Source: Fastidiosipila sp. (GTDB lineage Bacteria; Bacillota; Clostridia; Saccharofermentanales; DTU023). Taken from it: a DNA stretch of 64,000 bases. Within the stretch, counting starts at the first letter, position 1. Each line of letters begins with the position of its first letter. Where the stretch lies: the NCBI GenBank assembly GCA_012511175.1, contig JAAZGO010000010.1, positions 5,563-69,562 on the forward strand, written 5' to 3'. The notes under the pieces were generated by a model. That model saw nothing but the letters and a program-made list of their open reading frames with translations. It did no database searches and was not told where the DNA came from. Below are positions 1 through 64,000 of the stretch, piece after piece. The translations under genes and the position numbers were made by a program.

Positions 1-180
1 GCGACGACAACGGCCATCATTGCCATGCTGGAACCTGTGACCAGTGTGCTTTTCGGTGCCCTTCTCCTGAAGGAGCCGGTGACCCCTCTCAACTGGGCAG
101 GTTTTCTTTTAATTATGGCAGGAGTTTTTATGGTCTCCTTCTTTACCGCCAGGGCCATGCGCCCGGGAAGGAAGGACTGA
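1..180 (+). CDS. EamA/DMT-family transporter, C-terminal fragment (5' end outside window)
   Basis: Frame 1 is open from the window edge to TGA at 178-180. The translation ...IAMLEPVTSVLFGALLLKEPVTPLNWAGFLLIMAGVFMVSFF... looks like the last TM pair of an EamA domain. Confidence 0.5.
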   Translation, partial: ATTTAIIAMLEPVTSVLFGALLLKEPVTPLNWAGFLLIMAGVFMVSFFTARAMRPGRKD

Positions 181-241
181 ATAGCTGCTTTGCCGGCAGC
201 AGGTTTTTGCGCTATGGTGACAGTTGTGTATATGGGGGCCT

Positions 242-961
242 ATGGAAACAGTCTATCTTCTTGTCGTTATCTTCATCGCCTATCTGGTTCAGTCCGTTAC
301 CGGTTTCGGAGGCGCCCTGCTTTCCTTACCCATTACCATCCTGCTGATCGGTTTCGATAACGCGCGTGTTCTGGCGACTGTGCTTTCGCTATTCACAGGC
401 TTGCTGGTCTCTTTGCGCTGCCGCAAGCAGATCAACCGGGGGAAATTGCTTGAAATCCTGATCGTCATGGCAGTTGGAACAGCGTCCGGCATGCTGCTGG
501 ACCGTGTACTGGAGGTTCCCCTCCTGATCACGGTCTATGGGATCGTTACGGTTATCCTGGCGCTTGCTGGCTTTCTGCCAAGGAAAAGCGCAGCGGGTAA
601 ACCTGGCCGGCCGGTTCTTCTTGGAATTCTTCTGCTGGCGGGGCTTATGCAGGGTCTGTTTGTGGCGGGCGGGGCCTTCCTCATGGTTTATGCCATGTAC
701 GAGTTGCCGGAAAAAACAGAGTTTCGGGCTACCTGCTCAGCTGTCTGGGGAGTTTTGAACTGGTTCATGCTGATCAACTACGGTTTGGCCGGGAAAATCA
801 ATGGCGGAAATCTGAAGCTGGTGGGTCTTTGCGTGCCGGTGGTCCTCCTCATGATGGTACTGGCCGAAAAATTGCAGTCAAAAATCAATCAGCGGCTGTT
901 TTCAAAGTTGACCAATGCCCTGCTTCTGGCAACCGGAGTGATTCTATTGGCTGGCAGGTGA
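242..961 (+). CDS. TSUP-family (TauE/SafE-like) anion permease
   Basis: The ORF is 224-961; the likely ATG is at 242 (METVYLLVVIFIAYLVQSVTGFGGALLSLPI). It has multiple hydrophobic helices and the N-terminal G-F-G-G motif typical of TauE/SafE. It is a paralog of the three genes at 10374-12730. Confidence 0.7.
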   Translation: METVYLLVVIFIAYLVQSVTGFGGALLSLPITILLIGFDNARVLATVLSLFTGLLVSLRCRKQINRGKLLEILIVMAVGTASGMLLDRVLEVPLLITVYGIVTVILALAGFLPRKSAAGKPGRPVLLGILLLAGLMQGLFVAGGAFLMVYAMYELPEKTEFRATCSAVWGVLNWFMLINYGLAGKINGGNLKLVGLCVPVVLLMMVLAEKLQSKINQRLFSKLTNALLLATGVILLAGR

Positions 962-1019
962 GGGACTTGTCTTGAGATTTGAACCTGGTCAGCGGATAAT
1001 GAGCGGGAGGACTTCTTCC

Positions 1020-2465
1020 ATGTACGATCTTGCCATCATCGGAGCCGGCGTAGTCGGCTGTGCACTCGCCTATGAACTTTCTTCCCGCGACCTGTCCCTC
1101 GTCCTGATCGAAAAGGAAAACGACGTGGCCATGGGCGCTTCGCGAGCCAATACAGCCATCATTCATGCCGGTTTTGACCCTGCGCCCGAAACCCTGATGG
1201 GGCAGCTGAATGTAGAAGGGATGCGGCGCTGCTACGACCTCTGCGAAGAACTTGATGTGGAGCACAGGAAGACGGGGTCGCTGGTGGTCGCCTTTGACCA
1301 GGAACAGCAGAGAACACTGGACGTCCTCTACCGGCAAGGTATTGTCAACGGCTGTCAGGGACTCGAAATAATCGACGGAGCAGAGGCCCGCCGTCGTGAA
1401 CCCAATCTGTCTCCGGAAATTATCGCTGCTTTGTGGGCACCGGAAGCCGGTGTGATCAATCCCTGGGAATTTGCCCTGGCCATGGCCGAGGTCGCCGTTC
1501 GGAATGGTGTGGTTTTCATGCCCAATACTGAGGTGGTTGGCTTGGAATGGCGCGGCGACCATTATCAGATTACCGCCCCCTCACTGACGGAACCAATCCG
1601 GTCAAGGTATCTTGTCAACGCGGCAGGTGTCAACAGTGACCTCATCCACGAAATGGCGGCGGAACCGGCCTTCCAAATCACCCCGACCCGCGGGGAATAC
1701 TATCTGCTTGACAGGACAGTGGGAACCCTGGTCCAATCCATTATCTTCCACAGTCCGACCGAGCAGGGCAAGGGAGTAACCGTGTCCCCGACCATCCATA
1801 ACAATTTTCTCATCGGCCCCAATTCCGAAGTAATTGAAGACCGGGCCGACACGGGTGTAACAAGGTCGGGTCTAAGCCATATCGGAGAGGTAGCCCTTCG
1901 GATGGTGCCGTCGCTCGATTTGCGATCCAATATCCGGAATTTTGCCGGCGTTCGCGCCAACAGCCCTGAAAATGATTTCTATATCAAGATGTCAGCCGCG
2001 AATTTTCTCGACCTGGCCGCCATCAAGTCCCCCGGCCTGACCTGCGCGCCCGCCATCGCCAGACTTGGGGCCGATCTGCTGGAAAAAACGGGTCTTCCTA
2101 TGAAAAAGAAAACCCATTGGCAGGGTGGCCGGCGGGTCATCCGCTTCAAGGAGATTCCGGAAGAAAAACGTGCGGCCTTCATCAGAGATAATCCGCTTTA
2201 TGGCCGTGTGATTTGCCGTTGCGAAACCATCACTGAGGGTGAAATCATGGCAGCCATGCAGCGGGAAATCCCGCCTGTTTCCATCGATGGCGTCAAACGG
2301 CGGGCCGGGACTGGGATGGGGCGCTGCCAGGGCGGTTTTTGCGGACCGCGGATCCTGGAAATCCTGGCACGTGAAACTAAGCGCAGCCCTCTCTCCATTG
2401 AAGAAGACGGGTCGGGCAGCTTGATTCTGACTTCGGAAACGAAAAAGGGGTGCGATCGTGGCTGA
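1020..2465 (+). CDS. FAD-dependent oxidoreductase, GlpA/glycerol-3-phosphate dehydrogenase-like, with C-terminal BFD-like [2Fe-2S] domain
   Basis: The start MYDLAIIGAGVVGCA (dinucleotide-binding GxGxxG) follows the RBS GGGAGGA. The C-terminus has CRCETITEGEI...GMGRCQGGFC, a BFD-like Cys motif. The gene sits at the head of the oxidoreductase-DUF1667-glpK module. Confidence 0.75.
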   Translation: MYDLAIIGAGVVGCALAYELSSRDLSLVLIEKENDVAMGASRANTAIIHAGFDPAPETLMGQLNVEGMRRCYDLCEELDVEHRKTGSLVVAFDQEQQRTLDVLYRQGIVNGCQGLEIIDGAEARRREPNLSPEIIAALWAPEAGVINPWEFALAMAEVAVRNGVVFMPNTEVVGLEWRGDHYQITAPSLTEPIRSRYLVNAAGVNSDLIHEMAAEPAFQITPTRGEYYLLDRTVGTLVQSIIFHSPTEQGKGVTVSPTIHNNFLIGPNSEVIEDRADTGVTRSGLSHIGEVALRMVPSLDLRSNIRNFAGVRANSPENDFYIKMSAANFLDLAAIKSPGLTCAPAIARLGADLLEKTGLPMKKKTHWQGGRRVIRFKEIPEEKRAAFIRDNPLYGRVICRCETITEGEIMAAMQREIPPVSIDGVKRRAGTGMGRCQGGFCGPRILEILARETKRSPLSIEEDGSGSLILTSETKKGCDRG

Positions 2466-3744
2466 TCCTTATCAAATGCTGGTCATCGGAGGCGGCCCGG
2501 CAGGACTGGGGGCTGCAATCAGCGCGAAAGAAAACGGGCTTTCCCGCATCCTGGTCGTTGAGCGGGACCTGGAATTGGGCGGCATCCTGAATCAATGCGT
2601 ACACAATGGTTTTGGTCTTCACTACTTCGGCGAGGAGCTGACAGGGCCTGAATATGCGGGCCGAATGACCGGCAGGCTGGAAGGCTCGGGCATCGAAATC
2701 CTTTGCGACACCATGGTTTTATCCATTCACCCCGGTCAGGATGTCCACCGTGTCTGCCTGATGAGCGCCTGCAGTGGATACCGTTGTCTGGACACAGAGA
2801 CCATCGTCCTGGCCATGGGCTGCCGGGAGCGGACCCGGGGGGCAATAGGGATTCCGGGAACGCGTGCAGCGGGCATTCTGACAGCCGGAACCGCGCAACG
2901 CTACGTCAACATGGAAGGTTACATGGTAGGAAAGCGTGTCATTGTCCTCGGATCAGGCGATATCGGCCTCATCATGGCAAGGCGGATGACCCTGGAGGGT
3001 GCAAAGGTGCTGGCATGTGTCGAGATCATGCCCTTCTCAGGCGGCCTTGCCCGTAACATTGTCCAGTGCCTCGACGACTATGGGATTCCGCTCCTTTTGT
3101 CTCACACCATTACTGAAATTGGGGGCAGAAGCCGTGTCGAGCGGGTAACCGTCCAGCAGGTCGACGCCTCCTTGCAACCGGTTGAGGGCACGGAGCGTTA
3201 CTTTGATGTCGATACGGTTCTCCTGTCGGTTGGCCTGATTCCGGAAAATGAACTGACGCGGGAAGCAGGGATCGCCATGGATCCCAGAACCGGGGGACCG
3301 CTCGTCTTCGAGAACAAGGAAACGTCAATCCGGGGGATCTTTGCCTGCGGTAACGTCCTCCAAGTCCATGATCTGGTCGACTATGTGACGGAGGAAAGTG
3401 AAGAAGCAGGAAAGGCTGCAGCCGCCTATGTCCTGGGGAAAGCGACTGCCGCATTTGCCCCTCCGGCTGACAGAATCATTGATGTAACCCCCGGCAAGGG
3501 AATTGCCTGCGTCATTCCCCAGAAAATCCGCCTGGATCGGCTTGAAGAAAAAATCCGGTTCTTTTTCCGTGTTTCTGAACCCAGCAAAACCCCCAAGCGG
3601 GTGATGCTGGGGGATGGGGAGCGGGTGGCCGCCTCTTTCAGGCGGCCCTGGATGGCGCCGGGCGAGATGGAGCATATCAAGGTCGATCGGAGCACACTTC
3701 AGGAGATGCAGGGGGAAATCCTGCTCCTGACGATTGAGGACTGA
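2458..3744 (+). CDS. NAD(P)/FAD-dependent (pyridine nucleotide-disulfide type) oxidoreductase, partner of the GlpA-like protein
   Basis: The GTG start overlaps the upstream stop. There are two Rossmann motifs: VIGGGPAGLGAA and VLGSGDIGLIMA. Confidence 0.75.
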   Translation: MADPYQMLVIGGGPAGLGAAISAKENGLSRILVVERDLELGGILNQCVHNGFGLHYFGEELTGPEYAGRMTGRLEGSGIEILCDTMVLSIHPGQDVHRVCLMSACSGYRCLDTETIVLAMGCRERTRGAIGIPGTRAAGILTAGTAQRYVNMEGYMVGKRVIVLGSGDIGLIMARRMTLEGAKVLACVEIMPFSGGLARNIVQCLDDYGIPLLLSHTITEIGGRSRVERVTVQQVDASLQPVEGTERYFDVDTVLLSVGLIPENELTREAGIAMDPRTGGPLVFENKETSIRGIFACGNVLQVHDLVDYVTEESEEAGKAAAAYVLGKATAAFAPPADRIIDVTPGKGIACVIPQKIRLDRLEEKIRFFFRVSEPSKTPKRVMLGDGERVAASFRRPWMAPGEMEHIKVDRSTLQEMQGEILLLTIED

Positions 3745-3756
3745 GAGGGTCAGCTT

Positions 3757-4107
3757 GTGGTAAAAGAATTGATTTGCATTGTTTGCCCGCAAGGCTGCCA
3801 CCTGACGGTCGAAGAAGAAAAAGAATATCAGGTGTCGGGGCACCGGTGCGCGAGGGGAGTCGCCTACGGCAGGAGCGAGGCCATGAATCCAACCCGCGTC
3901 CTGACCTCAACGGTTTGCGTCAGGAGTGCCAGGCATCCCCGCTGTCCGGTCAAAACCAGCCAGCCGATCCCAAAAAAGGATCTGTTCCGGGCCATGGCGC
4001 TGCTGGATGACATTGTGCTTGACCTGCCGGTGCACCGGGGGGATGTGGTGGTCAAAAATATCCTGGGGCATCCGGCCGACATCATCGCGACAAGGGATAT
4101 TACTTAA
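3757..4107 (+). CDS. DUF1667 domain protein (Cys-rich small subunit of the GlpA-like module)
   Basis: 116 aa. The N-terminal [14 protein letters not shown] motif and the position directly after the two oxidoreductases are typical of the three-gene module. Confidence 0.7.
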
Positions 4108-4124
4108 AACGGAAGGGGCAGAAG

Positions 4125-5615
4125 ATGGCAGGCTATGTGATGGCTTTGGACGCGGGAACAACCAGCAACCGATGCATTCTGTTCAATGAGCAGGGCCGGG
4201 TCTGTTCAGTCGCACAAAAAGAATTCAGTCAGATCTATCCCAAACCCGGCTGGGTCGAGCACGACGCCAATGAAATATGGTCCACCCAGCTGGGCGTGGC
4301 GGTCGAGGCCATGAACAAAGTAGACGTCCGGGCGGAGGATATCGCCGCGATTGGGATCACCAACCAGCGGGAAACCACAGTGCTTTGGGATAAAAACACA
4401 GGTGAACCTGTCTGTAAGGCCATCGTCTGGCAATGCCGGCGGACAGCGGATGAATGTGACCGGCTCAAGGCAGAGGGGCTGACCGGTCTTTTTCGTGAAA
4501 AAACCGGACTGGTCATTGATGCCTATTTCAGCGCGACAAAGATCAAATGGATCCTTGATCATGTTCCCGGCGTCCGGGAAAAGGCAGAGCGCGGCGATAT
4601 CTTGTTCGGAACCATCGACACCTGGCTGATCTGGCGGCTGACCCGGGGCAGGGTTCATGTGACTGACTACTCCAATGCGTCACGCACCATGCTGTTTAAC
4701 ATCCGGGACCTGAAATGGGATGATGAGCTGCTGCGCATCCTGGACATTCCTCCGCAGATCCTGCCGCAGGTCCGTCCCTCGAGCAGCATGTACGGCCTGA
4801 CCGATCCTTCTTTCCTTGGCGGATCCATCGCCATTTCAGGCGCTGCCGGCGACCAACAGGCTGCCCTGTTTGGGGAAGCTTGCTTTTCGGCGGGCGAGGC
4901 TAAGAATACATACGGTACCGGCTGCTTTCTGCTGATGAACACGGGGGAAAAACCAGTATTCAGTGAAAAAGGACTGGTGACCACCATTGCCTGGGGGGCT
5001 GATGGAAAACTGATCTATGCTCTGGAGGGTTCCATCTTTATTGCGGGGGCAGCCATCCAGTGGCTGCGTGATGAGCTTCATCTGATCAAGACGGCGGAGG
5101 AGTCGGAATTGCTGGCGCTGCAGGTCGAGGATACGCAAGGCTGTTATGTGGTACCCGCTTTTTCGGGTCTGGGGGCACCTTACTGGGATCAGTACGCAAG
5201 GGGGACGATCGTCGGCCTCACCCGCGGTGTCAACAACCGGCACCTGGTCCGGGCGACCCTGGAATCGATCGCCTACCAGGTTGAGGATGTGCTGCAGGTC
5301 ATGCAGGAGGACTCAGGGATTCAGCTTCGAGCGCTCAAGGCAGACGGCGGAGCCGCCAACAACAACTTCCTGATGCAATTTCAAGCCGATCTGACAGGAG
5401 TATCTGTTATGCGGCCCGCCTGTGTGGAGACTACGGCCCTGGGCGCAGCCTATCTGGCCGGTCTGGCGGCTGATTTCTGGTCAGATATCGGTGAGCTTGA
5501 AAGGAACTGGAAAATGGACCGGGCCTTCGAGCCAGCCATGTCCGAAGCCGACCGCCAGCGCAAGCTTGCCGGCTGGAGAAAAGCCGTGCCACGTTCCTTC
5601 GGCTGGGAAGCCTGA
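4125..5615 (+). CDS. glpK: glycerol kinase
   Basis: 496 aa. [15 protein letters not shown]...[11 protein letters not shown]...[12 protein letters not shown] is a full-length FGGY-family glycerol kinase signature. The RBS is GGAAGGGG. Confidence 0.95.
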
Positions 5616-5698
5616 ATCAGTTTACGTCAAAACCGTCTCTTTACGGTATAATGCGCTTATGTCACCGGGCATCCGCCCGGGGTACGGAGAGGTGTCCA

Positions 5699-6484
5699 AT
5701 GAATTTTTTCCAGCATTTTTTTTATGGCGTCGAAAGAGCTGAGGATGTCGACGTCCCGCTTCCCTTGAAGATAGCGCTTATGGCGCTGTGGATCGGGGTC
5801 ATGGTTCTGATCGTCGTCTACCGCAGGCAGCTTGCGGCACAAAAGAATCCGGGCCTTATCGCGAAGATTGTTGCCCTTTTTCTTTTAGCCGACCAGGTCG
5901 TCCTCTATCTTTGGCAGTTTCTGTCCGGCTACTTTAATGTGGAGCTGAGTCTGCCGCTCTATCACTGCCGGATTTGCGTATGGCTTCTCATTTTGGATCT
6001 GGTCTTTGGAATGAAAGCACTCCGGACCATCTGGATCTATTGGGCCATTATCGGTTCCTTCTTCTCCATGGCCATCATGGATCTTTACAAGTTTGATTTT
6101 CCCCACTACACCAATTTTCAGTTCTTCTATGTCCACATCACCCTGGGCTGGATCGTATTTTATGCCATCTATGCGCTGGGGTACAGGTTCGACAAAAAGG
6201 GTCTGAAGACTGCCTTGATCGCGACCACTGTCTATAATCTGGGTCTTATCCTTTTCAACGCCGCCTGTAACGGAACATTCATCACAACGGGAGACATGTT
6301 GTTCGATTACGGCTACATGTCTTATGCTCCCGGCGGCTTGAAGGATTTTACCCTGTCTTTCCCGCCTTTTACCTTCAACCTGCTCATGCTCATTGGCTAC
6401 GATCTGCTGATTCTGCTCCTCTACCTGGGCGGGCGCGCTCTGAACAGGATCAGTGACCGCAACGGCCTTGAGGAAAAGGCATGA
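5699..6484 (+). CDS. integral membrane protein, YwaF/TIGR02206-like
   Basis: The ATG at 5699 follows the RBS GGAGAGG; the longer ORF from 5651 looks non-coding. The protein is polytopic and carries an LPLYHCRI motif resembling the conserved PLhlC of the YwaF family. Confidence 0.5.
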   Translation: MNFFQHFFYGVERAEDVDVPLPLKIALMALWIGVMVLIVVYRRQLAAQKNPGLIAKIVALFLLADQVVLYLWQFLSGYFNVELSLPLYHCRICVWLLILDLVFGMKALRTIWIYWAIIGSFFSMAIMDLYKFDFPHYTNFQFFYVHITLGWIVFYAIYALGYRFDKKGLKTALIATTVYNLGLILFNAACNGTFITTGDMLFDYGYMSYAPGGLKDFTLSFPPFTFNLLMLIGYDLLILLLYLGGRALNRISDRNGLEEKA

Positions 6485-7206
6485 GGGAAACGATGTTCAT
6501 GCCGGAAAAGCCCGTCCAAATACCCGAATATCCGGATCTGAAGCGCAAGGGTGCCCTGCCTGCTTATTTGAAGTATTTCTGGCGCGATCTGGTTCTGCTC
6601 ATGGTCTTTCTTGCTTCCATGGGGATCATGCAGCTGCTCAATTATCCGATTGGGACTGTTCGAAGCCTTGAAATTCCCTTTGACAGCAAGATCCCCCTCT
6701 GGCCCTGGACTGCGCTGATCTACAACAGTTGGGCGCCGCTGATCGCGGGTCTCGCATTTTTCTATCTGCTCCGGGACCGGGCGCTTTACCGGCGCTATCT
6801 GATTACCATGATTCTGGGCCAGTTGATGGCCGACGCTACTTTCCCTTTTTTCCAGACCAGAGTTCCTGTGCCCTACGAAAAAGTGTACGGAGCCACAGAT
6901 ATTTTCTCAAAAATCCTGGCCATTACCTACCGGGCTGACAACAACTATTGTGGCTTCCCTTCCATTCATGTGATCCTTTGTACGCTGACTATTATTTTCA
7001 TCTGGAAGCTGGAAGCCGCCAAACCGTGGTTCAAGATCCTGGTCAGCCTCTATTTCACCGCCGTGGCCATCACCACGGTGACGACCAAGCAACACGTGGT
7101 ACTTGACATTCCCGGCGGGATCCTTTACGCACTGGTCGCCGTTCCCCTGGCGCTCCCCCTGAGCCGCTGGGTGGTCCGCCGTTGCTATAAAGACCCATTC
7201 AGGTAA
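6481..7206 (+). CDS. PAP2-superfamily (phosphatidic acid phosphatase / sphingomyelin-synthase-like) membrane protein
   Basis: An ATGA start/stop overlap links it to the upstream gene. Motifs FPSIHV and TKQHVVLDIPGG match the PAP2 C2/C3 His/Asp motifs. It has several TM helices. Confidence 0.6.
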   Translation: MRETMFMPEKPVQIPEYPDLKRKGALPAYLKYFWRDLVLLMVFLASMGIMQLLNYPIGTVRSLEIPFDSKIPLWPWTALIYNSWAPLIAGLAFFYLLRDRALYRRYLITMILGQLMADATFPFFQTRVPVPYEKVYGATDIFSKILAITYRADNNYCGFPSIHVILCTLTIIFIWKLEAAKPWFKILVSLYFTAVAITTVTTKQHVVLDIPGGILYALVAVPLALPLSRWVVRRCYKDPFR

Positions 7207-7303
7207 AACGTTCCTTTGATACGTTGCCAGAAAAATTCATCGTTTATGATAACCGGGAGCTGATACAGGCTCAGAATACGTCAAATGAAATGAAGGCAGA
7301 AAC

Positions 7304-7957
7304 ATGAGATATCGCCCCGCGCTCCTGGCAGCCATCCTGTGCGGCGCCCTGCTGACAGGTGTGTTTGCCCTTACCGGATGTCAATCCGCAGGACAGCCTG
7401 CGCCGTCAGCAACGGCACGGCCCCCTGAGACGACAGCGGAGACCCTTGAAGAGATCTTCAGCCGGGAACTTCTTGTAAAAGAGAATGCAAAATCCGAAAC
7501 AGAAATCGAACCTGGGCTGTACAGTCTTACCGCCACCGGGGGAGAGGGCTTCTTTCGGCTGGTAGTTCCCGGCCAGGAGGAAAGTTTGATTAGGGAATTG
7601 CACTTTGAACAGATGGCCTGGGTGGAAGTCAAGGCAGGTGAACTGCTTAAGGTTAAGGGATCCAACCTGGAAACATTTGAAGAACGGGAGCTACTGGGTC
7701 CCTCCTCGTCGCGCCTGAACAACGGGTTTTTCCTGGTGGGAATGGATATTTGCCCGGGGACCCTGGCCGTACAGTCTGTTGGAAGGGTTGGTGAGGATGG
7801 AACTCGGCCTGTCTGCGCAGTATTCGACAACGCACACGATATGTCCCAAGGGCCGGTCCGCAGTTATGATTTTGATTTTTCTCTTATCTATATTGAGGTG
7901 GAGGAAGGCGAGTTTCTCTATCTTCACAATGCGGAGGCTTACGTTCCACCTACCTGA
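7304..7957 (+). CDS. hypothetical lipoprotein
   Basis: There is a signal peptide with a lipobox (LLTGVFALTGC). I recognise no other domain. Confidence 0.5.
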   Translation: MRYRPALLAAILCGALLTGVFALTGCQSAGQPAPSATARPPETTAETLEEIFSRELLVKENAKSETEIEPGLYSLTATGGEGFFRLVVPGQEESLIRELHFEQMAWVEVKAGELLKVKGSNLETFEERELLGPSSSRLNNGFFLVGMDICPGTLAVQSVGRVGEDGTRPVCAVFDNAHDMSQGPVRSYDFDFSLIYIEVEEGEFLYLHNAEAYVPPT

Positions 7958-8000
7958 ATGTACTCAAGTGTGACCGGGTCGTAGACACCGGAAGGGAAAA

Positions 8001-8630
8001 ATGAGAATCAGTTGCAAAACACTAATGACAGTATTGCTGGCAGTCGCGCTCTGCCTCGCCGCGGGCTGCAAGCGGAATGAAAAGGAAGAAGATATCATGG
8101 CAGATTTGGTCGCGGACGGCTACGTCATGGCACAGGAACCGACGGAATATGTTGACTTGCTGATGGACACCGGCCAACATATCGTGATCCAGCTTGACAG
8201 GGATTCAGCGCCTGTCACGGTCGCCAATTTCCAGAAACTTGTCGGGGAATCTTTCTATGACGGTGTTATTTTTCACCGTATCATCGAGGGCTTCATGATT
8301 CAGGGAGGCGACCCGACCGGAACAGGGCGCGGTGGGTCCGAAGAGCCCATCAAAGGTGAGTTTTTATCGAACGGGGTTGACAACCGGCTGTCTCATGAAC
8401 GTGGTGTTGTTTCAATGGCCCGGACGCCTTTTCCCGATTCAGCGAGTTCTCAGTTTTTCATCTGCCATGGTGACAGTCAGTTCCTGGACGGCGACTACGC
8501 CGCTTTCGGCCGAGTCGTTTTCGGCATGGAGGAAATTGACCGGATGGCCTTGTTGGCAACGGGACCCGCCGACTTTCCGCAAATACCACCCGTAATGGAG
8601 CGGGTCTTTTTCGTTAAGCCCCGGCCCTGA
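8001..8630 (+). CDS. peptidyl-prolyl cis-trans isomerase, cyclophilin type (lipoprotein)
   Basis: The lipobox is LAAGC. The cyclophilin core is FHRIIEGFMIQGGDPTGTGRGG...SQFFI. Confidence 0.9.
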   Translation: MRISCKTLMTVLLAVALCLAAGCKRNEKEEDIMADLVADGYVMAQEPTEYVDLLMDTGQHIVIQLDRDSAPVTVANFQKLVGESFYDGVIFHRIIEGFMIQGGDPTGTGRGGSEEPIKGEFLSNGVDNRLSHERGVVSMARTPFPDSASSQFFICHGDSQFLDGDYAAFGRVVFGMEEIDRMALLATGPADFPQIPPVMERVFFVKPRP

Positions 8631-9650
8631 TCAGCGGCGCCAGCGGGCCGGATAAACGTCGCCCGGTTCCAGCTGGACCAGTTCATCGACCGTGACGAAA
8701 GTGAAGCCGTGCTCAATCAACTGGGGCAGTGCGCGGATGAATCCTTCGACAGTCGTTTCATGGATGTCGTGCAGCAGGATAATTTTTCCTTTTTGGGTAT
8801 GGTTGAGCAGGTAATTGCAAACATAGTTGACGTTTTTATTGCTCTTCTTCCAGTCAGCGGGATCGATATCCCAGAAGATCGTAGCCATCCCCTGCTCCCC
8901 TGCCTCAACGTAAACCGCCTCGCTCCCGTAGCCGCCCGGAGGACGCATAATGGTAGGCCTGGAACCCGTAACTCTTTCAATAGCGTCGCTCGTTGACATC
9001 AGCTGGCTTCTCCGGACATCACTGCTGACCTGTGAGAGAAACTTGTGGGAGTAGGTGTGATTGCCGATCTGGTGACCTTCCGCGTGCATGCGCTGGATCA
9101 GGTCAGGCCGGCTCTCAACGAATTGGCCCTGGACGAAGAATGTTACTTTAATGCCGTATTCTTGCAAGGCGTCGAGCAGCTGTCCTGTATATTTGCCAGG
9201 CCCGTCATCGAAGGTGATGGCGACAGCGCCGGGGGCCGATAAACTGACCGGTCGTGCCGTTGTCAGGGGATTCGTCTGCTTGCTCTCAGTCGTTTTGGGT
9301 TTGGTTATCTTAATGGTCGTGGTTGGGGTGGTTTTTCGCGTTTTTTTTGAAATGTCAAGCGAAGGCAAGGTACTTGTTGATATCCCGGAAGTTTTGCGGG
9401 GGGTGGTTGTTTGACTTGGCGACGTGTTCGTAGTGTGACTTTGCGGACTGGTGCTGGTTGCGCCCGGAGAAGGTTCCCGCGTCATAGCCGGGGCTGGAAC
9501 GGACTTTGTTACGGTGCAACCACTGGTCGCGATTGCCAAGGCGATGGCACCCAATAGAGACAGGATGACTGCAATTGCGAGGAAAACCGCCAGATGCCTT
9601 GACGTATTGCTGTTTTTCAATTTAAAACTCAACCCAATCTCCCAGGACAT
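8631..9650 (-). CDS. polysaccharide deacetylase (NodB-homology) family protein with N-terminal TM anchor and T/S/P/K-rich linker
   Basis: NodB motifs are present: VAITFDDGP, GNHTYSH and MRPPGG. The start is taken at the ATG at 9650 (MSWEIG...), just before the TM segment. The ORF extends to 9776, but that extension runs into the maf upstream region. Confidence 0.8.
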   Translation of the reverse strand: MSWEIGLSFKLKNSNTSRHLAVFLAIAVILSLLGAIALAIATSGCTVTKSVPAPAMTREPSPGATSTSPQSHTTNTSPSQTTTPRKTSGISTSTLPSLDISKKTRKTTPTTTIKITKPKTTESKQTNPLTTARPVSLSAPGAVAITFDDGPGKYTGQLLDALQEYGIKVTFFVQGQFVESRPDLIQRMHAEGHQIGNHTYSHKFLSQVSSDVRRSQLMSTSDAIERVTGSRPTIMRPPGGYGSEAVYVEAGEQGMATIFWDIDPADWKKSNKNVNYVCNYLLNHTQKGKIILLHDIHETTVEGFIRALPQLIEHGFTFVTVDELVQLEPGDVYPARWRR

Positions 9651-9734
9651 TGTCCCCGGATTTATTGGTCTTATTTTATCATGAAAGACCAAGTCGAATC
9701 CTTTACGTATAATGCAAATCAGGGAGGAATCCAG

Positions 9735-10331
9735 ATGAGACTGATACTGGCAAGCCGATCGCCCAGACGGAGGCAACTCCTGTCCATGGCAGGGATATCC
9801 TTTGAAACTGCCCCTTCGAATTTTGATGAGGAATCACTTGCGGGGGTTTTAAAAAATGACGGGTCGGGCATTTCCGAGCGCGCCCTCGCCGAGCGACTGG
9901 CCCTGGCCAAAGCCCGCGCCGTCCTGCCTTCCTACCCGGAAGATCTCATCCTGGCCGCGGACACGATTGTCACCCTGGACGGTGCCCTGTTCGGAAAGCC
10001 GAAAGATAGGGCCGAAGCCCGCAAGATGTTGCGGACACTTGCCGGACAAACACATCGGGTCGATACGGGGGTCGCTCTTATTTCATCTTTAAAAGAAGAA
10101 GTTTTCTCTACGCGCTCTGAGGTAACTTTCCGGCCGCTTTCTTCCGTCATCGAAGCTTTGATTGACGACTATGTCAGAACAGACTTACCGCTCGACAAAG
10201 CGGGCGGCTACGGAATTCAGGAGCTGGGCGGTCTTTTAATCGAGCGCATTGAGGGCGACTTCTTTTCGGTCATGGGGCTTCCGATCGGCCTGGTCTATGA
10301 ACGCTTGCAGGCCTACAGGATTCAGCCCTGA
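9735..10331 (+). CDS. maf: Maf-like nucleoside triphosphate pyrophosphatase
   Basis: MRLILASRSPRRRQLL...ADTIV...GGYGIQ. The ATG at 9735 is preceded by AGGGAGGA. Confidence 0.9.
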   Translation: MRLILASRSPRRRQLLSMAGISFETAPSNFDEESLAGVLKNDGSGISERALAERLALAKARAVLPSYPEDLILAADTIVTLDGALFGKPKDRAEARKMLRTLAGQTHRVDTGVALISSLKEEVFSTRSEVTFRPLSSVIEALIDDYVRTDLPLDKAGGYGIQELGGLLIERIEGDFFSVMGLPIGLVYERLQAYRIQP

Positions 10332-10373
10332 CCAAAGATGAAATACACAGGATGCCGGATGGTATCTCGCGAA

Positions 10374-11120
10374 TCAGGCGACCAGCTTGCTGATGCCCCC
10401 GGCAATGGAAATAAGCCCGGCCACAAACTGGATCAGATAAACAAAGCTGGAGAATTTCTCATTGGGTATTCTGTGATGCAGCCAGTTGCCGATAAAGAAG
10501 GCGATGACCACGAGCGGCAGGGCGTAAGCGATGGTTGTCGCAAGTTCTGTCGTGTAGACATGCAGAACAAAAATCCGATAGAGGGTTGAAATGGTGTTGG
10601 TGACGATCCAGACCGCCACCATGGTCGCGCGGAAGGTTCCCTTGTCCTTCATGCGGCTCAGGGCATAGATATTGATAAGCGGCGCTCCCATGGAAAACAT
10701 GCCCTGCAAGACAGCGCCGATTCCAAGCGATACATACATTGCAGGTTTGGGCATTTCCCTGGATTCTTTTTTACGTACGATCCGCAGAATCTCCCGCCCG
10801 CTGACAAAGGCCACCAGGCTGCCAATGATCAGCCGCAATGCCCACTCAACGTAGCGCAGTTTGGCAAAAAGCAGGTAGCCGACCGGCATGATGGGGATGA
10901 TGCAGGCAAGGATGATCAGGAGCTCACGGCCATTGATCTTCTTGAACTGGGTCACCAGCATGATGGCCAGCATGAGGAGGCTGGTCGCGGTGAAGAGAGC
11001 CACTGAGACTTCAGCTCCCCAAAAAAGTGAAAGAATCGGCACGCCGATTGAAATTGAACCGAAACCCGCGATGGCTTCGATGATATTCATGAAAAGAACA
11101 AGGATTAAGTAAAATATCAT
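10374..11120 (-). CDS. TSUP-family (TauE/SafE-like) permease, tandem paralog 1
   Basis: The start is at the ATG at 11120 (MIFYLILVLFMNIIEAIAGFGSISIG). The 422-aa ORF's N-terminal extension overlaps paralog 2 in another frame and looks non-coding. Confidence 0.75.
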   Translation of the reverse strand: MIFYLILVLFMNIIEAIAGFGSISIGVPILSLFWGAEVSVALFTATSLLMLAIMLVTQFKKINGRELLIILACIIPIMPVGYLLFAKLRYVEWALRLIIGSLVAFVSGREILRIVRKKESREMPKPAMYVSLGIGAVLQGMFSMGAPLINIYALSRMKDKGTFRATMVAVWIVTNTISTLYRIFVLHVYTTELATTIAYALPLVVIAFFIGNWLHHRIPNEKFSSFVYLIQFVAGLISIAGGISKLVA

Positions 11121-11164
11121 GACGTTGCTCCTGAGCGATGCTTCCCAAAAGTATACGACATTAT

Positions 11165-11917
11165 TCAGGAAATTCCAGCGAGCAGCAGAACTCCTCCCAG
11201 AATGGAGAATAAACCGCTGATCAGTTGTACGCTGTATACGATGGTGACGAACTTCTCGGCGGGCACCTTGTAATGCAGCTTGTTGCCGAGAAGAAAACCA
11301 ATGATAACCAGGGGGAGTGCGTACAAAATCCAGGTCCAGGTTGATGCAGAATAGGCGCGGAGGAAGAAGATCCGGTAAACCATGGAAAAACTGATGGTCA
11401 TCACCCAGATGGCGGACATGGTCGCTCGGAAGACACTCTTGTCCTTGATCCGGGTCAGTGTGTAGACATTGATCAGGGGACCTCCCATGGAGAACATGGC
11501 CTCCACAATCGATCCCAGGGCAAGCGCTGTATAAACCGCCCAGCGTGGCAGGTCGGAGTCGTCTTTTTTTACCAGCCGCCGCCACAATTCGTGTCCGGCC
11601 ACCAGGGTCACCACCGCGCCCATGACCAGGCGGAGCAGCCATTCAAAGGGCCTGATTTGGCTGTAGAGGGCATAGCCGACGGGCAGGAAAGGAAGGATAC
11701 CGGCTGCGATGATCAGGAATTGGCGCCGGTCCATTTTCCTGATCTGTGTGACAAAGATAACCAGACAAAGGAAAAGTCCGGTGGTTGCCATCAGGTTGAC
11801 CGACAATTCCGTGCCGAGAACAAGTGAAAGGATGGGGATGCCGATCGAAGTGGATCCGAATCCGACAACCGTTTCGAGGATGAGCATGAAAAAAAGGATG
11901 ACAAAGAAATAGGTCAT
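11165..11917 (-). CDS. TSUP-family (TauE/SafE-like) permease, tandem paralog 2
   Basis: 250 aa, MTYFFVILFFMLILETVVGFGSTSIG. It is colinear with paralogs 1 and 3 (shared FSMGGPLINVY and RATM blocks). Confidence 0.8.
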   Translation of the reverse strand: MTYFFVILFFMLILETVVGFGSTSIGIPILSLVLGTELSVNLMATTGLFLCLVIFVTQIRKMDRRQFLIIAAGILPFLPVGYALYSQIRPFEWLLRLVMGAVVTLVAGHELWRRLVKKDDSDLPRWAVYTALALGSIVEAMFSMGGPLINVYTLTRIKDKSVFRATMSAIWVMTISFSMVYRIFFLRAYSASTWTWILYALPLVIIGFLLGNKLHYKVPAEKFVTIVYSVQLISGLFSILGGVLLLAGIS

Positions 11918-11947
11918 GGATCCTCTTGAACCTTGGTGCCTTCTTCC

Positions 11948-12691
11948 TTACATAAGCAGGTTGATGCCGCCGGCGATCGACAAAAGACCGCTGATAAGCT
12001 GAACGATGTAGACAAAATTGGCAAATTTCTCATTGGGGATCCTATGGTGCAGCTTGTTGCCGATAAAAAAGGCGATGAATACGAGGGGGATCGAGTAGAG
12101 TACGTTGGTCCAGATTTGACGCGTATAGGAGTGGAGCACGAACATCCGAAACATGAGTGAGATGGTATTGGTGATCAGCCAGACCATGACCATCGTCGCG
12201 CGGAACATGCTCTTGTCCCTGATCCGGGTCAGGACATAGACATTGATCAGCGCGCCTCCCATGGAGAACATGCCCTGAACTACGGCGCCGACACCAAAAG
12301 CGGAATAAACCAGCCATTGGGGCGGATCTCCGGCATCTTTTCGTATCATGCGCCGCCAGATTTCGCGGGAGGCAACAAAGGTGACAACCAGGCCCATGAT
12401 GAGGCGGAGGGCCCATTCCATGAGGCGAAGCTTGGCGAAGAGGAGATAGCCGATCGGCATGATGGGGATGACGGCGGCAAGAATGATAAGAAGCTCCCGC
12501 AGCTGCACTTTTTTGTACTGGGTGGCAGCGACAACCAGGCATAAGATCAAGCCGGCTGCGGAAAGGAGCGCGACTGATGCCTCCGTGCCGAGAGCCAGGG
12601 ACAGGATGGGGATGCCGATGGATGTCGATCCGAAACCCGTGATGGATTCGAGGATATGCATTAAAAAAAGGACAATAAAAAAATAAACCAC
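11948..12691 (-). CDS. TSUP-family (TauE/SafE-like) permease, tandem paralog 3
   Basis: The ORF is 11948-12730. By alignment with paralogs 1 and 2, the likely start is the GTG at 12689-12691, preceded by GGGGAAGGA (VVYFFIVLFLMHILESITGFGSTSIG). The ATG at 12730 is the alternative. Confidence 0.75.
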   Translation of the reverse strand: MVYFFIVLFLMHILESITGFGSTSIGIPILSLALGTEASVALLSAAGLILCLVVAATQYKKVQLRELLIILAAVIPIMPIGYLLFAKLRLMEWALRLIMGLVVTFVASREIWRRMIRKDAGDPPQWLVYSAFGVGAVVQGMFSMGGALINVYVLTRIRDKSMFRATMVMVWLITNTISLMFRMFVLHSYTRQIWTNVLYSIPLVFIAFFIGNKLHHRIPNEKFANFVYIVQLISGLLSIAGGINLLM

Positions 12692-12900
12692 AACCTGATT
12701 TTCCTTCCCCGCCAAATTATACAGCAGCAAACTGGAGAGGTGAGGTCAGACTGCTTTTGCCCAAGTGAGTCAGCTTGGCGTGTTGTCTGGCACAGTATGC
12801 CGGGACGGGTGAGTTTATTCTGTACAATACAAGTAGACAGGGTTGTCCGGGCAGAGTGAATTCTGTGCCGGACGCGATGAAAAAGCAAAGGAAAGAAGAT

Positions 12901-13656
12901 ATGGAAACGAAAGTAACCTTTATTTACGATTATAAAAGCATCGGACTGCCTGAAGAGATGACCGCAATCAGGCTCCCCGACATGGATGATTTTATTGAAA
13001 ACCAATGCCGGGGTCTGGCAGAGAAGCACAGCACCATTGAGCTGCCAAAGGGGCAGAGCCATCTGTTGACTGACGATATGGTCAAGAAAGAAGAGATCCC
13101 CGGGGTTGAAACAGTTGAACAATACCGCGAAATATTGAAGAAAGAAATCCCCGCGGCAGTGGTCTCGGAGCAGGTGCACGCCATTTTGATGAACTACCTC
13201 ATGCCTCAGCTGGTTGAGCGCAGTACCTTTGAGATCAATGATGAAGAGGCGACAAGGGAGAGCATGAAACGCCTCGAGGCCTTTGAAGCGAATGCCAAAG
13301 AGCGGGAACTGACCTTGGAGGAAGCTGGACAGAAAGATTTTGGCCTTCCCGCTATGGACGAGGGCCAGGTACGCCAATATGTCCTTTACCTGGGCCGGAC
13401 CAGCTTCCTTTTCAGGATTCTGGCACGTGAATACCTCCAGCGTCAGGGACAGATTTTCGATCTTGCTTCTTACTCCTCATACGTTAAGGAATTGACGGAA
13501 GTGTCGGGTATGCCGGAAGAGCAAGTCAGAGACCTGGTACCGGTCCATGTCTATATGGAAGAAGTCCCCGCCCTCACCATGCTGGATGAAATGTCCGCCT
13601 GGATTGCACAGCAGGTTAAACTGGAAAGTGAGAGTGAGCCCAAACCAAAAGACTAG
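12901..13656 (+). CDS. hypothetical protein (acidic, helical; weak resemblance to a trigger-factor C-terminal domain)
   Basis: The ORF is 12775-13656. The ATG at 12901 is preceded by AGGAAAGAAG. I recognise no firm domain. Confidence 0.4.
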   Translation: METKVTFIYDYKSIGLPEEMTAIRLPDMDDFIENQCRGLAEKHSTIELPKGQSHLLTDDMVKKEEIPGVETVEQYREILKKEIPAAVVSEQVHAILMNYLMPQLVERSTFEINDEEATRESMKRLEAFEANAKERELTLEEAGQKDFGLPAMDEGQVRQYVLYLGRTSFLFRILAREYLQRQGQIFDLASYSSYVKELTEVSGMPEEQVRDLVPVHVYMEEVPALTMLDEMSAWIAQQVKLESESEPKPKD

Positions 13657-13928
13657 CAGGGAACTTGACTGGCTGGCCCCGGTGGGCATGAAGAAAGCGT
13701 GATAAACTGAACGATATAAACGTAAGTGCGAACCTCTTTGACAGGAGAAACGTCTCTTTTGAAGAGATGAGACAGTGGGTGGAGTGCCCCCATTGTGGCG
13801 CAACCACCAGGCCGGATGAAGATGAAAACCGTGAATACTGCATGGGGATGACCGGCTGATCAGACAAAACGGCTGCTGGGCCGGTATTCTCCCATGTAAT
13901 CCGCTTGACGGTGAAGGGAGGACCAACC

Positions 13929-14726
13929 ATGATTTTGAAGACTTACGCGGTACCGCACCCGCCCATCATCCTGCCGGAAATCGGACGCGGGGAAGAGAAG
14001 AAGATTGCGAAAACGACTTCAGCCTTCCAGCGCATGGCGCGCGAAATTGCCGAGCTTCAGCCTGACACCCTTCTCATTTCTTCTCCACACGCACCCATGT
14101 TCTCTGACGGATTTTTTATCCTGGGAGGCGACCGGGAGTGGGGTGACCTCAGTGCGTTCGGTGTGCGGGGTGTACGCGAGGAGGCCGCCATTGACAAAAC
14201 CTTTGCCGATGAACTGCGGGGAGCCCTTCTCCGCCGTGCGCTCAGCGCGTCGGTTATGTCACTCGGCCGCAGGGGACTCGATCACGGCACCCTGATTCCG
14301 CTTCGTTTTATTCATCAGGAATACAGAGAATTTCGTCTGGTCCTGATCGGCCTGTCACTGCTGCCGGGGATGACGCACCGGGAAATCGGCCGGGCAGTAG
14401 CACAGGTTTCTGAAAAACTGGGGCGCAGGGCCGTCTATATTGCCAGCGGTGATCTGTCACATGTCTTGAAAGAAGATGGCCCCTACGGGTTCAAGCCGGA
14501 AGGCCCCCGCTTTGACGCAGAGATAGTCCGGATTTTCAATGAAGGGGATCTTGAAGGGCTCTTTGTCATGGATCCTCAAGTCCTGGAGCAAGCTGCCGAG
14601 TGTGGTCTTCGTTCCTTCCAGATGATGACCGGTACGTTGGACGGACGGCCCTATGAAGCCGAGCTCTACTCATACGAAGGTCCCTTTGGGGTCGGTTATG
14701 CCGTTGCATCCTTCACCCCCAACTGA
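13929..14726 (+). CDS. class III extradiol dioxygenase (LigB/Memo-fold) family protein, stand-alone version of the domain often fused N-terminally to AMMECR1
   Basis: The ATG at 13929 follows GAAGGGAGGA. MILKTYAVPHPPIILPEIGRGEE...SSPHAP...ASGDLSH is a typical LigB-type N-terminus with metal-ligand His residues. Confidence 0.6.
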   Translation: MILKTYAVPHPPIILPEIGRGEEKKIAKTTSAFQRMAREIAELQPDTLLISSPHAPMFSDGFFILGGDREWGDLSAFGVRGVREEAAIDKTFADELRGALLRRALSASVMSLGRRGLDHGTLIPLRFIHQEYREFRLVLIGLSLLPGMTHREIGRAVAQVSEKLGRRAVYIASGDLSHVLKEDGPYGFKPEGPRFDAEIVRIFNEGDLEGLFVMDPQVLEQAAECGLRSFQMMTGTLDGRPYEAELYSYEGPFGVGYAVASFTPN

Positions 14727-14736
14727 GGAGGCTGCC

Positions 14737-15258
14737 GTGACTTCAACAAATCCGTACACTGCGCTTGCCCGCGCGTCAATTGAATCCTATCTTCTGGAGA
14801 AGAGAATACTGAAAGTGCCGGAAGATACGCCACAGGAGCTGCTGAACAGACGTGCCGGTGCCTTTGTCACCCTCTATAAAGCCGGGTGTCTCCGGGGCTG
14901 TATCGGAACCATCGCACCAGTCAGGGAATCGCTTGCCCTGGAGATCATTTTTAATGCGGTGGCATCAGCCGCTGAAGATCCCCGCTTTCCTCCTGTCACC
15001 CGGGATGAACTGGAAGACTTGGTGATCAGTGTCGATGTGCTGGGCAAAGCCGAGCCGGTTGCGGGTGTGGACCAATTGGATCCGGCCCGTTATGGTGTCA
15101 TTGTCTCCGACCGTTACAGGCGGGGGCTTTTGCTTCCCCATCTCGATGGCATTGATACAGCGGAGGAGCAGGTGTCCATCGCCCTTCGGAAAGCGGGGAT
15201 TGGTTTTTCCGAGCCTTACCGCCTGGAACGCTTTGAGGTCGTTCGCCATGAAGAATGA
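14737..15258 (+). CDS. AMMECR1-domain protein (AmmeMemoRadiSam system protein A-like)
   Basis: The GTG at 14737 follows GAGGAGG and lies 10 nt after the upstream stop. The LRGCIGT motif is the conserved AMMECR1 core. Confidence 0.75.
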   Translation: MTSTNPYTALARASIESYLLEKRILKVPEDTPQELLNRRAGAFVTLYKAGCLRGCIGTIAPVRESLALEIIFNAVASAAEDPRFPPVTRDELEDLVISVDVLGKAEPVAGVDQLDPARYGVIVSDRYRRGLLLPHLDGIDTAEEQVSIALRKAGIGFSEPYRLERFEVVRHEE

Positions 15259-16093
15259 ACCTGACGATTCTGTCATTTGCAGGGTCTGTTGGCGCCATTG
15301 CCGCATCCGGGAAGGCGGACTTGGTTATTGCCGGGCGCGGACCGTTAAGGATGGTGTGGTCATTCCCGCGAATTACGGTCAGTTGACCAGCCTGGCCCTT
15401 GACCCCATTGAGAAGAAGCCGCTCTACTATTTTCACCCGGGCACTTACATTCTTTCTGCCGGCAGCTACGGCTGCAATATGGCCTGTCCTTTTTGCCAGA
15501 ATTATGAGATTGCCCGTGAGGCCGCGGCTGCACGGCGTACGGTGAGGGTCAGTCCGGAGGAACTGGTTGAAAAAGCGCTGGCTTACAGGGATCGCGGCAA
15601 CATTGGCATTGCCTTTACCTACAACGAACCTCTTGTCGGATACGAGTATGTTCGTGACACATCCATGCTTGCCAGGGAAGAGGGCCTTGAAACGGTCGTC
15701 GTCACCAACGGACAGATTGAGGAAGAGCCACTTCAGGAATTGCTTCCGTTCATTACAGCATGGAATATCGATCTGAAAGCTTTTACCGATGAAGGCTACC
15801 GGAAACTTGGCGGCCGCCTGGACGTTACGCTTCGGACCATCAGGCGGGTGTCGGAGGTGTCGCACCTTGAAGTAACCACTCTTGTCGTGCCTGGATTATC
15901 GAACGATGAGGAAGAGATGAGGAGAGAAGCAGCTTTTTTGGCTTCAATCGATCCCCGGATCCCGCTTCATCTGTCGCGCTACTTTCCCTGCTACCAGTAT
16001 GATGCACCCGCAACATCGAAGGAAACGCTGTACAGGCTCCGTGACGTCGCCAAAGAATCACTGGAGCGGGTCAACCTCGGCAATATCCATTAA
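15248..16093 (+). CDS. AmmeMemoRadiSam-system radical SAM enzyme
   Basis: The ATG at 15248 overlaps the AMMECR1 stop. An N-terminal Cys-rich segment (CRVCWRHCRIREGGLGYC) is followed by the radical-SAM CxxxCxxC motif (CNMACPFCQNYE). Confidence 0.8.
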   Translation: MKNEPDDSVICRVCWRHCRIREGGLGYCRARTVKDGVVIPANYGQLTSLALDPIEKKPLYYFHPGTYILSAGSYGCNMACPFCQNYEIAREAAAARRTVRVSPEELVEKALAYRDRGNIGIAFTYNEPLVGYEYVRDTSMLAREEGLETVVVTNGQIEEEPLQELLPFITAWNIDLKAFTDEGYRKLGGRLDVTLRTIRRVSEVSHLEVTTLVVPGLSNDEEEMRREAAFLASIDPRIPLHLSRYFPCYQYDAPATSKETLYRLRDVAKESLERVNLGNIH

Positions 16094-18033
16094 TCGAAAA
16101 CAGGCCTGTCTTCACCCAGTTCCCGCGGGTCAATGGAAACCATTTCAAAGATTTCAAGCGCCTGCTCAATGAGCTCGCGCAGACCCGGGACTCGTTCAGG
16201 ATCGACCGGCAGGGTGATTGCCGGCTGATCCCCGGAAGCCGCTGACCCGGGAGGCAGTTCCAGGCTGATATGAATCAGGCAGGGGGCCCCGGCGACCAGC
16301 CCGGCCAAAGCACGGTCATCTTGCTCCCTCAGGGATAAAGCGATGTAACGGGTCATATCCTGCATCAGGGATTCAAAGGGATAATAATCTTCCTCCCTGG
16401 CGGCAATCAACGGCTGGATCCATGTTTCTTTGTCTTCGGCGGATGCGTGGGGCGCAACCTCCAGGTTGAAGGCAACATGGAACTTGTCAGTTGCCGCATA
16501 ATCGCTCAGCTCGGCCATGAAAAAGCGGTCATTCTGTCTGAGCAGCTGCAGGTAGTCGGGATTGTTGGCATACAGGGGAAGGGTCAGCGACCGCTCACAG
16601 CTTCGCCCGTCTTTTGTTTCAAGGATCAGGTGTGTCTCAGGCAAATGGGGGTAATAGATCTCATTTCCGCCGTAGGGAAGGATGAAAGGATTTTTAAGCC
16701 GCACAAAATCACGTGACTGCCCCTTGCTGGACAGGGTGCGGGGCAGGTCGAGGCCAGGATTATCAGGCGAAAGGACCGAGCGGTAAATTTCGCCTATGAG
16801 GGCAAGATCCTGTTCTGCCGTCAATTCGAACAGAAAAGGCCTGCTTTCCTCGCGCCCAAAGGGTGAAAAATAAGCTCCTGAATAGTAAATTCCTGCCCGT
16901 TTCAAGTTGTCAGCTTCCGGCAGTCTGGTTGAAAAGCCGCCGGCACCCGTCATGACGATTGAAAGCCAGACGGCGTAAGGCAAGGCTGCCGCCAGTGCGG
17001 CAGCAACCAAGGACCGCCAGCGGATTTTGCCCTTGTTGCCGATCAGGTTGAAGACCCAAAGTGAAAGTGAGAAGCCAAGCCCCGTGCCGATTAGGAAGGG
17101 CACGGGAGAAAGGTTGACCGGCGTGAACTCGGAATCCGTCGTCCATACCCGCAGGTAGTGGGCCGCGTAGCCTCCCAGCAGGGACAGGGTGACCACGCCC
17201 ATCCATTGAATCAGCAGGAAGGGCCAATTGGCGGAGCCCCCGCCTGAGCGATAGCCTGCCTGTCTGGCGCGGAACAAAAAGAATGCAAGACAGGCCATGC
17301 CCAGAGTCATCAAGCCCAGGGGCAAGTGATGGTGCGCCAGCCCTCCTGTAAAAATGGCGGGAGAGAAAAGCTGAAATAATACGACCAGCCAGGAAGACGG
17401 TTCTTCCAGGGCCGTCACAAGCGGGTTGATGAAGCCCGGCAAAAACTGACTGGTGGCATCACTGAAAGAAAAAAGCATGAGCGGCCAGATGATGTTGAGC
17501 ATGACGAAGAAACCGACGGCGGTCAGGGTTTTTTCCGTGATCAGGTAACAGACCTCCAGAAGAAAAAAGAAATAGAAGATCCTGATGAGGAGGCCGGCAT
17601 AACTGATCCAAATATCAGCGGGAGAGGCAGTATAGGCATACCACCCGGGATCAGTGCGGGGCAGCAGCCTGGCGAGCATGGTATTCAAGCCCATGATGAC
17701 AAGCGAAGGCCCGGCCAGATGTACCAGGGCACTCAGGTTGAGCCAGGCGAAGAGTTTCGGCCGGTTTGAGGGCAGTGAAAAATAGAAATCCGTCCGATCC
17801 ATCCGGTGGATAAAGCCAAAGAATTGATGGACCAGGACCAGGCTCATGACAATGAGCACGAAGCCGTTAAAAAAATGAGTGGTAAAGGGCCAGAAGCCCC
17901 GTTCCGACAGCAGCGGAAGGGTGGTGAAGATGAAGAGGAAAATCAGAGGCAGGAACCAAAGTGCGGCTGGTTTCCTCCAGACCAGGGAAGCCGTCACTCG
18001 ATTCGCTTTCACTTGCAGGTCAAACATTTTCAT
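16090..18033 (-). CDS. large polytopic membrane protein (ABC-2-type permease-like N-terminal half plus ~270-aa non-membrane C-terminal domain)
   Basis: 647 aa. There are about 10 hydrophobic segments in the first ~370 aa and a hydrophilic tail. It is the last gene of the YtrA-ABC operon. Confidence 0.5.
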   Translation of the reverse strand: MKMFDLQVKANRVTASLVWRKPAALWFLPLIFLFIFTTLPLLSERGFWPFTTHFFNGFVLIVMSLVLVHQFFGFIHRMDRTDFYFSLPSNRPKLFAWLNLSALVHLAGPSLVIMGLNTMLARLLPRTDPGWYAYTASPADIWISYAGLLIRIFYFFFLLEVCYLITEKTLTAVGFFVMLNIIWPLMLFSFSDATSQFLPGFINPLVTALEEPSSWLVVLFQLFSPAIFTGGLAHHHLPLGLMTLGMACLAFFLFRARQAGYRSGGGSANWPFLLIQWMGVVTLSLLGGYAAHYLRVWTTDSEFTPVNLSPVPFLIGTGLGFSLSLWVFNLIGNKGKIRWRSLVAAALAAALPYAVWLSIVMTGAGGFSTRLPEADNLKRAGIYYSGAYFSPFGREESRPFLFELTAEQDLALIGEIYRSVLSPDNPGLDLPRTLSSKGQSRDFVRLKNPFILPYGGNEIYYPHLPETHLILETKDGRSCERSLTLPLYANNPDYLQLLRQNDRFFMAELSDYAATDKFHVAFNLEVAPHASAEDKETWIQPLIAAREEDYYPFESLMQDMTRYIALSLREQDDRALAGLVAGAPCLIHISLELPPGSAASGDQPAITLPVDPERVPGLRELIEQALEIFEMVSIDPRELGEDRPVFD

Positions 18034-18049
18034 TCGATTCCCGCTTTCT

Positions 18050-19165
18050 TTACCAGGGTGTGGCAGCAGGTGCCATACATAGGCAAACCAGGCCGGTCAT
18101 CAGGGCAAAGAACGTAAGTCCTCCCAGAATAGGAAGGATTTCTTTCGCGATCTTTGTTTTTCGCAGCTGCTTGCCGCTGACGACGGTGGACACGACCTGT
18201 CCCAGCAGGGCTCCCGCGACGAGGCCCATGTAAAAGACAGGTGAACGCAAAGTGCTTTGTTCTCCGGCAAACAGGCCATGGACGAAACTGCCGAGCAGGG
18301 TTCCCCCCAACAAGACAAAGAAGGGTTGCAGGACAGGGTACCATGGAAGCTGCCCGTTTCGAACGCCGGCGTATTCAGCGGGCCTTTTTTTGTAAAAAAA
18401 CCAGGCCATGATGCTCCAGAAAACAATCATGACCAGGGATTGCCAGGCTGAAACAGGGAGTAAGATGGGGATAAAGAGGCGGGCAGCTGGGGCCAGGAGC
18501 CAAAGAATGTCCGTTTCCAGATCGGTAAGCCGGTTGGTCATCCCCAGTATATGAAAGACAGAGGAGGCCCAGGCGAATTGAATACCCACGCAAGTGAGAA
18601 CGGCATCAAAGAGGGTGCCTGACAAGGCCAGGAAAACGAGGCTGAAGGCAAGCAGTTCCAGCGTTGCAGCGAAAAGTCTCAAATAGGCTGTCGAATAGGT
18701 GAAAAAATGTGCTATCTTCCCCCAGCCCGCGAAGACGGCAAAGGTCACTGCGGCGTTGACGGCAAAAATGAAGCAGAAGGCTGCCAGGAGCGCCAGTGCC
18801 CTGCCGAGAAACTGGCGGTTACTTCCCAAGGGCATGCTGGATTCCCTGTCGACCGCATTTTGAAGATAAAAGGTCCTAAATCCGGCACTGGCCAGCACAG
18901 CAACTGCCACAAGAGAGATCAGGGCCAGGAGTAAATGAAGCGGCCAGAGCACCTGATTAAGATTCTGCTCCCTGAAGACAGGCTCAAGGAAATTGTAAGA
19001 CGAAACCAGTGTCAGGTAGTTGTCCCTGCCGATGATAAGAAGCGCAATGGGCATGGCCAGTAAAAACAGGAATGAGAAGAGCAGCATCAGCGAACGCATC
19101 CGCTGGAAGGACTTGCCAAAAACCCAGCCAAGTCCCGGGGCGGTTTGAGTGATTGCCGTCATCAT
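18050..19165 (-). CDS. polytopic membrane protein, putative ABC-2-type permease component
   Basis: 371 aa and highly hydrophobic. The RBS is AAGGGGGAA. It lies directly downstream of the ABC ATPase. Confidence 0.5.
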   Translation of the reverse strand: MMTAITQTAPGLGWVFGKSFQRMRSLMLLFSFLFLLAMPIALLIIGRDNYLTLVSSYNFLEPVFREQNLNQVLWPLHLLLALISLVAVAVLASAGFRTFYLQNAVDRESSMPLGSNRQFLGRALALLAAFCFIFAVNAAVTFAVFAGWGKIAHFFTYSTAYLRLFAATLELLAFSLVFLALSGTLFDAVLTCVGIQFAWASSVFHILGMTNRLTDLETDILWLLAPAARLFIPILLPVSAWQSLVMIVFWSIMAWFFYKKRPAEYAGVRNGQLPWYPVLQPFFVLLGGTLLGSFVHGLFAGEQSTLRSPVFYMGLVAGALLGQVVSTVVSGKQLRKTKIAKEILPILGGLTFFALMTGLVCLCMAPAATPW

Positions 19166-19188
19166 GCCCTGATTCCCCCTTAAGCCCT

Positions 19189-20133
19189 TTAAGCCAGAAG
19201 ATCGCTGACTGCGTACGATTTGAGGCTGAGTTCGTAAATGAAGACCTCCTCCAGGGAAAGCGGCAAGACATCGAGCAATAAGGGATGCAGCTCCTCAAGC
19301 ACTCGGTGGATCTCTTCTTCGGAGCTTCGCGCCAGGATCTCGATCAGCGATCCCCTGGTACGGAATTGCAGGATGTCGAGCCCCCGTTCCCGTAAATGGC
19401 TTTCAGTCACTGGCTGCGGAAAGGCAGCCTGAATCTTCACGATGCTCAGGCGCAATTTGTCCAGCTCTTCAACAAAAAGAAGCCCTCCCTGGTGTAAAAG
19501 GCCGACATGGTCACAGAAATCCTCCAGTTCACGCAGGTTCTGCGATGCAATCAAGACCGTCAAATGGCGGTCTGCCACCTGGCGGGCGAGGATGCGCTTC
19601 AGGTTTTGCCGCATGACGGGATCCAGCCCGTCAAAGGCTTCGTCCAGCAGAAGCAGACTGGGATTACAGGCGATTGCCAGCAGGACGGCTGCCTGGCGCT
19701 GCATTCCGCGCGACATGCGATCCAGCCGGTCATTTTCCCCCAGGGGAAAGATGGCAAGCAATTCCTCATAAAGTGCCTGGTCCCAACCCAGGTAAAGCGA
19801 GCGGTTGAATTTTGACATCTTGTACAGGGTGTCAAAATGAAAGAAAGGCTGATCGGAAACAAACTGGATTTCCTGTTTGGCCCGCGCGTTTTCATAGACA
19901 ATCTGTCCACGGTAGAGCATCCGTCCGGCCGTCGGCTTGTAGACACCGGCTGCCAACCTGAGAAAAGTTGACTTCCCCGCTCCATTGGAGCCGATCAGAC
20001 CGAAAATGGACGATCCCTCGATCGAGCAGGATACCCGGTCCAGTGCCTTAACCGGTCCGAAGTGCTTGCTGAGCCTGTCCGCGGTCAGAATCTGTGCTTT
20101 TTCCTCTGTTTGGATTTCAGTTTCCGATGCCAT
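19189..20133 (-). CDS. ABC transporter ATP-binding protein
   Basis: Walker A GSNGAGKST, signature MSRGMQRQ and Walker B LLLLDEAFDGLD are all present. Confidence 0.9.
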   Translation of the reverse strand: MASETEIQTEEKAQILTADRLSKHFGPVKALDRVSCSIEGSSIFGLIGSNGAGKSTFLRLAAGVYKPTAGRMLYRGQIVYENARAKQEIQFVSDQPFFHFDTLYKMSKFNRSLYLGWDQALYEELLAIFPLGENDRLDRMSRGMQRQAAVLLAIACNPSLLLLDEAFDGLDPVMRQNLKRILARQVADRHLTVLIASQNLRELEDFCDHVGLLHQGGLLFVEELDKLRLSIVKIQAAFPQPVTESHLRERGLDILQFRTRGSLIEILARSSEEEIHRVLEELHPLLLDVLPLSLEEVFIYELSLKSYAVSDLLA

Positions 20134-20536
20134 GATCTAATTCGCCTTTCTTGCCCTTAGCTTTGAGTTCCTCTTCAATGGTGCCATCCAGAAGCCGGTG
20201 CAGCTCCTCCGATGAAATCCCGGCCAGCCAGGCCAGATGGGTGGCTGAGCGAAAGATGCGGCGGATTTCTTCTTTTTCCAGCTCTTTATTTTCGGGAATG
20301 TCGGATAGATAATTGCCTTTGCCCGGAACAGCATAAATCAGGTTTTCCTGTTCCATCTCTCCGTAGGCTTTTTGAACCGTGTTGGGGTTGATGCCTAGCT
20401 CTGACGCCAGCTGTCTCACCGAGGGAAGCTGGTCGTGCGCCTTGATCAGGCCGAGCGCGGCCATCCGGCGGAAGGAAGCCTTTAGCTGAAGATAGATCGG
20501 CACACCGCTTTGCAAGTTGATCTCCGGATAGACCAT
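20117..20536 (-). CDS. GntR-family transcriptional regulator, YtrA subfamily
   Basis: The start is at the ATG at 20536 (MVYPEINLQSGVPIYLQLK...LPSVRQLASELGINPNTVQKAY). It is a short (~139 aa) GntR with a wHTH domain, and it overlaps the downstream ABC ATPase start. Confidence 0.85.
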   Translation of the reverse strand: MVYPEINLQSGVPIYLQLKASFRRMAALGLIKAHDQLPSVRQLASELGINPNTVQKAYGEMEQENLIYAVPGKGNYLSDIPENKELEKEEIRRIFRSATHLAWLAGISSEELHRLLDGTIEEELKAKGKKGELDHGIGN

Positions 20537-20561
20537 GCCATGTTTCTCCTGTAATTGTCCC

Positions 20562-20588
20562 AACCGTACTAGTTCAAACAGTACAGTT
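20562..20588. promoter_or_regulatory. candidate YtrA operator (inverted repeat)
   Basis: AACCGTACT-agttcaaac-AGTACAGTT has 9-nt arms matching at 8 of 9 positions. It lies ~26 nt upstream of the gntR ATG, in the divergent intergenic region. Confidence 0.35.
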
Positions 20589-20683
20589 AGGATACAGCAA
20601 CCCACCTTTCCTGTCAACTATTTAACTGCTGGAATCCGGCCATCCTTGGTTATAATGAAAAAGCTAACCATGATGGGAGGTGG

Positions 20684-21877
20684 ATGATGGAAGCCGAAAA
20701 CCGGGCGGCCCTGGAAGCAGTTTTTGACAGACTCAGGCGCTCATCCGTTTTGACAGCCAGGGTCAGGATGGCATGGAAACAAGCGGACGGATCCTTTCTT
20801 TTTGCCAGCAGGGACGCCAGCTCCACTGAGCGGCTGACGGCGGATGAACTGGCCGGTCGTGAACCGGTCATGGCCTCCCTATTCCGTGTCCGCTCAGATG
20901 CGGACGCGGTGCTTCGATCCCTTCCCGACTACGCCGGCGACACAGTCCACATCCGGAATTTCCTTTCTTTTGCGCCTGCCTTGGATGACGCAGCCAGCCT
21001 GATTGGCACCCGGATCGTTCTGGCGGGAAGTGACCAGCTCCGGCGGGTATTGACTGCCATGCGAAAACGAAACGCCTGCATCATTCGTCCGTCCAAAGAT
21101 GGCAGGGAACCGGAAGCTTATGTCCTGGCTTTGGGCAAGACACCAGCCCAGGCTGTTGCCGTGACAATGGCTTTGGAGAGGGCCTGCCAGGCCCTGATTG
21201 AAGGGTCCCTGCTCGGCGGAGTCAAGCGGATCAAGCCGTGGGCAGCAGCCTGGAAACGGCTGACCTTTTTGCGCGAAAAGGCGATTGAAAGTGCTCCTTC
21301 AGAGATTCCTCCGGGGGAGCTTGAAAAACGGGAGGCAATTGCCCGCTGCGTCAACCAGCTCCTCGGAGAAAATTTGATTCAGGCAGCAGTGGGCGCTGTT
21401 TCACTCCGATTAGATGAACAACACTTGCTGATGACTCTTTCAGGTGACTGGCAGCATTCTTTATCGCCCCGCGATTCCTTGCGCGTCAACCTGGAATCGC
21501 TCGAAAATGACCGGGCCATAAAACCTTTCCCGGATATGAAAATTCACGCAGCACTGATGAAACGCTATCCACGCCTTCAATGCATCATCCTTACCCGGGC
21601 TCCGGCAACCGGTGTCTTTGCGGCCTGCCGGCAGCCGGTCCCAGTGGTCCGTCCGCAGGATCAAGAACTGTTGGGGGATGGGACCGGCTTTGCCCCTGTC
21701 CGTATTCCCTCAATTATGAAGGCACTTGCCCGATCGGGATCAGGGACCTGCATCCTGGGCAACCGGGGAGCACTTGCTGCAGGAGAATCCGAGGAAGAAG
21801 CCATGGCGAGATGCAGGAGCATGGAGACAGCGGCCCGCTGTTGTCTTGATTCCAAGGCCAGGGAACTGAGAGGCTAG
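20684..21877 (+). CDS. hypothetical protein, possibly class II aldolase/adducin-like
   Basis: 397 aa; the RBS is GGGAGGTGG. The C-terminal half (HAALMKRYPRLQCIILTRAPATGVFA) weakly resembles a class II aldolase fold. The product call is tentative. Confidence 0.35.
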   Translation: MMEAENRAALEAVFDRLRRSSVLTARVRMAWKQADGSFLFASRDASSTERLTADELAGREPVMASLFRVRSDADAVLRSLPDYAGDTVHIRNFLSFAPALDDAASLIGTRIVLAGSDQLRRVLTAMRKRNACIIRPSKDGREPEAYVLALGKTPAQAVAVTMALERACQALIEGSLLGGVKRIKPWAAAWKRLTFLREKAIESAPSEIPPGELEKREAIARCVNQLLGENLIQAAVGAVSLRLDEQHLLMTLSGDWQHSLSPRDSLRVNLESLENDRAIKPFPDMKIHAALMKRYPRLQCIILTRAPATGVFAACRQPVPVVRPQDQELLGDGTGFAPVRIPSIMKALARSGSGTCILGNRGALAAGESEEEAMARCRSMETAARCCLDSKARELRG

Positions 21878-21889
21878 AGGGGAGAGAAA

Positions 21890-22918
21890 ATGAAATTACT
21901 GGAAACTTTCCAAGTGAAAAACCTGACATTAAAGAACCGGATCGTCATGCCGCCCATGTGTACTTACGCCGCAGATTCAAAGGGTTTGGCCAATGACCGC
22001 CACCTGATCCACTACGCTTCGCGGGCGGCCGGCGGCACCGCCTTGATCATTGTTGAGGCGACTGGTGTACGCCCCGACGGGCGGATCACCGACCGTTGCC
22101 TGGGCATCTGGGATGATTCCCAGGTGGAAGGTCTGCGAAGAATCGTCAACGCCTGCCATGCCGAGGGCGCCATGGCAGCCATTCAGTTGAACCATGCCGG
22201 CCGAAAGTGCACAGCCTGTCCGGATCAAGGGGATTACACCCTTGCGCCCAGTGCCATTGCCTTTGACTCAACCTACCGGCTGCCCCGAGAGATGAATCAG
22301 GAGGACATGGATCAGGTTAAGGAGGCCTTTTGTGACGGCGCCCGGAGGGCTCATGCTGCCGGTTTTGACGCCATCGAGATTCACGCAGCCCACGGTTTTC
22401 TCTTAAGCAGCTTCTTTTCTCCAGTGACCAACAGGCGTAAGGATCACTACGGCGGGAGCCTGGAGAACAGAGCCCGTTACCTGCTGGAAGTTCTGGAAGC
22501 GGTGCGTGTCTCCTGGCCCGGGGAAAAAGCCATTTTATTCCGGCTTTCGGCCACGGACTACCTGCCCGGCGGGACCAGTGTGGATGACACCATCTGGCTG
22601 GTTAACCAGGCGAGTTCCTTGATCGATATCGCCCATATAAGCTCGGGCGGGATCGCGTCCCTACCCATTGATGTCTTTCCCGGCTATCAGCTTCCTTTGG
22701 CTGAGGCGGTGAAAAAAAACTGCGGGCTCCCTGTCATTGCGGTGGGCGGAATCAGGCAGGCGGACATGGCGGAGGAAATTTTGGGCAACGGCCGGGCAGA
22801 CCTGGTTGCCTTGGGAAAAGAGCTGCTGCGCAATCCCTTCTGGGTGGCCCAGACCGCCTGGGAAAGGGGCCATGACATTTGCTGGCCGGAGCTGAGCCGG
22901 ACGGCCTTTGAAGAATGA
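21890..22918 (+). CDS. NADPH dehydrogenase / NADH:flavin oxidoreductase, Old Yellow Enzyme family (YqjM/NamA-like)
   Basis: LKNRIVMPPMCTY...HAAHGFLLSSFFSP...GGIR. It is 342 aa, the typical length for YqjM-class OYEs. Confidence 0.85.
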   Translation: MKLLETFQVKNLTLKNRIVMPPMCTYAADSKGLANDRHLIHYASRAAGGTALIIVEATGVRPDGRITDRCLGIWDDSQVEGLRRIVNACHAEGAMAAIQLNHAGRKCTACPDQGDYTLAPSAIAFDSTYRLPREMNQEDMDQVKEAFCDGARRAHAAGFDAIEIHAAHGFLLSSFFSPVTNRRKDHYGGSLENRARYLLEVLEAVRVSWPGEKAILFRLSATDYLPGGTSVDDTIWLVNQASSLIDIAHISSGGIASLPIDVFPGYQLPLAEAVKKNCGLPVIAVGGIRQADMAEEILGNGRADLVALGKELLRNPFWVAQTAWERGHDICWPELSRTAFEE

Positions 22919-23002
22919 TGTATCTGCAAAAAGGCTGTTAAATCGACCCGCAAGGCATCAAAAGACGACCGGCTGAATCAGCAAAAAATCTGTCCGAAGT
23001 GA

Positions 23003-23022
23003 AGGCCGCCCCAGGGCGGCCT
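23003..23022 (-). terminator. GC-rich hairpin between convergent namA-like and pntB genes (possible terminator)
   Basis: AGGCCGCC-ccag-GGCGGCCT is a perfect 8-bp stem. On the minus strand a T6 run follows only after ~11 nt, so this is not a canonical terminator. Confidence 0.35.
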
Positions 23023-23047
23023 CCTCGTGGTCGTAACTGTGATTCGC

Positions 23048-25678
23048 TCAACACTTGCGGTAGGCCCGGATCAGGGCGTTCAATGTTTCCTTGGCATCTC
23101 CCAGCAGGAGCGCAATACCGGAACGGTATGACTCGTCGTAGAGAGGATTGTCGACACCCGCATAGCCGGGCAGTTTATCAAAGTTGCAGATAATGATGTG
23201 TTTGGCCTCCTCGACGTTGAGGATGGGCATACCGTAGATGGGCGTTCCCTCCGCCGTATTGGCTGCCGGATTGACCACATCGTTGGCTCCGATGATCAGA
23301 GCGACATCGGTTTTGGCAAATTCTTCGTTGACGTCCTGCATTTCATGGAGTTTGTCGTAGGGGACATCGACTTCTGCCAGGAGGACGTTCATGTGGCCCG
23401 GCATCCTGCCCGCCACGGGGTGAATAGCGAATTTTACCTCTTTGCCTTCCTGTTCCAGTTCAGTCATCAGTTGTTTGACGAGTGACTGCGCCTGGGAGAG
23501 GGCCATGCCGTAACCGGGTACGATAATGACGCTCCGGGCCTCATTCAGCCATTTGCCGCCCAGCTCCTCCGGCGCGGATTCCTCCCCGGCCGGTGCCTTC
23601 GGTACCTGGCAGACCCGGAAGGCCTGGATGATGGCATTCAGGGTGTCTTTGGCGTCACCCAGCATGAGAGCGACGTGATCCTCGCGTCCTTCATCATAGA
23701 GCGGGTTGTCGACGCCGGCATAGCCCGGAAGTTTGTCGAAGTTGCAAATAATGACGTGCCTGGCGTCTTCGACATCCAGGATGGGCATGCCGTAAATGGG
23801 TGTTCCCTCTGCCGTGTTGGCAGCCGGGTTGACCACATCATTGGCGCCGATAATGAGCGCCACGTCTGTTTCTTTGAAAGCGGGGTTGATCTCGTCCATT
23901 TCCCGGAGCTTGTCATAGGGAATATCGACCTCGGCCAGGAGAACGTTCATGTGCCCCGGCATCCTGCCGGCGACCGGGTGGATGGCAAATTCAACCTGCT
24001 TGCCTTCCTGCTCCAGCTCAGTCATCAACTGCTTGACGGTTGACTGTGCCTGGGAGAGGGCCATGCCGTAACCCGGCACAATGATGATCTTCTCCGCTTC
24101 CCGGAGCCAGAAACCGCACTGGAGTTCAGGAGTCAAGATACCCTTATCGGGATCTTCTTCCTCTCGTTCCAATCCCCCTTCGCGGTAGGATTTCATGATG
24201 GCGTCAAGCGTTTCCTTGGCATCTCCCAGCATGAGGGCGATGTGATCTTCGCGACCCTCATCATAGAGTGGATTGTCGACACCCGCATAGCCGGGGAGCT
24301 TGTCGAAATTGCACATGATGACTTTTTTGGCGTCTTCGACATCCAGGATGGGCATGCCGTAAATAGGTGTTCCCTCTGCTGTGTTGGCAGCCGGGTTGAT
24401 CACATCATTGGCGCCGATGACGATGGCGACATCCGTGTCCTTGAACTCATCGTTAATATCCTGCATCTCATAGAGCTTGTCGTAGGGAATGTCAACTTCA
24501 GCCAGTAGGACATTCATATGGCCGGGCATCCTGCCCGCCACGGGATGAATGGCGAATTTGACCTCCTTGCCTGCTGCTTCCAGCTCGGTCATCAGCTGCT
24601 TGACGGTCGATTGAGCTTGGGACAGAGCCATGCCATAGCCTGGCACGATGATAACGCGCTCGGCATCGCGGAGCCAGCATCCGCAGGATTCCCCGGGCGA
24701 CATGGCAGCCGCGGGAAGACCTTTGGTTTCCTTCCCCGCTGGATCAGGTACTTTCGGCCGTCCTGCCGGTTTTCCGGCCGCCGATGTCTTGCCGAGCAGA
24801 ATGTCAAAGAGCTTGCGGTTCATGGCCCGGCACATGATCTGAGTCAGAAGGAGGCCGGAGGCACCGACGACACCCCCGACAGCCACCAGAAGAGGATCGG
24901 CGATGGCCATGCCGGCGATGGATCCGGCTACACCGGACAAAGAATTGAGCAGGGAGATGGTGATGGGCATATCAGCGCCGCCGACCCGGATGGCGAAGAT
25001 GACACCAAAGGCGCCGGATAACAGGGCGCAAAGGATGATCAGGACTGCTTTCAGGACAGGCGCTGCCAGGATAGCGGGAAAGACCAGCAGGATCACAGTG
25101 ACAAGCGACAAGATCAGAGTCAGGGCCGTCCAGACAGGGTGCTTTTTCAGGACAATGGGGCGCTGTGGGAGAAGATGATGGAGTTTGCCCGCTGCCACCA
25201 GGCTGCCCGTTAAAGTCAGTGATCCGACAAAGATGGCAAGCCCGGCGGTTGCCAGCGAAAAAACCGTTTCGCCTGGCTTGGCCGCGATCAGGGTCAGGAT
25301 GCCGGCCAGCATGGAGGCACCGCCCCCGAAGCCATTCAGCAGGCCGACCATCTGTGGCATCTGGATCATCTTGACCTTGACGGCGATCAGGATGCCGATC
25401 AGGAGCCCGACCAGCATAGCTGCCCAAAGTTCAATGAAACTGAATATGCCGAAATACCAGAGTGTCAGCACAATGGCCAGCAGCATGCTGACGGCTCCCA
25501 TGGCATTGCCCGCCACAGAGGTTTCAACCCGGCTCATCATGGAGATGCCGACCAGGACGGCGACGGTCAGAATTCCCGCAGCCACGTAGTAGACAATATT
25601 CTCAGCCGTTGAAGCCTGTTCGGCCACCAGGAGAGCGGGCAGGAAAGAGATCTTGGAAAGAATCGCAGAAAGAATCAT
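23048..25678 (-). CDS. pntB: NAD(P) transhydrogenase subunit beta with three tandem dIII (NADP(H)-binding) domains
   Basis: 876 aa. The N-terminal ~290 aa form the polytopic dII domain. Three colinear ~170-aa copies of the dIII domain follow. Each copy carries VPGYGMALSQAQ, AIHPVAGRMPGHMNVLLAEVD, IGANDVxNPAANTAEGTPIYGMPIL, KLPGYAGVDNPLYDE and LGDAK. Confidence 0.9.
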   Translation of the reverse strand: MILSAILSKISFLPALLVAEQASTAENIVYYVAAGILTVAVLVGISMMSRVETSVAGNAMGAVSMLLAIVLTLWYFGIFSFIELWAAMLVGLLIGILIAVKVKMIQMPQMVGLLNGFGGGASMLAGILTLIAAKPGETVFSLATAGLAIFVGSLTLTGSLVAAGKLHHLLPQRPIVLKKHPVWTALTLILSLVTVILLVFPAILAAPVLKAVLIILCALLSGAFGVIFAIRVGGADMPITISLLNSLSGVAGSIAGMAIADPLLVAVGGVVGASGLLLTQIMCRAMNRKLFDILLGKTSAAGKPAGRPKVPDPAGKETKGLPAAAMSPGESCGCWLRDAERVIIVPGYGMALSQAQSTVKQLMTELEAAGKEVKFAIHPVAGRMPGHMNVLLAEVDIPYDKLYEMQDINDEFKDTDVAIVIGANDVINPAANTAEGTPIYGMPILDVEDAKKVIMCNFDKLPGYAGVDNPLYDEGREDHIALMLGDAKETLDAIMKSYREGGLEREEEDPDKGILTPELQCGFWLREAEKIIIVPGYGMALSQAQSTVKQLMTELEQEGKQVEFAIHPVAGRMPGHMNVLLAEVDIPYDKLREMDEINPAFKETDVALIIGANDVVNPAANTAEGTPIYGMPILDVEDARHVIICNFDKLPGYAGVDNPLYDEGREDHVALMLGDAKDTLNAIIQAFRVCQVPKAPAGEESAPEELGGKWLNEARSVIIVPGYGMALSQAQSLVKQLMTELEQEGKEVKFAIHPVAGRMPGHMNVLLAEVDVPYDKLHEMQDVNEEFAKTDVALIIGANDVVNPAANTAEGTPIYGMPILNVEEAKHIIICNFDKLPGYAGVDNPLYDESYRSGIALLLGDAKETLNALIRAYRKC
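23051..23563 (-). repeat. pntB dIII repeat unit 3 (aa ~706-876, C-terminal)
   Basis: Coding direct repeat. It is more diverged at the nucleotide level (compare 23222-23292) but all dIII motifs are kept. Confidence 0.9.
23612..24121 (-). repeat. pntB dIII repeat unit 2 (aa ~520-689)
   Basis: Coding direct repeat, in frame with unit 1 (offset 567 nt) and unit 3 (offset 558 nt). Confidence 0.9.
24179..24688 (-). repeat. pntB dIII repeat unit 1 (aa ~331-500)
   Basis: Coding direct repeat. For example, 24347-24417 is almost identical to 23780-23850 (offset 567 nt). Confidence 0.9.
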
Positions 25679-25974
25679 TTTTCAGCCTCCTCCTTGCTCC
25701 CGTGGAACATGCGGAGCATGCGGTCGGTCACTCCGAAACCGCCAACCACATTGATGGTGGCAAGGACAATGGCGATAAAACCCATGATCTTGCTGCCCCA
25801 GTGGGCAGCCGCAGCTGTCGCAGCCAGACACCCCAGAACCGTGACACCGGAGAAAGCGTTCATACCAGACATCAGCGGTGTATGAAGCAAGCTGGGAACG
25901 CGGTTGATAATCTTGTAGCCGATCAGGGTAGCCATGATGAATACGGCGATCAGGATGCCCTGTGTTGTTGTCAT
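25675..25974 (-). CDS. pntA: NAD(P) transhydrogenase subunit alpha part 2 (small membrane subunit)
   Basis: The ATG at 25974 follows AAGGAG. The protein is 99 aa with 3 TM helices (MTTTQGILIAVFIMATLIGYKIINRVPSLLHTPLMSGMNAFSG), and its stop overlaps the pntB start. Confidence 0.85.
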   Translation of the reverse strand: MTTTQGILIAVFIMATLIGYKIINRVPSLLHTPLMSGMNAFSGVTVLGCLAATAAAAHWGSKIMGFIAIVLATINVVGGFGVTDRMLRMFHGSKEEAEK

Positions 25975-26060
25975 AGCAAACTCCTTTAATTCAGTGCAGA
26001 GCACTTGTTGACGCAGAAAAATGCCGCACCCCGCGGGGTGCGGCATCCCTGGCGTTCATG

Positions 26061-27227
26061 TTAATGACCAAGTGCGGCGAATGCCTCCAGTGTCCCTTGA
26101 TGGACAACCTTGCCCCCGTGCGTGGTCAAGGCGCTTTTAACGATGTCATCATCCATATCCAGATGGATCCTGCCGTCCTTGATCAGGTAGGAAAGCAGAT
26201 TGTAGACATTTTGCGAGAACATCCAGGTGGAACTCGTAGGCAAGAGGCCCGGCAGGTTTTTAATACCGACCAGAGTCACACTGTGTTTGACTTCGATGGT
26301 TCCCGGCGGCGTGATCTCGCAGTTGCCGCCCTGGTCGATGGAGATGTCAACGATGACTGAACCCGGCTTCATGATTTTTACCATTTCCTCCGTGATCAGG
26401 GTGGGAGCCATTTTGCCCGGTACCAGGGCTGACAGGAAGACGATATCCATGTCCTTGATGTGCTCTGTCAGAATGCGGCGCTCCTCTTGCAGGCGCTCCT
26501 CGGACAGGGCCAGAGCGTAACCGCCTTCCCCGATGGCTTCTTCAGCCGGGACGCCCAAATCGATCACTTTGGCCCCCAGCGACTGGGCCTGTTCAGCCGC
26601 GTCCGGCCTGATGTCTCCGGCGTAGACGATGGCCCCGAGGCGTTTGGCAGTCGCAATGGCCTGGAGTCCCCCGACCCCGGCGCCAATGACCAGGGCATTG
26701 ATGGGTTTGATCATGCCAACTGCGGTAAAGATCTGAGGTACAAAATGCGGCAGTTCATTGGCAGCGATCAGGATGCCCTTGTAGCCGGCGCAGGTGCTCA
26801 TGGAGGTGAGTGCGTCCATGGCCTGGGCACGCGTGATGCGCGGGATCCCGTCCAGGGTGATACTGGTCACTCCCCTGGAAGCCATATGCTTGACCATCTC
26901 GTGGTTGGCGGGGGCGGCCGGGTGGATGAAGGTAATGAGGGTCTGTCCCTCATGCATCATGTCCACTTCATGTTTTCCTTTTTCTTTGTTGAAAAGGGGT
27001 TCCTTAACCTTGAGAATGACGTCTGCCTGTTCAAAAATCCTGCAGACGTCATCAATCACTTGCGCTCCCGCGGCCACGTAGTCCGGATCGTGGTAGAAGG
27101 CTCCCTCTCCGGCATTTTTTTCGACCAGGACGGTCAAACCGTCACCGACCATTTTGGCGACTGTTTCAGGCGACGCGGCGACGCGACGCTCCCCAGGCAT
27201 AATTTCCTTTGGGACACCGATAATCAT
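26061..27227 (-). CDS. pntA: NAD(P) transhydrogenase subunit alpha part 1 (dI, alanine dehydrogenase/PNT domain)
   Basis: 388 aa. MIIGVPKEIMPGERRVA...VIGAGVGGLQAIATAKRLGA is the typical dI NAD(H)-binding domain. Confidence 0.9.
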   Translation of the reverse strand: MIIGVPKEIMPGERRVAASPETVAKMVGDGLTVLVEKNAGEGAFYHDPDYVAAGAQVIDDVCRIFEQADVILKVKEPLFNKEKGKHEVDMMHEGQTLITFIHPAAPANHEMVKHMASRGVTSITLDGIPRITRAQAMDALTSMSTCAGYKGILIAANELPHFVPQIFTAVGMIKPINALVIGAGVGGLQAIATAKRLGAIVYAGDIRPDAAEQAQSLGAKVIDLGVPAEEAIGEGGYALALSEERLQEERRILTEHIKDMDIVFLSALVPGKMAPTLITEEMVKIMKPGSVIVDISIDQGGNCEITPPGTIEVKHSVTLVGIKNLPGLLPTSSTWMFSQNVYNLLSYLIKDGRIHLDMDDDIVKSALTTHGGKVVHQGTLEAFAALGH

Positions 27228-27405
27228 TTGTTCACCTCCAGTTTTGGTTCGTGGATTTCAACCGACTGTATGTTAACAGTAAATAGGTGAATTGACAATG
27301 TAGATAAAGAGTCAACCCGCGATTGCCTTCACTTGGTTTTCCAGCCGGACGGACTGCGGATACATGGTATGATTTTTGGTAGATTTGAAGGGGAGGTGTG
27401 AGAGC

Positions 27406-29673
27406 ATGGAGAAGTATCCCGAATCTTTGCTGACTGAGTGGCTCAGCGATACAGGCAACTGGTTTCTTGATCCCGAAAAAGAGGCGTCAGGGCGGATGAC
27501 TCAGCTCCTTTATCCGTATAAGGCCATGTTTTCACCCCTGCAGGTCAACGGGATCACTTTGAAAAACCGCCTGGTCATGGCGCCCATGGGAAATATCTCC
27601 ATGGCGGAGGAAACGGGCCGGCCCGCCTCCTCCATGATTGCCTATTATGAAGAGCGCGCCAAAGGCGGCGCCGGCCTGATCACCTCCGGTCTGGTTCCGG
27701 TTTCGTTCGGCATTGACCCCTCCCTGACCGAACCAGGCCACCTCACCTATTTCCCAAGAATTCTGGGGAGCCGGACCTATTTTGCCGGCTGGCGTGATCT
27801 GGCCCATGTCATTCATGCCGCCGGGAGCCATTTTTTCATCCAGCTTTCAGCAGGCCTGGGCCGTGTCGGCAACCCTCAGTGCCTGGTGAATCAGCACAGA
27901 TTCCCTGTCTCTTCATCCTTTAATCCAAACTTCTATTTGCCCGGTGTTCCCTGTCTCCGCCTGCCGGGCAGAAAGCTGAAACAGATCATCCGGAATTTCG
28001 GCCAGGCCGCGGCCGACGCGAAAACAGCCACCATTGACGGTGTTTACCTGCATGGCCATGAGGGTTACCTCCTGGAGCAGATGGCCAATACTGCCTTCAA
28101 CCGGAGAAAACTGGGACCCTACGGCGACTGGCAGCGCTTTGGTCTGGAGGTGGTGCGTGAGATCCGAAAGCGGACGGGACCGGATTTTCCCATCATGTAC
28201 CGGATCGACCTGTCGCTTGCCCTGAAGGCGGTCTATGGTGAGCGGATGAGTACCGTCCGGCCGCTTCGCAAGTTTAAAAAGGAGCGCACCCTGGAGAAGT
28301 CGCTGGACTACATGAAAAATCTGGTCACGGCCGGCGTTGACCTTTTCGATGTGGATCTTGGCTGCTATGACAACTGGTGGCTGCCGCATCCCCCGTCAAC
28401 CATGAAGCCCGGCCTTTTTCTCGAGGCGGCAGCCCTGGTCAAAGAATTTTTCGAGGAGGAGCAGCTTGTTTCAAACCAGGGCCTGCCCATACCGGTCGCG
28501 GCCGTTGGAAAACTCGGCTTTCCCGACCTGGCTGAGAAAGCGCTGGCTGACGGCATGTGTGATCTGATCATGCTGGGCCGCCCGCTCCTGGCCGACCCTC
28601 AGTGGCCTAACAAGACTTACGCCGGGCGCGTCACAGACATAAGGCCTTGCATTGGCTGCCAGGAAGCCTGTGTCAATGAATTTGTTGAAGGCGGCCACCC
28701 CATGTGTGCCGTCAATCCCCGGACTTCTTTCGAATCAAGCTTGCCGGAGGTGCCTGCGCCTGCCTCCCATGTAAAGAAAATCGCTATCGTCGGAGCCGGT
28801 CCGGCAGGTTTTGAATGCGCTATGGCCGCCCTGGACCGGGGCCATGAGGTTCATCTCTTCGACAAGCAGGCCGGTGTGGGAGGCATGGTCCGTCTCGGGT
28901 CGGTTCCCGCTTTTAAGCGCGATCTTCGCAATTACCTGGAGTGGATGGAGCGGACAGCAGCAAAAGCCGCGCGTGACAAACCGCATTTTCTCTTGAGACC
29001 GGGCACGGAGGCGACTCTCCGGGTCCTGACGGAAGGACAGTATGACAGCATTGTCTGCGCGACGGGGAGCCGGGAGACAATTCCCGATGTGGAGGGGGTT
29101 GATCTGGCAGTTACCGCCAGGCAGCTTCTGGAGGATCTCTCTCTCCTTGCCGGCAGGCAGAAAATCTTTGTGGCCGGCGGCGGCAGCCTGGGCTGTGAGA
29201 TTGCTTACCTGGCGGCATCGGAATATGGCTTGAAAGTCACAGTCGCCGAGACTCTCCCCCATTTCATGCAGGGAATTTGCACCGCCAACCGTGGCCACCT
29301 GATCCATGAACTCGAAAAATACGGGGTTGAATTAATGAACTGTACCAGTCTGGAACAGATTGAGTTTGGGCGCGTGACTGTCCGCACCAACCTGTCACCA
29401 ACCGTTCCCGATCCCTACAACACCTGGGAACCGCTCCTGCCCGATAATGTTCCCAACCCTCTGGCCAGGCAGCTGAAAATGGAAATGGAAACCCGCCAGC
29501 TGGAGGCGGATCTGGTCGTGATCGCCACGGGCAGCGAATCTGACCGGGAGCTCTACCGGCTCCTGGTTGACAACTATGCGGCGCCGGAAATCCGCTTGAT
29601 CGGTGACGCAGGATCGCCCCGCATGATCACGGAGGCCGTGCGGGCAGGCTACCGCACGGGGATCAGTTTGTAA
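27406..29673 (+). CDS. NADH:flavin oxidoreductase with Fe-S and C-terminal FAD/NAD(P) domains (2,4-dienoyl-CoA reductase / enoate reductase family)
   Basis: The ATG at 27406 follows GAAGGGGAGG. The protein has an OYE-type barrel (LKNRLVMAPMGN, HGHEGYLLEQ), the Cys cluster CIGCQEAC, and then IVGAGPAGFECA and a second GGGSLGCEIA Rossmann motif. Confidence 0.85.
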   Translation: MEKYPESLLTEWLSDTGNWFLDPEKEASGRMTQLLYPYKAMFSPLQVNGITLKNRLVMAPMGNISMAEETGRPASSMIAYYEERAKGGAGLITSGLVPVSFGIDPSLTEPGHLTYFPRILGSRTYFAGWRDLAHVIHAAGSHFFIQLSAGLGRVGNPQCLVNQHRFPVSSSFNPNFYLPGVPCLRLPGRKLKQIIRNFGQAAADAKTATIDGVYLHGHEGYLLEQMANTAFNRRKLGPYGDWQRFGLEVVREIRKRTGPDFPIMYRIDLSLALKAVYGERMSTVRPLRKFKKERTLEKSLDYMKNLVTAGVDLFDVDLGCYDNWWLPHPPSTMKPGLFLEAAALVKEFFEEEQLVSNQGLPIPVAAVGKLGFPDLAEKALADGMCDLIMLGRPLLADPQWPNKTYAGRVTDIRPCIGCQEACVNEFVEGGHPMCAVNPRTSFESSLPEVPAPASHVKKIAIVGAGPAGFECAMAALDRGHEVHLFDKQAGVGGMVRLGSVPAFKRDLRNYLEWMERTAAKAARDKPHFLLRPGTEATLRVLTEGQYDSIVCATGSRETIPDVEGVDLAVTARQLLEDLSLLAGRQKIFVAGGGSLGCEIAYLAASEYGLKVTVAETLPHFMQGICTANRGHLIHELEKYGVELMNCTSLEQIEFGRVTVRTNLSPTVPDPYNTWEPLLPDNVPNPLARQLKMEMETRQLEADLVVIATGSESDRELYRLLVDNYAAPEIRLIGDAGSPRMITEAVRAGYRTGISL

Positions 29674-29685
29674 GAGGGCGGTCAG

Positions 29686-30831
29686 ATGGCTAAAAGGCAA
29701 AAACCGGATCGTCCCCTGCGCCTTGTCATGGTTGGCTGCGGCCGGGCTTCCCGGGCCCATCTCAAAGCAATCAGCTATTTTGAAAAGCGGGGTTTTTTGT
29801 CGCTGGAAGGCTTGGTCGACCGTGACCGTCTGATGATGGAGGAAGTTCTCAAAAACCGCGGACCACGCCTGCCCCAACCCCATCTTTCTCACGACGCGGA
29901 GACCCTGTTTCGAAAATTCTCTTTTGACATTGCTGTCATCGCGACTCCCCCTCCAACCCATGGTCCGATCGCCATGAGGGCACTGGAGGCCGGCCTGCAT
30001 CTGGTGATTGAAAAACCGCTGACCCTCGATCTGGACCAGGCGGACCAGCTGATTTCGGAGGCAAAAGCGCGTGAACGTATCCTGGCTGTGGGAATGAAAT
30101 ACCGCTACTTTCCCGGTGTCGGCGATATACGGGCTTTGATTCAGGGCGGTTTCCTGGGTGAGGTGCTCTATGGTGTGACCTCTGTGCGATGGGGGCATGA
30201 TCAGTCCTATTACGACCAGGCTGCCTGGTTCGGAACCTGGGAAGCGGAAGGCGGTGCCTTGATGAACCAGAGCATCCATGGACTTGATCTGATGGCATAC
30301 CTGATGGACGCACGCCCTCTTGAAGCAACTGCGGTCCTGGCACGTCAGTGCCACGACATGGAGGCCGCCGATCTTGTTTCAGGGATCCTGACACTTGAAG
30401 GCAACCGTTACCTGCTCCTGGAGGGGACCACCAACACTGACCCCGGCCGCCAGGAGGCTTCCTTCTTTCTCCGCTGTGAAAAAGGGACTGTCCGTGCAGG
30501 CTTTGCCGGGGGCCATCAGTCGGTTTCCGTCAAATTGGATCAGGGCAGGGAGCTCGCCAACAAGCTTATCCTGAAAGCAGTCTTCAGCCAAATCCACCGC
30601 GAAGGCATGGGCATTGTCAGACAAATGGGCAACCCTTATACGTTTCTTTACGCCGACCTGCTGGATGCCATCACGGAGAAAAGACCGCCGGTCGCGCCGG
30701 GTGAAGCAGGCCGCGAATCGCTTGCCAGTGCTCTGGCGCTTCTGCAGTCGGGCAAGGAGAAGCGGACCGTTACCTGCCCGCCTTCCGGCTTTCACCTCAG
30801 GGAAATGACCGGTCTTTTTGATCAGGCCTGA
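29686..30831 (+). CDS. Gfo/Idh/MocA-family oxidoreductase
   Basis: The N-terminal LRLVMVGCGRASRAHLKAI Rossmann motif and the EKPLTLDLDQADQL motif are both present. Confidence 0.8.
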   Translation: MAKRQKPDRPLRLVMVGCGRASRAHLKAISYFEKRGFLSLEGLVDRDRLMMEEVLKNRGPRLPQPHLSHDAETLFRKFSFDIAVIATPPPTHGPIAMRALEAGLHLVIEKPLTLDLDQADQLISEAKARERILAVGMKYRYFPGVGDIRALIQGGFLGEVLYGVTSVRWGHDQSYYDQAAWFGTWEAEGGALMNQSIHGLDLMAYLMDARPLEATAVLARQCHDMEAADLVSGILTLEGNRYLLLEGTTNTDPGRQEASFFLRCEKGTVRAGFAGGHQSVSVKLDQGRELANKLILKAVFSQIHREGMGIVRQMGNPYTFLYADLLDAITEKRPPVAPGEAGRESLASALALLQSGKEKRTVTCPPSGFHLREMTGLFDQA

Positions 30832-31484
30832 TCGCCAAGCTGCCTTGCCAGTTTGACCAGACTGGAGGCGCCAAGTCTTGTGGCGCCGAGATCCATGAGT
30901 ATCTTCGCGTCTTCAAGCGTCCGGATACCCCCTGATGCCTTAATACCCACCTGCGGTCCCACATGCGCCTTAAAAAGACGGATGTCATCGGCAGTTGCGC
31001 CTCCGGAACCGAAGCCGGTCGAGGTTTTAATGAAATCAGCCCCGCTGTCGGTGACGATCCGGCATAAATGGATTTTCTCCTGGCCCGTCAGTTCACAGGT
31101 CTCGACGATAACCTTTAATACAGTGTCTTCGCAGAGATCGCGGATCTGCTCAATTTCATCCTGGACAAGTTCCCAAAGACCGTCTTTGACCCAGCCAAGA
31201 TTGATGACCATGTCGATTTCATCAGCCCCGCTTTCCAGCGCATCCTCTGTCTCGAAGAGTTTGGATCCGGTCGTGTCATAGCCTGTGGGGAAACCGACAA
31301 CGGTGCAGATGGGGAGTCTGCCCCTGACATAAGAGGCTGCCTCGTAAACATAGGAGGGGGGGATGCAGGCGGAGGCGCAACCGAATTCCAAGGCCTCCTC
31401 CAGGAGCAGTTCAATTTCCTTCCAAGTCGCGGCCGGCCGCAAGAGGGTGTGGTCGGTGGCGGCCAGAATTTTTTTGACGTCCAT
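30822..31484 (-). CDS. deoC: deoxyribose-phosphate aldolase
   Basis: 220 aa. ATDHTLLRPAAT...CTVVGFPTG...IKASGGIRT is the class I aldolase DeoC signature with the Schiff-base Lys context. Confidence 0.9.
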   Translation of the reverse strand: MDVKKILAATDHTLLRPAATWKEIELLLEEALEFGCASACIPPSYVYEAASYVRGRLPICTVVGFPTGYDTTGSKLFETEDALESGADEIDMVINLGWVKDGLWELVQDEIEQIRDLCEDTVLKVIVETCELTGQEKIHLCRIVTDSGADFIKTSTGFGSGGATADDIRLFKAHVGPQVGIKASGGIRTLEDAKILMDLGATRLGASSLVKLARQLGDQA

Positions 31485-31666
31485 TTTTACCTCCCGAAAA
31501 CTCTCTTGTCTCTTTTATCAGTCTACACGTTTATGCCGCCGGATGTGCCGGATTTTCACACCTTCTTGTTACAGAACTCGCTCCAATCAAATGAAATATG
31601 GTAGATTTACGAGTGGCCTGGAGCAACATTGGAAGGAAGGACGGCTCGGATCAGAGTCCTCAACGA

Positions 31667-33418
31667 ATGACGAAAATAGAGAAAAACAAATCACTTCTGG
31701 CACGCTTTGCCTCCTACTACAAACCCTATCTTTGGCTTTTTGCGGCGGATCTTTTCTTTGCGGCCATTGAGGGTGCTGTGGGCCTCGCCTTTCCGTCCAT
31801 CATCCGCTACCTGATCAATGATATCTTTACTTTGGGCGATCAGTCCCTGATCATCCCCATCCTGCTCCGGACGGCTTTTCTGATGCTGGCACTCTACATC
31901 ATTGAGGCGGCAGCTCTTTACTTTGTCACCTCCTACGGCCATATTCTCGGCGCGCGGATCGAAACGGACATGCGCAGGGAACTCTTCACCCACATGGAGA
32001 AGCTTTCCTTTTCCTTTTTCGACAATACCAGCACGGGGAAAATGGTCTCCCGCTTGATCACGGACTTGAATGATATTACCGAGCTGGCCCACCACGGGCC
32101 GGAGAATGTCTTTATTTCTTTCTTTAAGTTGATTGGTTCCTTTGTCATTCTTGCCCTGATCCATGTGCCCATGACCCTGATCCTGATCTTCTTCACAGGG
32201 GTCATGGTCGCAGTTACCTTGGGCTACAGGAAAATGATGACCAGCGCCTTTATGGATAACCGGCGGAAAATTGCCGACGTCAATGCCATCGTTCAGGACA
32301 GCTTGTCGGGTATCCGGACTGTTCAGTCATTTTCAAGCGAAGACATTGAAATGGAGAAATTCCACCGAGGGAATGAAGCTTTTTATCGCTCAAAACGGCG
32401 CACTTACATGGTCATGGGGCGCTACCATACCCTGAACCGCTTCATGCAGGGCATGCTTTACCTGACCACCCTGATCGCCGGCGGTTTCTTCGTTGTCCGG
32501 GGCACGCTCAATCCGGCTGACGTGATCGCCTATGTGCTCTATATCAATATGTTCCTGGACCCCATCCGGACTCTGATCATGTTCAATGAACAATTTCAGC
32601 AGGGCATGACGGGATTCAAGCGGATGGTTCAGGTGCTGGATACGGAACCCGAAATCGCTGACCGCCCCGGTGCTGCAGATGCCGGAACGCTTAAGGGTGA
32701 AATCAGCTTTGAACAGGTTACTTTCCGATATGAGGATGAAAATGTACTCGATAACTTGTCGTTCTCAGTTGAAGCGGGGAAAACAGTTGCCCTGGTAGGC
32801 CCCTCAGGTGTGGGCAAGTCCACCATCTGCTCCCTCATTCCGCGTTTCTACGACGTGACTGAGGGCCGGGTCCTGGTCGACGGGATCGACGTGCGTGACT
32901 TCACCCTCGAATCGCTCCGCGACAACATCGCCGTTGTCCAGCAGGACGTCTACCTCTTCAACAGCTCGGTTCGCGACAACATCGCTTACGGCAACTGGGA
33001 CGCCACACTTGAGCAGATCAAGGAGGCGGCCAGGCGGGCCAACATCGACGACTTCATCGAGTCGTTGCCTGATGGCTACGACACTATGGTCGGCGAACGC
33101 GGTGTGCGTTTCTCCGGCGGCGAACGCCAGAGAATTTCGATCGCCCGCGCCTTTCTTCGCAACCCGCCCATCCTGATCCTGGATGAAGCCACCAGTTCAT
33201 TGGACAATATCAGTGAGCGGTACATTCAGGCGGCACTTGACGATCTGTCGCGTGACCGGACCACCCTGGTCATTGCACACAGGCTTTCAACGATCAGAAA
33301 TGCCGACGAAATCCTTGTGCTTTCTGACAAGGGGATTGCGGAGCGGGGGACCCACAGTGAACTGCTGGAAAAGGACGGCGAATATGCCTTCCTTTACCGC
33401 AGCCAGTTTGAAATATAG
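31667..33418 (+). CDS. ABC transporter ATP-binding/permease fusion (MsbA/multidrug exporter type)
   Basis: The ATG at 31667 (MTKIEKNKSLLARFASYYKPY) is the likely start. A six-TM N-terminal domain is followed by Walker A GPSGVGKST, signature FSGGERQR and Walker B ILILDEATS. Confidence 0.9.
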   Translation: MTKIEKNKSLLARFASYYKPYLWLFAADLFFAAIEGAVGLAFPSIIRYLINDIFTLGDQSLIIPILLRTAFLMLALYIIEAAALYFVTSYGHILGARIETDMRRELFTHMEKLSFSFFDNTSTGKMVSRLITDLNDITELAHHGPENVFISFFKLIGSFVILALIHVPMTLILIFFTGVMVAVTLGYRKMMTSAFMDNRRKIADVNAIVQDSLSGIRTVQSFSSEDIEMEKFHRGNEAFYRSKRRTYMVMGRYHTLNRFMQGMLYLTTLIAGGFFVVRGTLNPADVIAYVLYINMFLDPIRTLIMFNEQFQQGMTGFKRMVQVLDTEPEIADRPGAADAGTLKGEISFEQVTFRYEDENVLDNLSFSVEAGKTVALVGPSGVGKSTICSLIPRFYDVTEGRVLVDGIDVRDFTLESLRDNIAVVQQDVYLFNSSVRDNIAYGNWDATLEQIKEAARRANIDDFIESLPDGYDTMVGERGVRFSGGERQRISIARAFLRNPPILILDEATSSLDNISERYIQAALDDLSRDRTTLVIAHRLSTIRNADEILVLSDKGIAERGTHSELLEKDGEYAFLYRSQFEI

Positions 33419-33563
33419 CCGGCGAAAAGGGTCGGGCGGCCGGAAGCTGCCGGCCCCCTCTTTGGCCAACTGTCCTTGAATGCCTCATGCTGCCATGCTA
33501 AGATTTAGCTAATTCGATAAGGGAAACCAACTGCTTTCAGTTGCCCCGGGGAGCTTGTCTGGC

Positions 33564-34808
33564 ATGTCAGAAATTTTCGATATCCATTTGAAAGACGAAG
33601 GGCTTCGGCGCATTCTTTGGGCGGAGCGCCACATGCCCATTCTTGAAACCATCCGGCACCGTTTTGAAAAAGAACAACCCTTTAAGGGGATACGTGTCTC
33701 CCTCGCGGTCCACCTGGAGGCAAAAACGGCCTGCCTTGTCCGCGCCTTTCGGCGCGGCGGGGCGGAAGTTTATGTCACCGGGTCCAACCCGTATTCCACA
33801 CAGGACGCTATCTGTGCGGCCCTGGTGGCCGACGGCTGCGAGGTCAATGCCATCCATGGGGCTTCCTTCGAAAAGTACAGGGAATTCTGGAAAAAAACGT
33901 TGAGCTTGAACCCCCACATTGTCATTGATGACGGCGCTGACCTGATCAACCTGCTCATGGGCGAATGCAGTGCCTGCGCAAGTGACCTGATCGGTGCCTG
34001 TGAAGAGACGACGTCAGGAGTCCAAAGACTGCGCGCCTGGGAGCGGGAAGGAAGACTCAGTTTTCCGGTCATCGCTGTCAATGACGCTCAGTGCAAGACC
34101 TGGTTCGATAATTATTACGGAACCGGCCAGAGCACAGTCGGCGCCATCATGCGGGCGACCAACCTGATGGTTTCAGGCATGAAGGTGGTCATTGCGGGCT
34201 ATGGCTGGGTGGGTCGGGGGATCGCCCGGATGCTGGCGGCCCTTGGAGCTCACGTCATCGTGACCGAGATTGATCCCATCGCGGGACTTCTGGCGATCAT
34301 GGACGGCTTCACCCTGGTCAGGATGGATGAGGCGGCCAAACTGGGGGATCTGTTCATCACGGCGACCGCTTCGATTGACGTCATCACGCCCCGCCATTTC
34401 GAAGTAATGAAAGACCAGGCCATCCTTTGCAATGCCGGACACTTCAATCGTGAGATCGATCTGGTATCGCTTGAGGCCATGGCAACCAAGGTTGAGACGG
34501 TGAGGGAGAACATCACCGCTTATACATTGAGAGACGGCCGTGAGCTGCATGTCATCGCACATGGAGCCCTGGTCAATATCGCGGCAGCGGACGGCCACCC
34601 CGTCGAGATTATGGACATCTCTTTTTCGCTGCAAGCACTGAGCGCGGAGTATCTGATCCATCACCGCTCGATCCCGGCAGGCGTCCATGCCGTGCCGGAA
34701 GTGATCGACCGCCGGGTTGCGGATATCAAGCTTTCGACCATGGGAGCCGCGCTCGATCAGGAGACGGAGGCTCAAAAAGAGTACCGCCAAAAAGACTTGA
34801 TCGTCTGA
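33564..34808 (+). CDS. ahcY: adenosylhomocysteinase
   Basis: TGSNPYSTQDAICAAL, EETTSGV, DNYYGTGQS and GYGWVGRGIA are all present, in a ~414-aa short bacterial/archaeal-type form. Confidence 0.9.
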   Translation: MSEIFDIHLKDEGLRRILWAERHMPILETIRHRFEKEQPFKGIRVSLAVHLEAKTACLVRAFRRGGAEVYVTGSNPYSTQDAICAALVADGCEVNAIHGASFEKYREFWKKTLSLNPHIVIDDGADLINLLMGECSACASDLIGACEETTSGVQRLRAWEREGRLSFPVIAVNDAQCKTWFDNYYGTGQSTVGAIMRATNLMVSGMKVVIAGYGWVGRGIARMLAALGAHVIVTEIDPIAGLLAIMDGFTLVRMDEAAKLGDLFITATASIDVITPRHFEVMKDQAILCNAGHFNREIDLVSLEAMATKVETVRENITAYTLRDGRELHVIAHGALVNIAAADGHPVEIMDISFSLQALSAEYLIHHRSIPAGVHAVPEVIDRRVADIKLSTMGAALDQETEAQKEYRQKDLIV

Positions 34809-34834
34809 AAATAGAAAGAAAGAAGGAGGAATCT

Positions 34835-36037
34835 ATGAAAACACTGTTAAAAAAATTATTGCTGGTCCTGCTGGTGATCTCCTTGATTGCCGGTGTCGCC
34901 TGCGCACCGAAGACGGAGGAGCCTGACAAACCCCCGGCAACCGAGGGAGAAGGACCGCCTGCCACCCAGGCCCCGGAAACACCGGATACTTCCCCACCCT
35001 CAGATGATGAAGAAGGCCTCAAGATCGCTATCGTCACTACTTCAGGCGTTGACGATGGTTCCTTTGGGCAGGACTGCTACAACGGTATTCTCCAGTTCAT
35101 CGACAAGAATCCTTCCTCGACTGTCAAGACGGTCAAGGAGCCTGACAATGCCAAGGTCATGCAGGCTGTCGAAGATATCTTCGCCGATTACGACGTTCTG
35201 GTTCTGCCTGGCTTCCAGTTCGCACCTGTGGGAGTGCTGGCCATGGAAAATGAAGACATCCGTGTCATCCTGGTTGACAGCGCACCCACTGACGAGAACG
35301 GGGAGGAGCAGGAGCTCGATAACGTATACGGCATGCTGTTTTCCGAGCAGGAAAGCGGCTTCTTTGCCGGTGTTGCCGCCGCGCTTGAGACCAAGACAGG
35401 CAAAGTCGGTTCGGTGCACGGCATGGCTTTCCCGCCAGTCGTCAATTACCAGTTCGGTTTTGAGGCAGGTGTCAAGTACGCCAACAAGCATCTTGGAACA
35501 AGTGCGGAAATCATTTCCCTGCCCTCCTATGCGGGCACTGATGTCACGGGAGCCAATGTCGGAAGCAACTATGTCGGTGACTTCGCAGACGAGGCGACCG
35601 GTAAGATCATCGGCAATGAACTCTATGACCTGGGCTGTGACATCCTCTTCGTGGCTGCGGGCGCTTCAGGCAACGGCGTCTTCACGGCGGCCAAGGAGCG
35701 CAAAGACGTCTTCTGCATCGGCTGTGACGTAGACCAGTACGATGACGGCGATCGCGGCGATGGCACCAACATCATTTTGACTTCCGCGCTCAAGGTCATG
35801 CATCTGAACGTTGACCGTCAGCTCCAAGCCATTTTGGACGGGACTTTCAAGGGCAAAAATGAAGTGCTGACGGTACAGACTGACTCGACCGGCTACGTAT
35901 CCGCCCCAGGGCGCCATCAGCTGTCGGAAGACACACTGGCCAAGCTGAAAGAGGTCTATGACAAAGTGAAAGCCGGCGACATTGTCCCGCCTGGCAACTT
36001 CACCGAGCAGACCGTGGAGGATTTCCCCGGCCTGTAA
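34835..36037 (+). CDS. BMP-family (PnrA/Med-like) ABC transporter substrate-binding lipoprotein, probable nucleoside binding
   Basis: The RBS is GAAGGAGGA and the lipobox is LIAGVAC. A P/E/T-rich linker is followed by a periplasmic-binding fold with the GFQF...VDS pattern typical of BMP proteins. Confidence 0.8.
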   Translation: MKTLLKKLLLVLLVISLIAGVACAPKTEEPDKPPATEGEGPPATQAPETPDTSPPSDDEEGLKIAIVTTSGVDDGSFGQDCYNGILQFIDKNPSSTVKTVKEPDNAKVMQAVEDIFADYDVLVLPGFQFAPVGVLAMENEDIRVILVDSAPTDENGEEQELDNVYGMLFSEQESGFFAGVAAALETKTGKVGSVHGMAFPPVVNYQFGFEAGVKYANKHLGTSAEIISLPSYAGTDVTGANVGSNYVGDFADEATGKIIGNELYDLGCDILFVAAGASGNGVFTAAKERKDVFCIGCDVDQYDDGDRGDGTNIILTSALKVMHLNVDRQLQAILDGTFKGKNEVLTVQTDSTGYVSAPGRHQLSEDTLAKLKEVYDKVKAGDIVPPGNFTEQTVEDFPGL

Positions 36038-36131
36038 AAGGACAGGGATGAAACAGCAGACTGTTGACAGACCCGGAGCCCCCGCCGGGGGTCTCCGGGC
36101 CTCTTGTGGAGACAAGAAAGAGGGTTGAGCC

Positions 36132-37676
36132 ATGGGAGATGCGGCCGATCATTCCGTTGTCGTTGAACTTTTGGGAATCCGCAAGCAGTTCCCGGGCGTG
36201 CTCGCCAATGATGACATTTCACTCCAGATCCGCCAGGGCGAGATATTTGCCATCTTGGGCGAAAACGGTGCCGGAAAAACAACTCTGATGAACATCCTCT
36301 TCGGACTTTACCGGCCGGATGAAGGCAAGATCCGGATCCGGGGCCGGGAGGTGGAGTTCAGTTCGCCGCGTGACGCGACGGCACTTGGAATCGGCATGGT
36401 ACATCAGCATTTCAAACTGGTTGAAAATTACACCGTCGCTCAGAATATCATCCTGGGACTTGAGCCGCTCAAAAAATGGCTGGGACTTTTTCCCCTGGTC
36501 AACGAAAAGGCCGCCAACAAAGAAATCGCCCTGCTTTCCGACCACTACGGACTGAAGGTCGATCCCCGCCTCCCCGTCGGTGAGGCCAGCGTTTCGGTCC
36601 AGCAACGCGTTGAAATCCTCAAAATGCTATACAGAAAAGCCGATATCCTGATCCTGGACGAACCGACTGCCATGCTGGCACCCCAGGAGATTGAGCACCT
36701 GATTGAGGTCATCCATGAACTCCGGAGACATGGGAATACTGTTATCCTCATTACCCACAAACTGGATGAAATCAAGCGGCTGGCGGATCGCTGTGCGGTT
36801 CTTCGGCGCGGCAGGCTGGTCGATGTCTTTGACGTTGCGAGTACGGATACCGCCCATATGGCCGCCACCATGGTCGGCCAGTCTCTTGATTTTGAGATTA
36901 TCAAGGAAGACCGCCCTTTCGGTGAAGTCGTGCTGGAAGTGGAAAACCTGACAGTCATGAAAGAAAGAAATGTCACTGCCGTCCGCGACGTCTCCTTCTC
37001 AGTCCGTGAAGGTGAAGTGGTCGCCCTGGCCGGCGTAGCAGGCAACGGACAGGTTGAAATCGTCGAGGCCGTCTATGGGCAGATGAAAGCATCATCCGGA
37101 AGAGTCTTGCTGAAGGGCCGGGACATCACGGGTCACTCGATCAGAACCCGGATCCGTGAGGGAATTTCCTATGTCCCCGAAGACCGCCAGAGGACGGGTC
37201 TCGTCATTGATATGACGCTTTCAGAGAATTTGGCCTTAAAAACTTATGGCCAGGCCCCTTTTTCAAAAAGAAAAGTCATGAACCGCACGGCTTTCAAGCG
37301 TCATGCCAATAAGCTGATTGAAGCTTATGATATCCGAAGCGGATCAGGTGACGCGACCATTGTCCATTCCATGAGCGGCGGCAATCAGCAAAAGGCTATT
37401 GTCGCCAGGGAAATTGACCTGGGCAACCAGCTGATCATATTTGTCCAGCCGACGAGGGGCCTCGACATTGCGGCCCGCACACATATTCACCGCCAAATCA
37501 TGGAGGAACGGGCCAAAGGGCATGCTATTTTGCTCGTTTCGCTTGAGCTTGACGAAATTATGGAATTGGCCGACACCATTGGTGTCCTTTATAACGGCGT
37601 TCTGCGCAAGATTGCACCTGCCGGGGAGCTGACACTGGAGGAAGTCGGGCAATTGATGCTGGGGGTGGGAGCATGA
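36132..37676 (+). CDS. ABC transporter ATP-binding protein, duplicated ATPase (sugar/nucleoside importer type)
   Basis: 514 aa with two nucleotide-binding domains. The first has Walker A GENGAGKTT and Walker B ILILDEPT; the second has signature MSGGNQQK. Confidence 0.9.
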   Translation: MGDAADHSVVVELLGIRKQFPGVLANDDISLQIRQGEIFAILGENGAGKTTLMNILFGLYRPDEGKIRIRGREVEFSSPRDATALGIGMVHQHFKLVENYTVAQNIILGLEPLKKWLGLFPLVNEKAANKEIALLSDHYGLKVDPRLPVGEASVSVQQRVEILKMLYRKADILILDEPTAMLAPQEIEHLIEVIHELRRHGNTVILITHKLDEIKRLADRCAVLRRGRLVDVFDVASTDTAHMAATMVGQSLDFEIIKEDRPFGEVVLEVENLTVMKERNVTAVRDVSFSVREGEVVALAGVAGNGQVEIVEAVYGQMKASSGRVLLKGRDITGHSIRTRIREGISYVPEDRQRTGLVIDMTLSENLALKTYGQAPFSKRKVMNRTAFKRHANKLIEAYDIRSGSGDATIVHSMSGGNQQKAIVAREIDLGNQLIIFVQPTRGLDIAARTHIHRQIMEERAKGHAILLVSLELDEIMELADTIGVLYNGVLRKIAPAGELTLEEVGQLMLGVGA

Positions 37677-38770
37677 AAAAAACGGAGAGCGGCAAAACCC
37701 TTACCGCCCGGCTGCGGTCCTCGCGCCTGCTGATCCCTTTGGCCAGCATCGTTTTGACTTTTGCCGTATTGACCATCGTCTTTGTCGCCATCGGCCGCAA
37801 TCCCTTTGCTGCTATTTACAGTTTCTTCCAGGGCTCCGGGCTGGGTATGAAGCCCTCCTACTCGAAAAGCAGCAGCATGTTGACGGACTTCCTGTCCTAC
37901 CTGGGTATTCTTTCGCCCATGCTTCTTGGATCGTTGGGGGTTGTTGTCGGCCTGCGCGGCGGTCTTTTCAACATAGGCGTTTCAGGCCAAATGCTGACGG
38001 CGGGCTTCCTCGCCACCATCCTGGTCGGTTATTCAAAATTGCCCCCGCCTCTTTCGATTCCGCTTGTACTGCTGATCGGGCTTCTGGCCGGTGCCGCACT
38101 TGGCGCCATGATCGGCTGGCTGAAATACCGCTTCAATGTGCACGAGGTGGTATCCAGTATCATGTTCAATTACATCGTCAGTTTTCTGACCGGCTATTTC
38201 ATCAAGACCAAGTACGTTGACCCTATCATCCGCTCGTCCAGGCAGGTTGCCGCCAATGCCAGGCTTCACATCATTTTCAAGACAGCCTCAGGCCTGAAGC
38301 TGGTCATTCCAGTAAGCATCTTTATCGCGGTTGCCATGGCCTTTTTGATCCGCTTCTATCTGGAGCGGATGTCCGGCGGTTTTGAAATCCGCATGGTGGG
38401 TTTCAACCGCGAGGGTGCCGCTTACGCTGGTGTGCCCATCCGCAATGTCATGATCCGCACCATGCTGATTTCCGGTGCCCTGGCAGGTCTTGCCGGCGTG
38501 ACCTATTACCTGGGCTACTATTCCACCATGGTGCCCAAAGACCTGCCTTCCCTGGGTTATGACGCCATCGCGGTGGCCTTGCTTGGCAATCTTGGTCCCG
38601 TCAGCTGCATCCTGTCTTCAGCCCTGATCACTATTTTCCAAAAGGGCGCTGTTTACATGAGTTCCGCTACCGGCGTTGTCCGTGAGATTGCTTCACTGGT
38701 GACAGGAATTCTGCTGCTTTTCAGTTCACTCGGCGTTTCAATGCGTGAACGGTCGCGCCATTACGACTAG
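37673..38770 (+). CDS. ABC transporter permease (BMP/nucleoside system)
   Basis: 365 aa and polytopic. Its start overlaps the ATPase stop. Confidence 0.8.
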   Translation: MKKTESGKTLTARLRSSRLLIPLASIVLTFAVLTIVFVAIGRNPFAAIYSFFQGSGLGMKPSYSKSSSMLTDFLSYLGILSPMLLGSLGVVVGLRGGLFNIGVSGQMLTAGFLATILVGYSKLPPPLSIPLVLLIGLLAGAALGAMIGWLKYRFNVHEVVSSIMFNYIVSFLTGYFIKTKYVDPIIRSSRQVAANARLHIIFKTASGLKLVIPVSIFIAVAMAFLIRFYLERMSGGFEIRMVGFNREGAAYAGVPIRNVMIRTMLISGALAGLAGVTYYLGYYSTMVPKDLPSLGYDAIAVALLGNLGPVSCILSSALITIFQKGAVYMSSATGVVREIASLVTGILLLFSSLGVSMRERSRHYD

Positions 38771-38789
38771 CAGGAGGGTGAGGTGAAAT

Positions 38790-39752
38790 ATGATCGATAA
38801 AATTATCATTGACGGCCTGGCTTTCTCTCTCCCGCTCTTTGCCATGGCCATCGGGGGCATTTTCAGTGAAAAAAGCGGCATCACCATGTTGGCCCTGGAG
38901 GGTATACAGGGTTTCGGTGCTTTTTGCGGCGCGGTCGCCTTCGCCTATCTTCAGCCGGTCATCCGCGGTGGCACTCAAGTCATTGTCTACCCGGTTCTCT
39001 TCGCCGCCATGTTGGGGGGCATGATCTTTGCCCTGCTTCACGCCTACATGTCCATTCGTTTCCGGATCAATCAGGTTATCAGCGGCGTCGTTGTCAATAT
39101 TCTGGCCATGTCATTGACGATCTTCCTTACCGGACTGATTAATGAAGGCCTGACAGGTGAACCATCAAATAAAATCTGGCTGGGGGCTGCCCCCCGCTTC
39201 AGCGTACCGGGGATCAGCAGGATTCCCGTAATCGGTGCCATCTTCCGCGATCTTTACATTTTTGCCCCCTTCATTGTTGTTTTCGCGGTTGTCTCGGCCA
39301 TCCTGATCTATAAGACCCGCTTTGGCCTCCGACTCCGGGCTTGCGGCGAAAACCCGGAAAGCGTTGAGGCAGCCGGCTGCAGCGTTAAACGGATCCGCTA
39401 TCTGGCCCTGGTCATCTGCGGCCTTCTCACAGGGCTGGGCGGCATGAATTTCGCCTTTGCCTTTTCCGCCAACTTCTCGCCCACCATCTACATGGGTTAT
39501 GGTTACCTGGCCATCGCGGCCCTGATCTGCGGCAACTGGGATATCCGTCGGACGCTTCTAACCTGCCTGATTTTCGGTTTTGCCCGGTCGGGAGGTTACC
39601 AGCTCATCCTGAAGCTGGGTATGTCGAGCGATGTGTCCGACCTCCTGCTCATGATTCCTTATGTGCTGACCCTTCTGCTCCTGCTCTTCTTCTCCCGGCA
39701 CAACCATCCGCCGAGTGCCCTCGGGTCGGACTATGAGTACGACCGGCGCTAG
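38790..39752 (+). CDS. ABC transporter permease (BMP/nucleoside system)
   Basis: 320 aa and polytopic. This is the second permease of the same operon. Confidence 0.8.
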   Translation: MIDKIIIDGLAFSLPLFAMAIGGIFSEKSGITMLALEGIQGFGAFCGAVAFAYLQPVIRGGTQVIVYPVLFAAMLGGMIFALLHAYMSIRFRINQVISGVVVNILAMSLTIFLTGLINEGLTGEPSNKIWLGAAPRFSVPGISRIPVIGAIFRDLYIFAPFIVVFAVVSAILIYKTRFGLRLRACGENPESVEAAGCSVKRIRYLALVICGLLTGLGGMNFAFAFSANFSPTIYMGYGYLAIAALICGNWDIRRTLLTCLIFGFARSGGYQLILKLGMSSDVSDLLLMIPYVLTLLLLLFFSRHNHPPSALGSDYEYDRR

Positions 39753-41500
39753 GAGAATCAAAGCGTGATCTGCCCGGTATTCTGTTGAGAATATTTACGT
39801 ATTTACGTGGAAATTTGTAATAGAATTGGAAATCTGTTAGCTTAATGATGTAAATCAGGGAATATCCATGAGCTTATGAAGCGTTCGTTCGCAGGAGCCA
39901 GCCAAGTGATGCTTGTCAAGAGGGACAGATATCTCAATCAATTGATCAGGAGAAAGCATAACCGCTTGATCAAAATTATCACGGGTATCCGTCGCTGTGG
40001 GAAATCTGTACTTTTGTTTGAGCTTTTTGTTGAACATTTGCTCAGTCAAGGAGTGGACAATTCCAAAATTATCGCGATTGCTCTTGATGACAGGAGAAAT
40101 CAGGCATTGCGTGAACCGGATGCATTGCTCGCTTATATTTTGAACAGGGTTAAAAGTGACGGATCCTACTATGTCCTGCTTGATGAAGTCCAGTATGTTC
40201 CCGAATTCGAAGACGTTCTCAACACTCTTCTTCATATTGGAAAAGTTGACGTGTATGTCACAGGAAGCAATTCCAGGTTTCTGTCTTCGGATATTGTGAC
40301 AGAATTTCGCGGTCGCGGTGATCAAATACGAATGCATCCATTCTCTTTCTCGGAGTTTCTGTCGGGATTCAGAGGTCCCAGGGAGGAGGCTTGGCGGGAA
40401 TATTACACATATGGAGGTTTGCCCCAGATCTTGACTCTGACATCTCCGGAGCAGAAGAAAAGCTTTCTTCAGTCGCTTTTTCAGTCTGTTTACGTGGCAG
40501 ATATTGTCGAACGCTATAAGATTCGACATGATTCGGAAATGGTCGAGTTGTTAATGGTGCTGGCTTCTGGAATCGGTAGCTTGACCAACCCGCATAAACT
40601 TGAAAAAACCTTTCGCAGCAAGAAGAATATTTCCCTGTCCTACAACACAATTTCAAAATACCTGGAGTATCTTCAGGATGCTTTTCTTCTTGAAAAAGCG
40701 ATCCGATACGACGTCAAAGGTAAACGTTACATTAACTCGCCCTATAAATATTACTTTTCTGACACCGGCTTGAGAAATGCCTTGCTGGAATTTCGCCAAA
40801 CCGAAGAAAACCACCTGATGGAGAACATCCTGTTTAATGAACTGAGATTAAGGGGTTTTTCCGTAGATACAGGCCTGGTCCCGGTCCACACTAAGGATAG
40901 TCAGGGCAGGTCGCAACTTAAGCAATTTGAAATTGATTTTGTAGCGAACAAAGGTGATTTACGCTATTACATCCAGTCCGCCTATCGAATTGATACAGAC
41001 CGTAAAAGGAATCAGGAGGTGCGCTCCCTGACTCATACCAATGACTCCTTCCGGAAAATTATCATTGTAGGAGATCCGATTTCTCCCTATCACGATGAGC
41101 GTGGAATCCTGAATATCGGAATTCAGGACTTCCTGTTGGGCGTACACGGTTTGCTGGATTAGATCGCCCTGCCGGGCCTGTTTTCGATTGGGGTTTGCCG
41201 GCGCGAAAGTTGGTTCAATTTCCGGCTCAAAATTCACTATCTTCACCCCAGTATAAAGATCACCCTTTTTCATTTGCAGAGGCACCCCTCCTTTCATTTC
41301 CCGGATGATGGGATTGCGGATGGTGATCCCACGGCCCATTTGGACAAAGGGATATACTTCGAGGCCTGAAATATAAAGGACTGCACGCCTTCTTTGAAAC
41401 ATATAATCCCATTTCCTTACAGAAAGAAAGGGTAAGCTCCTTGCGCAACTCCAATCCCAAAACATAGGATGTTGGAAAATGAGAGATTTTGAAGACCCGA
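39753..41500. other. low-GC islet (roughly 40-45% GC by eye versus ~57% in the flanks)
   Basis: Hand counts give 23 G+C of 60 nt in 40021-40080, against clearly GC-rich flanking lines such as 39301-39360. The islet contains the DUF4143 ATPase gene and a questionable antisense ORF. Confidence 0.5.
39876..41162 (+). CDS. AAA+ ATPase with C-terminal DUF4143 domain (COG1373-type)
   Basis: The Walker A motif is ITGIRRCGKS and the Walker B-like motif is YYVLLDEVQ. Overall architecture matches the widespread ATPase/DUF4143 family. An alternative ATG is at 39909. Confidence 0.75.
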   Translation: MKRSFAGASQVMLVKRDRYLNQLIRRKHNRLIKIITGIRRCGKSVLLFELFVEHLLSQGVDNSKIIAIALDDRRNQALREPDALLAYILNRVKSDGSYYVLLDEVQYVPEFEDVLNTLLHIGKVDVYVTGSNSRFLSSDIVTEFRGRGDQIRMHPFSFSEFLSGFRGPREEAWREYYTYGGLPQILTLTSPEQKKSFLQSLFQSVYVADIVERYKIRHDSEMVELLMVLASGIGSLTNPHKLEKTFRSKKNISLSYNTISKYLEYLQDAFLLEKAIRYDVKGKRYINSPYKYYFSDTGLRNALLEFRQTEENHLMENILFNELRLRGFSVDTGLVPVHTKDSQGRSQLKQFEIDFVANKGDLRYYIQSAYRIDTDRKRNQEVRSLTHTNDSFRKIIIVGDPISPYHDERGILNIGIQDFLLGVHGLLD

Positions 41501-41594
41501 TTCAACCGCATTTATCGCGCGGTTGATCCTGCATCCGATGTCATGGCAGCACAAAGGACAAGGCTGCCGGGTTATCGATACCGTGCACGAGTAC

Positions 41595-41623
41595 TGGACA
41601 AAGCAGGGTCTTCCTGCTATTAT
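41595..41623 (+). promoter_or_regulatory. candidate SigA-type promoter of the str operon
   Basis: TGGACA, a 17-nt spacer, then TATTAT, about 65 nt upstream of the rpsL ATG. A 6-bp hairpin GCCCGC-att-GCGGGC (41635-41649) lies in the leader. Confidence 0.5.
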
Positions 41624-41688
41624 TTGTTTTCAGTCGCCCGCATTGCGGGCAACTTTATGAGCAAATCTTTACGGAAGGAGGTGTGTTG

Positions 41689-42114
41689 ATGCCTACGTTC
41701 AACCAGTTGGTAAACAAAGGACGGAAATCGAAAAAGAGCAAGACAAACGTTCCGGCGCTGGCGTCCGGACTTAATACTTTAAAACGTCGTGCCTCGTACT
41801 ATTCGTCACCGCAGAAGCGGGGCGTGTGCACGGTGGTAAAGACGACAACGCCGAAAAAACCGAATTCAGCGCTCCGCAAGGTCGCGCGTGTCCGTCTTAC
41901 GAATCAGCACGAGGTTTATGCGTATATCCCGGGAATCGGTCACAACTTGCAGGAACACAGTGTGGTCCTGATCCGCGGCGGCCGTGTCAAAGACCTGCCG
42001 GGCGTCCGCTATCATGTCATACGCGGCACGCTCGATACAGCCGGTGTCTCTGATCGGAAACAGAGCCGGTCCAAGTACGGAGCCAAGCGCCCGAGAGTCG
42101 CGAAGACCAAGTAA
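41689..42114 (+). CDS. rpsL: 30S ribosomal protein S12
   Basis: [14 protein letters not shown]...[18 protein letters not shown] is canonical S12. The RBS is GGAAGGAGG. Confidence 0.97.
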
Positions 42115-42260
42115 CGGCCAGCGGTTGGACAAACATGCAGGAGAACACGCCTCTTTGACCGGGCCTGTTTTTTGAGCATGACACGTGTCCATATCGTGAG
42201 TACCTGTGGTTTCGGGTTCCCATGGAAGAACCCGCATAATCATGAAAGGAGGGAAGACCA

Positions 42261-42731
42261 TTGCCAAGGAAAGGCCATATTCCCAAAAGAGAAGTACTGC
42301 CCGACCCTGTCTACCATGACGTGCGGGTGGCAAAACTGATTAACAACGTGATGCTGGACGGCAAGAAAGACCTTGCCCAAAGCATTGTGTACAATGCTTT
42401 TGACCTGATTGAACAGCGGGCCGGCGAATCGCCGCTCGAAGTGTTCAACAAGGCCATGGAGAACGTGATGCCCGTGCTTGAAGTCAAGGCGCGCCGTGTT
42501 GGCGGATCCAACTATCAGGTCCCCATCGAAGTGCGTCCCGACAGACGTCAGACACTGGCACTGCGCTGGATTGTTCAGGCGGCACGCACCCGAAGTGAGC
42601 GCACAATGAAAGAGCGCCTGGCCAACGAACTGCTGGATGCATCCAAGCAGGCCGGGGCAGCGCACCGGAAAAAAGAAGAGATTCACCGTATGGCAGAAGC
42701 CAACCGTGCCTTTGCCCATTACAGGTGGTAA
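42261..42731 (+). CDS. rpsG: 30S ribosomal protein S7
   Basis: A TTG start follows GAAAGGAGGGAAG. (M)[17 protein letters not shown]...[10 protein letters not shown] is canonical S7. Confidence 0.97.
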
Positions 42732-42767
42732 GTGACATCTTAAGGAAACTTGCAGGAGAACAAACAG

Positions 42768-44843
42768 ATGCCCAGGGAATTCTCGCTTGAGAATACAAGA
42801 AATATCGGCATCATGGCCCATATCGACGCCGGCAAAACGACGACGACCGAACGGATCCTTTACTATACAGGGCGGATTCACCGGCTGGGTGAAACCCACG
42901 AAGGTGCCGCTACCATGGACTGGATGCCCGAAGAGCAGGACCGCGGGATTACCATTACCTCGGCCGCGACGACAACGACCTGGAAAGGGTGCCGGATTAA
43001 CATCATTGACACCCCGGGCCATGTCGATTTTACCGTCGAGGTCGAAAGGTCGCTCCGCGTACTGGATGGGGCCGTCACTGTTTTGTGCGCCAAGGGAGGC
43101 GTTGAACCGCAAACTGAAACCGTTTGGCGCCAGGCTGACACTTATGGGGTTCCCCGCATCGCCTACATCAACAAGATGGATATCGTCGGAGCTGATTTCT
43201 TCCACGTCGTCAAGATGATGAAGGACCGCCTTGGTACCAACGCGGTTCCGATTCAGCTGCCTGTCGGCAAGGAAGATTCTTTTCTCGGCATTATCGATTT
43301 GATGACGATGAAGGCTGAGATTTATCAGGGAGAAGATCTGGGTAAAACCATTACTGAGGCCGATATTCCCGCGGATCAGCGGGAAGAGGCCAGGGAGTGG
43401 CGCGCCAAAATGATCGAAGCCATCTGTGAAACCGATGACGATCTGGCTGAGAAGTTTCTCAGCGATGAGGAAATTTCAGCTGAAGAGCTGAAAAAGGCAC
43501 TCCGGACAGCGACCATTGCGACGGCCATCACGCCCGTGACTTGTGGTTCTTCCTACAGGAACAAAGGGGTGCAGATGCTGCTGGACGCCATGGTTGAATA
43601 CCTGCCTTCGCCGGTCGATATTCCGCCGGTTGTGGGAATCGACCCGAGGAGCGGTGAGGAGCTGACACGTCCGGCCGACGACAAGGCTCCTTTCTCTGCC
43701 TTGGCCTTCAAGGTCATGACCGACCCCTATGTGGGTCAGCTTTGTTTTTTCCGAGTCTACAGCGGTACGCTGAAAGCAGGCACTTACGTAAAAAATGCGA
43801 CCAAGGACAAGCGCGAGCGGATCGGGCGCATCCTGATGATGCACGCCAATCACCGTTCGGATGCCAGCGAGGTCTACGCCGGCGATATTGCTGCCGCCGT
43901 CGGCCTTCGTAACACGACTACGGGTGATACCCTGACGACTGAGCAGGCCCCCATCGTTCTTGAGAGCATGGATTTTCCGGAGCCGGTCATCTCGGTTGCC
44001 ATTGAACCCAAGTCCAAGGCCAGCCAGGAGAAACTGGACGGCGCCCTGGCCAAATTGGCCGAGGAGGATCCGACCTTCAGGACCCGCGTCGATAAGGAAA
44101 CAGGACAGATGATTGTTTCCGGCATGGGTGAACTCCATCTGGCTATCATTGTGGATCGGCTTTTGCGTGAATTCAAAGTTGAAGCCAACGTAGGCCAACC
44201 GCAGGTTGCCTATCGTGAGACCATTACCAGGGAAGCACGGGGTGAAGGACGATTCGTTCGGCAAACCGGAGGCCATGGCCAATATGGGCACGCCGTTATC
44301 GAGATTGCTCCGCTTGAGTCAGGCAAGGGCTTCGTTTTCGAAGACAAGACAGTCGGGGGTGTGATCCCCAAGGAATTCATTAAGTCAGTGGAAGAGGGCA
44401 TCCGCGACGCCATGAACGGCGGGGTGGTTGCCGGCTATCCAGTCGTGGACCTGAAGGCGACCCTGATCGATGGTTCCGCTCATGAAGTGGATTCGTCGGA
44501 CATCGCCTTCCGCATTGCCGGTTCCATGGCTTTGAGAGATGCCATGAAACACGCGGATGCTATCCTGATGGAACCCATCATGAAGGTCGATGTCATCGTC
44601 CCCAGCGAATACCTGGGTGATGTACTGGCAGACCTGAATGCCCGGCGGGGCCAGATCCAGGGAATGGAAGCGGCCCATAATGCGCAGGTTGTCGATGCCT
44701 TCGTCTCCTTGTCGGAGATGTTCGGCTACGCGACCGCTCTAAGGTCGCGAACTCAGGGAAGAGGTGTTTTTACCATGCAGGCCAGTCATTTCGAGCAGGT
44801 GCCCGAGAATGTCCGGGCCAGCATGGCGACTCACCAGCACTAG
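42768..44843 (+). CDS. fusA: elongation factor G
   Basis: [31 protein letters not shown]. The ATG at 42768 follows AGGAGA; the ORF opens at 42750. Confidence 0.97.
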
Positions 44844-44976
44844 CAGAGAGGATGCCTGTGAAGGGCTCCCGGCGCACGACACGTTGCGCATATACAGGTT
44901 TTATGAGAAAATTGTAAGACCAAAATTTTCAAAGCAAACGATCCGAGAAATGATCGACCAGCAGGAGGATATTTGA

Positions 44977-46182
44977 ATGGGAAAACAGAAATTTGAAAGA
45001 ACCAAACCACATGTCAATGTTGGAACCATCGGTCACGTCGACCACGGCAAAACGACCTTGACCGCGGCCATTACCAAAGTGCTTTCGAGCGAAGGTCTGG
45101 CAAGCTTCACCGACTATGCCGCCATTGACAAGGCACCCGAAGAGAGGGCCCGCGGTATTACCATTAACGCGTCACATGTTGAGTACGAAACCGCAAAACG
45201 TCATTACGCGCACGTTGACTGCCCGGGACACGCTGACTACATCAAGAACATGATCACCGGTGCGGCGCAGATGGACGGCGCGATTCTTGTCGTTTCGGCC
45301 GTTGACGGCCCCATGCCCCAGACCCGCGAGCATATCCTGCTCGCCCGCCAGGTTGGTGTCCCCGCCATTGTCGTATTCATGAACAAGACTGACCAGGTGG
45401 ACGACCCCGAGCTTCTCGATCTGGTTGAGATGGAAATCCGTGAACGTCTGGACGAGTACGACTTCCCCGGCGACGACACGCCCATTATCCGGGGTTCTGC
45501 CTTGGAGGCGCTTGAGTCCACAAGCACCGACATGAGTGACCCGGTTTACAAGCCCATCCTCGATCTGATGGAAGCGGTCGATGACTTCATCCCCACACCG
45601 GTCCGTCCGATTGACCAGCCCTTTGCCTGTCCAATCGAAGACGTCATGACCATCACCGGCCGCGGCACGGTTGTTACCGGCCGGGTTGAGCGCGGTCAAA
45701 TCGATATCAACAAGCCGGTCGAGGTTGTCGGATTAGCTGATGAACCGAGAAAGACTGTTGTGACCGGGATTGAAATGTTCCGCAAGATGCTCGACCACGC
45801 TGAGGCAGGTGACAATGTCGGCTTGCTGCTCCGCGGCGTGGCGCGTGACGAAGTCCGGCGCGGTCAGGTGGTGGCAGCACCCGGATCCATTAAACCGCAC
45901 AAGAAATTCATCGGTCAGGTTTACGTGCTGACCAAGGATGAGGGCGGCCGGCATAAGCCTTTCTTTGATGGCTACCGTCCGCAGTTCTACTTCCGGACGA
46001 CTGACGTGACGGGCGTTGCCCACTTGCCTGAAGGAGTCGAAATGTGTATGCCGGGCGACCACGTCGAAATCAATGTCGAACTGATCACTCCGATCGCCAT
46101 CGAGCCGGGACTGAAGTTCGCTATCCGTGAAGGCGGCAAGACGGTCGGTTCAGGTACGGTTGTCAAAATTGCTGAAGACTGA
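44977..46182 (+). CDS. tuf: elongation factor Tu
   Basis: [33 protein letters not shown]. The RBS is GCAGGAGGA. Confidence 0.98.
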
Positions 46183-46206
46183 TTGATTCGATCTGTTTTC
46201 AATCAG

Positions 46207-46244
46207 GAGCGCCCCGTGCCACTTACAGCCGGGGCGCTCTTTTG
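46207..46244 (+). terminator. rho-independent terminator of the str operon
   Basis: GAGCGCCCCG-13 nt-CGGGGCGCTC is a 10-bp stem followed by TTTT. Confidence 0.8.
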
Positions 46245-46290
46245 ATAATGAGAATGATGAGACAATGAAAGCGTCAGGGAGGTGGCGGTC

Positions 46291-46824
46291 ATGCAGGACA
46301 TTCTTCTAGTGGTTGATATGCAAAACGATTTTGTAGACGGTTCCCTCGGGACACCGGAGGCCAGGTCAATTGTCTCCAATGTGGTCAAAAAAATGAAAAA
46401 GTTCGATGGTCCGGTTCTTTTCACCAAGGATACACACCAGGCAGACTACCTGGAAACTCAGGAAGGCCGGCTGCTCCCCGTGGAGCATTGCATCCGCGGA
46501 ACCGAGGGATGGGAAATTGTCGGGGAAGTTGCTCAAGCACGTCAAGGGAAGGTGATCGAGAAAGATACCTTTGGCGCCCGGGATCTCCCCTCCACGCTGA
46601 TGGAAATGAATGAGGAGGAGCCTATCCGGTCCATCACCCTGGTTGGCCTTTGTACCGACATCTGCGTCATTTCAAACGCCATGCTGATCAAGGCATTCTT
46701 ACCGGAGGTCGAAATCAAGGTGGACGCCAGCTGCTGTGCAGGCGTCACGCCGGAAAGTCACAAAATTGCCCTGGAAGCCATGAAAGTCTGCCAGGTCAGT
46801 GTGACTGGCGAACCGCAGGGCTAG
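46291..46824 (+). CDS. cysteine hydrolase / isochorismatase-family protein (nicotinamidase-like)
   Basis: MQDILLVVDMQNDFV...LVGLCTDICV shows the D-K-C catalytic triad context of the isochorismatase superfamily. Confidence 0.75.
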   Translation: MQDILLVVDMQNDFVDGSLGTPEARSIVSNVVKKMKKFDGPVLFTKDTHQADYLETQEGRLLPVEHCIRGTEGWEIVGEVAQARQGKVIEKDTFGARDLPSTLMEMNEEEPIRSITLVGLCTDICVISNAMLIKAFLPEVEIKVDASCCAGVTPESHKIALEAMKVCQVSVTGEPQG

Positions 46825-47180
46825 CCGCCCGGCTTAAGTTTGTCGTAGTCCCCTTGCCGGTAACCGACAAGCACCTGATCCTCGAAAATGAAAACCGGCC
46901 GCTTAACCAGCATGCCGTCTGAGGCAAGGATCTCGATCATTTCTTGATCCGTCATCAGGGGAAGCTTATCTTTCAGCTTCAGCTCACGGTATTTCATGCC
47001 GCTGGTATTGAAAAAGGCCTTAACCCCCTTGCCGCTTTTGGCAATCCAGCCGGTCAGTTCCTCTCCGGTCGGCCTGTCTTTTTGAATATCGCGGAAGGTG
47101 TAGGGAATGTCATGTTCATCAAGGAAACTCCTTGCTTTACGGCAGGTCCCTCATTTGGGATAGCAGAGAAACAGATTCAT
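46821..47180 (-). CDS. ArsC/Spx-family thioredoxin-fold protein, predicted selenoprotein (in-frame UGA at codon 10, UxxC motif)
   Basis: The gene is not in the ORF track because TGA at 47151-47153 splits it. Read-through translation gives MNLFLCYPK-U-GTCRKARSFLDEHDIPYTFRDIQKDRPTGEELTGWIAKSGKGVKAFFNTSGMKYRELKLKDKLPLMTDQEMIEILASDGMLVKRPVFIFEDQVLVGYRQGDYDKLKPGG*. This is colinear with the ArsC/Spx/YffB family along its full length (CxxCRKA, FFNTSG, YREL, DGMLxKRP, VGY). The ATG overlaps the upstream stop (ATGA) and follows GGAAAGGAG. selC and selB are in the same window. Confidence 0.8.
47120..47134 (-). promoter_or_regulatory. candidate bacterial SECIS hairpin
   Basis: CAAGGA-gtt-TCCTTG is a perfect 6-bp stem starting 16 nt after the UGA. 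The G-first apical loop begins about 22 nt downstream, inside the usual bSECIS window. Confidence 0.4.
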
Positions 47181-48664
47181 GGAAAACTCCTTTCCGTGTG
47201 TTCAATTTTTACGAGTGAGCGCGCTCTTTCATAGTCCTCCGGTGTATCAAGATCAAAACCGGCTGAATGATCATGGCTGATGACTTCGATCACCGCATCT
47301 TCATGGTCCTGAATCACCTGCCTCCCGCCAAGATCACCTGCAAGTGACGACAGCTCCCGGTAGAAGCTGCGGTCAAAGAGCACAGGTGAGGACCGCCTGC
47401 CCTCCCTTACCGGAATCATGATTTTCCCTGTCTCAAATTCCTCCATCAGGTGCCGCAGCAGGAGAGGGGAAAGAAAAGGCTGATCCCCCGGTACATAAAA
47501 ACAGGCCGTGCTTTCAGGGGCCAGGTGCTGCGTCCCGACAGCCACCGATCTGCCCTGGCCTTCGCAATATCTGTCATTGGTGACAAAAGTCAGATTTGTC
47601 CCGCCTTTCAGCGGCCTGATCGCCGTTTCAATGGTTTCACGGACCCGTTGAGATTCAAAACCCGTGACAACCACAAGATCGGGGATACCGGCTGAGAGCA
47701 CCCGGCTCAAGGTCCGGGCGATGACGGTTTGGCCTCCCAGGGGCAGGAGCAGCTTGTTGAGTCCGCCCATCCGCTCTGACATGCCGGCAGCCATGATGAC
47801 CGCAGAGAAGGGTGCGGGCTGCCCGCTGTTTTTGGATTGCCCCCAATAGGTCTTATGCTCTCCCCGATCCAGGCCTTTGAAAAAGACAGCACTGATCCGG
47901 CTGTTTTCAAGTACCCGCCCCGCCAGTTCATGGAAGAACCCTTGGGTCCTCTGCTCTTTGTCCAGGCAATCCGCCTGGTTGAAAACGACAGCAATTTTGC
48001 TGGTTGGCGGGATGCCCTTGAAAAAATGACCGGAGTTCAAGAGCGAAAGAAGATTGGAAATTTGGATGGGTTTCCCGGCTTCAAGGCCGGTGGCCGCAGA
48101 GAAGAGGGGAGCGCGGTGGACCACCGGTTCGGCCAGGGCTTGCCCGATGGCGGAAAGACCGAAGAGTATCAGGGTCAGATCAGTGGTTTTAGGTATGACC
48201 GGTTCGTGTTCCGCGTGGGCCTTAAGCGGTTTTCTCTTTGAGCCGTCAGCTTCACAAAGGATGAGGGTGTCCTTGTCACCTGCCTCTCTCTGTTCCCGCA
48301 CCCAGGCATCCAGTTGATCCCTGTCAAGTCCGCGGTGCTTGCCGGCGATATCCTCACAGGCGGGGCCCAGCCAGAGGCCGGATCCGGCAGGAGGCGCGGC
48401 CGTAACACGGGCCAGGGCCGGATTCTTCTTTTGCTTGTGTGAAAGGGGCGGCGCGACTTCCCTGCCTGCCCCGGGGAGGCCTAAGGCGGTGGTTGAGGTC
48501 AGGATGGAGCGGGGCCGTATTGCGGCATCAAAAAGCTCGACCAGGGTGGTCGTCTTGCCGCCCCCGCCGATGGCGCTAACCAGGAAAGGCCGCGGATCGA
48601 GTTGCGCATCCTGCCTGATCAGCGAGCGGACATAGGCCTCGATCGTCAGATTGGCTGCGGTCAT
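47177..48664 (-). CDS. yqeC: fusion of YqeC-type selenium-dependent hydroxylase accessory protein (N-terminal) with MocA/YgfJ-type molybdenum cofactor cytidylyltransferase (C-terminal)
   Basis: The ATG at 48664 follows AAGGAG; the longer ORF to 48844 overlaps yqeB. The N-terminal half has VSAIGGGGKTTTLVELF...ILTSTTA (YqeC P-loop). The C-terminal half has FSAVIMAAGMSERMGGLNKLLLPLGGQTVI...YVPGDQPFL (MobA-like NTP transferase). Confidence 0.75.
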   Translation of the reverse strand: MTAANLTIEAYVRSLIRQDAQLDPRPFLVSAIGGGGKTTTLVELFDAAIRPRSILTSTTALGLPGAGREVAPPLSHKQKKNPALARVTAAPPAGSGLWLGPACEDIAGKHRGLDRDQLDAWVREQREAGDKDTLILCEADGSKRKPLKAHAEHEPVIPKTTDLTLILFGLSAIGQALAEPVVHRAPLFSAATGLEAGKPIQISNLLSLLNSGHFFKGIPPTSKIAVVFNQADCLDKEQRTQGFFHELAGRVLENSRISAVFFKGLDRGEHKTYWGQSKNSGQPAPFSAVIMAAGMSERMGGLNKLLLPLGGQTVIARTLSRVLSAGIPDLVVVTGFESQRVRETIETAIRPLKGGTNLTFVTNDRYCEGQGRSVAVGTQHLAPESTACFYVPGDQPFLSPLLLRHLMEEFETGKIMIPVREGRRSSPVLFDRSFYRELSSLAGDLGGRQVIQDHEDAVIEVISHDHSAGFDLDTPEDYERARSLVKIEHTERSFP

Positions 48665-48701
48665 TCCCGCTCCTTTCACAGCGGTCGGGGAGCAATCGCT
48701 T

Positions 48702-49493
48702 CTATTCCCCAAAATGCGCCAGGATGGCCTCCAGCACACCGCCCGCGATGGTGCGGCCCTTGTCGCTGATGGTCCGGGTGTAGTCGGCATCCCCGCGCGG
48801 GTCGACATCGCCCAGTTTCTGTCCTCTTCTAACCTGGAAGCCATCCGCGATCAGGCCGCGGACGACACCTGAAATGACGGTTTTGACCGGCACCTCGCCA
48901 ACCATCAAAATGACATCGCCTGCAACGACCTGGTCGCCGATTTCGTGGAGATTGCGTGTGACACCCTCCCGGGGGGCTCTCAGGACGCGATCCTTGTCGA
49001 CGCCCTCAATGTTGCCCGGGATTCCGGTGTTGGCAAGGGCTTGCCCCTGATGGACCAGGCGGCCCAGATAATGCCCGCGTTTGGTTTCGATCACCACGTG
49101 GGCTTGCTTTCCCGCTTCGATGCCGGGACCCAGGCCGATGACCAGGGGAGCCCAGGAGAGATCGTAGTCGGGTGTTCGCTTGCTAAGAGTAGCGTCAATG
49201 AAAACGTCCGGTTTCAAAAAATCCCGGACTTGCCGGTCGGGGAGGGTGAGAACGGGGATTAATCCGTCCCGGATGGCGGGTTCGATTTCTTCCAGTGAGC
49301 GGATGTGGCGCGAGGTCACGCCCTCAATTGTCCAGTCACCCTCATAGATGGCGTTGCAATAGGAAACGGTCCGCCGGACACAGGAAGGCGAGGGGAGGTC
49401 GCAGACGACCACGCGGAATCCCGATTGGCGGAGTTTGTGAATAACGGCAGAGGCTAAATCGCCGCCTCCCCGGATAAGGATGGTGTGTTTCAT
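48702..49493 (-). CDS. yqeB: YqeB/EF2563-family selenium-dependent molybdenum hydroxylase system protein
   Basis: 263 aa. MKHTILIRGGGDLASAVIHKLRQSGFRVVVCDLPSPSCVRRTVSYCNAIYEG matches the short Firmicutes form of YqeB. The RBS is AAGGAG. Confidence 0.75.
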   Translation of the reverse strand: MKHTILIRGGGDLASAVIHKLRQSGFRVVVCDLPSPSCVRRTVSYCNAIYEGDWTIEGVTSRHIRSLEEIEPAIRDGLIPVLTLPDRQVRDFLKPDVFIDATLSKRTPDYDLSWAPLVIGLGPGIEAGKQAHVVIETKRGHYLGRLVHQGQALANTGIPGNIEGVDKDRVLRAPREGVTRNLHEIGDQVVAGDVILMVGEVPVKTVISGVVRGLIADGFQVRRGQKLGDVDPRGDADYTRTISDKGRTIAGGVLEAILAHFGE

Positions 49494-49529
49494 GGTTGAC
49501 TCCTTTATTTGACTTGGCAGTGTCGGCTA

Positions 49530-50720
49530 TCAGTCGGCAAGGCTGTCAAAGTATCCCTGGATCAAAACGACAGGCGTTCCCTTGTCTCCGCTTCCCGATG
49601 TCAGGTCTGCCAGCGAGCCGAGCAGGTCGGTCAACCGGCGCGGGGTGGTGCCTCCGGCATTGGTCTCAAAGTCCAGATCCTCTTCTTTGTCGGCAATTGC
49701 CTGGCGCACAGCCTCTTCAAGCTCCTGGCCCGAGAGGTCGGCAAATTTGCTGTCAGTCAGATATTTCAATTTCAATTCCCTGGGCTTGCCGCCAAGGCCA
49801 TCTGTAAAGGCAGGAGAAACAACAGGGTCGGCCAGTTCCCAGATCTTGCAGACGGGATCTTTGAAAGCGCCGTCGCCGTAAATCATCACTTCAATGTGCT
49901 TCCCTGTCCTTTCCAGGAAGAGACCGGAAAGGGTGTTGACAAACAGTTTGCCGGATCGCGGAAAAAGTTTCACGATTTCTTCGCTGGCCTTGTTGCTGCC
50001 GAGTAATCCAAATTCCTCATGGAAACCGCTTCCGTCAACAGACTGAGTCAAGATGTCATCCAGGCCCAGAACCCGTTTGGCCCCGGCACGCCGCAAGAGC
50101 CGTTTGGTTCTTTCTCTTGCGTGGACGTCACAGACAAGGGTGAAGGGGGTGTAGCGGAGGACAACCAGCGGGTCATTGGCCAGGATGATCTCAGCTTCGC
50201 AGCCCTCGCTCCGGATGGTTTCGCGATAGAAATCAACGTAATCAACGCCGGTGAAGGTGTGGCGGTTCACACCGAAGAGTTTGCGGTAACGCATTTCGGA
50301 AAGGCAGTCCTTCAGCGGATCAATCCCCTTTTCATCCATCTGGTCCAGATCCATCAGGCTGTTGCCGACCTCATCGGAGGGATAGCTGAGCTGCAGCACA
50401 ATTTTTTTTGCGCCACGGGCAATCCCGCGCAGATTAACCGCAAAACGGTTTCTGCTCAGGATGGGAAAAACAAGGCCGATTTCGCCTTCAGGAAATTTCC
50501 TTCTGATGTCTTTGGCGATGTCATCGCAGCTGGCGTAATTGTTCTCGGCCCGGGCCACAACTGACTCCGTTACTGCAACCACATCCCTGTCGTGCAAATC
50601 GAATCCTTCGTCACGGGCGGCGAGTAAAACGCTGTCAAGAATGATTTCCGCCAGCTTATCGCCGCTCTTGATAATGGGGGTCCGGATTCCTCTCGAAGTT
50701 GTTCCTGTGCGTCTGATCAT
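49530..50720 (-). CDS. CofE-like (F420-0:gamma-glutamyl ligase family, COG1478) protein, long Firmicutes form
   Basis: The ATG at 50720 gives MIRRTGTTSRGIRTPIIKSGDKLAEIILDSV...HDRDVVAVTESVVARAE. This is the CofE-type N-terminal pattern (xIPxIKxGDDLAxxI...DGDIxVVxxKIVSKAEG). Confidence 0.6.
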   Translation of the reverse strand: MIRRTGTTSRGIRTPIIKSGDKLAEIILDSVLLAARDEGFDLHDRDVVAVTESVVARAENNYASCDDIAKDIRRKFPEGEIGLVFPILSRNRFAVNLRGIARGAKKIVLQLSYPSDEVGNSLMDLDQMDEKGIDPLKDCLSEMRYRKLFGVNRHTFTGVDYVDFYRETIRSEGCEAEIILANDPLVVLRYTPFTLVCDVHARERTKRLLRRAGAKRVLGLDDILTQSVDGSGFHEEFGLLGSNKASEEIVKLFPRSGKLFVNTLSGLFLERTGKHIEVMIYGDGAFKDPVCKIWELADPVVSPAFTDGLGGKPRELKLKYLTDSKFADLSGQELEEAVRQAIADKEEDLDFETNAGGTTPRRLTDLLGSLADLTSGSGDKGTPVVLIQGYFDSLAD

Positions 50721-50830
50721 GGTCTGGGCGGAATAAACCGCCTCTCCTTTCAGCGAGCCCGTCGGGGCATGCGGCCTCCTGTAATCTTCCCGCCGGGGGA
50801 GCCGCTCCCGCCGAGTCAATCGGAAAGCGG

Positions 50831-50878
50831 AAAAATACGCGCCAACCCTGTTGGCCAACGGCTGGAGGGCCGGCGCGT
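50831..50878 (-). terminator. probable terminator downstream of selC
   Basis: On the minus strand, ACGCGCC...GCCAAC-agg-GTTGGC-GCGT is followed by ATTTTT (nested stems 50836-50842/50872-50878 and 50841-50855). Confidence 0.5.
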
Positions 50879-50884
50879 TTCAAC

Positions 50885-50981
50885 TGGCGGAAGCATGTGA
50901 GAATCGAACTCACCCGGGAGGCTCCTAACCCCCCTCAACGGTTTTGAAGACCGCGGGGCACACCAGAACCCATCTGCCTCC
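50885..50981 (-). tRNA. selC: tRNA-Sec (anticodon UCA)
   Basis: The 97-nt minus-strand sequence is GGAGGCAGATGGGTTCTGGTGTGCCCCGCGGTCTTCAAAACCGTTGAGGGGGGTTAGGAGCCTCCCGGGTGAGTTCGATTCTCACATGCTTCCGCCA. The acceptor is GGAGGCA/TGCTTCC (7 bp plus a G-A) and the anticodon stem-loop is GCGGT-CTTCAAA-ACCGT. There is a long variable arm (GGGGGG-ttaggag-CCTCCC), a T arm GTGAG-TTCGATT-CTCAC, a discriminator G and an encoded CCA. Overall it is very similar in layout to E. coli selC. Confidence 0.9.
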
Positions 50982-51043
50982 ATGCAGTATTGTCATGGTT
51001 GCCAGGTGATTTGTCAACTTTGAGAAGAGGAGGATTGCGTGGG

Positions 51044-51847
51044 TTACAGGCTGTCTGTCTGCCGCCTGCCCTTGAAAATTATCATCAGAAGGCCGAAGGC
51101 AAAAACGAAAATTCCGATGAATTGCGAGGTCGACATCCCGAGAAGGAAACCTCTGGCTTCATCGCCTCTCCAAAACTCCAGGATGAACCGGATCAGGGCG
51201 TAGAGACAGAGGTATAGGTAGAGAAGCTTTCCTTTAAACCGGGATTTTCGCAAAAGCCACCAGAGAAAGAAGAAGAGGGCAAAGTTCAAAAAAGATTCAA
51301 CCAGCTGAATGGGAAAGCGCCGGACTCCATTTGCCTCCTCCACGACCGACCGGGTGTAAATGAAACCGATTTTGCACTCCACCCCGTAACAGCAGCCCCC
51401 CAAAAAGCAGCCGATCCGTCCGAAGCCGTGAAAAAGGGGAATGGCGGCTGCCCCGATGTCGGAGTAGGCATCGAGATCCAGTTGCTTTCTCTTGCCGTAG
51501 GCCATCCCGGCCAGAATCCCGATGATGAGGCCCCCGTAGAAGACAGCGCCCCCGAAAAGGTATTGCAGGTACTGGATCAGGACGGAAAAAGAAGGAATTT
51601 TTCGAATAATGGCAAGGAAGAGCCGCAGTTCCCCGAAATTGACAAGCGCGTAGGTCAGGTGGCTGCCGGCCCAGCCGGCTGACACAGCAACCAGCAACAT
51701 GGAAATCATGGTGACCGGGTCGAGCGGGGAGCGCCTGGCCTGGCGGTAGGCGAAAGTGCCTGCCATGAGGACTCCTGCCAGGGACATCAAGGCATAAAGG
51801 CTGATCATTTTCCCAAATAAATAAAAGTAAGGCAACATAGGATCCAA
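51044..51847 (-). CDS. lgt: prolipoprotein diacylglyceryl transferase
   Basis: GRIGCFLGGCCYG and a polytopic profile identify it. The start is uncertain (TTG at 51847 or ATG at 51838). Confidence 0.85.
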   Translation of the reverse strand: MDPMLPYFYLFGKMISLYALMSLAGVLMAGTFAYRQARRSPLDPVTMISMLLVAVSAGWAGSHLTYALVNFGELRLFLAIIRKIPSFSVLIQYLQYLFGGAVFYGGLIIGILAGMAYGKRKQLDLDAYSDIGAAAIPLFHGFGRIGCFLGGCCYGVECKIGFIYTRSVVEEANGVRRFPIQLVESFLNFALFFFLWWLLRKSRFKGKLLYLYLCLYALIRFILEFWRGDEARGFLLGMSTSQFIGIFVFAFGLLMIIFKGRRQTDSL

Positions 51848-51849
51848 GT

Positions 51850-51888
51850 AAAAACGCTGCGCAACGACCCTACAATCGCTGCACAGCG
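51850..51888 (-). terminator. rho-independent terminator after the DUF4190 gene
   Basis: On the minus strand, CGCTGTGCA-16 nt-TGCGCAGCG (8 of 9 bp) is followed by TTTTT. Confidence 0.55.
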
Positions 51889-51944
51889 CCTTTTATTTCC
51901 TGGTTAAACCGCTCGTCATCCAGGCAGGGTTTGCTTGCTTGGGC

Positions 51945-52304
51945 TTAGCTAAAAGGAAGGGTGCTGAGTGTATCAAAACCTTTCTTAAGGGCACAGGCCA
52001 CGGTTACAGCACAGATGATCCCTACAATCGCGAAGACCGTTCCGACGATCCCCAGGATCAAGCCTGCGATCGCCAAACCATTTCCTGAACCAAGCTGCTT
52101 CGCCTTCTTCATTCCCAGAACTCCGAAGATAATTCCCAGGACAGCCAGGACGGCCGTAAAATACATGACGATGGGAATAAAGGAACCAATAATTCCAAGG
52201 ACTCCGCAAACGAGTGCCGCAATGGCCATCCCGTTGGTTGGCGCCGGAGCCGCCGGGGGCGGGGCATAGCCGCCGGGTTGCTGATATTGCGTGTTGTTTT
52301 CCAT
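51945..52304 (-). CDS. DUF4190-like small membrane protein with Pro/Gln-rich N-terminus
   Basis: 119 aa. MENNTQYQQPGGYAPPPAAPAPTNGMAIAALVCGVLGIIGSFIP is followed by two more TM helices. Confidence 0.6.
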   Translation of the reverse strand: MENNTQYQQPGGYAPPPAAPAPTNGMAIAALVCGVLGIIGSFIPIVMYFTAVLAVLGIIFGVLGMKKAKQLGSGNGLAIAGLILGIVGTVFAIVGIICAVTVACALKKGFDTLSTLPFS

Positions 52305-52404
52305 ACATCTCCTCCAAATCTAAAATGCGGAAACGTATCGGTTCCGTAACCCGTTTCCTTTGTCCATCAACAATAAACAAGTGGGTTCTGCTTGTCAAGC
52401 TGTG

Positions 52405-55400
52405 TCAGGGAAAGGCAACGGCTCTGGCCTCACGGATCAGCCAGATCAGCTTTTCCTTGACCTTGCGGCCTGTCGCCCGGGCAATGGCCTCGGCATAAAA
52501 CTTGATCTGGACCCCGTAACGTTCCCTTAGCCAACCGTCATTTCTGTCTCCCGTCAGGTGGTCGGTCTTGAAGTCAATCAGAATCGCTGCGCCGTCTTCC
52601 TCTACGAACCAGAGATCAATCATGCCCTGGATCAGGCTGGTCTCGTCCGCAGGAAAGGAGGCATCCAGATGGCTTGACGGAAGGGCCAGGGTAAAGGGTA
52701 TTTCGCGGTATACTTTCCCGCTCGTTTCCTCAACCCGCAGGAGGCGGCCCGCAAGCTCGCTGTTGGCCCAGCGGACCGCCTGATCCGTGAAAGTCAGGGC
52801 GGCATCACGCGCTTCCTCTGTCAGGGTGAGGGCCTCAACCATACGGTCCAGCTGGCTTGCGTAGATCTTTTCTGCCTTGACCATGGGCTGGCCGCGCAGT
52901 GTCCGGAGGTCCAAAAACTGAAATACCAGATGCATGGCGGTACCAAGCGGGGCTCCTCCATCCCGGCCGGTTTCCCTTTTGGAGCGCAGGGTCAGGGGCA
53001 TGTCAGCCTTTTCAAGGGACACCGCAACTGGATTACCGAAGATTTCCCAAACTGCCTCCTGTTCTGGATCTTCTCCCCGGAGCCCGGGCTGTCGCTCCAA
53101 TCCGAGCCGCTGCAGTTCGGTGACCGTCACCTTGGCGGGAGTCCTGGCCGCCTGTCTGAAGGGGACTTCCGACAGAAGGAGTTGGAGGGGCGCCAAGCGG
53201 GTTTGGCCGTTGGATAATCCCTCCTGCCTGTCATTCGTGCTGACAGCGTCCTCCAGGTAATCCGCCGTTCCCTCCAGCTGACTTTCAAGGGCTCCTTGCA
53301 GAAGTTCAGCCCATGGCGTCACATTGACTGCTTCAATGACCCGGGGCAGCCCGGTTTCAAGGGATCGGGAGGTGTCTCCACCTTCCCCGGTCAAAGAAGT
53401 CACCGTCTTGGCAAAGGCCGGGTAGCGGGCGGTCAGATAGGCCAGAAAAAGCTCGGCGTCATTTTTCAGGCCGGCTGTCAGCTCCGCAGGAATGATGGCA
53501 CGGTCGGCCCGTCTCTTCCGATCCAGACCGGCTGTCCGGCGGGTAACTGCCTCCATGGCCCTGGCGTAAGCAGGCTTTTCTTGAAGCGACGCCTGAGCGA
53601 CGGGAAAGAGGAGGTAGAGGCCGTGGATGGCACGAGTCATGGCGACGTAAAGCAAACGCCAGGCTTCCGCCCTGTCGCGGTTTGCTTCGGCGATCAGGGC
53701 TGCCTCGTGCAGAGGATTATTGACGACAGCCATTCCGTCTTCTGATAGCGTCGCGCTGGAGAGTCCTTCCTGTTCGGATAAGAGGATGAGAGGTTTTGTC
53801 TTTCGGGTTTTCCAGTTTAAATCAAGCCTGCCCAGGATGACATAATCCCATTCAAGGCCCTTGCTGCTATGCCGGGTCAGGACGCGGACAGCGCCGGGAA
53901 CAAGCGCGGCATCCGATGTTTCACCTGCAGTGTCCGCATCCATCATTTCCTTCATTTTTCTCAGGGCTGCCCGTATCCCCGGCGTGGCATCAGGATCAGG
54001 TTCCGTTGCCAGATCGAGCAGCTTTTCAAGATCCCTCAGGTAGCTCTCGCCAAAAGTTGAGCGGGCGATGTACTCCGTGTAATCCGTTTCGAAAAAGATC
54101 AGGTCGAGCAAATCCCGGAAACTGAGCTCTTGCGCCAGGAAACGCCACCGCTCCATACGGTCTATGAAAGCTCTGGCTTTGGTGGCCAACGGGTGATCCT
54201 CCAGCTTCGGCAGCATGAGGAAGCGATCGTGGAAAAAGGATCTGCGATTTCCTGACGTTTTTTTCGTTTGCCCGGCGGAATCGTCCGGGGGGGCAAGCCG
54301 GGCCACCTGGATCAGATCTTCACCCTGCCAGGCTTGGGGCGCAAAAGGGCCCAGGAGGACGGACAGGAGGGCAAAATCCTGCCTGGGATTGTCGAGGACG
54401 GACAAAAGTGCCTCAACCTGGCGGAAAACCAGATTATCCGAAGACGTGTCACCTGACCGGCTTGTGACAGGGATGCCGCATTGGATCAAGACTTCTTCGT
54501 AATCACGGCAATTTTCATTGGTGGGAAGCAGAATGGCAATCCGGTCGTAGGGGATCCCTTTTTGCCGGAGCTCGCGAATGACGCGAAGTGCCATCAGGGC
54601 TTCGCGTCCGGCGGGAGACAAAGCGGCATTTTCCTGCTGCCAACTGGCGGCTTGGATATCGCTGCCTTCAAGGTCTCCAGTGGCCCCGGATACTTCAATC
54701 CCTGTTCCGATTTCCAAAACGAGATTGGCTGGAAAAGCACCGTTCTCTTTCTGGTCATGGAGTCGCCATTTACGGTTGTCAGCGAAGAGCAGCTGGCTTT
54801 CATCGTATTCGATTTCACCCGACTGCCTGGTTAGAAAGGAGCTGAAGAAGTCATTGATGAAATCGATGATTAAGGGGCGGGTGCGAAAACAGCGGTTGAG
54901 AAGCGCCAGGTAACCGGTGTGGTGGGATTCGAGCTCGGGAATAGCTTCATTTGCCCGCACAAGGCAGGAATTTTCCTGGTGACCGGCAAAAAGGCCGGGA
55001 TTGGCGTAGCGGAAGCGGTAGATACTCTGTTTGATGTCGCCGACCATAAGCAGGTTGTTGCAGGCGATCTTTCGGATGATGGCATCCTGGATGCTGCTGG
55101 TATCCTGGTACTCGTCAACATAGATCTCCTCATATCTCGACAAATAGTCCTCCCTGATGTCCTCCTGTTTCAGCAATTCAAGGGCGCCGTGTTCAATGTC
55201 ACTGAAGAGGATGGCGTTGGCGGCAAAACGGCGTCTTTTGAATTCTTGGTCCACCAGGAGCACCAGCTCCATGAAACGTGCGGAGGCGCGGGCAGACGTC
55301 ATCAGATCATGCCGGATATCAGCGGTCTTTAGGGTGAAGACAGAAGGGTGCCCCGTGATGAAAGAGGCGTCCTGGCTCGATCCCCTTTTGATCTGATTAG

Positions 55401-56511
55401 AGATCAGGCCGACGAGCGGCAAAAAACCAGCCCGGCAACGAAAGACGAACTCTTCCTTGATTGCTTTTTTGGCAGGATCTTTGCCCGCGTGAACAGACCG
55501 CGGGAATTTGACCGGATCCATTCCCTGGCCGATTTCTACGATTTCATCCCAACGGGCGGCGCTGCGCCCGCTGGAACGATTCAGGCGGGCCACGACAGTC
55601 GACATGAGGTCCACTACGGCCGCCATCTGCTGGTCGGTCGCCAGCCCGGAAGCCGAGAATTCCTGCATCAGGCCGGGAACGGAATCGATGTAATCAAGGG
55701 TATGTCCGGCCTTTTCCAGTGCCTCTTCCAGCAAATCCCACCAATGGGCGGCCGCGAAATCACCTGCCAGGGGAAAGGAACGGGAACGGCCAAATAATTC
55801 CCGGATTTTTTCCATGACAAATTGATGGTAATCCGGCAGATTCCTGAGCTGTTCAAGCATTTCAGCGATTGCTTCGCGAAAGGCCCTGTCTTCGAGGTCA
55901 GGCGAATAGGCCTTTGCGATGGACTGAAAATCACTCAGCCATTCGGAAAGACTGATTTTTTCATCCGACAGAATCAGGGGTGCAGCCTGCTGCCCGCACC
56001 AGAAGTCAGCTTTGGTGTTGCAGGCGTCAATTTTGGTGTACACGTCTGACAGGACGGCATCGATTGATTCATCGAGCAGCCTTTGCTCCTGCCTTTCACC
56101 AAGAATCCGGTAACCCGGCTCCAGGAGCGTGTTTCCTTTTTCATCGCAATAGGCAGGCAGGTGAGTAGTAAGGATACGGTTGCAGAAGGCATGAATTGTC
56201 GAGATCTGTGCCAGATCCAGCTCACCTGCCAGTTGGCTGAGATTTCGCTTATCCTGGCTGGACGACGCCTGATCCCGCAGTTCCCTCAGACGGGCAGAGA
56301 TTTTTACTTTCAAATCCTTGGCCGCAAGTTCGGTAAAGGTGATGACAAGCAGCTGTGACGGAGCCACCCTCCCTCTGACCAGACGCTCAACGATCCGTTC
56401 GGTCAGGGTGGTTGTTTTGCCTGATCCCGCCGCAGCGGAAACCAGCAGGTTGGCCGGCTGTTCAAAACTTACGGCAAGCTGTTGGTCATCGGTCAGCCGG
56501 GAAGTTGTCAT
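52405..56511 (-). CDS. addA: helicase-exonuclease AddAB, subunit A
   Basis: 1368 aa. It has a UvrD/PcrA-type helicase (Walker A AAAGSGKTTTL, DEYQDTS) and a C-terminal RecB-type nuclease (GMIDLWF...DFKTD). Confidence 0.9.
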   Translation of the reverse strand: MTTSRLTDDQQLAVSFEQPANLLVSAAAGSGKTTTLTERIVERLVRGRVAPSQLLVITFTELAAKDLKVKISARLRELRDQASSSQDKRNLSQLAGELDLAQISTIHAFCNRILTTHLPAYCDEKGNTLLEPGYRILGERQEQRLLDESIDAVLSDVYTKIDACNTKADFWCGQQAAPLILSDEKISLSEWLSDFQSIAKAYSPDLEDRAFREAIAEMLEQLRNLPDYHQFVMEKIRELFGRSRSFPLAGDFAAAHWWDLLEEALEKAGHTLDYIDSVPGLMQEFSASGLATDQQMAAVVDLMSTVVARLNRSSGRSAARWDEIVEIGQGMDPVKFPRSVHAGKDPAKKAIKEEFVFRCRAGFLPLVGLISNQIKRGSSQDASFITGHPSVFTLKTADIRHDLMTSARASARFMELVLLVDQEFKRRRFAANAILFSDIEHGALELLKQEDIREDYLSRYEEIYVDEYQDTSSIQDAIIRKIACNNLLMVGDIKQSIYRFRYANPGLFAGHQENSCLVRANEAIPELESHHTGYLALLNRCFRTRPLIIDFINDFFSSFLTRQSGEIEYDESQLLFADNRKWRLHDQKENGAFPANLVLEIGTGIEVSGATGDLEGSDIQAASWQQENAALSPAGREALMALRVIRELRQKGIPYDRIAILLPTNENCRDYEEVLIQCGIPVTSRSGDTSSDNLVFRQVEALLSVLDNPRQDFALLSVLLGPFAPQAWQGEDLIQVARLAPPDDSAGQTKKTSGNRRSFFHDRFLMLPKLEDHPLATKARAFIDRMERWRFLAQELSFRDLLDLIFFETDYTEYIARSTFGESYLRDLEKLLDLATEPDPDATPGIRAALRKMKEMMDADTAGETSDAALVPGAVRVLTRHSSKGLEWDYVILGRLDLNWKTRKTKPLILLSEQEGLSSATLSEDGMAVVNNPLHEAALIAEANRDRAEAWRLLYVAMTRAIHGLYLLFPVAQASLQEKPAYARAMEAVTRRTAGLDRKRRADRAIIPAELTAGLKNDAELFLAYLTARYPAFAKTVTSLTGEGGDTSRSLETGLPRVIEAVNVTPWAELLQGALESQLEGTADYLEDAVSTNDRQEGLSNGQTRLAPLQLLLSEVPFRQAARTPAKVTVTELQRLGLERQPGLRGEDPEQEAVWEIFGNPVAVSLEKADMPLTLRSKRETGRDGGAPLGTAMHLVFQFLDLRTLRGQPMVKAEKIYASQLDRMVEALTLTEEARDAALTFTDQAVRWANSELAGRLLRVEETSGKVYREIPFTLALPSSHLDASFPADETSLIQGMIDLWFVEEDGAAILIDFKTDHLTGDRNDGWLRERYGVQIKFYAEAIARATGRKVKEKLIWLIREARAVAFP

Positions 56512-56635
56512 AAGATCTCCGCAATCATCAGGGCCGGCAGGCGTTCTCGTTTTTCATTCTAGCAGAATCATGGCGGGATGAAGGGCGCTCAGGGCCGGCG
56601 GGCCCGGGGGAAGGACACTTGAAAGAAGAATCAAA

Positions 56636-58153
56636 ATGTCCGACAATAGTGGAGCCCGCCCAGGTTTGGCGGAAGTGGAGGGATGCGCTTTGAAACGCAC
56701 AGTTGTCTTAATCCTGATCCTGGCTGCAGTCCTGGTTTTGACGCTGTCGTGCGGTTCTCAGTCTATTGACGTCAGGGAGCTGGCCATGGTCCGGGTCACC
56801 GGGGCCGACGGTTTCGCCAGCCTTTTTGCCGGGACAGACAAGGCACGGATCGATTTCTGGCTTGAGCAGGAATCGGCCAGACTTGAAGAGTCTGATGAGA
56901 AAGGTTTTCAGCGCCTTTTCCAACGTGAGGCGGTACTCAGTTCACTGGTCTTTACTCCCGATAAAAGGGCCGGTTTGAAAAACGGGGATGAAGTGCTCAT
57001 CCGCATCGATTATGACCGTCAGCTGGCAAAAGAGGCGGGCCTTCGTTTCCGGAATGTCAGGTTCAAGTACAAGGTTGAAGGCCTCGAGGAAGCGGTTCCC
57101 ATTCCCATCGAGCAAGGTGTGGACCTTGCCTTTTCGGGCTACGATGGGCAGGGTCGCTGCTCCCAGGTATTGTCAGGCGATGTCGACCGATTCAGGCAGG
57201 GTTTCGAATTTGTCTTCACCCAGGGCAGCGCGAATCTGTCAAATGGCGATTGGGTTGAACTCAAGGTGATTCCCGATAACCTGTTCCTGACTTCCAAGGG
57301 AAGGATTGCGCGCGAAACCACGTTATCGTTTGAGGTGAAGGGGCTTCCGCCCATGACCGAGATTGATCTTTTTGAAGACCTGGTTTTAATCTTTGACGGC
57401 GTCAGTGACCAGGGGATTCTCTCTTTTGACACCACCCGATTGCCGGCTGACTGGGTGGAGGGCGGCCCTCAGGAGGAAACGCCCGTCCGTTTCACCGCCG
57501 TTCCGTCCAGGGGCCTTTCGAACGGAGAACTTGTCAGGGTCGAAGCCATGGTTGACGCGGGCTGGTTTGCCGAACGTGGCCTGAAAGTTGAAGCCACGAC
57601 CAGGGAGTACCGGGTCAGCGGACTGAAGGAATACCCCCGGAACCTGGATGGCGTGGATCTGATGCCTTTGTTCAAAAAAATTGCACCCTGGCTTGAAAAG
57701 GATATGACCAGCCGGCTGGATATGAATTACTGGAATGATGATTTCAAAACAGGAGAGCCGGTCAGCAGCTGGGATTACGACCATCTGACCGGCGTGACGC
57801 GCATCTTCTACGGTTACAACCAGGCCAACCGTGCCCGCAACTTCGTTGCGATTCTTTACAAAACAGCGGTGAGCGGTGTCTGTCTGGATACGGTTCCTTA
57901 CCAGTCTTTTTATGAAAGGGGAGACCAGGTAGAATCGACGCTTTATCTCCTCTATCTGATTGATGAAATCATGTACGATCGCCCTGATGTGGAAGATTTT
58001 CGGGAAATTAAACTGGTTATGCACGGTGATGCTGAACTTGATGTAATCACTGAATTCAAAAATCGCTACGGCGGGGATCATGTACTGATTGTTGATGTTG
58101 CGGTTCCGGATCAGGTGGTCAGCGGTGACGCGGTTTCCCTGCCGACTCCCTGA
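56636..58153 (+). CDS. hypothetical secreted protein / lipoprotein
   Basis: 505 aa. A TM/signal segment ends in LTLSCGSQ, a possible lipobox. I recognise no domain. Confidence 0.45.
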   Translation: MSDNSGARPGLAEVEGCALKRTVVLILILAAVLVLTLSCGSQSIDVRELAMVRVTGADGFASLFAGTDKARIDFWLEQESARLEESDEKGFQRLFQREAVLSSLVFTPDKRAGLKNGDEVLIRIDYDRQLAKEAGLRFRNVRFKYKVEGLEEAVPIPIEQGVDLAFSGYDGQGRCSQVLSGDVDRFRQGFEFVFTQGSANLSNGDWVELKVIPDNLFLTSKGRIARETTLSFEVKGLPPMTEIDLFEDLVLIFDGVSDQGILSFDTTRLPADWVEGGPQEETPVRFTAVPSRGLSNGELVRVEAMVDAGWFAERGLKVEATTREYRVSGLKEYPRNLDGVDLMPLFKKIAPWLEKDMTSRLDMNYWNDDFKTGEPVSSWDYDHLTGVTRIFYGYNQANRARNFVAILYKTAVSGVCLDTVPYQSFYERGDQVESTLYLLYLIDEIMYDRPDVEDFREIKLVMHGDAELDVITEFKNRYGGDHVLIVDVAVPDQVVSGDAVSLPTP

Positions 58154-58251
58154 GTCGCTGTGCTATCATGATCGGGTAGTGTCTTGCCTGGAGGCGAAAA
58201 ACTTGTTTCAAGAAAGACAGCTGTTATCCGGGGTTGACAGGAGGCTCTTGG

Positions 58252-60576
58252 ATGAGTTTTCAATCAGATGACAGGATCAAGCGGGAGCATCCTGTCCCGG
58301 TGCATCATGAACCGGCTGATGAGGCGGTAAGTCTTGCATCCAATCAACCGGACGTGAGGAAGATCCGTCGGCCGGACATCAGCCGCCCGGATTTCGTTTC
58401 ATGGGCTGCAGAATCCGGAGCGAAACATGCCGATCGGGATGAGGGCGGACTCGGGGAGCGGCTGCCCTGCAGTTTTCATTTGATGCTCCTCTTGTTCGGT
58501 TCTCAGCTGATCAGCGAGCTGGTTCTCCGCATCAATCTGGATGGCCCTTTTTTCAGTATCGGTCTTCTCTACCTGACCCTCTTTTGCCTTGTCCGGGCTG
58601 TGATCCTGTCAGCACTGCTGAGGAGCCTGCCTCCAAAAGCCCGCACTGCGGCTATTTATGCCCTGCTTTTCATTATCCCCTTTGTCTACGCGGCCCAACT
58701 GGTCTACTACAAGTTTTTCCGGACCTTTTTTGTTGTTTATTCGATCGGCCATGGCGGCCAGATCCTGCAATTCATGGAAGATATCGTTATCAAGGTTCTC
58801 CGCAACACTCCTTGGTTCGTTGTCATGCTCTCCCCCCTGTCCATCTACTACGTATTTGTAAAAAAACGTATTGATGCCAACTGTGCCAGGAAGGGGAAGA
58901 AATGGCAGGAAGTTTTGGCTGCACTGGCTGCAGCTTTTGTCCTATTCGGAACCACAGTAGGGGTCATGGCGACCGATCGGTCCCTGAACAGCCCCTGGGA
59001 GCACTATTTCCTGGAAAATGAAATCCTCTCGGGCACCAATCAGTTTGGCCTGCTCTCTGCCATGGGGGTTGACATCAGTCATATGGTGTACCCGCGCAGT
59101 GCCTTGGTACCGGACGACCTGATCCCTGATCCAATCGACCCACCCGAGGTGACTGAAACGGAACTTCCAGGGGCCAGCGATCCGCTTGCCACAGATCCGG
59201 CGATTATCATTCCGCACATTCCCAACATCCTGCCCATTGACTATGATACCCGGCTCGAGGGTTATGTACCCGAGAATGACTCGTCGCCCATCCTGATGGG
59301 CAAAACACGCGCCGACCTGGTCCGTTACCTGGATCTGGTTTTCTCCAGGACAGCGCCTTCCTATACCAACGATCATACCGGGCGGGGAAAGGGCTTCAAT
59401 CTTATCTTTGTCACGGCCGAAAGTTTTTCAAAATACTGCATTGATGAAGAACTGACACCAACCCTCTGGCACATGTACCATCAGGGGGTCTATTTCGAGA
59501 ACTTTTACGTCCCTGTATGGACAGTATCCACCCTGGATGGCGAATACGCCGGACTTTGCGGCATGATTCCCAAGCAGGGCGTCTGGACCTTGAAGGAAGC
59601 CCACAAAAATGACATGGCCATGGCGCCGGGCAGGATGTTTGAACGTTTGGGCTATCAGACCTATGCCTGGCACAACCACACCTGGAACTACTATGCGCGC
59701 GATCTGTCCCATCCCAATCTGGGCTACGATTACCGGGGGCTGGGGCACGGTTTGGATGTCAAGCGGACCTGGCCGGAATCTGATCTGGAGATGATCGAAA
59801 AAACAGCCTTTGAGTTTGTGGACAAGGAGCCCTTCCATGTCTACTACCTGACCGTCAGCGGCCATGCCAACTGGACAAAGATGGGCAATGCCATGGCAAC
59901 CCGCCATTGGGACACCTTTTCACATCTGGATCTTCACCACGAGGGAATTGCCTACCTGGCCGCCAATTATGAGCTGGAGCTGGCCATGGACAGCCTTTTG
60001 CGACAGCTGAGGGAGGCCGGCATCGCTGACAGAACCCTGATCGTCATCAATCCCGACCACTATCCCTACGCCCTTGAGGAGCACTCGAGCTACGAGGCTC
60101 TGGCCGGGAAAAGTCTTGACAAGGTCTTTGACATCTATGAAAGCTGTGCCCTTTTCTACCACGACGGGATCGAGCCGGAGGTGGTCGATAAATACTGTAC
60201 CAGCCTCGATCTTCTGCCAACCATTTATAACTACATGGGCGTTCCCTACGATTCAAGGTTCCTGTCAGGCCGCGACATTTTTTCCGATTCGGAGGCCCTG
60301 GCAATTTTCCTCGGCCGCAGCTGGATCACGGAGAAAGGACGCTACGATGCAGCGACCGGCACCTTCACCCTTCACCCGGGCCAGGAGCTGGATGATCAGG
60401 CCGCCTACATCGATCGCATCAACCGGGAGGTCAAGCTGCGCTACGATACCGCGCGGGTCATCATTGATTCGGATTATTACAAGGATCTGCTGTCCGACGA
60501 GGAATGGGCCGAAATCAATGAGCCCTATCTGACTTTTATGAAAGATAATCCCTGGCCCACCAAAACGGGCCCCTGA
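58252..60576 (+). CDS. LtaS-family sulfatase-like transferase (membrane-anchored alkaline-phosphatase superfamily)
   Basis: The ATG at 58252 follows ACAGGAGG. About 5 N-terminal TM helices precede an extracytoplasmic domain with FVTAESFS...TVSTLDGEYAGLCG...SGHANW, an LtaS/sulfatase-like pattern. Confidence 0.65.
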   Translation: MSFQSDDRIKREHPVPVHHEPADEAVSLASNQPDVRKIRRPDISRPDFVSWAAESGAKHADRDEGGLGERLPCSFHLMLLLFGSQLISELVLRINLDGPFFSIGLLYLTLFCLVRAVILSALLRSLPPKARTAAIYALLFIIPFVYAAQLVYYKFFRTFFVVYSIGHGGQILQFMEDIVIKVLRNTPWFVVMLSPLSIYYVFVKKRIDANCARKGKKWQEVLAALAAAFVLFGTTVGVMATDRSLNSPWEHYFLENEILSGTNQFGLLSAMGVDISHMVYPRSALVPDDLIPDPIDPPEVTETELPGASDPLATDPAIIIPHIPNILPIDYDTRLEGYVPENDSSPILMGKTRADLVRYLDLVFSRTAPSYTNDHTGRGKGFNLIFVTAESFSKYCIDEELTPTLWHMYHQGVYFENFYVPVWTVSTLDGEYAGLCGMIPKQGVWTLKEAHKNDMAMAPGRMFERLGYQTYAWHNHTWNYYARDLSHPNLGYDYRGLGHGLDVKRTWPESDLEMIEKTAFEFVDKEPFHVYYLTVSGHANWTKMGNAMATRHWDTFSHLDLHHEGIAYLAANYELELAMDSLLRQLREAGIADRTLIVINPDHYPYALEEHSSYEALAGKSLDKVFDIYESCALFYHDGIEPEVVDKYCTSLDLLPTIYNYMGVPYDSRFLSGRDIFSDSEALAIFLGRSWITEKGRYDAATGTFTLHPGQELDDQAAYIDRINREVKLRYDTARVIIDSDYYKDLLSDEEWAEINEPYLTFMKDNPWPTKTGP

Positions 60577-60586
60577 TTTCTGCTGG

Positions 60587-63500
60587 TCAATGGTCCGTTT
60601 CAAGTATGATCCGGCGGATCCGGTCGCTTTCGCTTTTGTCAGAGGCTTTTGGCCGGTTCCGGCTGAGGCGGCGGTCGTAACCGCAGGCCGCGTGCCAAGG
60701 GCAGAAGGTGCAGGGATTCTGGCCGCCCCCCCTGACTGCGGGATTTGCGGGGAAATGCCCGCCCAGGATGGCTTCCAGACTTTCAATGGCTTTCTTTTCA
60801 GCGAAAGCTGCCACTTTTTCAAGATGGTCGTTCTCCCAGACAGCCATTTGCCTGGTCAGTGACTTGAGGCCGTCATTCCCGCCGGGGCCGGGCGGAAGCT
60901 GAAATGAAGAAAGTTCATAGAGGTTTGACGCCGCCCAGCCCGCAAAGAGAAGTCCCTCAATCACACTCCCCGGATAAGCTGTCTCATAAGCCTGTTTGTA
61001 TAGGGGCAGCTGGAGATCGGTGCCGTCGTAAAGACCAAGCCAGGAAAACTCTCTGGCAGAACGCTTATAGTCGATGAGCCGGATCAGGCCGTCAGGGTTT
61101 TCATCGATCCGGTCGACCAGGCCCCTGAAGACAAAATCGTGCTCCCCCGCTGTTAACTGGTAGGCGGGGCGCCCTTTTTGGGGGAAATACCATTCGAGGC
61201 GAACCGGCCGAAAGCCGCCCGGAATGTTGAAATCAGCGAGGACTCTCAGGTTGTCGGCAGCGCGTTGGATCATCCGCTCACCGATTCCTCCGGCCAGACG
61301 CGGATCCTTGTACCAGGACAGGTGCCTGTCTTCGGCGGCCTGTCTGTAAAGTTTTCGCATATAGGGGCCGGTCAGCTGACTTTGCCAGTTCAGCATGACA
61401 GCCCCTTGATCAAGTTCCGCGGAAGTTGCCAGAAGCTGGATTAAATCATCCACAGCCAATTCCATCAAGCGGTGAAGAATTGTTCCCTGATGATTGGCCA
61501 GGTCGTCGGAGATGACCCGTTCCGAAGCTCCTGCCAGGTATTCGGCAAAAAACCGGAAGGGACAGGCATTGTAGAGCTGAATCAGGGAGACGCTGACACC
61601 TTCACGTCCGGCCATAACTGATTCGGCCAGAGGCCGGGGAATTGAAAAAGATCCGGCCATGCGATCGGCTGGTTCAAGGACCCGGGGAAGGGTTTTTGTC
61701 AAGCGGGCCACGGCCTTCTGCCAGTCAGGAGGGGCCTTGCGATTCCACCGGAGCCTGTTAACCGCCGCTCCCGGCGCATACCAGCGGACATCCGGGTCAT
61801 TGGATTGCTTGGTCAGGGTGATTTTGTGACCGTCTTTTTCTGACAACCATTCATCAAAAAGCCGGGCGCTGTCATTGCCCAGGGTCGGTACTGACAAATA
61901 AAGTGAGTGATCAGGCCCTGAAAGGAGTGAATGAATCAGCCAGGCCTGCCTGGCCGCCTGATCTTTTTTCCGGCTGGGAAAAGCTTTGCCTGTCCGGCCA
62001 GCCAGGAATGCACGTTCCTCATCCAGCAGATACCCTTCCTGGCCGGGTCCTGGAGGAAAGGCGGAGTCAGTGGCGCCGAGGATAAATAAGACCCGGCAGG
62101 GCCAGCCGGCCATCTCTGCCAAGGATCCCACCCTTACCAGATCGATTCCCGATGGAATAGAGGCCAGGGTTAAGCCTTCAATGCCCGCAAGCAGCATGGA
62201 AGAAAAATGTTCCTGGGCCATCGCTGCCTCACCCATGAGCTCTGAAGTTTCCTCCAGATAATTCAGGGTGGCATTCCATGAGGCAACAAGAACCCGGGCA
62301 TTTTCTCCATGGCCATCAGCCAGCAGTAAGTCCCTTTGTTTTTCGACGCGTTCATTGAAAGGACGATCGCCTCCAGTCAGAAAATCAAGCAGGAAGGCGC
62401 ATTTGGTCCTGCCTGTCGCGGCTTCCCGCAAGGCCGCCGCCTGCCGGAGCAACTGTTCCAGATCTTTCAGGACAGACTGGACGGCCTCTCCGCCCGGGGT
62501 CAAAGGGTCGATCCAGGCCTGGGGTTCTGTTCCATTCCCGATTTCTGCCAGGATCCTGCGCAGAGTGCTGGCGCTGCGCCAGCCCCACGCCAGTGCGGTG
62601 TTTTCAAAAAGATCAACTTTTTCGCTGTCCATGCCGGAAAGTCCGCTGCGGTAGTAATTCAGCAAATCGTCCAGGCTGAAATCGTGCTTGCTGAGCGAGA
62701 GAAAGGCTCTCAGAAAGCGGATGAAAGAACTGTGATGAAGCGGTCTTCCCACGTCCATGTAAGCGTCAATCCCATATTCCGCCAAAGCCGGCTCAAGAAA
62801 GGCAGGTGCAGTATCCGTCTCGCAGAGGGCAATGCCTATGTCCTTGCGGCGCAAATCAGTGGTTAGCAGAAGCCTTCGTATTTCGCCCGCTGCATAACGC
62901 ACTTCCTCGTGTCTGTCGATGGCCCGGATAAAATAGTATTCAGGTTCCGGGGAAGTCTTGCCTGCCGGCAGCGCCTCCAGCTTTGATCCGGGGAAAGATC
63001 TGTTCAAGGAGAGCAGGGTTTCCCTGCCATGTCCGAAGGCCAGTTGATCTTCGCAGGACGGGTCGTAAGCTACCGCAATGGTCAGGGAGGCAACGACATT
63101 GGAAAGGGCTTCCAGCACCTTTTTTTCCTGGGAGGTAAAATCACGGCTGTTACCGAAGCCGAGAACCCAGACGTGGGTCCGGCCAAGAAAACCCAGCCTT
63201 TGCGAAAGCGGCTGCGCGTTCAGCAATTCCGCCAGGCTGCCCAGTTCCTGATCAGGGTCTTGCAGCTTCCGCTCTTGCATCTCCTGGTCCAGCGTTTCCT
63301 TGAGAAGGGCGAAATCGTGGAATTTGTCGGCCCTGGTCCGGCCCCAGCCTCCGTCACCCTTTTCATTCTCTGCTTCCCGCAGATCCGCAGCTGTTATGCC
63401 ATAACGGTGGAAATCCCCCAGCACACTGACCAATTCCGCGGCGTAGCGGGGCTTGCCGGCAAGGCGGTTGAAACGGCGGAAGCCAAGTGCGCTGTCAAGA

Positions 63501-63805
63501 AGCGCCCTTTGAGCCAAAACGGCCTTGCCTGCCCTGGAGATAACCCTGGCCGCCTGACGTCCTGATTCGTTAAAAAGCCTGGTTGCCAGGCGCCTGAAAG
63601 AAAGAATCTCGGCCATCATCAGGCCGCCGGCCTGTTGGCTGGTGATATAACGGCGCTCCATGTCAGCCTTTATGGTTTCGGGCACGATCACGAAAGCCCG
63701 GTGGTCAGGCCAGGCCAAACGGTGCCGGCTGAGTTCTTCAAATACCCGGCGAGTCAGTTGATCGGGATCCCGGTGATGGATAAGGCGGGGACTGACATCC
63801 GGCAT
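60587..63805 (-). CDS. addB: helicase-exonuclease AddAB, subunit B
   Basis: The ATG at 63805 follows AGGAAGG. The size (~1070 aa) fits AddB. The C-terminal nuclease has Fe-S cluster cysteines (YNACPFRFF ... NPCTFCPWHAACGYD) and an LIDYKRS motif. Confidence 0.85.
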   Translation of the reverse strand: MPDVSPRLIHHRDPDQLTRRVFEELSRHRLAWPDHRAFVIVPETIKADMERRYITSQQAGGLMMAEILSFRRLATRLFNESGRQAARVISRAGKAVLAQRALLDSALGFRRFNRLAGKPRYAAELVSVLGDFHRYGITAADLREAENEKGDGGWGRTRADKFHDFALLKETLDQEMQERKLQDPDQELGSLAELLNAQPLSQRLGFLGRTHVWVLGFGNSRDFTSQEKKVLEALSNVVASLTIAVAYDPSCEDQLAFGHGRETLLSLNRSFPGSKLEALPAGKTSPEPEYYFIRAIDRHEEVRYAAGEIRRLLLTTDLRRKDIGIALCETDTAPAFLEPALAEYGIDAYMDVGRPLHHSSFIRFLRAFLSLSKHDFSLDDLLNYYRSGLSGMDSEKVDLFENTALAWGWRSASTLRRILAEIGNGTEPQAWIDPLTPGGEAVQSVLKDLEQLLRQAAALREAATGRTKCAFLLDFLTGGDRPFNERVEKQRDLLLADGHGENARVLVASWNATLNYLEETSELMGEAAMAQEHFSSMLLAGIEGLTLASIPSGIDLVRVGSLAEMAGWPCRVLFILGATDSAFPPGPGQEGYLLDEERAFLAGRTGKAFPSRKKDQAARQAWLIHSLLSGPDHSLYLSVPTLGNDSARLFDEWLSEKDGHKITLTKQSNDPDVRWYAPGAAVNRLRWNRKAPPDWQKAVARLTKTLPRVLEPADRMAGSFSIPRPLAESVMAGREGVSVSLIQLYNACPFRFFAEYLAGASERVISDDLANHQGTILHRLMELAVDDLIQLLATSAELDQGAVMLNWQSQLTGPYMRKLYRQAAEDRHLSWYKDPRLAGGIGERMIQRAADNLRVLADFNIPGGFRPVRLEWYFPQKGRPAYQLTAGEHDFVFRGLVDRIDENPDGLIRLIDYKRSAREFSWLGLYDGTDLQLPLYKQAYETAYPGSVIEGLLFAGWAASNLYELSSFQLPPGPGGNDGLKSLTRQMAVWENDHLEKVAAFAEKKAIESLEAILGGHFPANPAVRGGGQNPCTFCPWHAACGYDRRLSRNRPKASDKSESDRIRRIILETDH

Positions 63806-63818
63806 GAGGTCGACCTTC

Positions 63819-64000
63819 CTAGGTGAAGAACACGCGAACCTCACCTGTCAGGCGGGTGCGTTTCTGTTTGTCAAAGTACTCAAGAAGTGCCATGGCGAAT
63901 TTGCGGGAACTTTCAAGCTCGTCGCGAAATTCTGCCAGCGTAATCTGTCCCTCTTTTTCAATGGCGGCACGGACGATCTCCCATGCCTGATCCACCTTTT
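63819..64000 (-). CDS. selB: selenocysteine-specific elongation factor SelB, C-terminal fragment (5' end outside window)
   Basis: The minus-strand frame is open from the window edge to TAG at 63819-63821. The translation is KVDQAWEIVRAAIEKEGQITLAEFRDELESSRKFAMALLEYFDKQKRTRLTGEVRVFFT*. The FRD..(x)SRK[FY]A.ALLEYFD...T.R pattern is the last winged-helix (SECIS-binding) domain of SelB. Confidence 0.65.
   Translation of the reverse strand, partial: KVDQAWEIVRAAIEKEGQITLAEFRDELESSRKFAMALLEYFDKQKRTRLTGEVRVFFT

Follow-up and report, generated by a model that had tools for sequence, protein, structure and literature searches.

The DNA analysed here, a 64,000-nucleotide stretch from Fastidiosipila sp. 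referred to below as the window, carries on its minus strand a gene cluster headed by selC (50885-50981), the gene for tRNA-Sec with the anticodon UCA, which was identified with both ARAGORN and Rfam RF01852 (70.8 bits). Upstream of the tRNA gene there is a sigma-70-type promoter-like site (50989-51017) made up of TTGACA, a 17-nt spacer, and GACAAT; with 10 of 12 matches, it is a match to the consensus only. Downstream follow a 442-aa CofE-like gene with an F420_ligase domain (49530-50858; PF01996, 2.8e-50), the gene yqeB for a selenium-dependent molybdenum cofactor biosynthesis protein (48702-49493; TIGR03309, 321.6 bits, cutoff 220), and a 495-aa yqeC-ygfJ (MocA-like) fusion gene (47177-48664; TIGR03172 YqeC, 127 bits, cutoff 73; PF19842 and PF12804). 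The mechanically called ORF of the fusion is 555 aa long; we placed its start at the ATG at 48664, in agreement with the 495-aa products of public calls.

After yqeB and yqeC-ygfJ, which are genes of Se-cofactor maturation, and in the same orientation, lies the reading frame that is the subject of this analysis (46821-47180, minus strand), predicted to encode a 119-residue ArsC/Spx-family (YusI-like) selenoprotein with U at position 10. It consists of an ATG, 8 codons, a TGA (47153-47151), 109 open codons, and a TAG (46823-46821), and the translation of 47180-46821 reads MNLFLCYPK*GTCRKARSFLDEHDIPY...KLKPGG*, so that the motif of the predicted product is U10-G-T-C13. This is the frame that an initial annotation, made by reading the letters alone, had described, together with an overlap of the start codon with the upstream gene and a ribosome-binding site. 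Both are present: the ATG (47180-47178) and the TGA of the upstream ORF (47179-47177) overlap as ATGA, and a Shine-Dalgarno-like GGAAAGGAG (47187-47195) is located 6 nt upstream of the ATG. Motifs of the form GAAAGG(A/G)G, similar to that of the window, precede the ATG in the related loci L001-L003 and L081.

It was also correct that the strand of the gene has no ORF of at least 60 aa between 46824 and 47177, the only one being a 58-aa ORF at 46821-46997, and that a plus-strand ORF (46944-47234), 96 aa in length, lies opposite the gene. The further expectation that gene callers would either miss the gene or truncate it to 9 codons held for the first part: the public calls for L122 and L123 contain nothing here. 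The 9-codon product was not seen; L121 has a 58-aa C-terminal fragment, and for a relative with an ATG directly after the TGA the public call is a product of 106 aa. Thus, on contigs identical to the window, automated annotation drops a real gene or reduces it to a fragment. Since the 360 nt of the gene show no differences among three independent assemblies, the TGA is no assembly error. An alternative genetic code in which TGA is a sense codon was ruled out as well, because yqeC-ygfJ, tuf, addA, and addB all end in TGA, which is therefore an ordinary stop codon in this organism.

The read-through product was compared with protein profiles and with PDB after replacement of U by C. The results showed matches to Pfam ArsC (PF03960; 67.7 bits, gathering threshold 24) over residues 7-114 and to NCBIfam TIGR01617 (arsC_related, an Spx/MgsR-related subfamily; 112.4 bits, cutoff 75.05), the latter model giving 104 bits for L001, 108.4 for L084, and 112.9 for the Cys form P0001. 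The initial annotation had claimed ArsC/Spx-type homology along the whole length of the product, and this was borne out: as the TIGR01617 match is accompanied by a full-length match to PDB 3gkx (E=2e-35, residues 2-116) that spans the TGA, the read-through homology is, on these alignments, no chance effect. The closest solved relatives, 3gkx (a putative ArsC-family related protein), 2m46, and 3fz4, match at full length with E=2e-35 to 2e-26. They are uncharacterised structural-genomics targets outside Spx, all of them Cys forms, and share the motif YP-C-x-T-C-x-K-A with Cys where the window protein would have Sec. The product fell below the cutoff of NF008107, the YffB-type ArsC family reductase model (52.9 bits, cutoff 121), and of NF041106, 'ArsC family (seleno)protein' (ArsC_rel_Se_1; 25.6 bits, cutoff 85), a model of the same superfamily that is curated for Sec-containing ArsC relatives. 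L001, L084, L097, and L103 likewise scored below the NF041106 cutoff. Judged by these scores, the clade is outside the curated model, which may explain the missing annotation.

According to the initial annotation, the TGA falls on the first Cys of a CxxC motif, and orthologues should have either Cys or TGA at this column (47151-47153 in the window). Both were observed. Among 80 genome loci the codon is TGC or TGT in 76 and TGA in the four closest relatives (74-82% identity), and metagenomes contributed eleven more TGA-form loci, ten and L081. TGA occupies the column in L001-L004, L081, L084, L086, L088, L092/94, L108, L110/112, L115, and L116; about 15 distinct orthologues, down to 67% identity, keep it, and they are free of frameshifts and extra stops. 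In the tree, the main-clade TGA forms were monophyletic and sister to L005, a syntenic Cys form. Comparison with four orthologues gave dN/dS values of 0.10-0.20 at dS 0.97-1.36 for codons 22-115, and the changes in codons 2-9 were mainly synonymous. Coding constraint in both segments indicates that both sides of the UGA are translated, and the frame 3' of the TGA, whose degradation the initial annotation had named as contrary evidence, is under purifying selection.

A SECIS-like hairpin (47120-47134) was found in the mRNA downstream of the UGA. Its 6-bp stem CAAGGA/UCCUUG (47134-47129 and 47125-47120) closes the loop GUU (47128-47126) and begins 16 nt 3' of the UGA. The hairpin is invariant in 12 distinct orthologues apart from the centre of the loop, where both G and U occur (loop G(G/U)U), and is retained in the RNAalifold consensus. 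RNAalifold detected no compensatory covariation in the stem among these 12 orthologues, since the stem never varies. At the same offset, two separate ArsC-like Sec lineages (L103 and L097) have a hairpin of 7-8 bp with a different sequence. To judge from the codon columns of 12 sequences, a segment of about 32-33 nt (47119-47150, codons 11-21) is frozen at synonymous sites: a single codon was used in 8 of 10 degenerate columns with a conserved residue within codons 11-21, against 5 of the 63 in the rest of the gene (Fisher test, p=3.7e-6), suggesting an RNA-level constraint that overlaps the coding one. The position of the hairpin and its G-containing loop agree with descriptions of bacterial SECIS elements (PMC9312934, PMC2398784), and the conserved structure thus fits a bacterial SECIS as far as its sequence can tell.

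Two further arguments about this element were considered. The stability of the hairpin (-6.2 kcal/mol) was dropped as an argument, because 20-44% of synonymous recodings were at least as stable and the 81-nt fold did not stand out from shuffled sequences (z=-0.54); we relied on the conservation of synonymous sites instead. The notion that the hairpin is exclusive to Sec forms holds in part only, as several Cys forms fold a weaker hairpin at the same position; the MFE difference between Sec and Cys forms (p=4e-4) was obtained with sequences that are related to each other. A possible extended structure (47104-47150), in which GGGA (47150-47147) pairs with UCCC (47107-47104) and encloses the hairpin, is weak. 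This lower stem appears in the RNAalifold consensus, shows one-sided G-C to G-U changes and none that are compensatory, and is broken in the AUG variant (L081/L108). A permissive Rfam search of the post-UGA region gave no match.

The machinery for selenocysteine insertion is encoded nearby. Besides selC, the initial annotation had recognized the end of selB in the window, and the last 59 codons of the minus-strand ORF at the right edge (63998-63819) did match SelB-wing_3 (PF09107, 1.6e-19), the last winged-helix domain, so that the 3' end of selB occupies 63819-64000. The gene selA, whose presence the annotation had proposed to check, adjoins selB just past the window edge: contigs L118-L120, which agree with the window at 100% identity, have selA (487-499 aa) and a selB of 632 aa directly upstream of addB. 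The genes selC, selB, and selA thus all fall into a span of about 20 kb. Upstream of selA, a gap of 765 bp contains a transposase-like remnant only. The large ORFs scanned in the window and the approximately 6-10 kb flanking it on either side yielded no selD; the presence of this gene in the genome is predicted from that of yqeB, yqeC, selA, and selB. A mechanical scan of the window for other selenoprotein genes gave nothing convincing.

The locus as a whole is best explained as an unannotated gene for a 119-residue thioredoxin-fold ArsC/Spx selenoprotein with Sec instead of the first Cys of CxxC, a reading to which we give a probability of roughly 0.88. On the comparative evidence, the gene is real and the TGA at its tenth codon almost certainly encodes selenocysteine instead of the active-site Cys. 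The UGA would be read by Sec-tRNA(Sec) delivered by SelB, which would be recruited by the stem-loop within the coding sequence. Because U10 would correspond in position to Cys12, the catalytic residue of R773 ArsC, and to the redox-switch Cys10 of Spx, its selenolate could act as the reactive nucleophile or as a sensor, and C13 could resolve U10 as a selenenylsulfide; this chemistry is drawn from knowledge of the family.

The gene neighbourhood was examined for indications of the role of the protein. Seven related loci likewise have tRNA-Sec upstream of the orthologous gene, and the CofE-like gene is kept between tRNA-Sec and yqeB in relatives whose contigs reach so far (L001, L002, L004, L005, L092, L094, L108, and L112). 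In one subclade of relatives, yedE, a tusA-like gene, and DUF3343 directly precede the selenoprotein gene; in L004, the genes immediately upstream gave YedE TIGR04112 (468 bits), TusA PF01206, and Se_S_carrier PF11823. None of yqeB, yqeC, yedE, tusA, Se_S_carrier, or tRNA-Sec was found beside the 75 other Cys-form loci. As the linkage to selenium genes is restricted to one clade of related Clostridia, it could represent inherited gene order without functional meaning. To judge from the ATGA overlap, the selenoprotein gene in the window is translationally coupled to yqeC-ygfJ. This coupling and the shared orientation with yqeB and yqeC-ygfJ behind tRNA-Sec, along with the adjacency to yedE, the tusA-like gene, and DUF3343 in the sister subclade, suggest a role in selenium handling. 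The role is the weakest step of our argument: the protein is most likely linked to selenium handling, as either a redox partner or a redox-responsive factor, and would not be an arsenate reductase or a canonical Spx.

It is possible, but on balance rather unlikely, that the protein is a redox-sensing transcription factor of the YusI/OseR type, with Sec instead of the sensing Cys, and not an oxidoreductase or a selenium-handling protein. TIGR01617, whose cutoff the product passes, represents an Spx/MgsR-related subfamily. B. subtilis Spx (PDB 1z3e and 3gfk; E=4e-11) is 27% identical over residues 8-117, and U10 and C13 align with its C10-x-x-C13 redox switch. The alignment stops 2 residues short of the C-terminus of the window protein, where Spx has 16 further residues, and the window protein thus does not have the Spx C-terminal extension of about 15-16 residues. 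Gly52 of Spx is not conserved in the clade, where 11 of the 12 members have Pro at this position, and an RP(V/I/L) motif is present; both features have been reported for clostridial members of the YusI subfamily (PMC11481553), to which the O2-responsive repressor OseR of C. difficile belongs (PMC11481553). Compared by description, the window protein and YusI/OseR-type proteins have in common a length of about 115-120 aa, an N-terminal CxxC-type motif, RP(I/V/L), occurrence typical of Clostridia, and the lack of a conserved Gly52 and of an extra C-terminal helix. On the other hand, the canonical Spx models NF002459, NF009885, and NF009210 failed (54.5 vs 123, 42.2 vs 152, and 36.5 vs 159 bits), and membership was judged by motif features, with YusI/OseR known by description. 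OseR has CxxV with Cys, not Sec, and its regulatory role comes from genetics alone; regulation is backed genetically for only this one YusI-type protein. Moreover, a pathway component would account at least equally well for the coupling to yqeC-ygfJ and for yedE, tusA, and DUF3343 as neighbours.

The more specific proposal of a Sec-containing YusI/OseR-type redox-responsive regulator placed inside a selenium-utilisation island is speculative and improbable. Such a regulator would combine a redox switch (Se-S with C13) with a built-in sensor of selenium status, since its synthesis would need Sec-tRNA(Sec) at codon 10 and without selenium no full-length protein would be made; it would control the neighbouring Se-cofactor, Sec, or Se-transport genes. 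To our knowledge, a Sec-dependent transcription factor is an undescribed functional class among the selenoproteins of bacteria, which count as enzymes or redox carriers.

Slightly less credible still is that the UGA is passed without Sec, either by near-cognate insertion of Trp or Cys or by termination and reinitiation, the conserved RNA then having a different task, for example to stimulate read-through or to regulate translation. The Sec assignment rests on comparative evidence, the hairpin is modest and thermodynamically unexceptional, selD was not located in the window or its flanks, and the ATG directly after the TGA in L081/L108 would allow reinitiation. However, in 11 of the 12 distinct sequences of the main clade, Met62 is the first start codon after the TGA, and reinitiation would therefore delete the whole N-terminal half of the fold. 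The UGA is, furthermore, exactly on the redox Cys kept by every Cys-form homologue, the genome also encodes selA and selB, with selC at the head of the same cluster as the gene, and the hairpin resembles bacterial SECIS elements in position and loop (PMC9312934, PMC2398784).

The identity of a true glutaredoxin-coupled arsenate reductase ArsC with Sec at the catalytic position was rejected as very improbable. The Pfam ArsC match would suit such an enzyme, as would the alignment, though approximate, of U10 with Cys12 of R773 ArsC, and the label has been used for such proteins in earlier surveys (PMC2398784). The score against TIGR00014, the model for glutaredoxin-coupled ArsC, was however 42.1 bits, below the cutoff of 106, and no ars operon genes were found near the selenoprotein gene. 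Cys12 and the triad Arg60/Arg94/Arg107 are what we take to be the catalytic residues of R773-type ArsC. In the same approximate alignment, only Arg94 of the triad is present, position 60 being Asn within the invariant FFNTSG motif and Arg107 having no counterpart.

That the gene is a pseudogene, created by a TGC->TGA nonsense mutation in a Cys-form ArsC-family gene and followed by an undecayed remnant of the frame, would accord with the single-base difference between the two codons and with gene callers treating the region as non-coding or fragmenting it, but is effectively refuted by dN/dS of 0.10-0.20 at dS ~1 with TGA kept in about 15 distinct orthologues, which at this dS are not copies of one recent sequence, by the conservation as protein of the nine codons before the TGA, and by the RNA-level constraint on the post-UGA segment.

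If the gene is a selenoprotein gene as we propose, the consequences extend beyond the window. The annotation error is probably shared by all genomes of this anaerobic-digester group of Clostridia, given that NF041106 does not cover the clade. The Cys form L005 and the Sec clade would make up a well-supported Sec/Cys orthologue pair with conserved synteny, in which the joint evolution of a Cys codon and a coding-region hairpin into UGA and SECIS could be studied. Many Cys forms already have a weaker hairpin at the SECIS-like spot. Given the position of the gene, its product is a candidate, and one that can be tested, for a redox component or regulator of the Se-cofactor and selenium-trafficking pathway, which is poorly understood.

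The initial annotation was right that the family is already known. ArsC-like UxxC selenoproteins were catalogued in 2006-2008 (PMC1794560; GOS, PMC2398784) and reviewed in 2022 (PMC9312934). The window gene is, judged by its sequence, a well-supported addition to this catalogued family, located within a selenium-handling gene cluster; the context of tRNA-Sec, yqeB, and yqeC-ygfJ is not described in PMC1794560, PMC2398784, or PMC9312934. With the 'Arsenate reductase 2 (cd03032, UxxC)' selenoproteins the predicted product shares the fold and Sec in place of the first Cys of the N-terminal motif, and in the survey UxxC proteins, as in the window gene, a TGA/Cys pair goes together with a stem-loop immediately 3' of the UGA. 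Compared by description, the survey entries come mainly from Deltaproteobacteria and marine metagenomes, whereas the window clade, with relatives labelled Mageeibacillus or Saccharofermentanales, consists of Clostridia from anaerobic digesters.

On the minus strand, window positions 47180 to 46821 read ATG AAT CTG TTT CTC TGC TAT CCC AAA TGA GGG ACC TGC CGT AAA GCA... and translate as MNLFLCYPK*GTCRKARSFLDEHDIPYTFRDIQKDRPTGEELTGWIAKSGKGVKAFFNTSGMKYRELKLKDKLPLMTDQEMIEILASDGMLVKRPVFIFEDQVLVGYRQGDYDKLKPGG*, with 109 sense codons between the in-frame TGA (47153-47151) and a TAG stop (46823-46821). The ATG shares bases with the TGA stop of the upstream gene (ATGA) and is preceded, at a distance of 6 nt, by GGAAAGGAG. 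The initial annotation had proposed a hidden selenoprotein gene here, with UGA for the first Cys of CxxC, and its statements on the frame, the TGA, the overlap and the upstream motif were all correct on translation; the plus-strand ORF that it had called antisense (46944-47234) is in the ORF list, where the sole minus-strand entry at the locus is a 58-aa ORF (46821-46997). We consider this a real Sec-decoded gene with a probability of about 0.88. Its stop codon is shared with that of a convergent isochorismatase-family gene (46282-46824, plus strand) through the palindrome CTAG (46821-46824), a tail-to-tail overlap of 3-4 nt with no space for a terminator; in relatives, the counterparts are separated by a short gap instead.

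When the product was searched with U replaced by C, it matched Pfam ArsC PF03960 (67.7 bits, cutoff 24) and NCBIfam TIGR01617 (112.4 bits, cutoff 75.05), and phmmer against PDB sequences gave a full-length match to 3gkx (2e-35, residues 2-116), with 2m46 and 3fz4 as further full-length matches and much weaker ones to Spx, YffB and R773 ArsC. The ArsC/Spx homology claimed across the TGA was thereby borne out. The three structures have Cys-x-x-Cys where the window protein has U-G-T-C, and a search of 5.8 billion proteins gave thousands of homologs of about 115 aa, with identity up to 65%, essentially all YPKC(G/S/T)TC. In alignments with the reference sequences, U10 falls on the catalytic Cys12 of R773 ArsC and, in Spx, on Cys10 of the C10-x-x-C13 switch. 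Homologs with Cys at this position in archaeal Methanobrevibacter MAGs (L009, L014, L015 and about 35 other loci) are 53-61% identical to the window protein, as close as most bacterial homologs, which hints at inter-domain transfer in gut and rumen habitats.

The codon aligned to position 10, which encodes the first Cys of CxxC in most homologs, was located in 80 genome loci. It was TGC or TGT (Cys form) in 76 and TGA (Sec form) in the four closest relatives, L001-L004, which are MAGs labelled Mageeibacillus sp. or Clostridiaceae and show 74-82% identity. A 106-aa protein match (P0004) starts MTCRKAR, directly past the U column; its DNA reads ...TAT CCC AAG TGA ATG ACC TGC..., which makes it a further TGA form, with the gene called from the post-stop ATG. 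A codon-degenerate pattern scan of metagenome contigs gave ten more full-length TGA forms, including the distant L084 (UTTC). Neighbour-joining recovered the TGA forms of the main clade as a monophyletic group, with the Cys form L005, which shares their gene neighbourhood, as its sister; L084 was an independent TGA form nested among Cys forms.

The L084 gene (YPK-U-TTC, 756-1100, plus strand) adjoins HD/HDOD and Cache-domain genes. Past its UGA, the hairpin in the standard position is weak (-1.2 kcal/mol), so its SECIS, if any, differs. The pattern scan also revealed a distinct ArsC-like lineage in which TGA takes the place of the first Cys codon (WWPK-U-TTCRKAR; L097 883-1200, plus strand; L103, minus strand; L096). 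Its proteins score 66-68, just below the TIGR01617 cutoff of 75, and well below the NF041106 cutoff, and thus represent another unmodelled Sec family.

The minus-strand order is a promoter-like site (51017-50989), tRNA-Sec (50885-50981), a 442-aa CofE-like F420_ligase-domain gene (50858-49530; PF01996, 2.8e-50), yqeB (49493-48702; TIGR03309, 321.6 bits), a yqeC-ygfJ/MocA fusion (48664-47177; TIGR03172, 127 bits) and the selenoprotein gene. Every Sec-form locus with sufficient flanking sequence shows this order, as does L005. YqeB, YqeC and YgfJ have been proposed to act as accessory proteins for selenium-dependent molybdenum hydroxylases (PMC2276186, PMC9312934). The CofE-like gene keeps its position between tRNA-Sec and yqeB in L001, L002, L004, L005, L092, L094, L108 and L112, and its product may belong to the Se-cofactor cluster as a so far unrecognised component. 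In the L004/L115/L088 subclade, yqeC-ygfJ and the Sec gene are separated by an insertion of three genes (L004 4228-5956), which creates a compact selenium island: a putative selenium transporter of the YedE family (TIGR04112, 468 bits, cutoff 200), a 68-aa TusA/SirA-like protein (PF01206) and an 89-aa DUF3343 'Se/S carrier' protein (Se_S_carrier, PF11823), all of them candidates for selenium metabolism in Lin et al. 2015 (PMC5322559). Neither tRNA-Sec, selA, yedE, tusA-like, DUF3343, yqeB nor yqeC was found near any of the 75 Cys-form loci other than L005; the selenium association is thus genuine, though limited to a single clade, and suggests a link to selenium handling. As to the role of the protein, we favour a redox partner, or a redox-responsive factor, with such a link. 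The main alternative, that the protein is a YusI/OseR-type regulator, draws on OseR, a YusI-subfamily member that is an O2-responsive repressor (PMC11481553); we regard it as less likely.

The window also holds four TauE/SafE-family (sulfite exporter-like) membrane protein genes (224-961, plus strand, and 10374-12730, minus strand), of which three form a tandem array (248, 250 and 247 aa in public calls). ORFs of 505, 647, 371 and 217 aa at 56636-58153 (+), 16090-18033 (-), 18050-19165 (-) and 7304-7957 (+) had no Pfam match, the first no NCBIfam match either; where checked, gene calls on public contigs include them.

As the initial annotation had stated, the window carries selC, the tRNA-Sec gene, and the end of selB, the last winged-helix domain of which lies at the right edge (PF09107, 1.6e-19). 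Public contigs with an identical AddB protein are 100% identical to the window over 13.4 kb and, immediately upstream of addB, carry selA (487-499 aa) together with a selB of 632 aa, placing selA in the genome. selD was not found in the window or reachable flanks, and was absent from the long gap upstream of selA in one such contig (L118 5349-6592), which contains a 159-aa ORF and a flanking frame resembling a transposase remnant. A terminator-like hairpin with a T-run (50840-50860, minus strand) directly past tRNA-Sec overlaps the start called for the CofE-like gene (50858); tRNA-Sec may be a separate transcription unit, or this start may be miscalled.

Among 12 distinct main-clade sequences, the 33 nt past the UGA were almost invariant, and the remainder of the gene was near synonymous saturation. 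A single codon was used in 8/10 degenerate conserved-residue columns of codons 11-21 versus 5/63 elsewhere (Fisher p=3.7e-6). The sole structure common to every sequence was a SECIS-like hairpin (47134-47120, minus strand; stem CAAGGA/UCCUUG, loop G(G/U)U) beginning 16 nt past the UGA, with the middle loop base as its only variable base; a lower stem GGGA/UCCC is usually possible and is broken in L081/L108. The hairpin is weak (-6.2 kcal/mol, stability not above synonymous recodings), showed no covariation among the 12 sequences because the stem is invariant, and an Rfam search of the post-UGA region gave no match. Its loop spans +26 to +28 from the U of UGA; that of E. coli fdhF has its G and U at +23/+24. 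At the same offset as in the main clade, L103 and L097 form hairpins of 7-8 bp that differ in sequence. Over the hairpin, the residues are KARRFL versus the family consensus KARKWL, suggesting that peptide and RNA structure may have co-evolved. Several Cys forms fold weakly at this position via GCC-AGA...TGG-CTG, and many (e.g. L010, L012, L013, L014) have a 5-6 bp GCCAG...CUGGC hairpin there, from A-R/K-x-W-L codons, which may be a pre-adaptation easing repeated Cys-to-Sec switches in the family.

A pseudogene was ruled out by Nei-Gojobori estimates over codons 22-115 (dS 0.97-1.36 and dN/dS 0.10-0.18 against L001-L004; dN/dS 0.10-0.20 over all pairs) and by mostly synonymous change in codons 2-9. 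The frame offers no start codon from the TGA up to Met62, which means that no alternative product retains the fold. Three independent metagenome assemblies contain the 360-nt gene, with its TGA, at 100% identity, which rejects a sequence or assembly error, and yqeC-ygfJ, tuf, addA and addB all terminate with TGA, which rejects a recoded genome.

The protein is not an arsenate reductase (TIGR00014 score 42 versus cutoff 106; Arg60 replaced by Asn in the invariant FFNTSG motif; Arg107 absent; no ars context), a canonical Spx (54.5 versus 123; no C-terminal extension; Gly52 is Pro in 11/12 clade members) or YffB (52.9 versus 121), and it falls outside the curated 'ArsC family (seleno)protein' model NF041106 (25.6 versus 85). 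The family itself is not new, as had been noted: ArsC-like selenoproteins have been catalogued since 2006, with reports of UxxC forms under the Spx-like CDD model cd03032 following in 2008 (PMC1794560, PMC2398784, PMC9312934). The window gene thus adds a well-supported new member to them, the specific features of which are its lineage of anaerobic-digester Clostridia, its placement in a selC, yqeB, yqeC-ygfJ cluster with or without yedE, tusA and DUF3343, and its escape from both gene callers and the curated selenoprotein model.

Follow-up and report, generated by a model that had tools for sequence, protein, structure and literature searches.

The selenium genes of the window (the whole 64-kb stretch of DNA that was analysed) probably constitute a lineage-specific syntenic block in which four separately evolved parts stand side by side, the last of them a small ArsC-like selenoprotein that would be a general oxidoreductase in an inherited position. 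The block would belong to uncultured anaerobic-digester Clostridia near Mageeibacillus, Fastidiosipila and 'Saccharofermentanales'. Its parts would be selC, under its own conserved promoter and with its own terminator hairpin; a CofE-fold enzyme from a family that is widespread and, in other bacteria, solitary; the accessory genes yqeB and yqeC::mocA of the selenium-dependent molybdenum cofactor (Se-Moco); and, at the 3' end, an ArsC-family CxxC redox protein whose N-terminal nucleophilic Cys would have become Sec within the clade. The placement of selC and the ArsC-like gene next to Se-Moco genes would thus be a local arrangement of one small bacterial group and not a general link between two pathways.

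The gene cluster and its distribution

All of the features described in an earlier note on this DNA were found, every one of them on the minus strand, in the order selC, CofE-fold gene, yqeB, yqeC::mocA and ArsC-family gene with an in-frame UGA. The features are as follows:

50989..51017, minus: promoter-like TTGACA-17-GACAAT of selC, sigma-70-like (consensus scan, 10/12 matches)
50885..50981, minus: tRNA-Sec (selC), anticodon UCA (ARAGORN; Rfam RF01852)
50829..50877, minus: intrinsic-terminator-like hairpin 3' of selC, 12 bp, GC-rich, with U-run (terminator scan)
49530..50720, minus: CofE-fold (F420_ligase family) protein, 396 aa (PF01996, 171.8 bits)
48702..49493, minus: YqeB, selenium-dependent molybdenum cofactor accessory protein (TIGR03309, 321.6 bits, cut-off 220)
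47177..48664, minus: YqeC fused to a MocA/YgfJ-like MobA-family nucleotidyltransferase, 495 aa (TIGR03172, PF19842, PF12804)
46821..47180, minus: ArsC-family (3GKX-type) glutaredoxin-fold selenoprotein, 119 aa, motif U10-G-T-C13 (PF03960, TIGR01617)
47151..47153, minus: in-frame UGA (TGA, codon 10), read as selenocysteine, aligned with the first Cys of the homologues' CxxC
47120..47152, minus: SECIS-like element (folding and synonymous-site constraint)

The gene identifications made in the earlier note were right when checked with TIGRFAM and Pfam models, ARAGORN and Rfam, and the coordinates bear out its view that markers of Sec decoding and of the selenium cofactor lie co-oriented in one tight cluster. 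The gaps it gave, 36 nt between the CofE-fold gene and yqeB and 37 nt between yqeB and yqeC::mocA, are exact, as is the ATGA overlap at the junction of yqeC::mocA with the ArsC-like gene; this overlap is however unique to the window, its relatives having short gaps (28 nt in L081) that include a Shine-Dalgarno sequence. Scans detected neither a terminator between yqeC::mocA and the ArsC-like gene nor a separate promoter between the CofE-fold gene and yqeB. Judging by gene spacing, the ArsC-like gene is almost certainly co-transcribed with yqeC::mocA.

The comparative sample consisted of 167 yqeB loci, 19 of which define the clade discussed here (YqeB identity of at least 58%), the other 148 lying outside it. 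The block selC–cofE-like–yqeB–yqeC::mocA is confined to the 19 clade loci, which belong to Clostridia of anaerobic digesters, relatives of Mageeibacillus and Saccharofermentanales; neither selC nor the cofE-like gene was found near any of the 148 non-clade loci. In each of the 16 clade loci whose contig is long enough, the tRNA gene (70.8 bits against RF01852, gathering score 47) is found at this same place. Both of its promoter hexamers are kept in 10 of the 11 related loci aligned, and the 12 outer pairs of its terminator hairpin are all retained over seven lineages (RNAalifold), with some one-sided and some two-sided (compensatory) changes.

A protein 100% identical to the YqeB of the window carries this name in an NCBI Bacillota MAG. 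In the fusion protein, residues 29-247 match the YqeC model TIGR03172 (127.5 bits, cut-off 73), with PF19842 (YqeC) also matching, and residues 288-456 match PF12804 (125 bits); the MocA/YgfJ model TIGR03310 gives 148.9, under its cut-off of 186. The two halves are one ORF wherever a clade contig carries both (17 loci), and also in six loci outside the clade. MocA, by its family, produces the cytosine dinucleotide form of the molybdenum cofactor, and YqeB is genetically required for selenium-dependent purine use in C. difficile. As had been noted before, the window carries no xanthine-dehydrogenase-type gene: Pfam scans and tblastn with four confirmed XDH-family subunits detected none within the 64 kb, and Pfam scans of the same span detected no selD, selA or selB. 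Among yqeB loci 10 kb or longer, the 13 from the clade yielded no hydroxylase structural gene, whereas 28 of the 78 others have one in their flanks.

The gene called cofE-like in the earlier note does belong to the F420_ligase family and fold, but the protein was rejected as a CofE orthologue, the equivalog models TIGR01916 and NF009809 scoring 40-42 bits where 180 and 274 are required; judged by these models, the label is valid at the level of family and fold only. The protein carries an insertion of about 170 aa, and the sole significant PDB match of its AlphaFold model (pLDDT 71.6) is A. fulgidus CofE (E 6e-6, 12-15% identity). Homologues of 64-67% identity occur in Lacrimispora, Proteiniclasticum and Bacteroidales, and those elsewhere (about 65% identity) are solitary, with unrelated neighbours; from this distribution, the family is evidently widespread and highly conserved, and not tied to selenium outside the clade. 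Its place between selC and yqeB would be explained if the ligase were a member of the Se-Moco pathway in the clade, modifying for example a pterin or cofactor intermediate. The gene adjoins yqeB in 19 of 19 clade loci, at the short distance and with the missing promoter described above, and these organisms offer no F420 context for an enzyme that fails the CofE equivalog models. Such a role nevertheless seems quite improbable, as the family stands alone among unrelated genes in Lachnospiraceae, Proteiniclasticum and Bacteroidales, and none of the 148 non-clade yqeB loci has it in the flanks.

The ArsC-like selenoprotein

The UGA of the ArsC-like gene is retained in seven lineages (window, L096/97, L098, L085/86, L002, L104 and L180), with conserved residues on both sides of it. 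It aligns with the catalytic Cys12 of R773 ArsC; CxxC is present in 119 of the 120 best homologues, and the syntenic orthologue of L081/82 has Cys in place of the UGA. Seven lineages share codons 1-9 (M-N-L-F-x-C-Y-P-x) and the Shine-Dalgarno sequence, and the frame remains open past the UGA up to a conserved C-terminus. The SECIS-like element can be drawn in two ways, as a 32-nt stem-loop beginning at the G of the UGA or as a nested hairpin, CAAGGA-GUU-UCCUUG (47134..47120), with its loop beginning 23 nt past the UGA. The long stem-loop has a folding energy of -15 to -16 kcal/mol in five of six Sec forms and no counterpart in the three Cys forms. Within region 10-23, 8 of 11 codons have an invariant third base, a proportion that falls to 7 of 50 in the remaining codons (Fisher p = 2.5e-4), and only the Sec forms preserve the hairpin 3' of the UGA at their synonymous sites.

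The retention of the UGA, the Cys that takes its place in L081/82 and in the CxxC of homologues, and the synonymous constraint on the hairpin mark this as a bona fide selenoprotein gene, read by means of a SECIS hairpin directly 3' of the UGA, in agreement with the earlier reading of the last gene as Sec-containing. Within the clade, the Cys-to-Sec change would have arisen in situ, at a distance of 4 kb from selC. The gene is mis-annotated in public records, where gene calls place a 58-aa fragment, a 46-aa fragment or nothing here. Such calls would be expected if the UGA were a true stop and the frame a decaying pseudogene or 58-aa remnant, but the conservation of the nine codons and Shine-Dalgarno sequence ahead of it, the open frame and aligned Cys, the constrained hairpin and the proximity of selC make this extremely unlikely.

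The protein matches PF03960 (67.7 bits) and TIGR01617 (112.4 bits, cut-off 75), and its closest PDB relative is 3GKX (E 2e-35). The second of these models, its best NCBIfam match, bears the name 'Spx/MgsR family RNA polymerase-binding regulatory protein', and the position of the N-terminal CxxC-type motif is shared with Spx, as would be the case for a redox-sensing regulator acting on the operon, or on a stress regulon, by way of RNA polymerase binding. A regulator of this kind is however very unlikely: the specific models fail (NF002459, 54.5 against 123; NF009885, 42 against 152; NF009210, 36.5 against 159), the 119-aa protein is without the C-terminal extension that Spx proteins, at 131-132 aa, possess, and 3GKX, 2M46 and 3FZ4 (E 2e-35 to 2e-26) are much closer to it than is Spx (E about 1e-11).

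Selenium relay or inherited position

The earlier note proposed the UxxC protein as a selenium relay or reductase and named a comparative neighbourhood test that could refute it, which the proposal fails. Beside yqeB/yqeC, the ArsC-like gene recurs in one syntenic clade only, and there in the downstream slot of only part of the 19 loci: about eight species-level lineages (YqeB identity 67-100%) keep it in Sec or Cys form. Five others (L083/84, L100, L101/102, L103 and L003) retain yqeB and yqeC::mocA and lack it, so that it appears dispensable for the block, and on a neighbour-joining tree the gene must have been lost, or gained, at least twice. Among the 148 non-clade loci, no ArsC-family ORF lies within 7-10 kb of yqeB (HMM, E <= 0.05). 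The flanks are syntenic within the clade too (addA, isochorismatase, tuf, fusA, rpsG, rpsL). Since the adjacency of the ArsC-like gene and yqeC::mocA is embedded in this wider synteny, from addA to tuf-fusA, it would represent roughly one evolutionary event and is effectively a single observation. Cys homologues of 56-61% identity occur in three unrelated genomic contexts; like the cofE-like family, theirs is not tied to selenium elsewhere.

A dedicated relay or reductase serving YqeB and YqeC::MocA in Se-Mo cofactor maturation, at least in the clade, would fit the co-orientation and close spacing of the gene with no terminator before it, its retention in Sec or Cys form, the Sec at the nucleophile position, and a selenium-insertion step that is without an assigned protein (PMC11448449). 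It is nonetheless unlikely, the adjacency being limited to one syntenic clade, absent in five of its lineages, and the close homologues standing in other contexts.

We favour instead the lineage-specific block, in which the ArsC-like protein would be a general thiol/selenol-disulfide oxidoreductase, as its many Cys homologues are, with no dedicated step in Moco selenation; the gene would owe its position to inherited synteny, perhaps with some advantage in being expressed alongside other selenium users. Against synteny as the only explanation, tight operon membership persists in the lineages that keep the gene, and the in-situ change from Cys to Sec near both selC and the selenium-cofactor genes is a suggestive coincidence; that selenium delivery to Moco has no assigned protein (PMC11448449) counts in the same direction.

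Comparison with known systems

Catalogues have listed ArsC/Spx-like UxxC proteins with Sec since 2006–2008 (Zhang et al. 2006, PMC1794560; Zhang & Gladyshev 2008, PMC2398784), and both ArsC-like and 'Arsenate reductase 2 (cd03032) UxxC' selenoproteins are on record (PMC1794560, PMC2398784; review PMC9312934). Like these cd03032 ArsC_Spx proteins, that of the window belongs to the glutaredoxin-fold ArsC family and has Sec for the first Cys of CxxC; Cys homologues are far more numerous, and Sec derives from a redox-active Cys (PMC1794560, PMC2398784). It differs from them, going by their descriptions, in belonging to the 3GKX-type subgroup (TIGR01617), fails the NCBI curated selenoprotein model ArsC_rel_Se_1 (25.6 bits, cut-off 85), and has its source in digester Clostridia, not in Deltaproteobacteria or marine samples. 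The structural-genomics entries 3GKX, 2M46 and 3FZ4 ('putative ArsC family'), of about 115-120 aa, share its fold family and have CxxC at the position of its motif, with about 50% identity to 3GKX; unlike it, they are Cys proteins, none with a known selenium or Moco link.

The CofE-fold protein resembles CofE (F420-0:gamma-glutamyl ligase, PDB 2PHN / 2G9I / 7ULD) in PF01996 and in its only significant fold match. It departs from CofE in its low identity, its insertion and its equivalog scores, and in the occurrence of its family in Lachnospiraceae and Bacteroidales. Neither group, to our knowledge, produces F420.

The closest known counterpart of the block as a whole is the accessory set yqeB/yqeC/ygfJ(mocA) of selenium-dependent molybdenum hydroxylases (Haft & Self 2008, PMC2276186; Johnstone & Self 2024, PMC11448449). 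The window agrees with it in a YqeB and a YqeC that score above the cut-offs of the TIGRFAM models defining them and in a MobA-family nucleotidyltransferase joined to YqeC, and Moco biosynthesis genes adjoin the block in relatives: moaA, moaC and a MoaB-type/MoaE gene in L083/84, and in L003 one downstream ORF confirmed as a MoCF_biosynth-domain protein, with further ORFs that, read by eye, look like modABC, moaC and moaA. What distinguishes the window from this set is the fusion of yqeC with mocA and the attachment of selC, a CofE-fold gene and an ArsC-like selenoprotein, an arrangement seen at no yqeB locus examined outside the clade.

Genes and signals of the selC block

The block consists of selC, a cofE-like gene, yqeB and a yqeC::mocA fusion, with an ArsC-like gene in the slot downstream. 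Its features are as follows (bit scores are followed, after "vs", by model cut-offs).

Features of the block, all on the minus strand of the window
51017..50989 (-): promoter-like TTGACA-17-GACAAT, 5' of selC; hexamers kept in related loci
50981..50885 (-): tRNA-Sec gene (selC); ARAGORN tRNA-SeC, anticodon tca (UCA); Rfam RF01852, 70.8 bits vs gathering 47
50877..50829 (-): GC-rich hairpin and U-run 3' of selC, kept in related loci
50720..49530 (-): F420_ligase-family gene (cofE-like); PF01996, 171.8 bits
49493..48702 (-): yqeB; TIGR03309, 321.6 bits vs 220, full length
48664..47177 (-): yqeC::MobA-like fusion; TIGR03172, 127.5 vs 73.05; PF19842, 100.9 vs 27.6; PF12804, 125 bits
47180..46821 (-): ArsC-family gene; PF03960, 67.7 vs 24; TIGR01617, 112.4 vs 75.05; TGA in frame at codon 10, U-G-T-C

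The earlier note had described a tRNA-Sec gene with its own terminator followed by four tightly linked genes, and both descriptions hold. ARAGORN and Rfam agree on the tRNA, and in the terminator hairpin the seven lineages compared all keep 12/12 outer pairs, some of which show one-sided or two-sided changes. The four protein genes are co-oriented, and their coordinates confirm the order and the tight spacing (36 nt, 37 nt, then an ATGA overlap). The names given to yqeB and yqeC stand as well, and so does the family of the mocA half, but the fusion misses TIGR03310 (MocA/YgfJ Moco cytidylyltransferase; 148.9 vs 186.45) while meeting PF12804, and is therefore MocA-like rather than a certified equivalog. 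A PDB sequence search with YqeB gave nothing meaningful.

Between the selC terminator and the start of the cofE-like gene a simple scan detected no promoter, so transcription of the protein genes may begin at the selC promoter and read through the terminator. The leader gave no riboswitch match, for Moco or otherwise: an Rfam search at E <= 1 over 46700-51100 returned the tRNA-Sec only. The Shine-Dalgarno of the cofE-like gene, GAAAGGAGA, is invariant in two alignments of related loci (A4 and A5). Between it and the ATG both alignments hold a small hairpin (GCGG, 4-7 nt, CCGC; window 50721-50760, minus strand), of which the related locus L002 carries a compensatory variant. This hairpin sets the Shine-Dalgarno and the start codon some 22 nt apart; it may bridge the two, or may be regulatory.

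The label "cofE-like" is sound for family and fold only. PF01996 spans the protein (396 aa) from end to end, interrupted by an insertion of some 170 aa, and its AlphaFold model (pLDDT 71.6) has the CofE of A. fulgidus as sole significant PDB match, at 12-15% identity, a PDB sequence search giving no match. The models for CofE itself (F420-0:L-glutamate ligase) are missed (TIGR01916, 40.5 vs 180.65; NF009809, 42.4 vs 274) and align with residues 14-69 only. Public gene calls stretch the gene to 442 aa (49530-50858, minus strand), starting at a TTG inside the selC terminator; judged by the homologues, the ATG start of the 396-aa form is correct.

As the earlier note had stated, the window holds no xanthine-dehydrogenase-type gene: no selD, selA, selB, xdh, ygfK or ssnA turned up when about 40 further ORFs of the 64 kb were scanned with Pfam, and four confirmed large subunits of the XDH family, used as tblastn queries, found no XDH-family gene there. 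Other genes seen in the window include three coding for TauE/SafE-family (sulfite exporter-like) membrane proteins within 13 kb (224-961, plus strand; 10374-11642 and 11948-12730, minus strand), one of them extended by about 170 aa at its N-terminus. LigB-like, AMMECR1 and radical-SAM genes lie in tandem, with overlaps, at 13905-16093 (plus strand), and look like an AmmeMemoRadiSam-type trio, not MoaA. For three large ORFs, encoding 647, 371 and 505 aa (16090-19165, minus strand; 56636-58153, plus strand), Pfam gave no match at E <= 1e-5; genes for an ABC ATPase and for a GntR regulator adjoin the first two.

Selenocysteine in the ArsC-like gene

That the last gene codes for a thioredoxin-fold protein of the ArsC family is confirmed by both models listed for it, and the claim that it contains selenocysteine is likewise borne out. 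Six lineages besides the window (loci L002, L085/86, L096/97, L098, L104 and L180) carry in the same slot a gene beginning M-N-L-F-x-C-Y-P-x-U-x-T-C-R-K-A, each with a Shine-Dalgarno upstream and a frame open to the conserved C-terminus. The UGA is thus kept in seven lineages counting the window, and a single syntenic orthologue (L081/82) has Cys at this position. Among the 120 best database homologues, 119 have CxxC, the one exception being a Sec form shortened by the gene caller.

Signals for decoding the UGA are limited to the Sec forms. Immediately 3' of the UGA, 5/6 of them form a stem-loop with a folding energy of -15 to -16 kcal/mol, and the three Cys forms folded show nothing comparable. 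Compensatory changes were sought among the Sec forms and none were found, these being too similar to one another, and both the long stem and a nested hairpin (CAAGGA-G(G/U)U-UCCUUG, loop 23 nt after the UGA) are compatible with the sequences. A synonymous-site test was used instead: counting only codons with an invariant amino acid, third positions are invariant in 8/11 cases in codons 10-23 vs 7/50 elsewhere (Fisher p = 2.5e-4). The only substitution in the window's version of the nested hairpin falls in the loop and is hence tolerated. Of the two structures, the nested hairpin is the better fit to the published bacterial SECIS geometry, that of Zhang and Gladyshev's model.

This conservation, together with the SECIS evidence, leads us to reject the reading of the UGA-containing gene as a pseudogene, whose probability we regard as negligible; on comparison of sequences, the last gene of the block is a real selenoprotein gene. 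It is nevertheless one that public annotation (L176, L177, L085) cuts to 58 or 46 aa or drops altogether.

Distribution of the block and of its last gene

Conservation of the block was followed over 167 yqeB loci, made up of 80 found with a YqeB alignment in one genome per GTDB species, 80 from a metagenome scan with the YqeB alignment of the window's clade, six from YqeB relatives, and the window. A metagenome scan with the YqeC::MocA fusion protein as sole query gave 87 pattern matches and 0 confirmed relatives. Every locus with at least 58% YqeB identity to the window carries the block (19 loci, from anaerobic-digester Clostridia near Mageeibacillus and Saccharofermentanales, hereafter the clade), as do 0/148 of the others. 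Within the clade, selC is found in 16/16 loci whose contig reaches far enough, and yqeC::mocA is a single ORF in 17/17 whose contig holds both halves. Single-ORF fusions also occur in six non-clade loci (L019, L022 from Moorella naiadis, L062, L125, L149 and L164), and yqeC followed by an unfused mocA in eighteen more.

The surroundings are syntenic too, with addA upstream and a convergent isochorismatase gene, tuf, fusA, rpsG and rpsL downstream, so that the adjacency of the block genes is, in evolutionary terms, roughly a single observation. In the window the isochorismatase-family gene (46282-46824, plus strand) overlaps the stop of the ArsC-like gene by 4 nt, and the corresponding convergent pair in L081 overlaps by 9 nt.

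The cofE-like gene is a widespread conserved enzyme gene that in the clade happens to lie between selC and yqeB. Lacrimispora indolis, Proteiniclasticum, Lachnospiraceae and Bacteroidales have homologues at 64-67% identity, which in the two contexts examined are solitary among unrelated genes. A role in the Se-Moco pathway, which its position could suggest, is accordingly quite improbable. A literature search found no paper on this long CofE-like form. We know of no F420 makers among the lineages carrying it, so that the gene points to a very conserved CofE-fold family in bacteria without F420 production known to us.

Association with a hydroxylase gene is also missing from the clade loci. The window has both yqeB and yqeC, and neither selD nor an XDH-family subunit was found in it or in any clade locus. 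Mo-binding subunits of the XDH family lie in the flanks of 28/78 non-clade loci of at least 10 kb vs 0/13 clade loci of that size, window included. Over the stretches scanned, then, the accessory genes of the clade have no hydroxylase gene nearby, which is evidence that a package of selC, yqeB and yqeC::mocA need not include one.

The ArsC-like gene is more restricted still. An HMM built from 120 homologues was searched (E <= 0.05) against 19,378 ORFs from all six frames, translated through UGA, and matched in the window and nine other clade loci only. Two short metagenome contigs that end early (L001 and L099) were excluded from the absences. Nothing occupies the slot in L100, L101/102 and L103, so that mocA and the isochorismatase gene are immediate convergent neighbours there. 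In L083/84 the slot holds a sulfatase gene, followed by MoaB-type/MoaE, moaC and moaA genes (Pfam; L083/L084 10413-14325), and in L003 an NRPS-like gene, downstream of which (L003 16014-20544) lie a MoCF_biosynth-domain gene (Pfam) and ORFs read by eye only as modABC, moaC and moaA. The presence of Moco genes after the block in these two lineages ties it to molybdenum cofactor metabolism. In a neighbour-joining tree of CofE-like protein and YqeB, which is a rough guide only, the Sec forms are monophyletic and lineages without the ArsC-like gene branch as sisters of both the Sec clade and the Cys form, implying at least two losses or two gains. The ArsC-like gene is dispensable for keeping yqeB and yqeC::mocA.

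Role of the ArsC-like protein and its known relatives

The earlier note had proposed that the UxxC protein hands on or reduces selenium during maturation of the Se-Mo cofactor, and had looked to recurrence of its gene beside yqeB or yqeC in other genomes. Such recurrence is confined to one clade, and the proposed role is not borne out: the gene appears in none of the 148 yqeB loci outside, its slot is empty or otherwise filled in five lineages within, and its Cys homologues, 56-61% identical, lie in three unrelated neighbourhoods without yqeB, yqeC or Moco genes. We nevertheless leave the proposal a small probability, because membership of the operon persisted over about eight lineages and because the selenium-insertion step has no assigned protein, for which an ArsC-like selenoprotein serving Se-Moco maturation would be a candidate. 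In C. difficile, growth on xanthine and urate needs yqeB, as it does selD, whereas deletion of yqeC has no phenotype, and the authors of that study note that the maturation genes lack characterisation (PMC11448449); our search found nothing further on maturation of selenium-dependent hydroxylases, nor any paper tying ArsC-family proteins to yqeB or yqeC.

On the comparative evidence, then, participation of the ArsC-like protein in Se-Moco maturation seems unlikely as a general mechanism. Clade-specific recruitment of an ArsC-fold U/CxxC protein as selenium-handling redox partner of YqeB and YqeC::MocA is also rather doubtful; a protein so recruited could, for example, reduce the selenium donor or carry a selenenyl-sulfide or selenide adduct toward the Mo centre, and the operon would then be a first handle on insertion of the labile selenium ligand. 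The parts, the Sec decoding signals and the clade-restricted synteny are observed directly, and from them we infer a different and, taken as a whole, fairly probable course of events. The ArsC-like protein would be a general selenol/thiol-disulfide oxidoreductase, as its Cys relatives, and would have undergone conversion from Cys to Sec after its gene already occupied the slot; co-transcription with selenium-cofactor genes would reflect inherited gene order, possibly with a benefit of co-expression, rather than a dedicated relay. The case would represent a well-supported in situ Cys-to-Sec conversion within a narrow clade.

Among solved structures, those nearest to the ArsC-like protein are all structural-genomics proteins (3GKX, E 2e-35; 2M46; 3FZ4), with Spx and YffB distant (about 1e-11) and R773 ArsC only a marginal match (E 7e-4). 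The cut-off of TIGR00014, for glutaredoxin-coupled arsenate reductase, is missed (42.1 bits vs 106). That the protein is an Spx-type regulator is very improbable: the cut-offs of all three Spx models are missed (NF002459, 54.5 vs 123; NF009885, 42.2 vs 152; NF009210, 36.5 vs 159). It also differs from the NCBIfam ArsC_rel_Se_1 "ArsC family (seleno)protein" (NF041106, 25.6 vs 85), and so belongs to another ArsC subgroup. Catalogues of selenoproteins have included Sec-containing families named "ArsC-like" and "Arsenate reductase 2 (cd03032) UxxC" from 2006-2008 onward (PMC1794560, PMC2398784, PMC9312934), and the selenoprotein of the window therefore joins a kind that is already known.

Follow-up and report, generated by a model that had tools for sequence, protein, structure and literature searches.

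We found that a 97-nt sequence on the minus strand of this Fastidiosipila DNA is almost certainly the organism's single selC, a selenocysteine tRNA of the bacterial (8/5) type, which would be made by the Ser to Sec pathway and delivered by SelB at UGA. The window, by which we mean the whole 64-kb stretch that was analysed, corresponds to positions 5563-69562 of contig C37 (window coordinates are contig coordinates minus 5562), in a host genome of 1.71 Mb in 42 contigs that is 97.7% complete. A sequence-only reading of the window had placed a tRNA-Sec on the minus strand and had named ARAGORN and the Rfam tRNA-Sec model as ways to check it; both were run, and neither assigned the tRNA another identity. 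ARAGORN reported a single tRNA in the window, a tRNA-SeC at 50885-50981 (−), identical in coordinates to the proposal, with anticodon tca at position 35. RF01852 (tRNA-Sec) matched 50889-50981 (−) over the full model (1-91) with 70.8 bits, the gathering score being 47 (E 1.8e-12), and was the sole Rfam family above threshold within the window. The parts that had been listed from the letters, namely UCA in a CUUCAAA loop, an extended acceptor, a 6-bp variable arm, the T arm, a G discriminator and an encoded CCA, are all present in the sequence, which reads in full GGAGGCAG-AU-GGGUUC-UGGU-GUGCCC-CGCGGU-CUUCAAA-ACCGUU-GA-GGGGGG-UUAGGAG-CCUCCC-GG-GUGAG-UUCGAUU-CUCAC-AUGCUUCC-G-CCA and divides as follows, each part being read from the sequence:

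50885-50981, minus strand: selC, tRNA-Sec gene, 97 nt (ARAGORN; Rfam RF01852; covariation in 22 family genomes)
GGAGGCAG, minus strand: acceptor 5′ strand
AU, minus strand: linker after the acceptor 5′ strand
GGGUUC-UGGU-GUGCCC, minus strand: D arm
CGCGGU-CUUCAAA-ACCGUU, minus strand: anticodon arm
GGGGGG/CCUCCC, minus strand: variable arm stem, 6 bp (8 bp by RNAfold)
GUGAG-UUCGAUU-CUCAC, minus strand: T arm
AUGCUUCC, minus strand: acceptor 3′ strand, eight residues
G-CCA, minus strand: discriminator G (G73) and encoded CCA

The acceptor has eight layers, seven standard pairs and one G·A, and the T stem has 5 bp, which gives the 13-layer spacing of the 8/5 class with a conserved G·A, a non-standard pair, as its layer 8. 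The D stem has the six positions and 4-nt loop that serve as a SelA recognition feature, with five standard pairs and one U·U. Both SerRS identity elements, the long variable arm and G73, are found in selC, and the anticodon loop CUUCAAA carries UCA, U33 and a purine at 37. Escherichia coli selC (8/5, RF01852) shares UCA in CUUCAAA, eight acceptor residues per strand, a 5-bp T stem, a 6-position D stem with a 4-nt loop, the long variable arm, G73, CCA and the partners SelA, SelB and SelD. It differs from the gene here in having C:G at layer 8 (7:66 in standard numbering) where selC has G·A, and G:U and C:G in the next two layers where selC has G:C and U:A; the U·U in the D stem and a variable arm of 23 nt with a 6-8 bp stem also set selC apart. 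Three oppositions in selC are non-standard: G8·A86 in the acceptor, U·U as the fifth D-stem pair and C·U at the top of the anticodon stem, the last two of which were absent from the earlier list. All three are conserved in the genus and lower the model score. RNAfold of the lone selC sequence gives a cloverleaf that is not more stable than its shuffles (z = −1.2), a value usual for a G+C-rich tRNA, and covariation outweighs fold energy here. In kind this is a standard and already known bacterial tRNA, found at once by routine tools.

Of 22 genomes from the same genus, 20 carry this tRNA-Sec, as does one of two further genera in the family, so that 21 of the family's 24 genomes have it; a sample of 16 genomes, drawn from three other families within the order, yielded none. 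Within its order, the Sec trait thus looks confined to Fastidiosipila's family (tRNA-Sec in 21/24 versus 0/16). Members of the genus share the same sequence or nearly so, and its anticodon loop, T loop and CCA are intact. We aligned 22 sequences from the family, 11 of them distinct, and counted pairs on a hand-written cloverleaf. Standard pairs filled 90.6% of alignment cells, and compensatory, both-side changes occurred at 10 of 31 stem pairs, a value that 0 of 500 shuffles reached; when the 3′ partners were slid by 1-3 columns as a control, 0-2 compensatory pairs were left. The covarying pairs include five of the seven standard acceptor pairs. All five T-stem pairs were 100% paired, one with a compensatory change, and the 6-bp stem of the 23-nt variable region was likewise 100% paired, with two compensatory pairs. 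G73 was invariant in the alignment, as was the anticodon loop in the 22 family genomes. The D-stem U·U (columns 15:22) was present in 10 of the 11 distinct sequences and was G·U in the other genus, and the top position of the anticodon stem (columns 27:45) never pairs in this alignment. Genome-wide, ARAGORN reported 44 tRNAs and one tmRNA; among these tRNAs selC alone has the anticodon UCA, and the 97.7% complete genome yielded no further tRNA of suppressor type.

The genes that act with selC lie on the same contig, selB running past the window end with selA next and selD 22 kb beyond the window end:

C37:69402-71270, minus strand: selB, Sec-specific elongation factor, its 3′ end at window 63840-64000 (TIGR00475, 345 bits)
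C37:71309-72721: selA (TIGR00474, 524 bits)
C37:86065-87108, minus strand: selD, one in-frame TGA (TIGR00476, 379-385 bits, match C37:86164-87090)

All three score above curated cut-offs, and serS, encoding SerRS, is present on another contig. The sequence-only reading had held that UGA is recoded in this organism and that ORF-based annotation may hide further selenoprotein genes. Both points were borne out, the first by selA, selB and selD on the contig of selC and by five genes with a family match across an in-frame TGA (selD, grdA, grdB, prxU and an ArsC-like gene), the second by the same five, of which the ArsC-like gene lies inside the window:

46821-47180, minus strand: selenoprotein gene of the ArsC/Spx family, UxxC motif (PF03960, 67.7 bits, match at residues 7-114 and so across the TGA)

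In selD the TGA is codon 17 (GG-U-GAK). The grdA match (CFV-U-TAAGAMD) is to NF040748 with 264 bits, the grdB match (TST-U-GTCTRC) to TIGR01917 with 665 bits (cut-off 602) and the prxU match (FTFV-U-GTE) to NF040737 with 350 bits, these three being encoded at C24:8675-11869 (−) and C15:30865-31473 (+). The ArsC-like gene reads YPK-U-GTC, its TGA being codon 10 at 47153-47151. That selD itself carries Sec means that selenophosphate synthetase, which supplies the Sec system, needs this system for its own production. The Sec-encoding glycine reductase genes (GrdA, GrdB) and the selenoperoxiredoxin PrxU point to a Stickland-type amino-acid fermenter. Neither selU (2-selenouridine synthase) nor a formate dehydrogenase alpha subunit was found in the 97.7% complete genome. 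Recoding of UGA is site-specific, as in any Sec-using bacterium, and is no change of the genetic code, since TGA ends 429 of 825 long ORFs and is their commonest stop.

We also screened the whole genome for in-frame TGA flanked by coding-like sequence and compared the candidates with NCBIfam and Pfam. The coding score returned 67 candidates, and looser rules 117; those beyond the five confirmed genes resemble neighbouring genes that share a frame, antisense frames or normal stop codons. The first coding-score screen missed the ArsC-like gene. Another candidate from the window, a transhydrogenase-beta-like gene at 22958-25678 (−), was rejected as a false selenoprotein: it ends at window 23050 with ...RKC-TGA, and a strong terminator hairpin follows this TGA. 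A hairpin is predicted just after the UGA in all five confirmed genes, with modest energies of −6 to −18 kcal/mol in single-sequence folds, and these hairpins are putative SECIS elements.

Around selC we identified a promoter-like site, a terminator-like hairpin and a downstream gene cluster on the same strand:

50989-51017, minus strand: sigma-70-like promoter, TTGACA-17 nt-GACAAT (consensus scan, pattern match only)
50830-50860, minus strand: terminator-like hairpin, CGTTGGCC-AACAG-GGTTGGCG followed by a T run (consensus scan and sequence)
49530-50858, minus strand: CofE-like gene, F420-0:gamma-glutamyl ligase family (PF01996, 171 bits)
48702-49493, minus strand: yqeB, selenium-dependent molybdenum cofactor biosynthesis protein (TIGR03309, 321.6 bits, cut-off 220)
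47177-48844, minus strand: yqeC::mocA fusion (TIGR03172, TIGR03310, PF19842, PF12804)

The promoter-like site has 10 of 12 consensus matches and stops 7 nt short of the tRNA 5′ end, with one such site seen versus 0.1 expected in shuffles, and the terminator-like hairpin stands about 25 nt past the selC CCA. Because selC is conserved genus-wide, covaries and is flanked by these promoter-like and terminator-like sites, it appears to be an independent, conserved unit with a putative promoter and terminator of its own. The order after selC and the terminator is CofE-like gene, yqeB, yqeC::mocA and the ArsC-like selenoprotein gene, whose ATG overlaps the yqeC::mocA stop (ATGA). The CofE-like gene, the first downstream of selC, has only weak NCBIfam cofE matches, below cut-off, and since its listed ORF overlaps the terminator, translation probably begins at a codon past the TTG given. 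The fusion joins a selenium cofactor biosynthesis protein YqeC (TIGR03172, 127 bits, cut-off 73) to a MobA/MocA-like nucleotidyltransferase (TIGR03310, 148.6 bits, below the cut-off of 186); because the start given for this ORF overlaps yqeB, the gene probably starts at a more downstream site. By their NCBIfam names, and reportedly in Haft and Self 2008, YqeB and YqeC are markers of the selenium-dependent molybdenum hydroxylase trait. On its upstream side selC is preceded, in the same minus-strand orientation, by lgt (PF01790), a DUF4190 gene and one encoding a 1368-aa UvrD/AddA-type helicase. We counted neighbours in the 1.5-kb flanks of 21 related loci and found the CofE-like gene after selC in 17 and the start of yqeB in 14; selC is therefore stably linked to the selenium operon across the genus, and the upstream side varies, lgt being there in only 5 of the 21.

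The gene, its fold, its covariation, all of the pathway genes and five target genes with an in-frame UGA were observed here, and by analogy with the established bacterial Sec pathway we propose the following roles in charging, conversion, delivery and hairpin recognition. selC would be transcribed from its own promoter and stop at its own terminator. SerRS would charge the tRNA with serine, using the long variable arm and G73 as identity elements, and SelA would then turn Ser into Sec on the tRNA with selenophosphate from SelD. Recognition at the SelA step would rely on the 6-bp D stem with its 4-nt loop and on the 13-layer acceptor/T helix. SelB, rather than EF-Tu, would bring the Sec-tRNA to those UGA codons with an mRNA hairpin after them.

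We next turn to the eighth acceptor layer, which the sequence-only reading had singled out as a G-A opposition and an oddity. The opposition is there, G8 standing opposite A86 (7:66 in standard numbering), and it is no oddity: the family has it without exception, and so do most of the tRNA-Sec genes sampled from the phylum. All 11 distinct family sequences have it, the other genus included, where the neighbouring pairs 2, 3 and 7 are changed on both sides and the G·A is kept. For the phylum we took an even set of 150 genomes and all tRNA-Sec matches of at least 64 bits, of which 98 genes were parsable, and read the eighth layer with the T arm as anchor. G·A was found in 65 of the 98, G·G in 13, A·G in 3 and A·A in 2, making 83 with purine-purine, and a standard pair in only 14. 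The remaining seven acceptor pairs were standard in essentially all 98 genes, and 97 of the 98 had eight acceptor residues. In three of the sampled genomes, all of one genus (G098, G140 and G047), tRNA-Sec lacks an encoded CCA, unlike all others sampled; each of the three has three matches above the Rfam cut-off, the two extra ones near 50 bits and probably class II tRNAs.

A scan of public genomes with A fixed at 66, and hence biased, gave G·A in 110 of 118 tRNA-Sec genes, which came from Gemmatimonadales, Acidobacteriota, Peptococcaceae, Desulfotomaculum and others. The pattern allowed 26 N in the variable-arm spacer versus 25 in selC, so that only the 98-nt class was matched, and no close relative. 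These tRNA-Sec genes and those of the phylum have the same architecture as selC, the layer-8 G·A and nearly the same T and anticodon arms; they differ in that most measure 98 nt or have every D-stem position paired, whereas the genus here has 97 nt with the U·U. These comparisons indicate that G·A at 7:66 is a conserved non-Watson-Crick layer rather than damage, and the rule for such tRNA-Sec. Single G·A oppositions within helices usually stack as pairs. The purine-purine state in 83 of 98 genes is non-random and suggests that selection maintains a non-Watson-Crick pair which stacks within the helix. We found no description of a G·A layer at 7:66 in the literature searched. In E. coli, according to the summary of Rudinger et al. 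1996 in PMC11231383, the EF-Tu antideterminant consists of C7:G66, G49:U65 and C50:G64. That 7:66 is the first of these three pairs suggests a role for the G·A layer. We speculate that the purine-purine 7:66 might be a selected element, this lineage's equivalent of the EF-Tu antideterminant (or one that tunes SelA or SelB), with the 13-layer length kept; we hold this tentatively, as a proposal somewhat more likely to fail than to stand.

Other readings of the same gene have to be weighed against a 13-layer tRNA-Sec. The layer-8 G and A might be unpaired in a functional tRNA-Sec, leaving a 12-bp (7/5) domain with a 1x1 internal loop, so that SelA, SelB and EF-Tu would see a molecule different from the 8/5 tRNA of E. 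coli. A standard pair at 8:86 is indeed impossible in any of the 11 distinct family sequences, and 12-bp variants of tRNA-Sec occur in several bacterial groups, those of the Cloacimonetes type and others having seven residues (Santesmasses et al. 2017, PMC5330540). Like these variants, selC has only seven standard acceptor pairs; unlike them, it has eight residues and a purine-purine opposition that keep the 13-layer spacing, and so do nearly all of its relatives in the phylum sample as to residue number. Together with the non-random purine-purine state and the usual stacking of lone in-helix G·A oppositions, this makes an unpaired layer improbable in our view. The three non-standard stem oppositions, and the lack of tRNA-Sec matches in the 16 genomes of the three other families, could also be read as signs of a pseudogene decaying after loss of the Sec trait. 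Such a gene would hardly vary so little within the genus, show compensatory changes and keep its anticodon loop, T loop and CCA whole, nor would all the machinery genes be intact beside it, among them a selD whose full-length product needs Sec decoding. Covariation and the intact Sec-dependent selD contradict decay, which we consider very improbable.

A tRNA that only resembles tRNA-Sec and places another amino acid at UGA would be either a selC*-type tRNA-Cys or an allo-tRNA-type serine opal suppressor acting through EF-Tu, which a weakened eighth layer could in principle favour. Such tRNAs have a cloverleaf like that of tRNA-Sec, its variable arm long and its acceptor stem extended; the tRNA-Sec covariance model gives them good scores, and they are present in Clostridia (PMC5389517). 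The tRNA-Cys of selC* has U73, a CysRS identity element, and allo-tRNAs have a 12-bp branch of 8/4 or 9/3 (Mukai et al. 2017, PMC5389517). The gene here has G73 and a T stem of 5 bp, one pair of which shows a compensatory change, and these two features largely refute a look-alike. The genome, which has retained selA, selB and selD along with Sec-dependent genes and in which TGA is still the main stop codon, offers no other Sec tRNA candidate, and we give this reading scarcely any credence.

Because this genome uses selenocysteine, ORF-based calls truncate or miss at least five of its genes (selD, grdA, grdB, prxU and the ArsC-like gene). The finding places the organism among the glycine-reductase amino-acid fermenters and among the users of a selenium-dependent molybdenum hydroxylase cofactor. 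None of these points of annotation and physiology is new biology. The lineage-wide purine-purine layer at 7:66 is the only feature that might repay experiment, because this position controls rejection by EF-Tu in E. coli, and it could help the engineering of tRNA-Sec.
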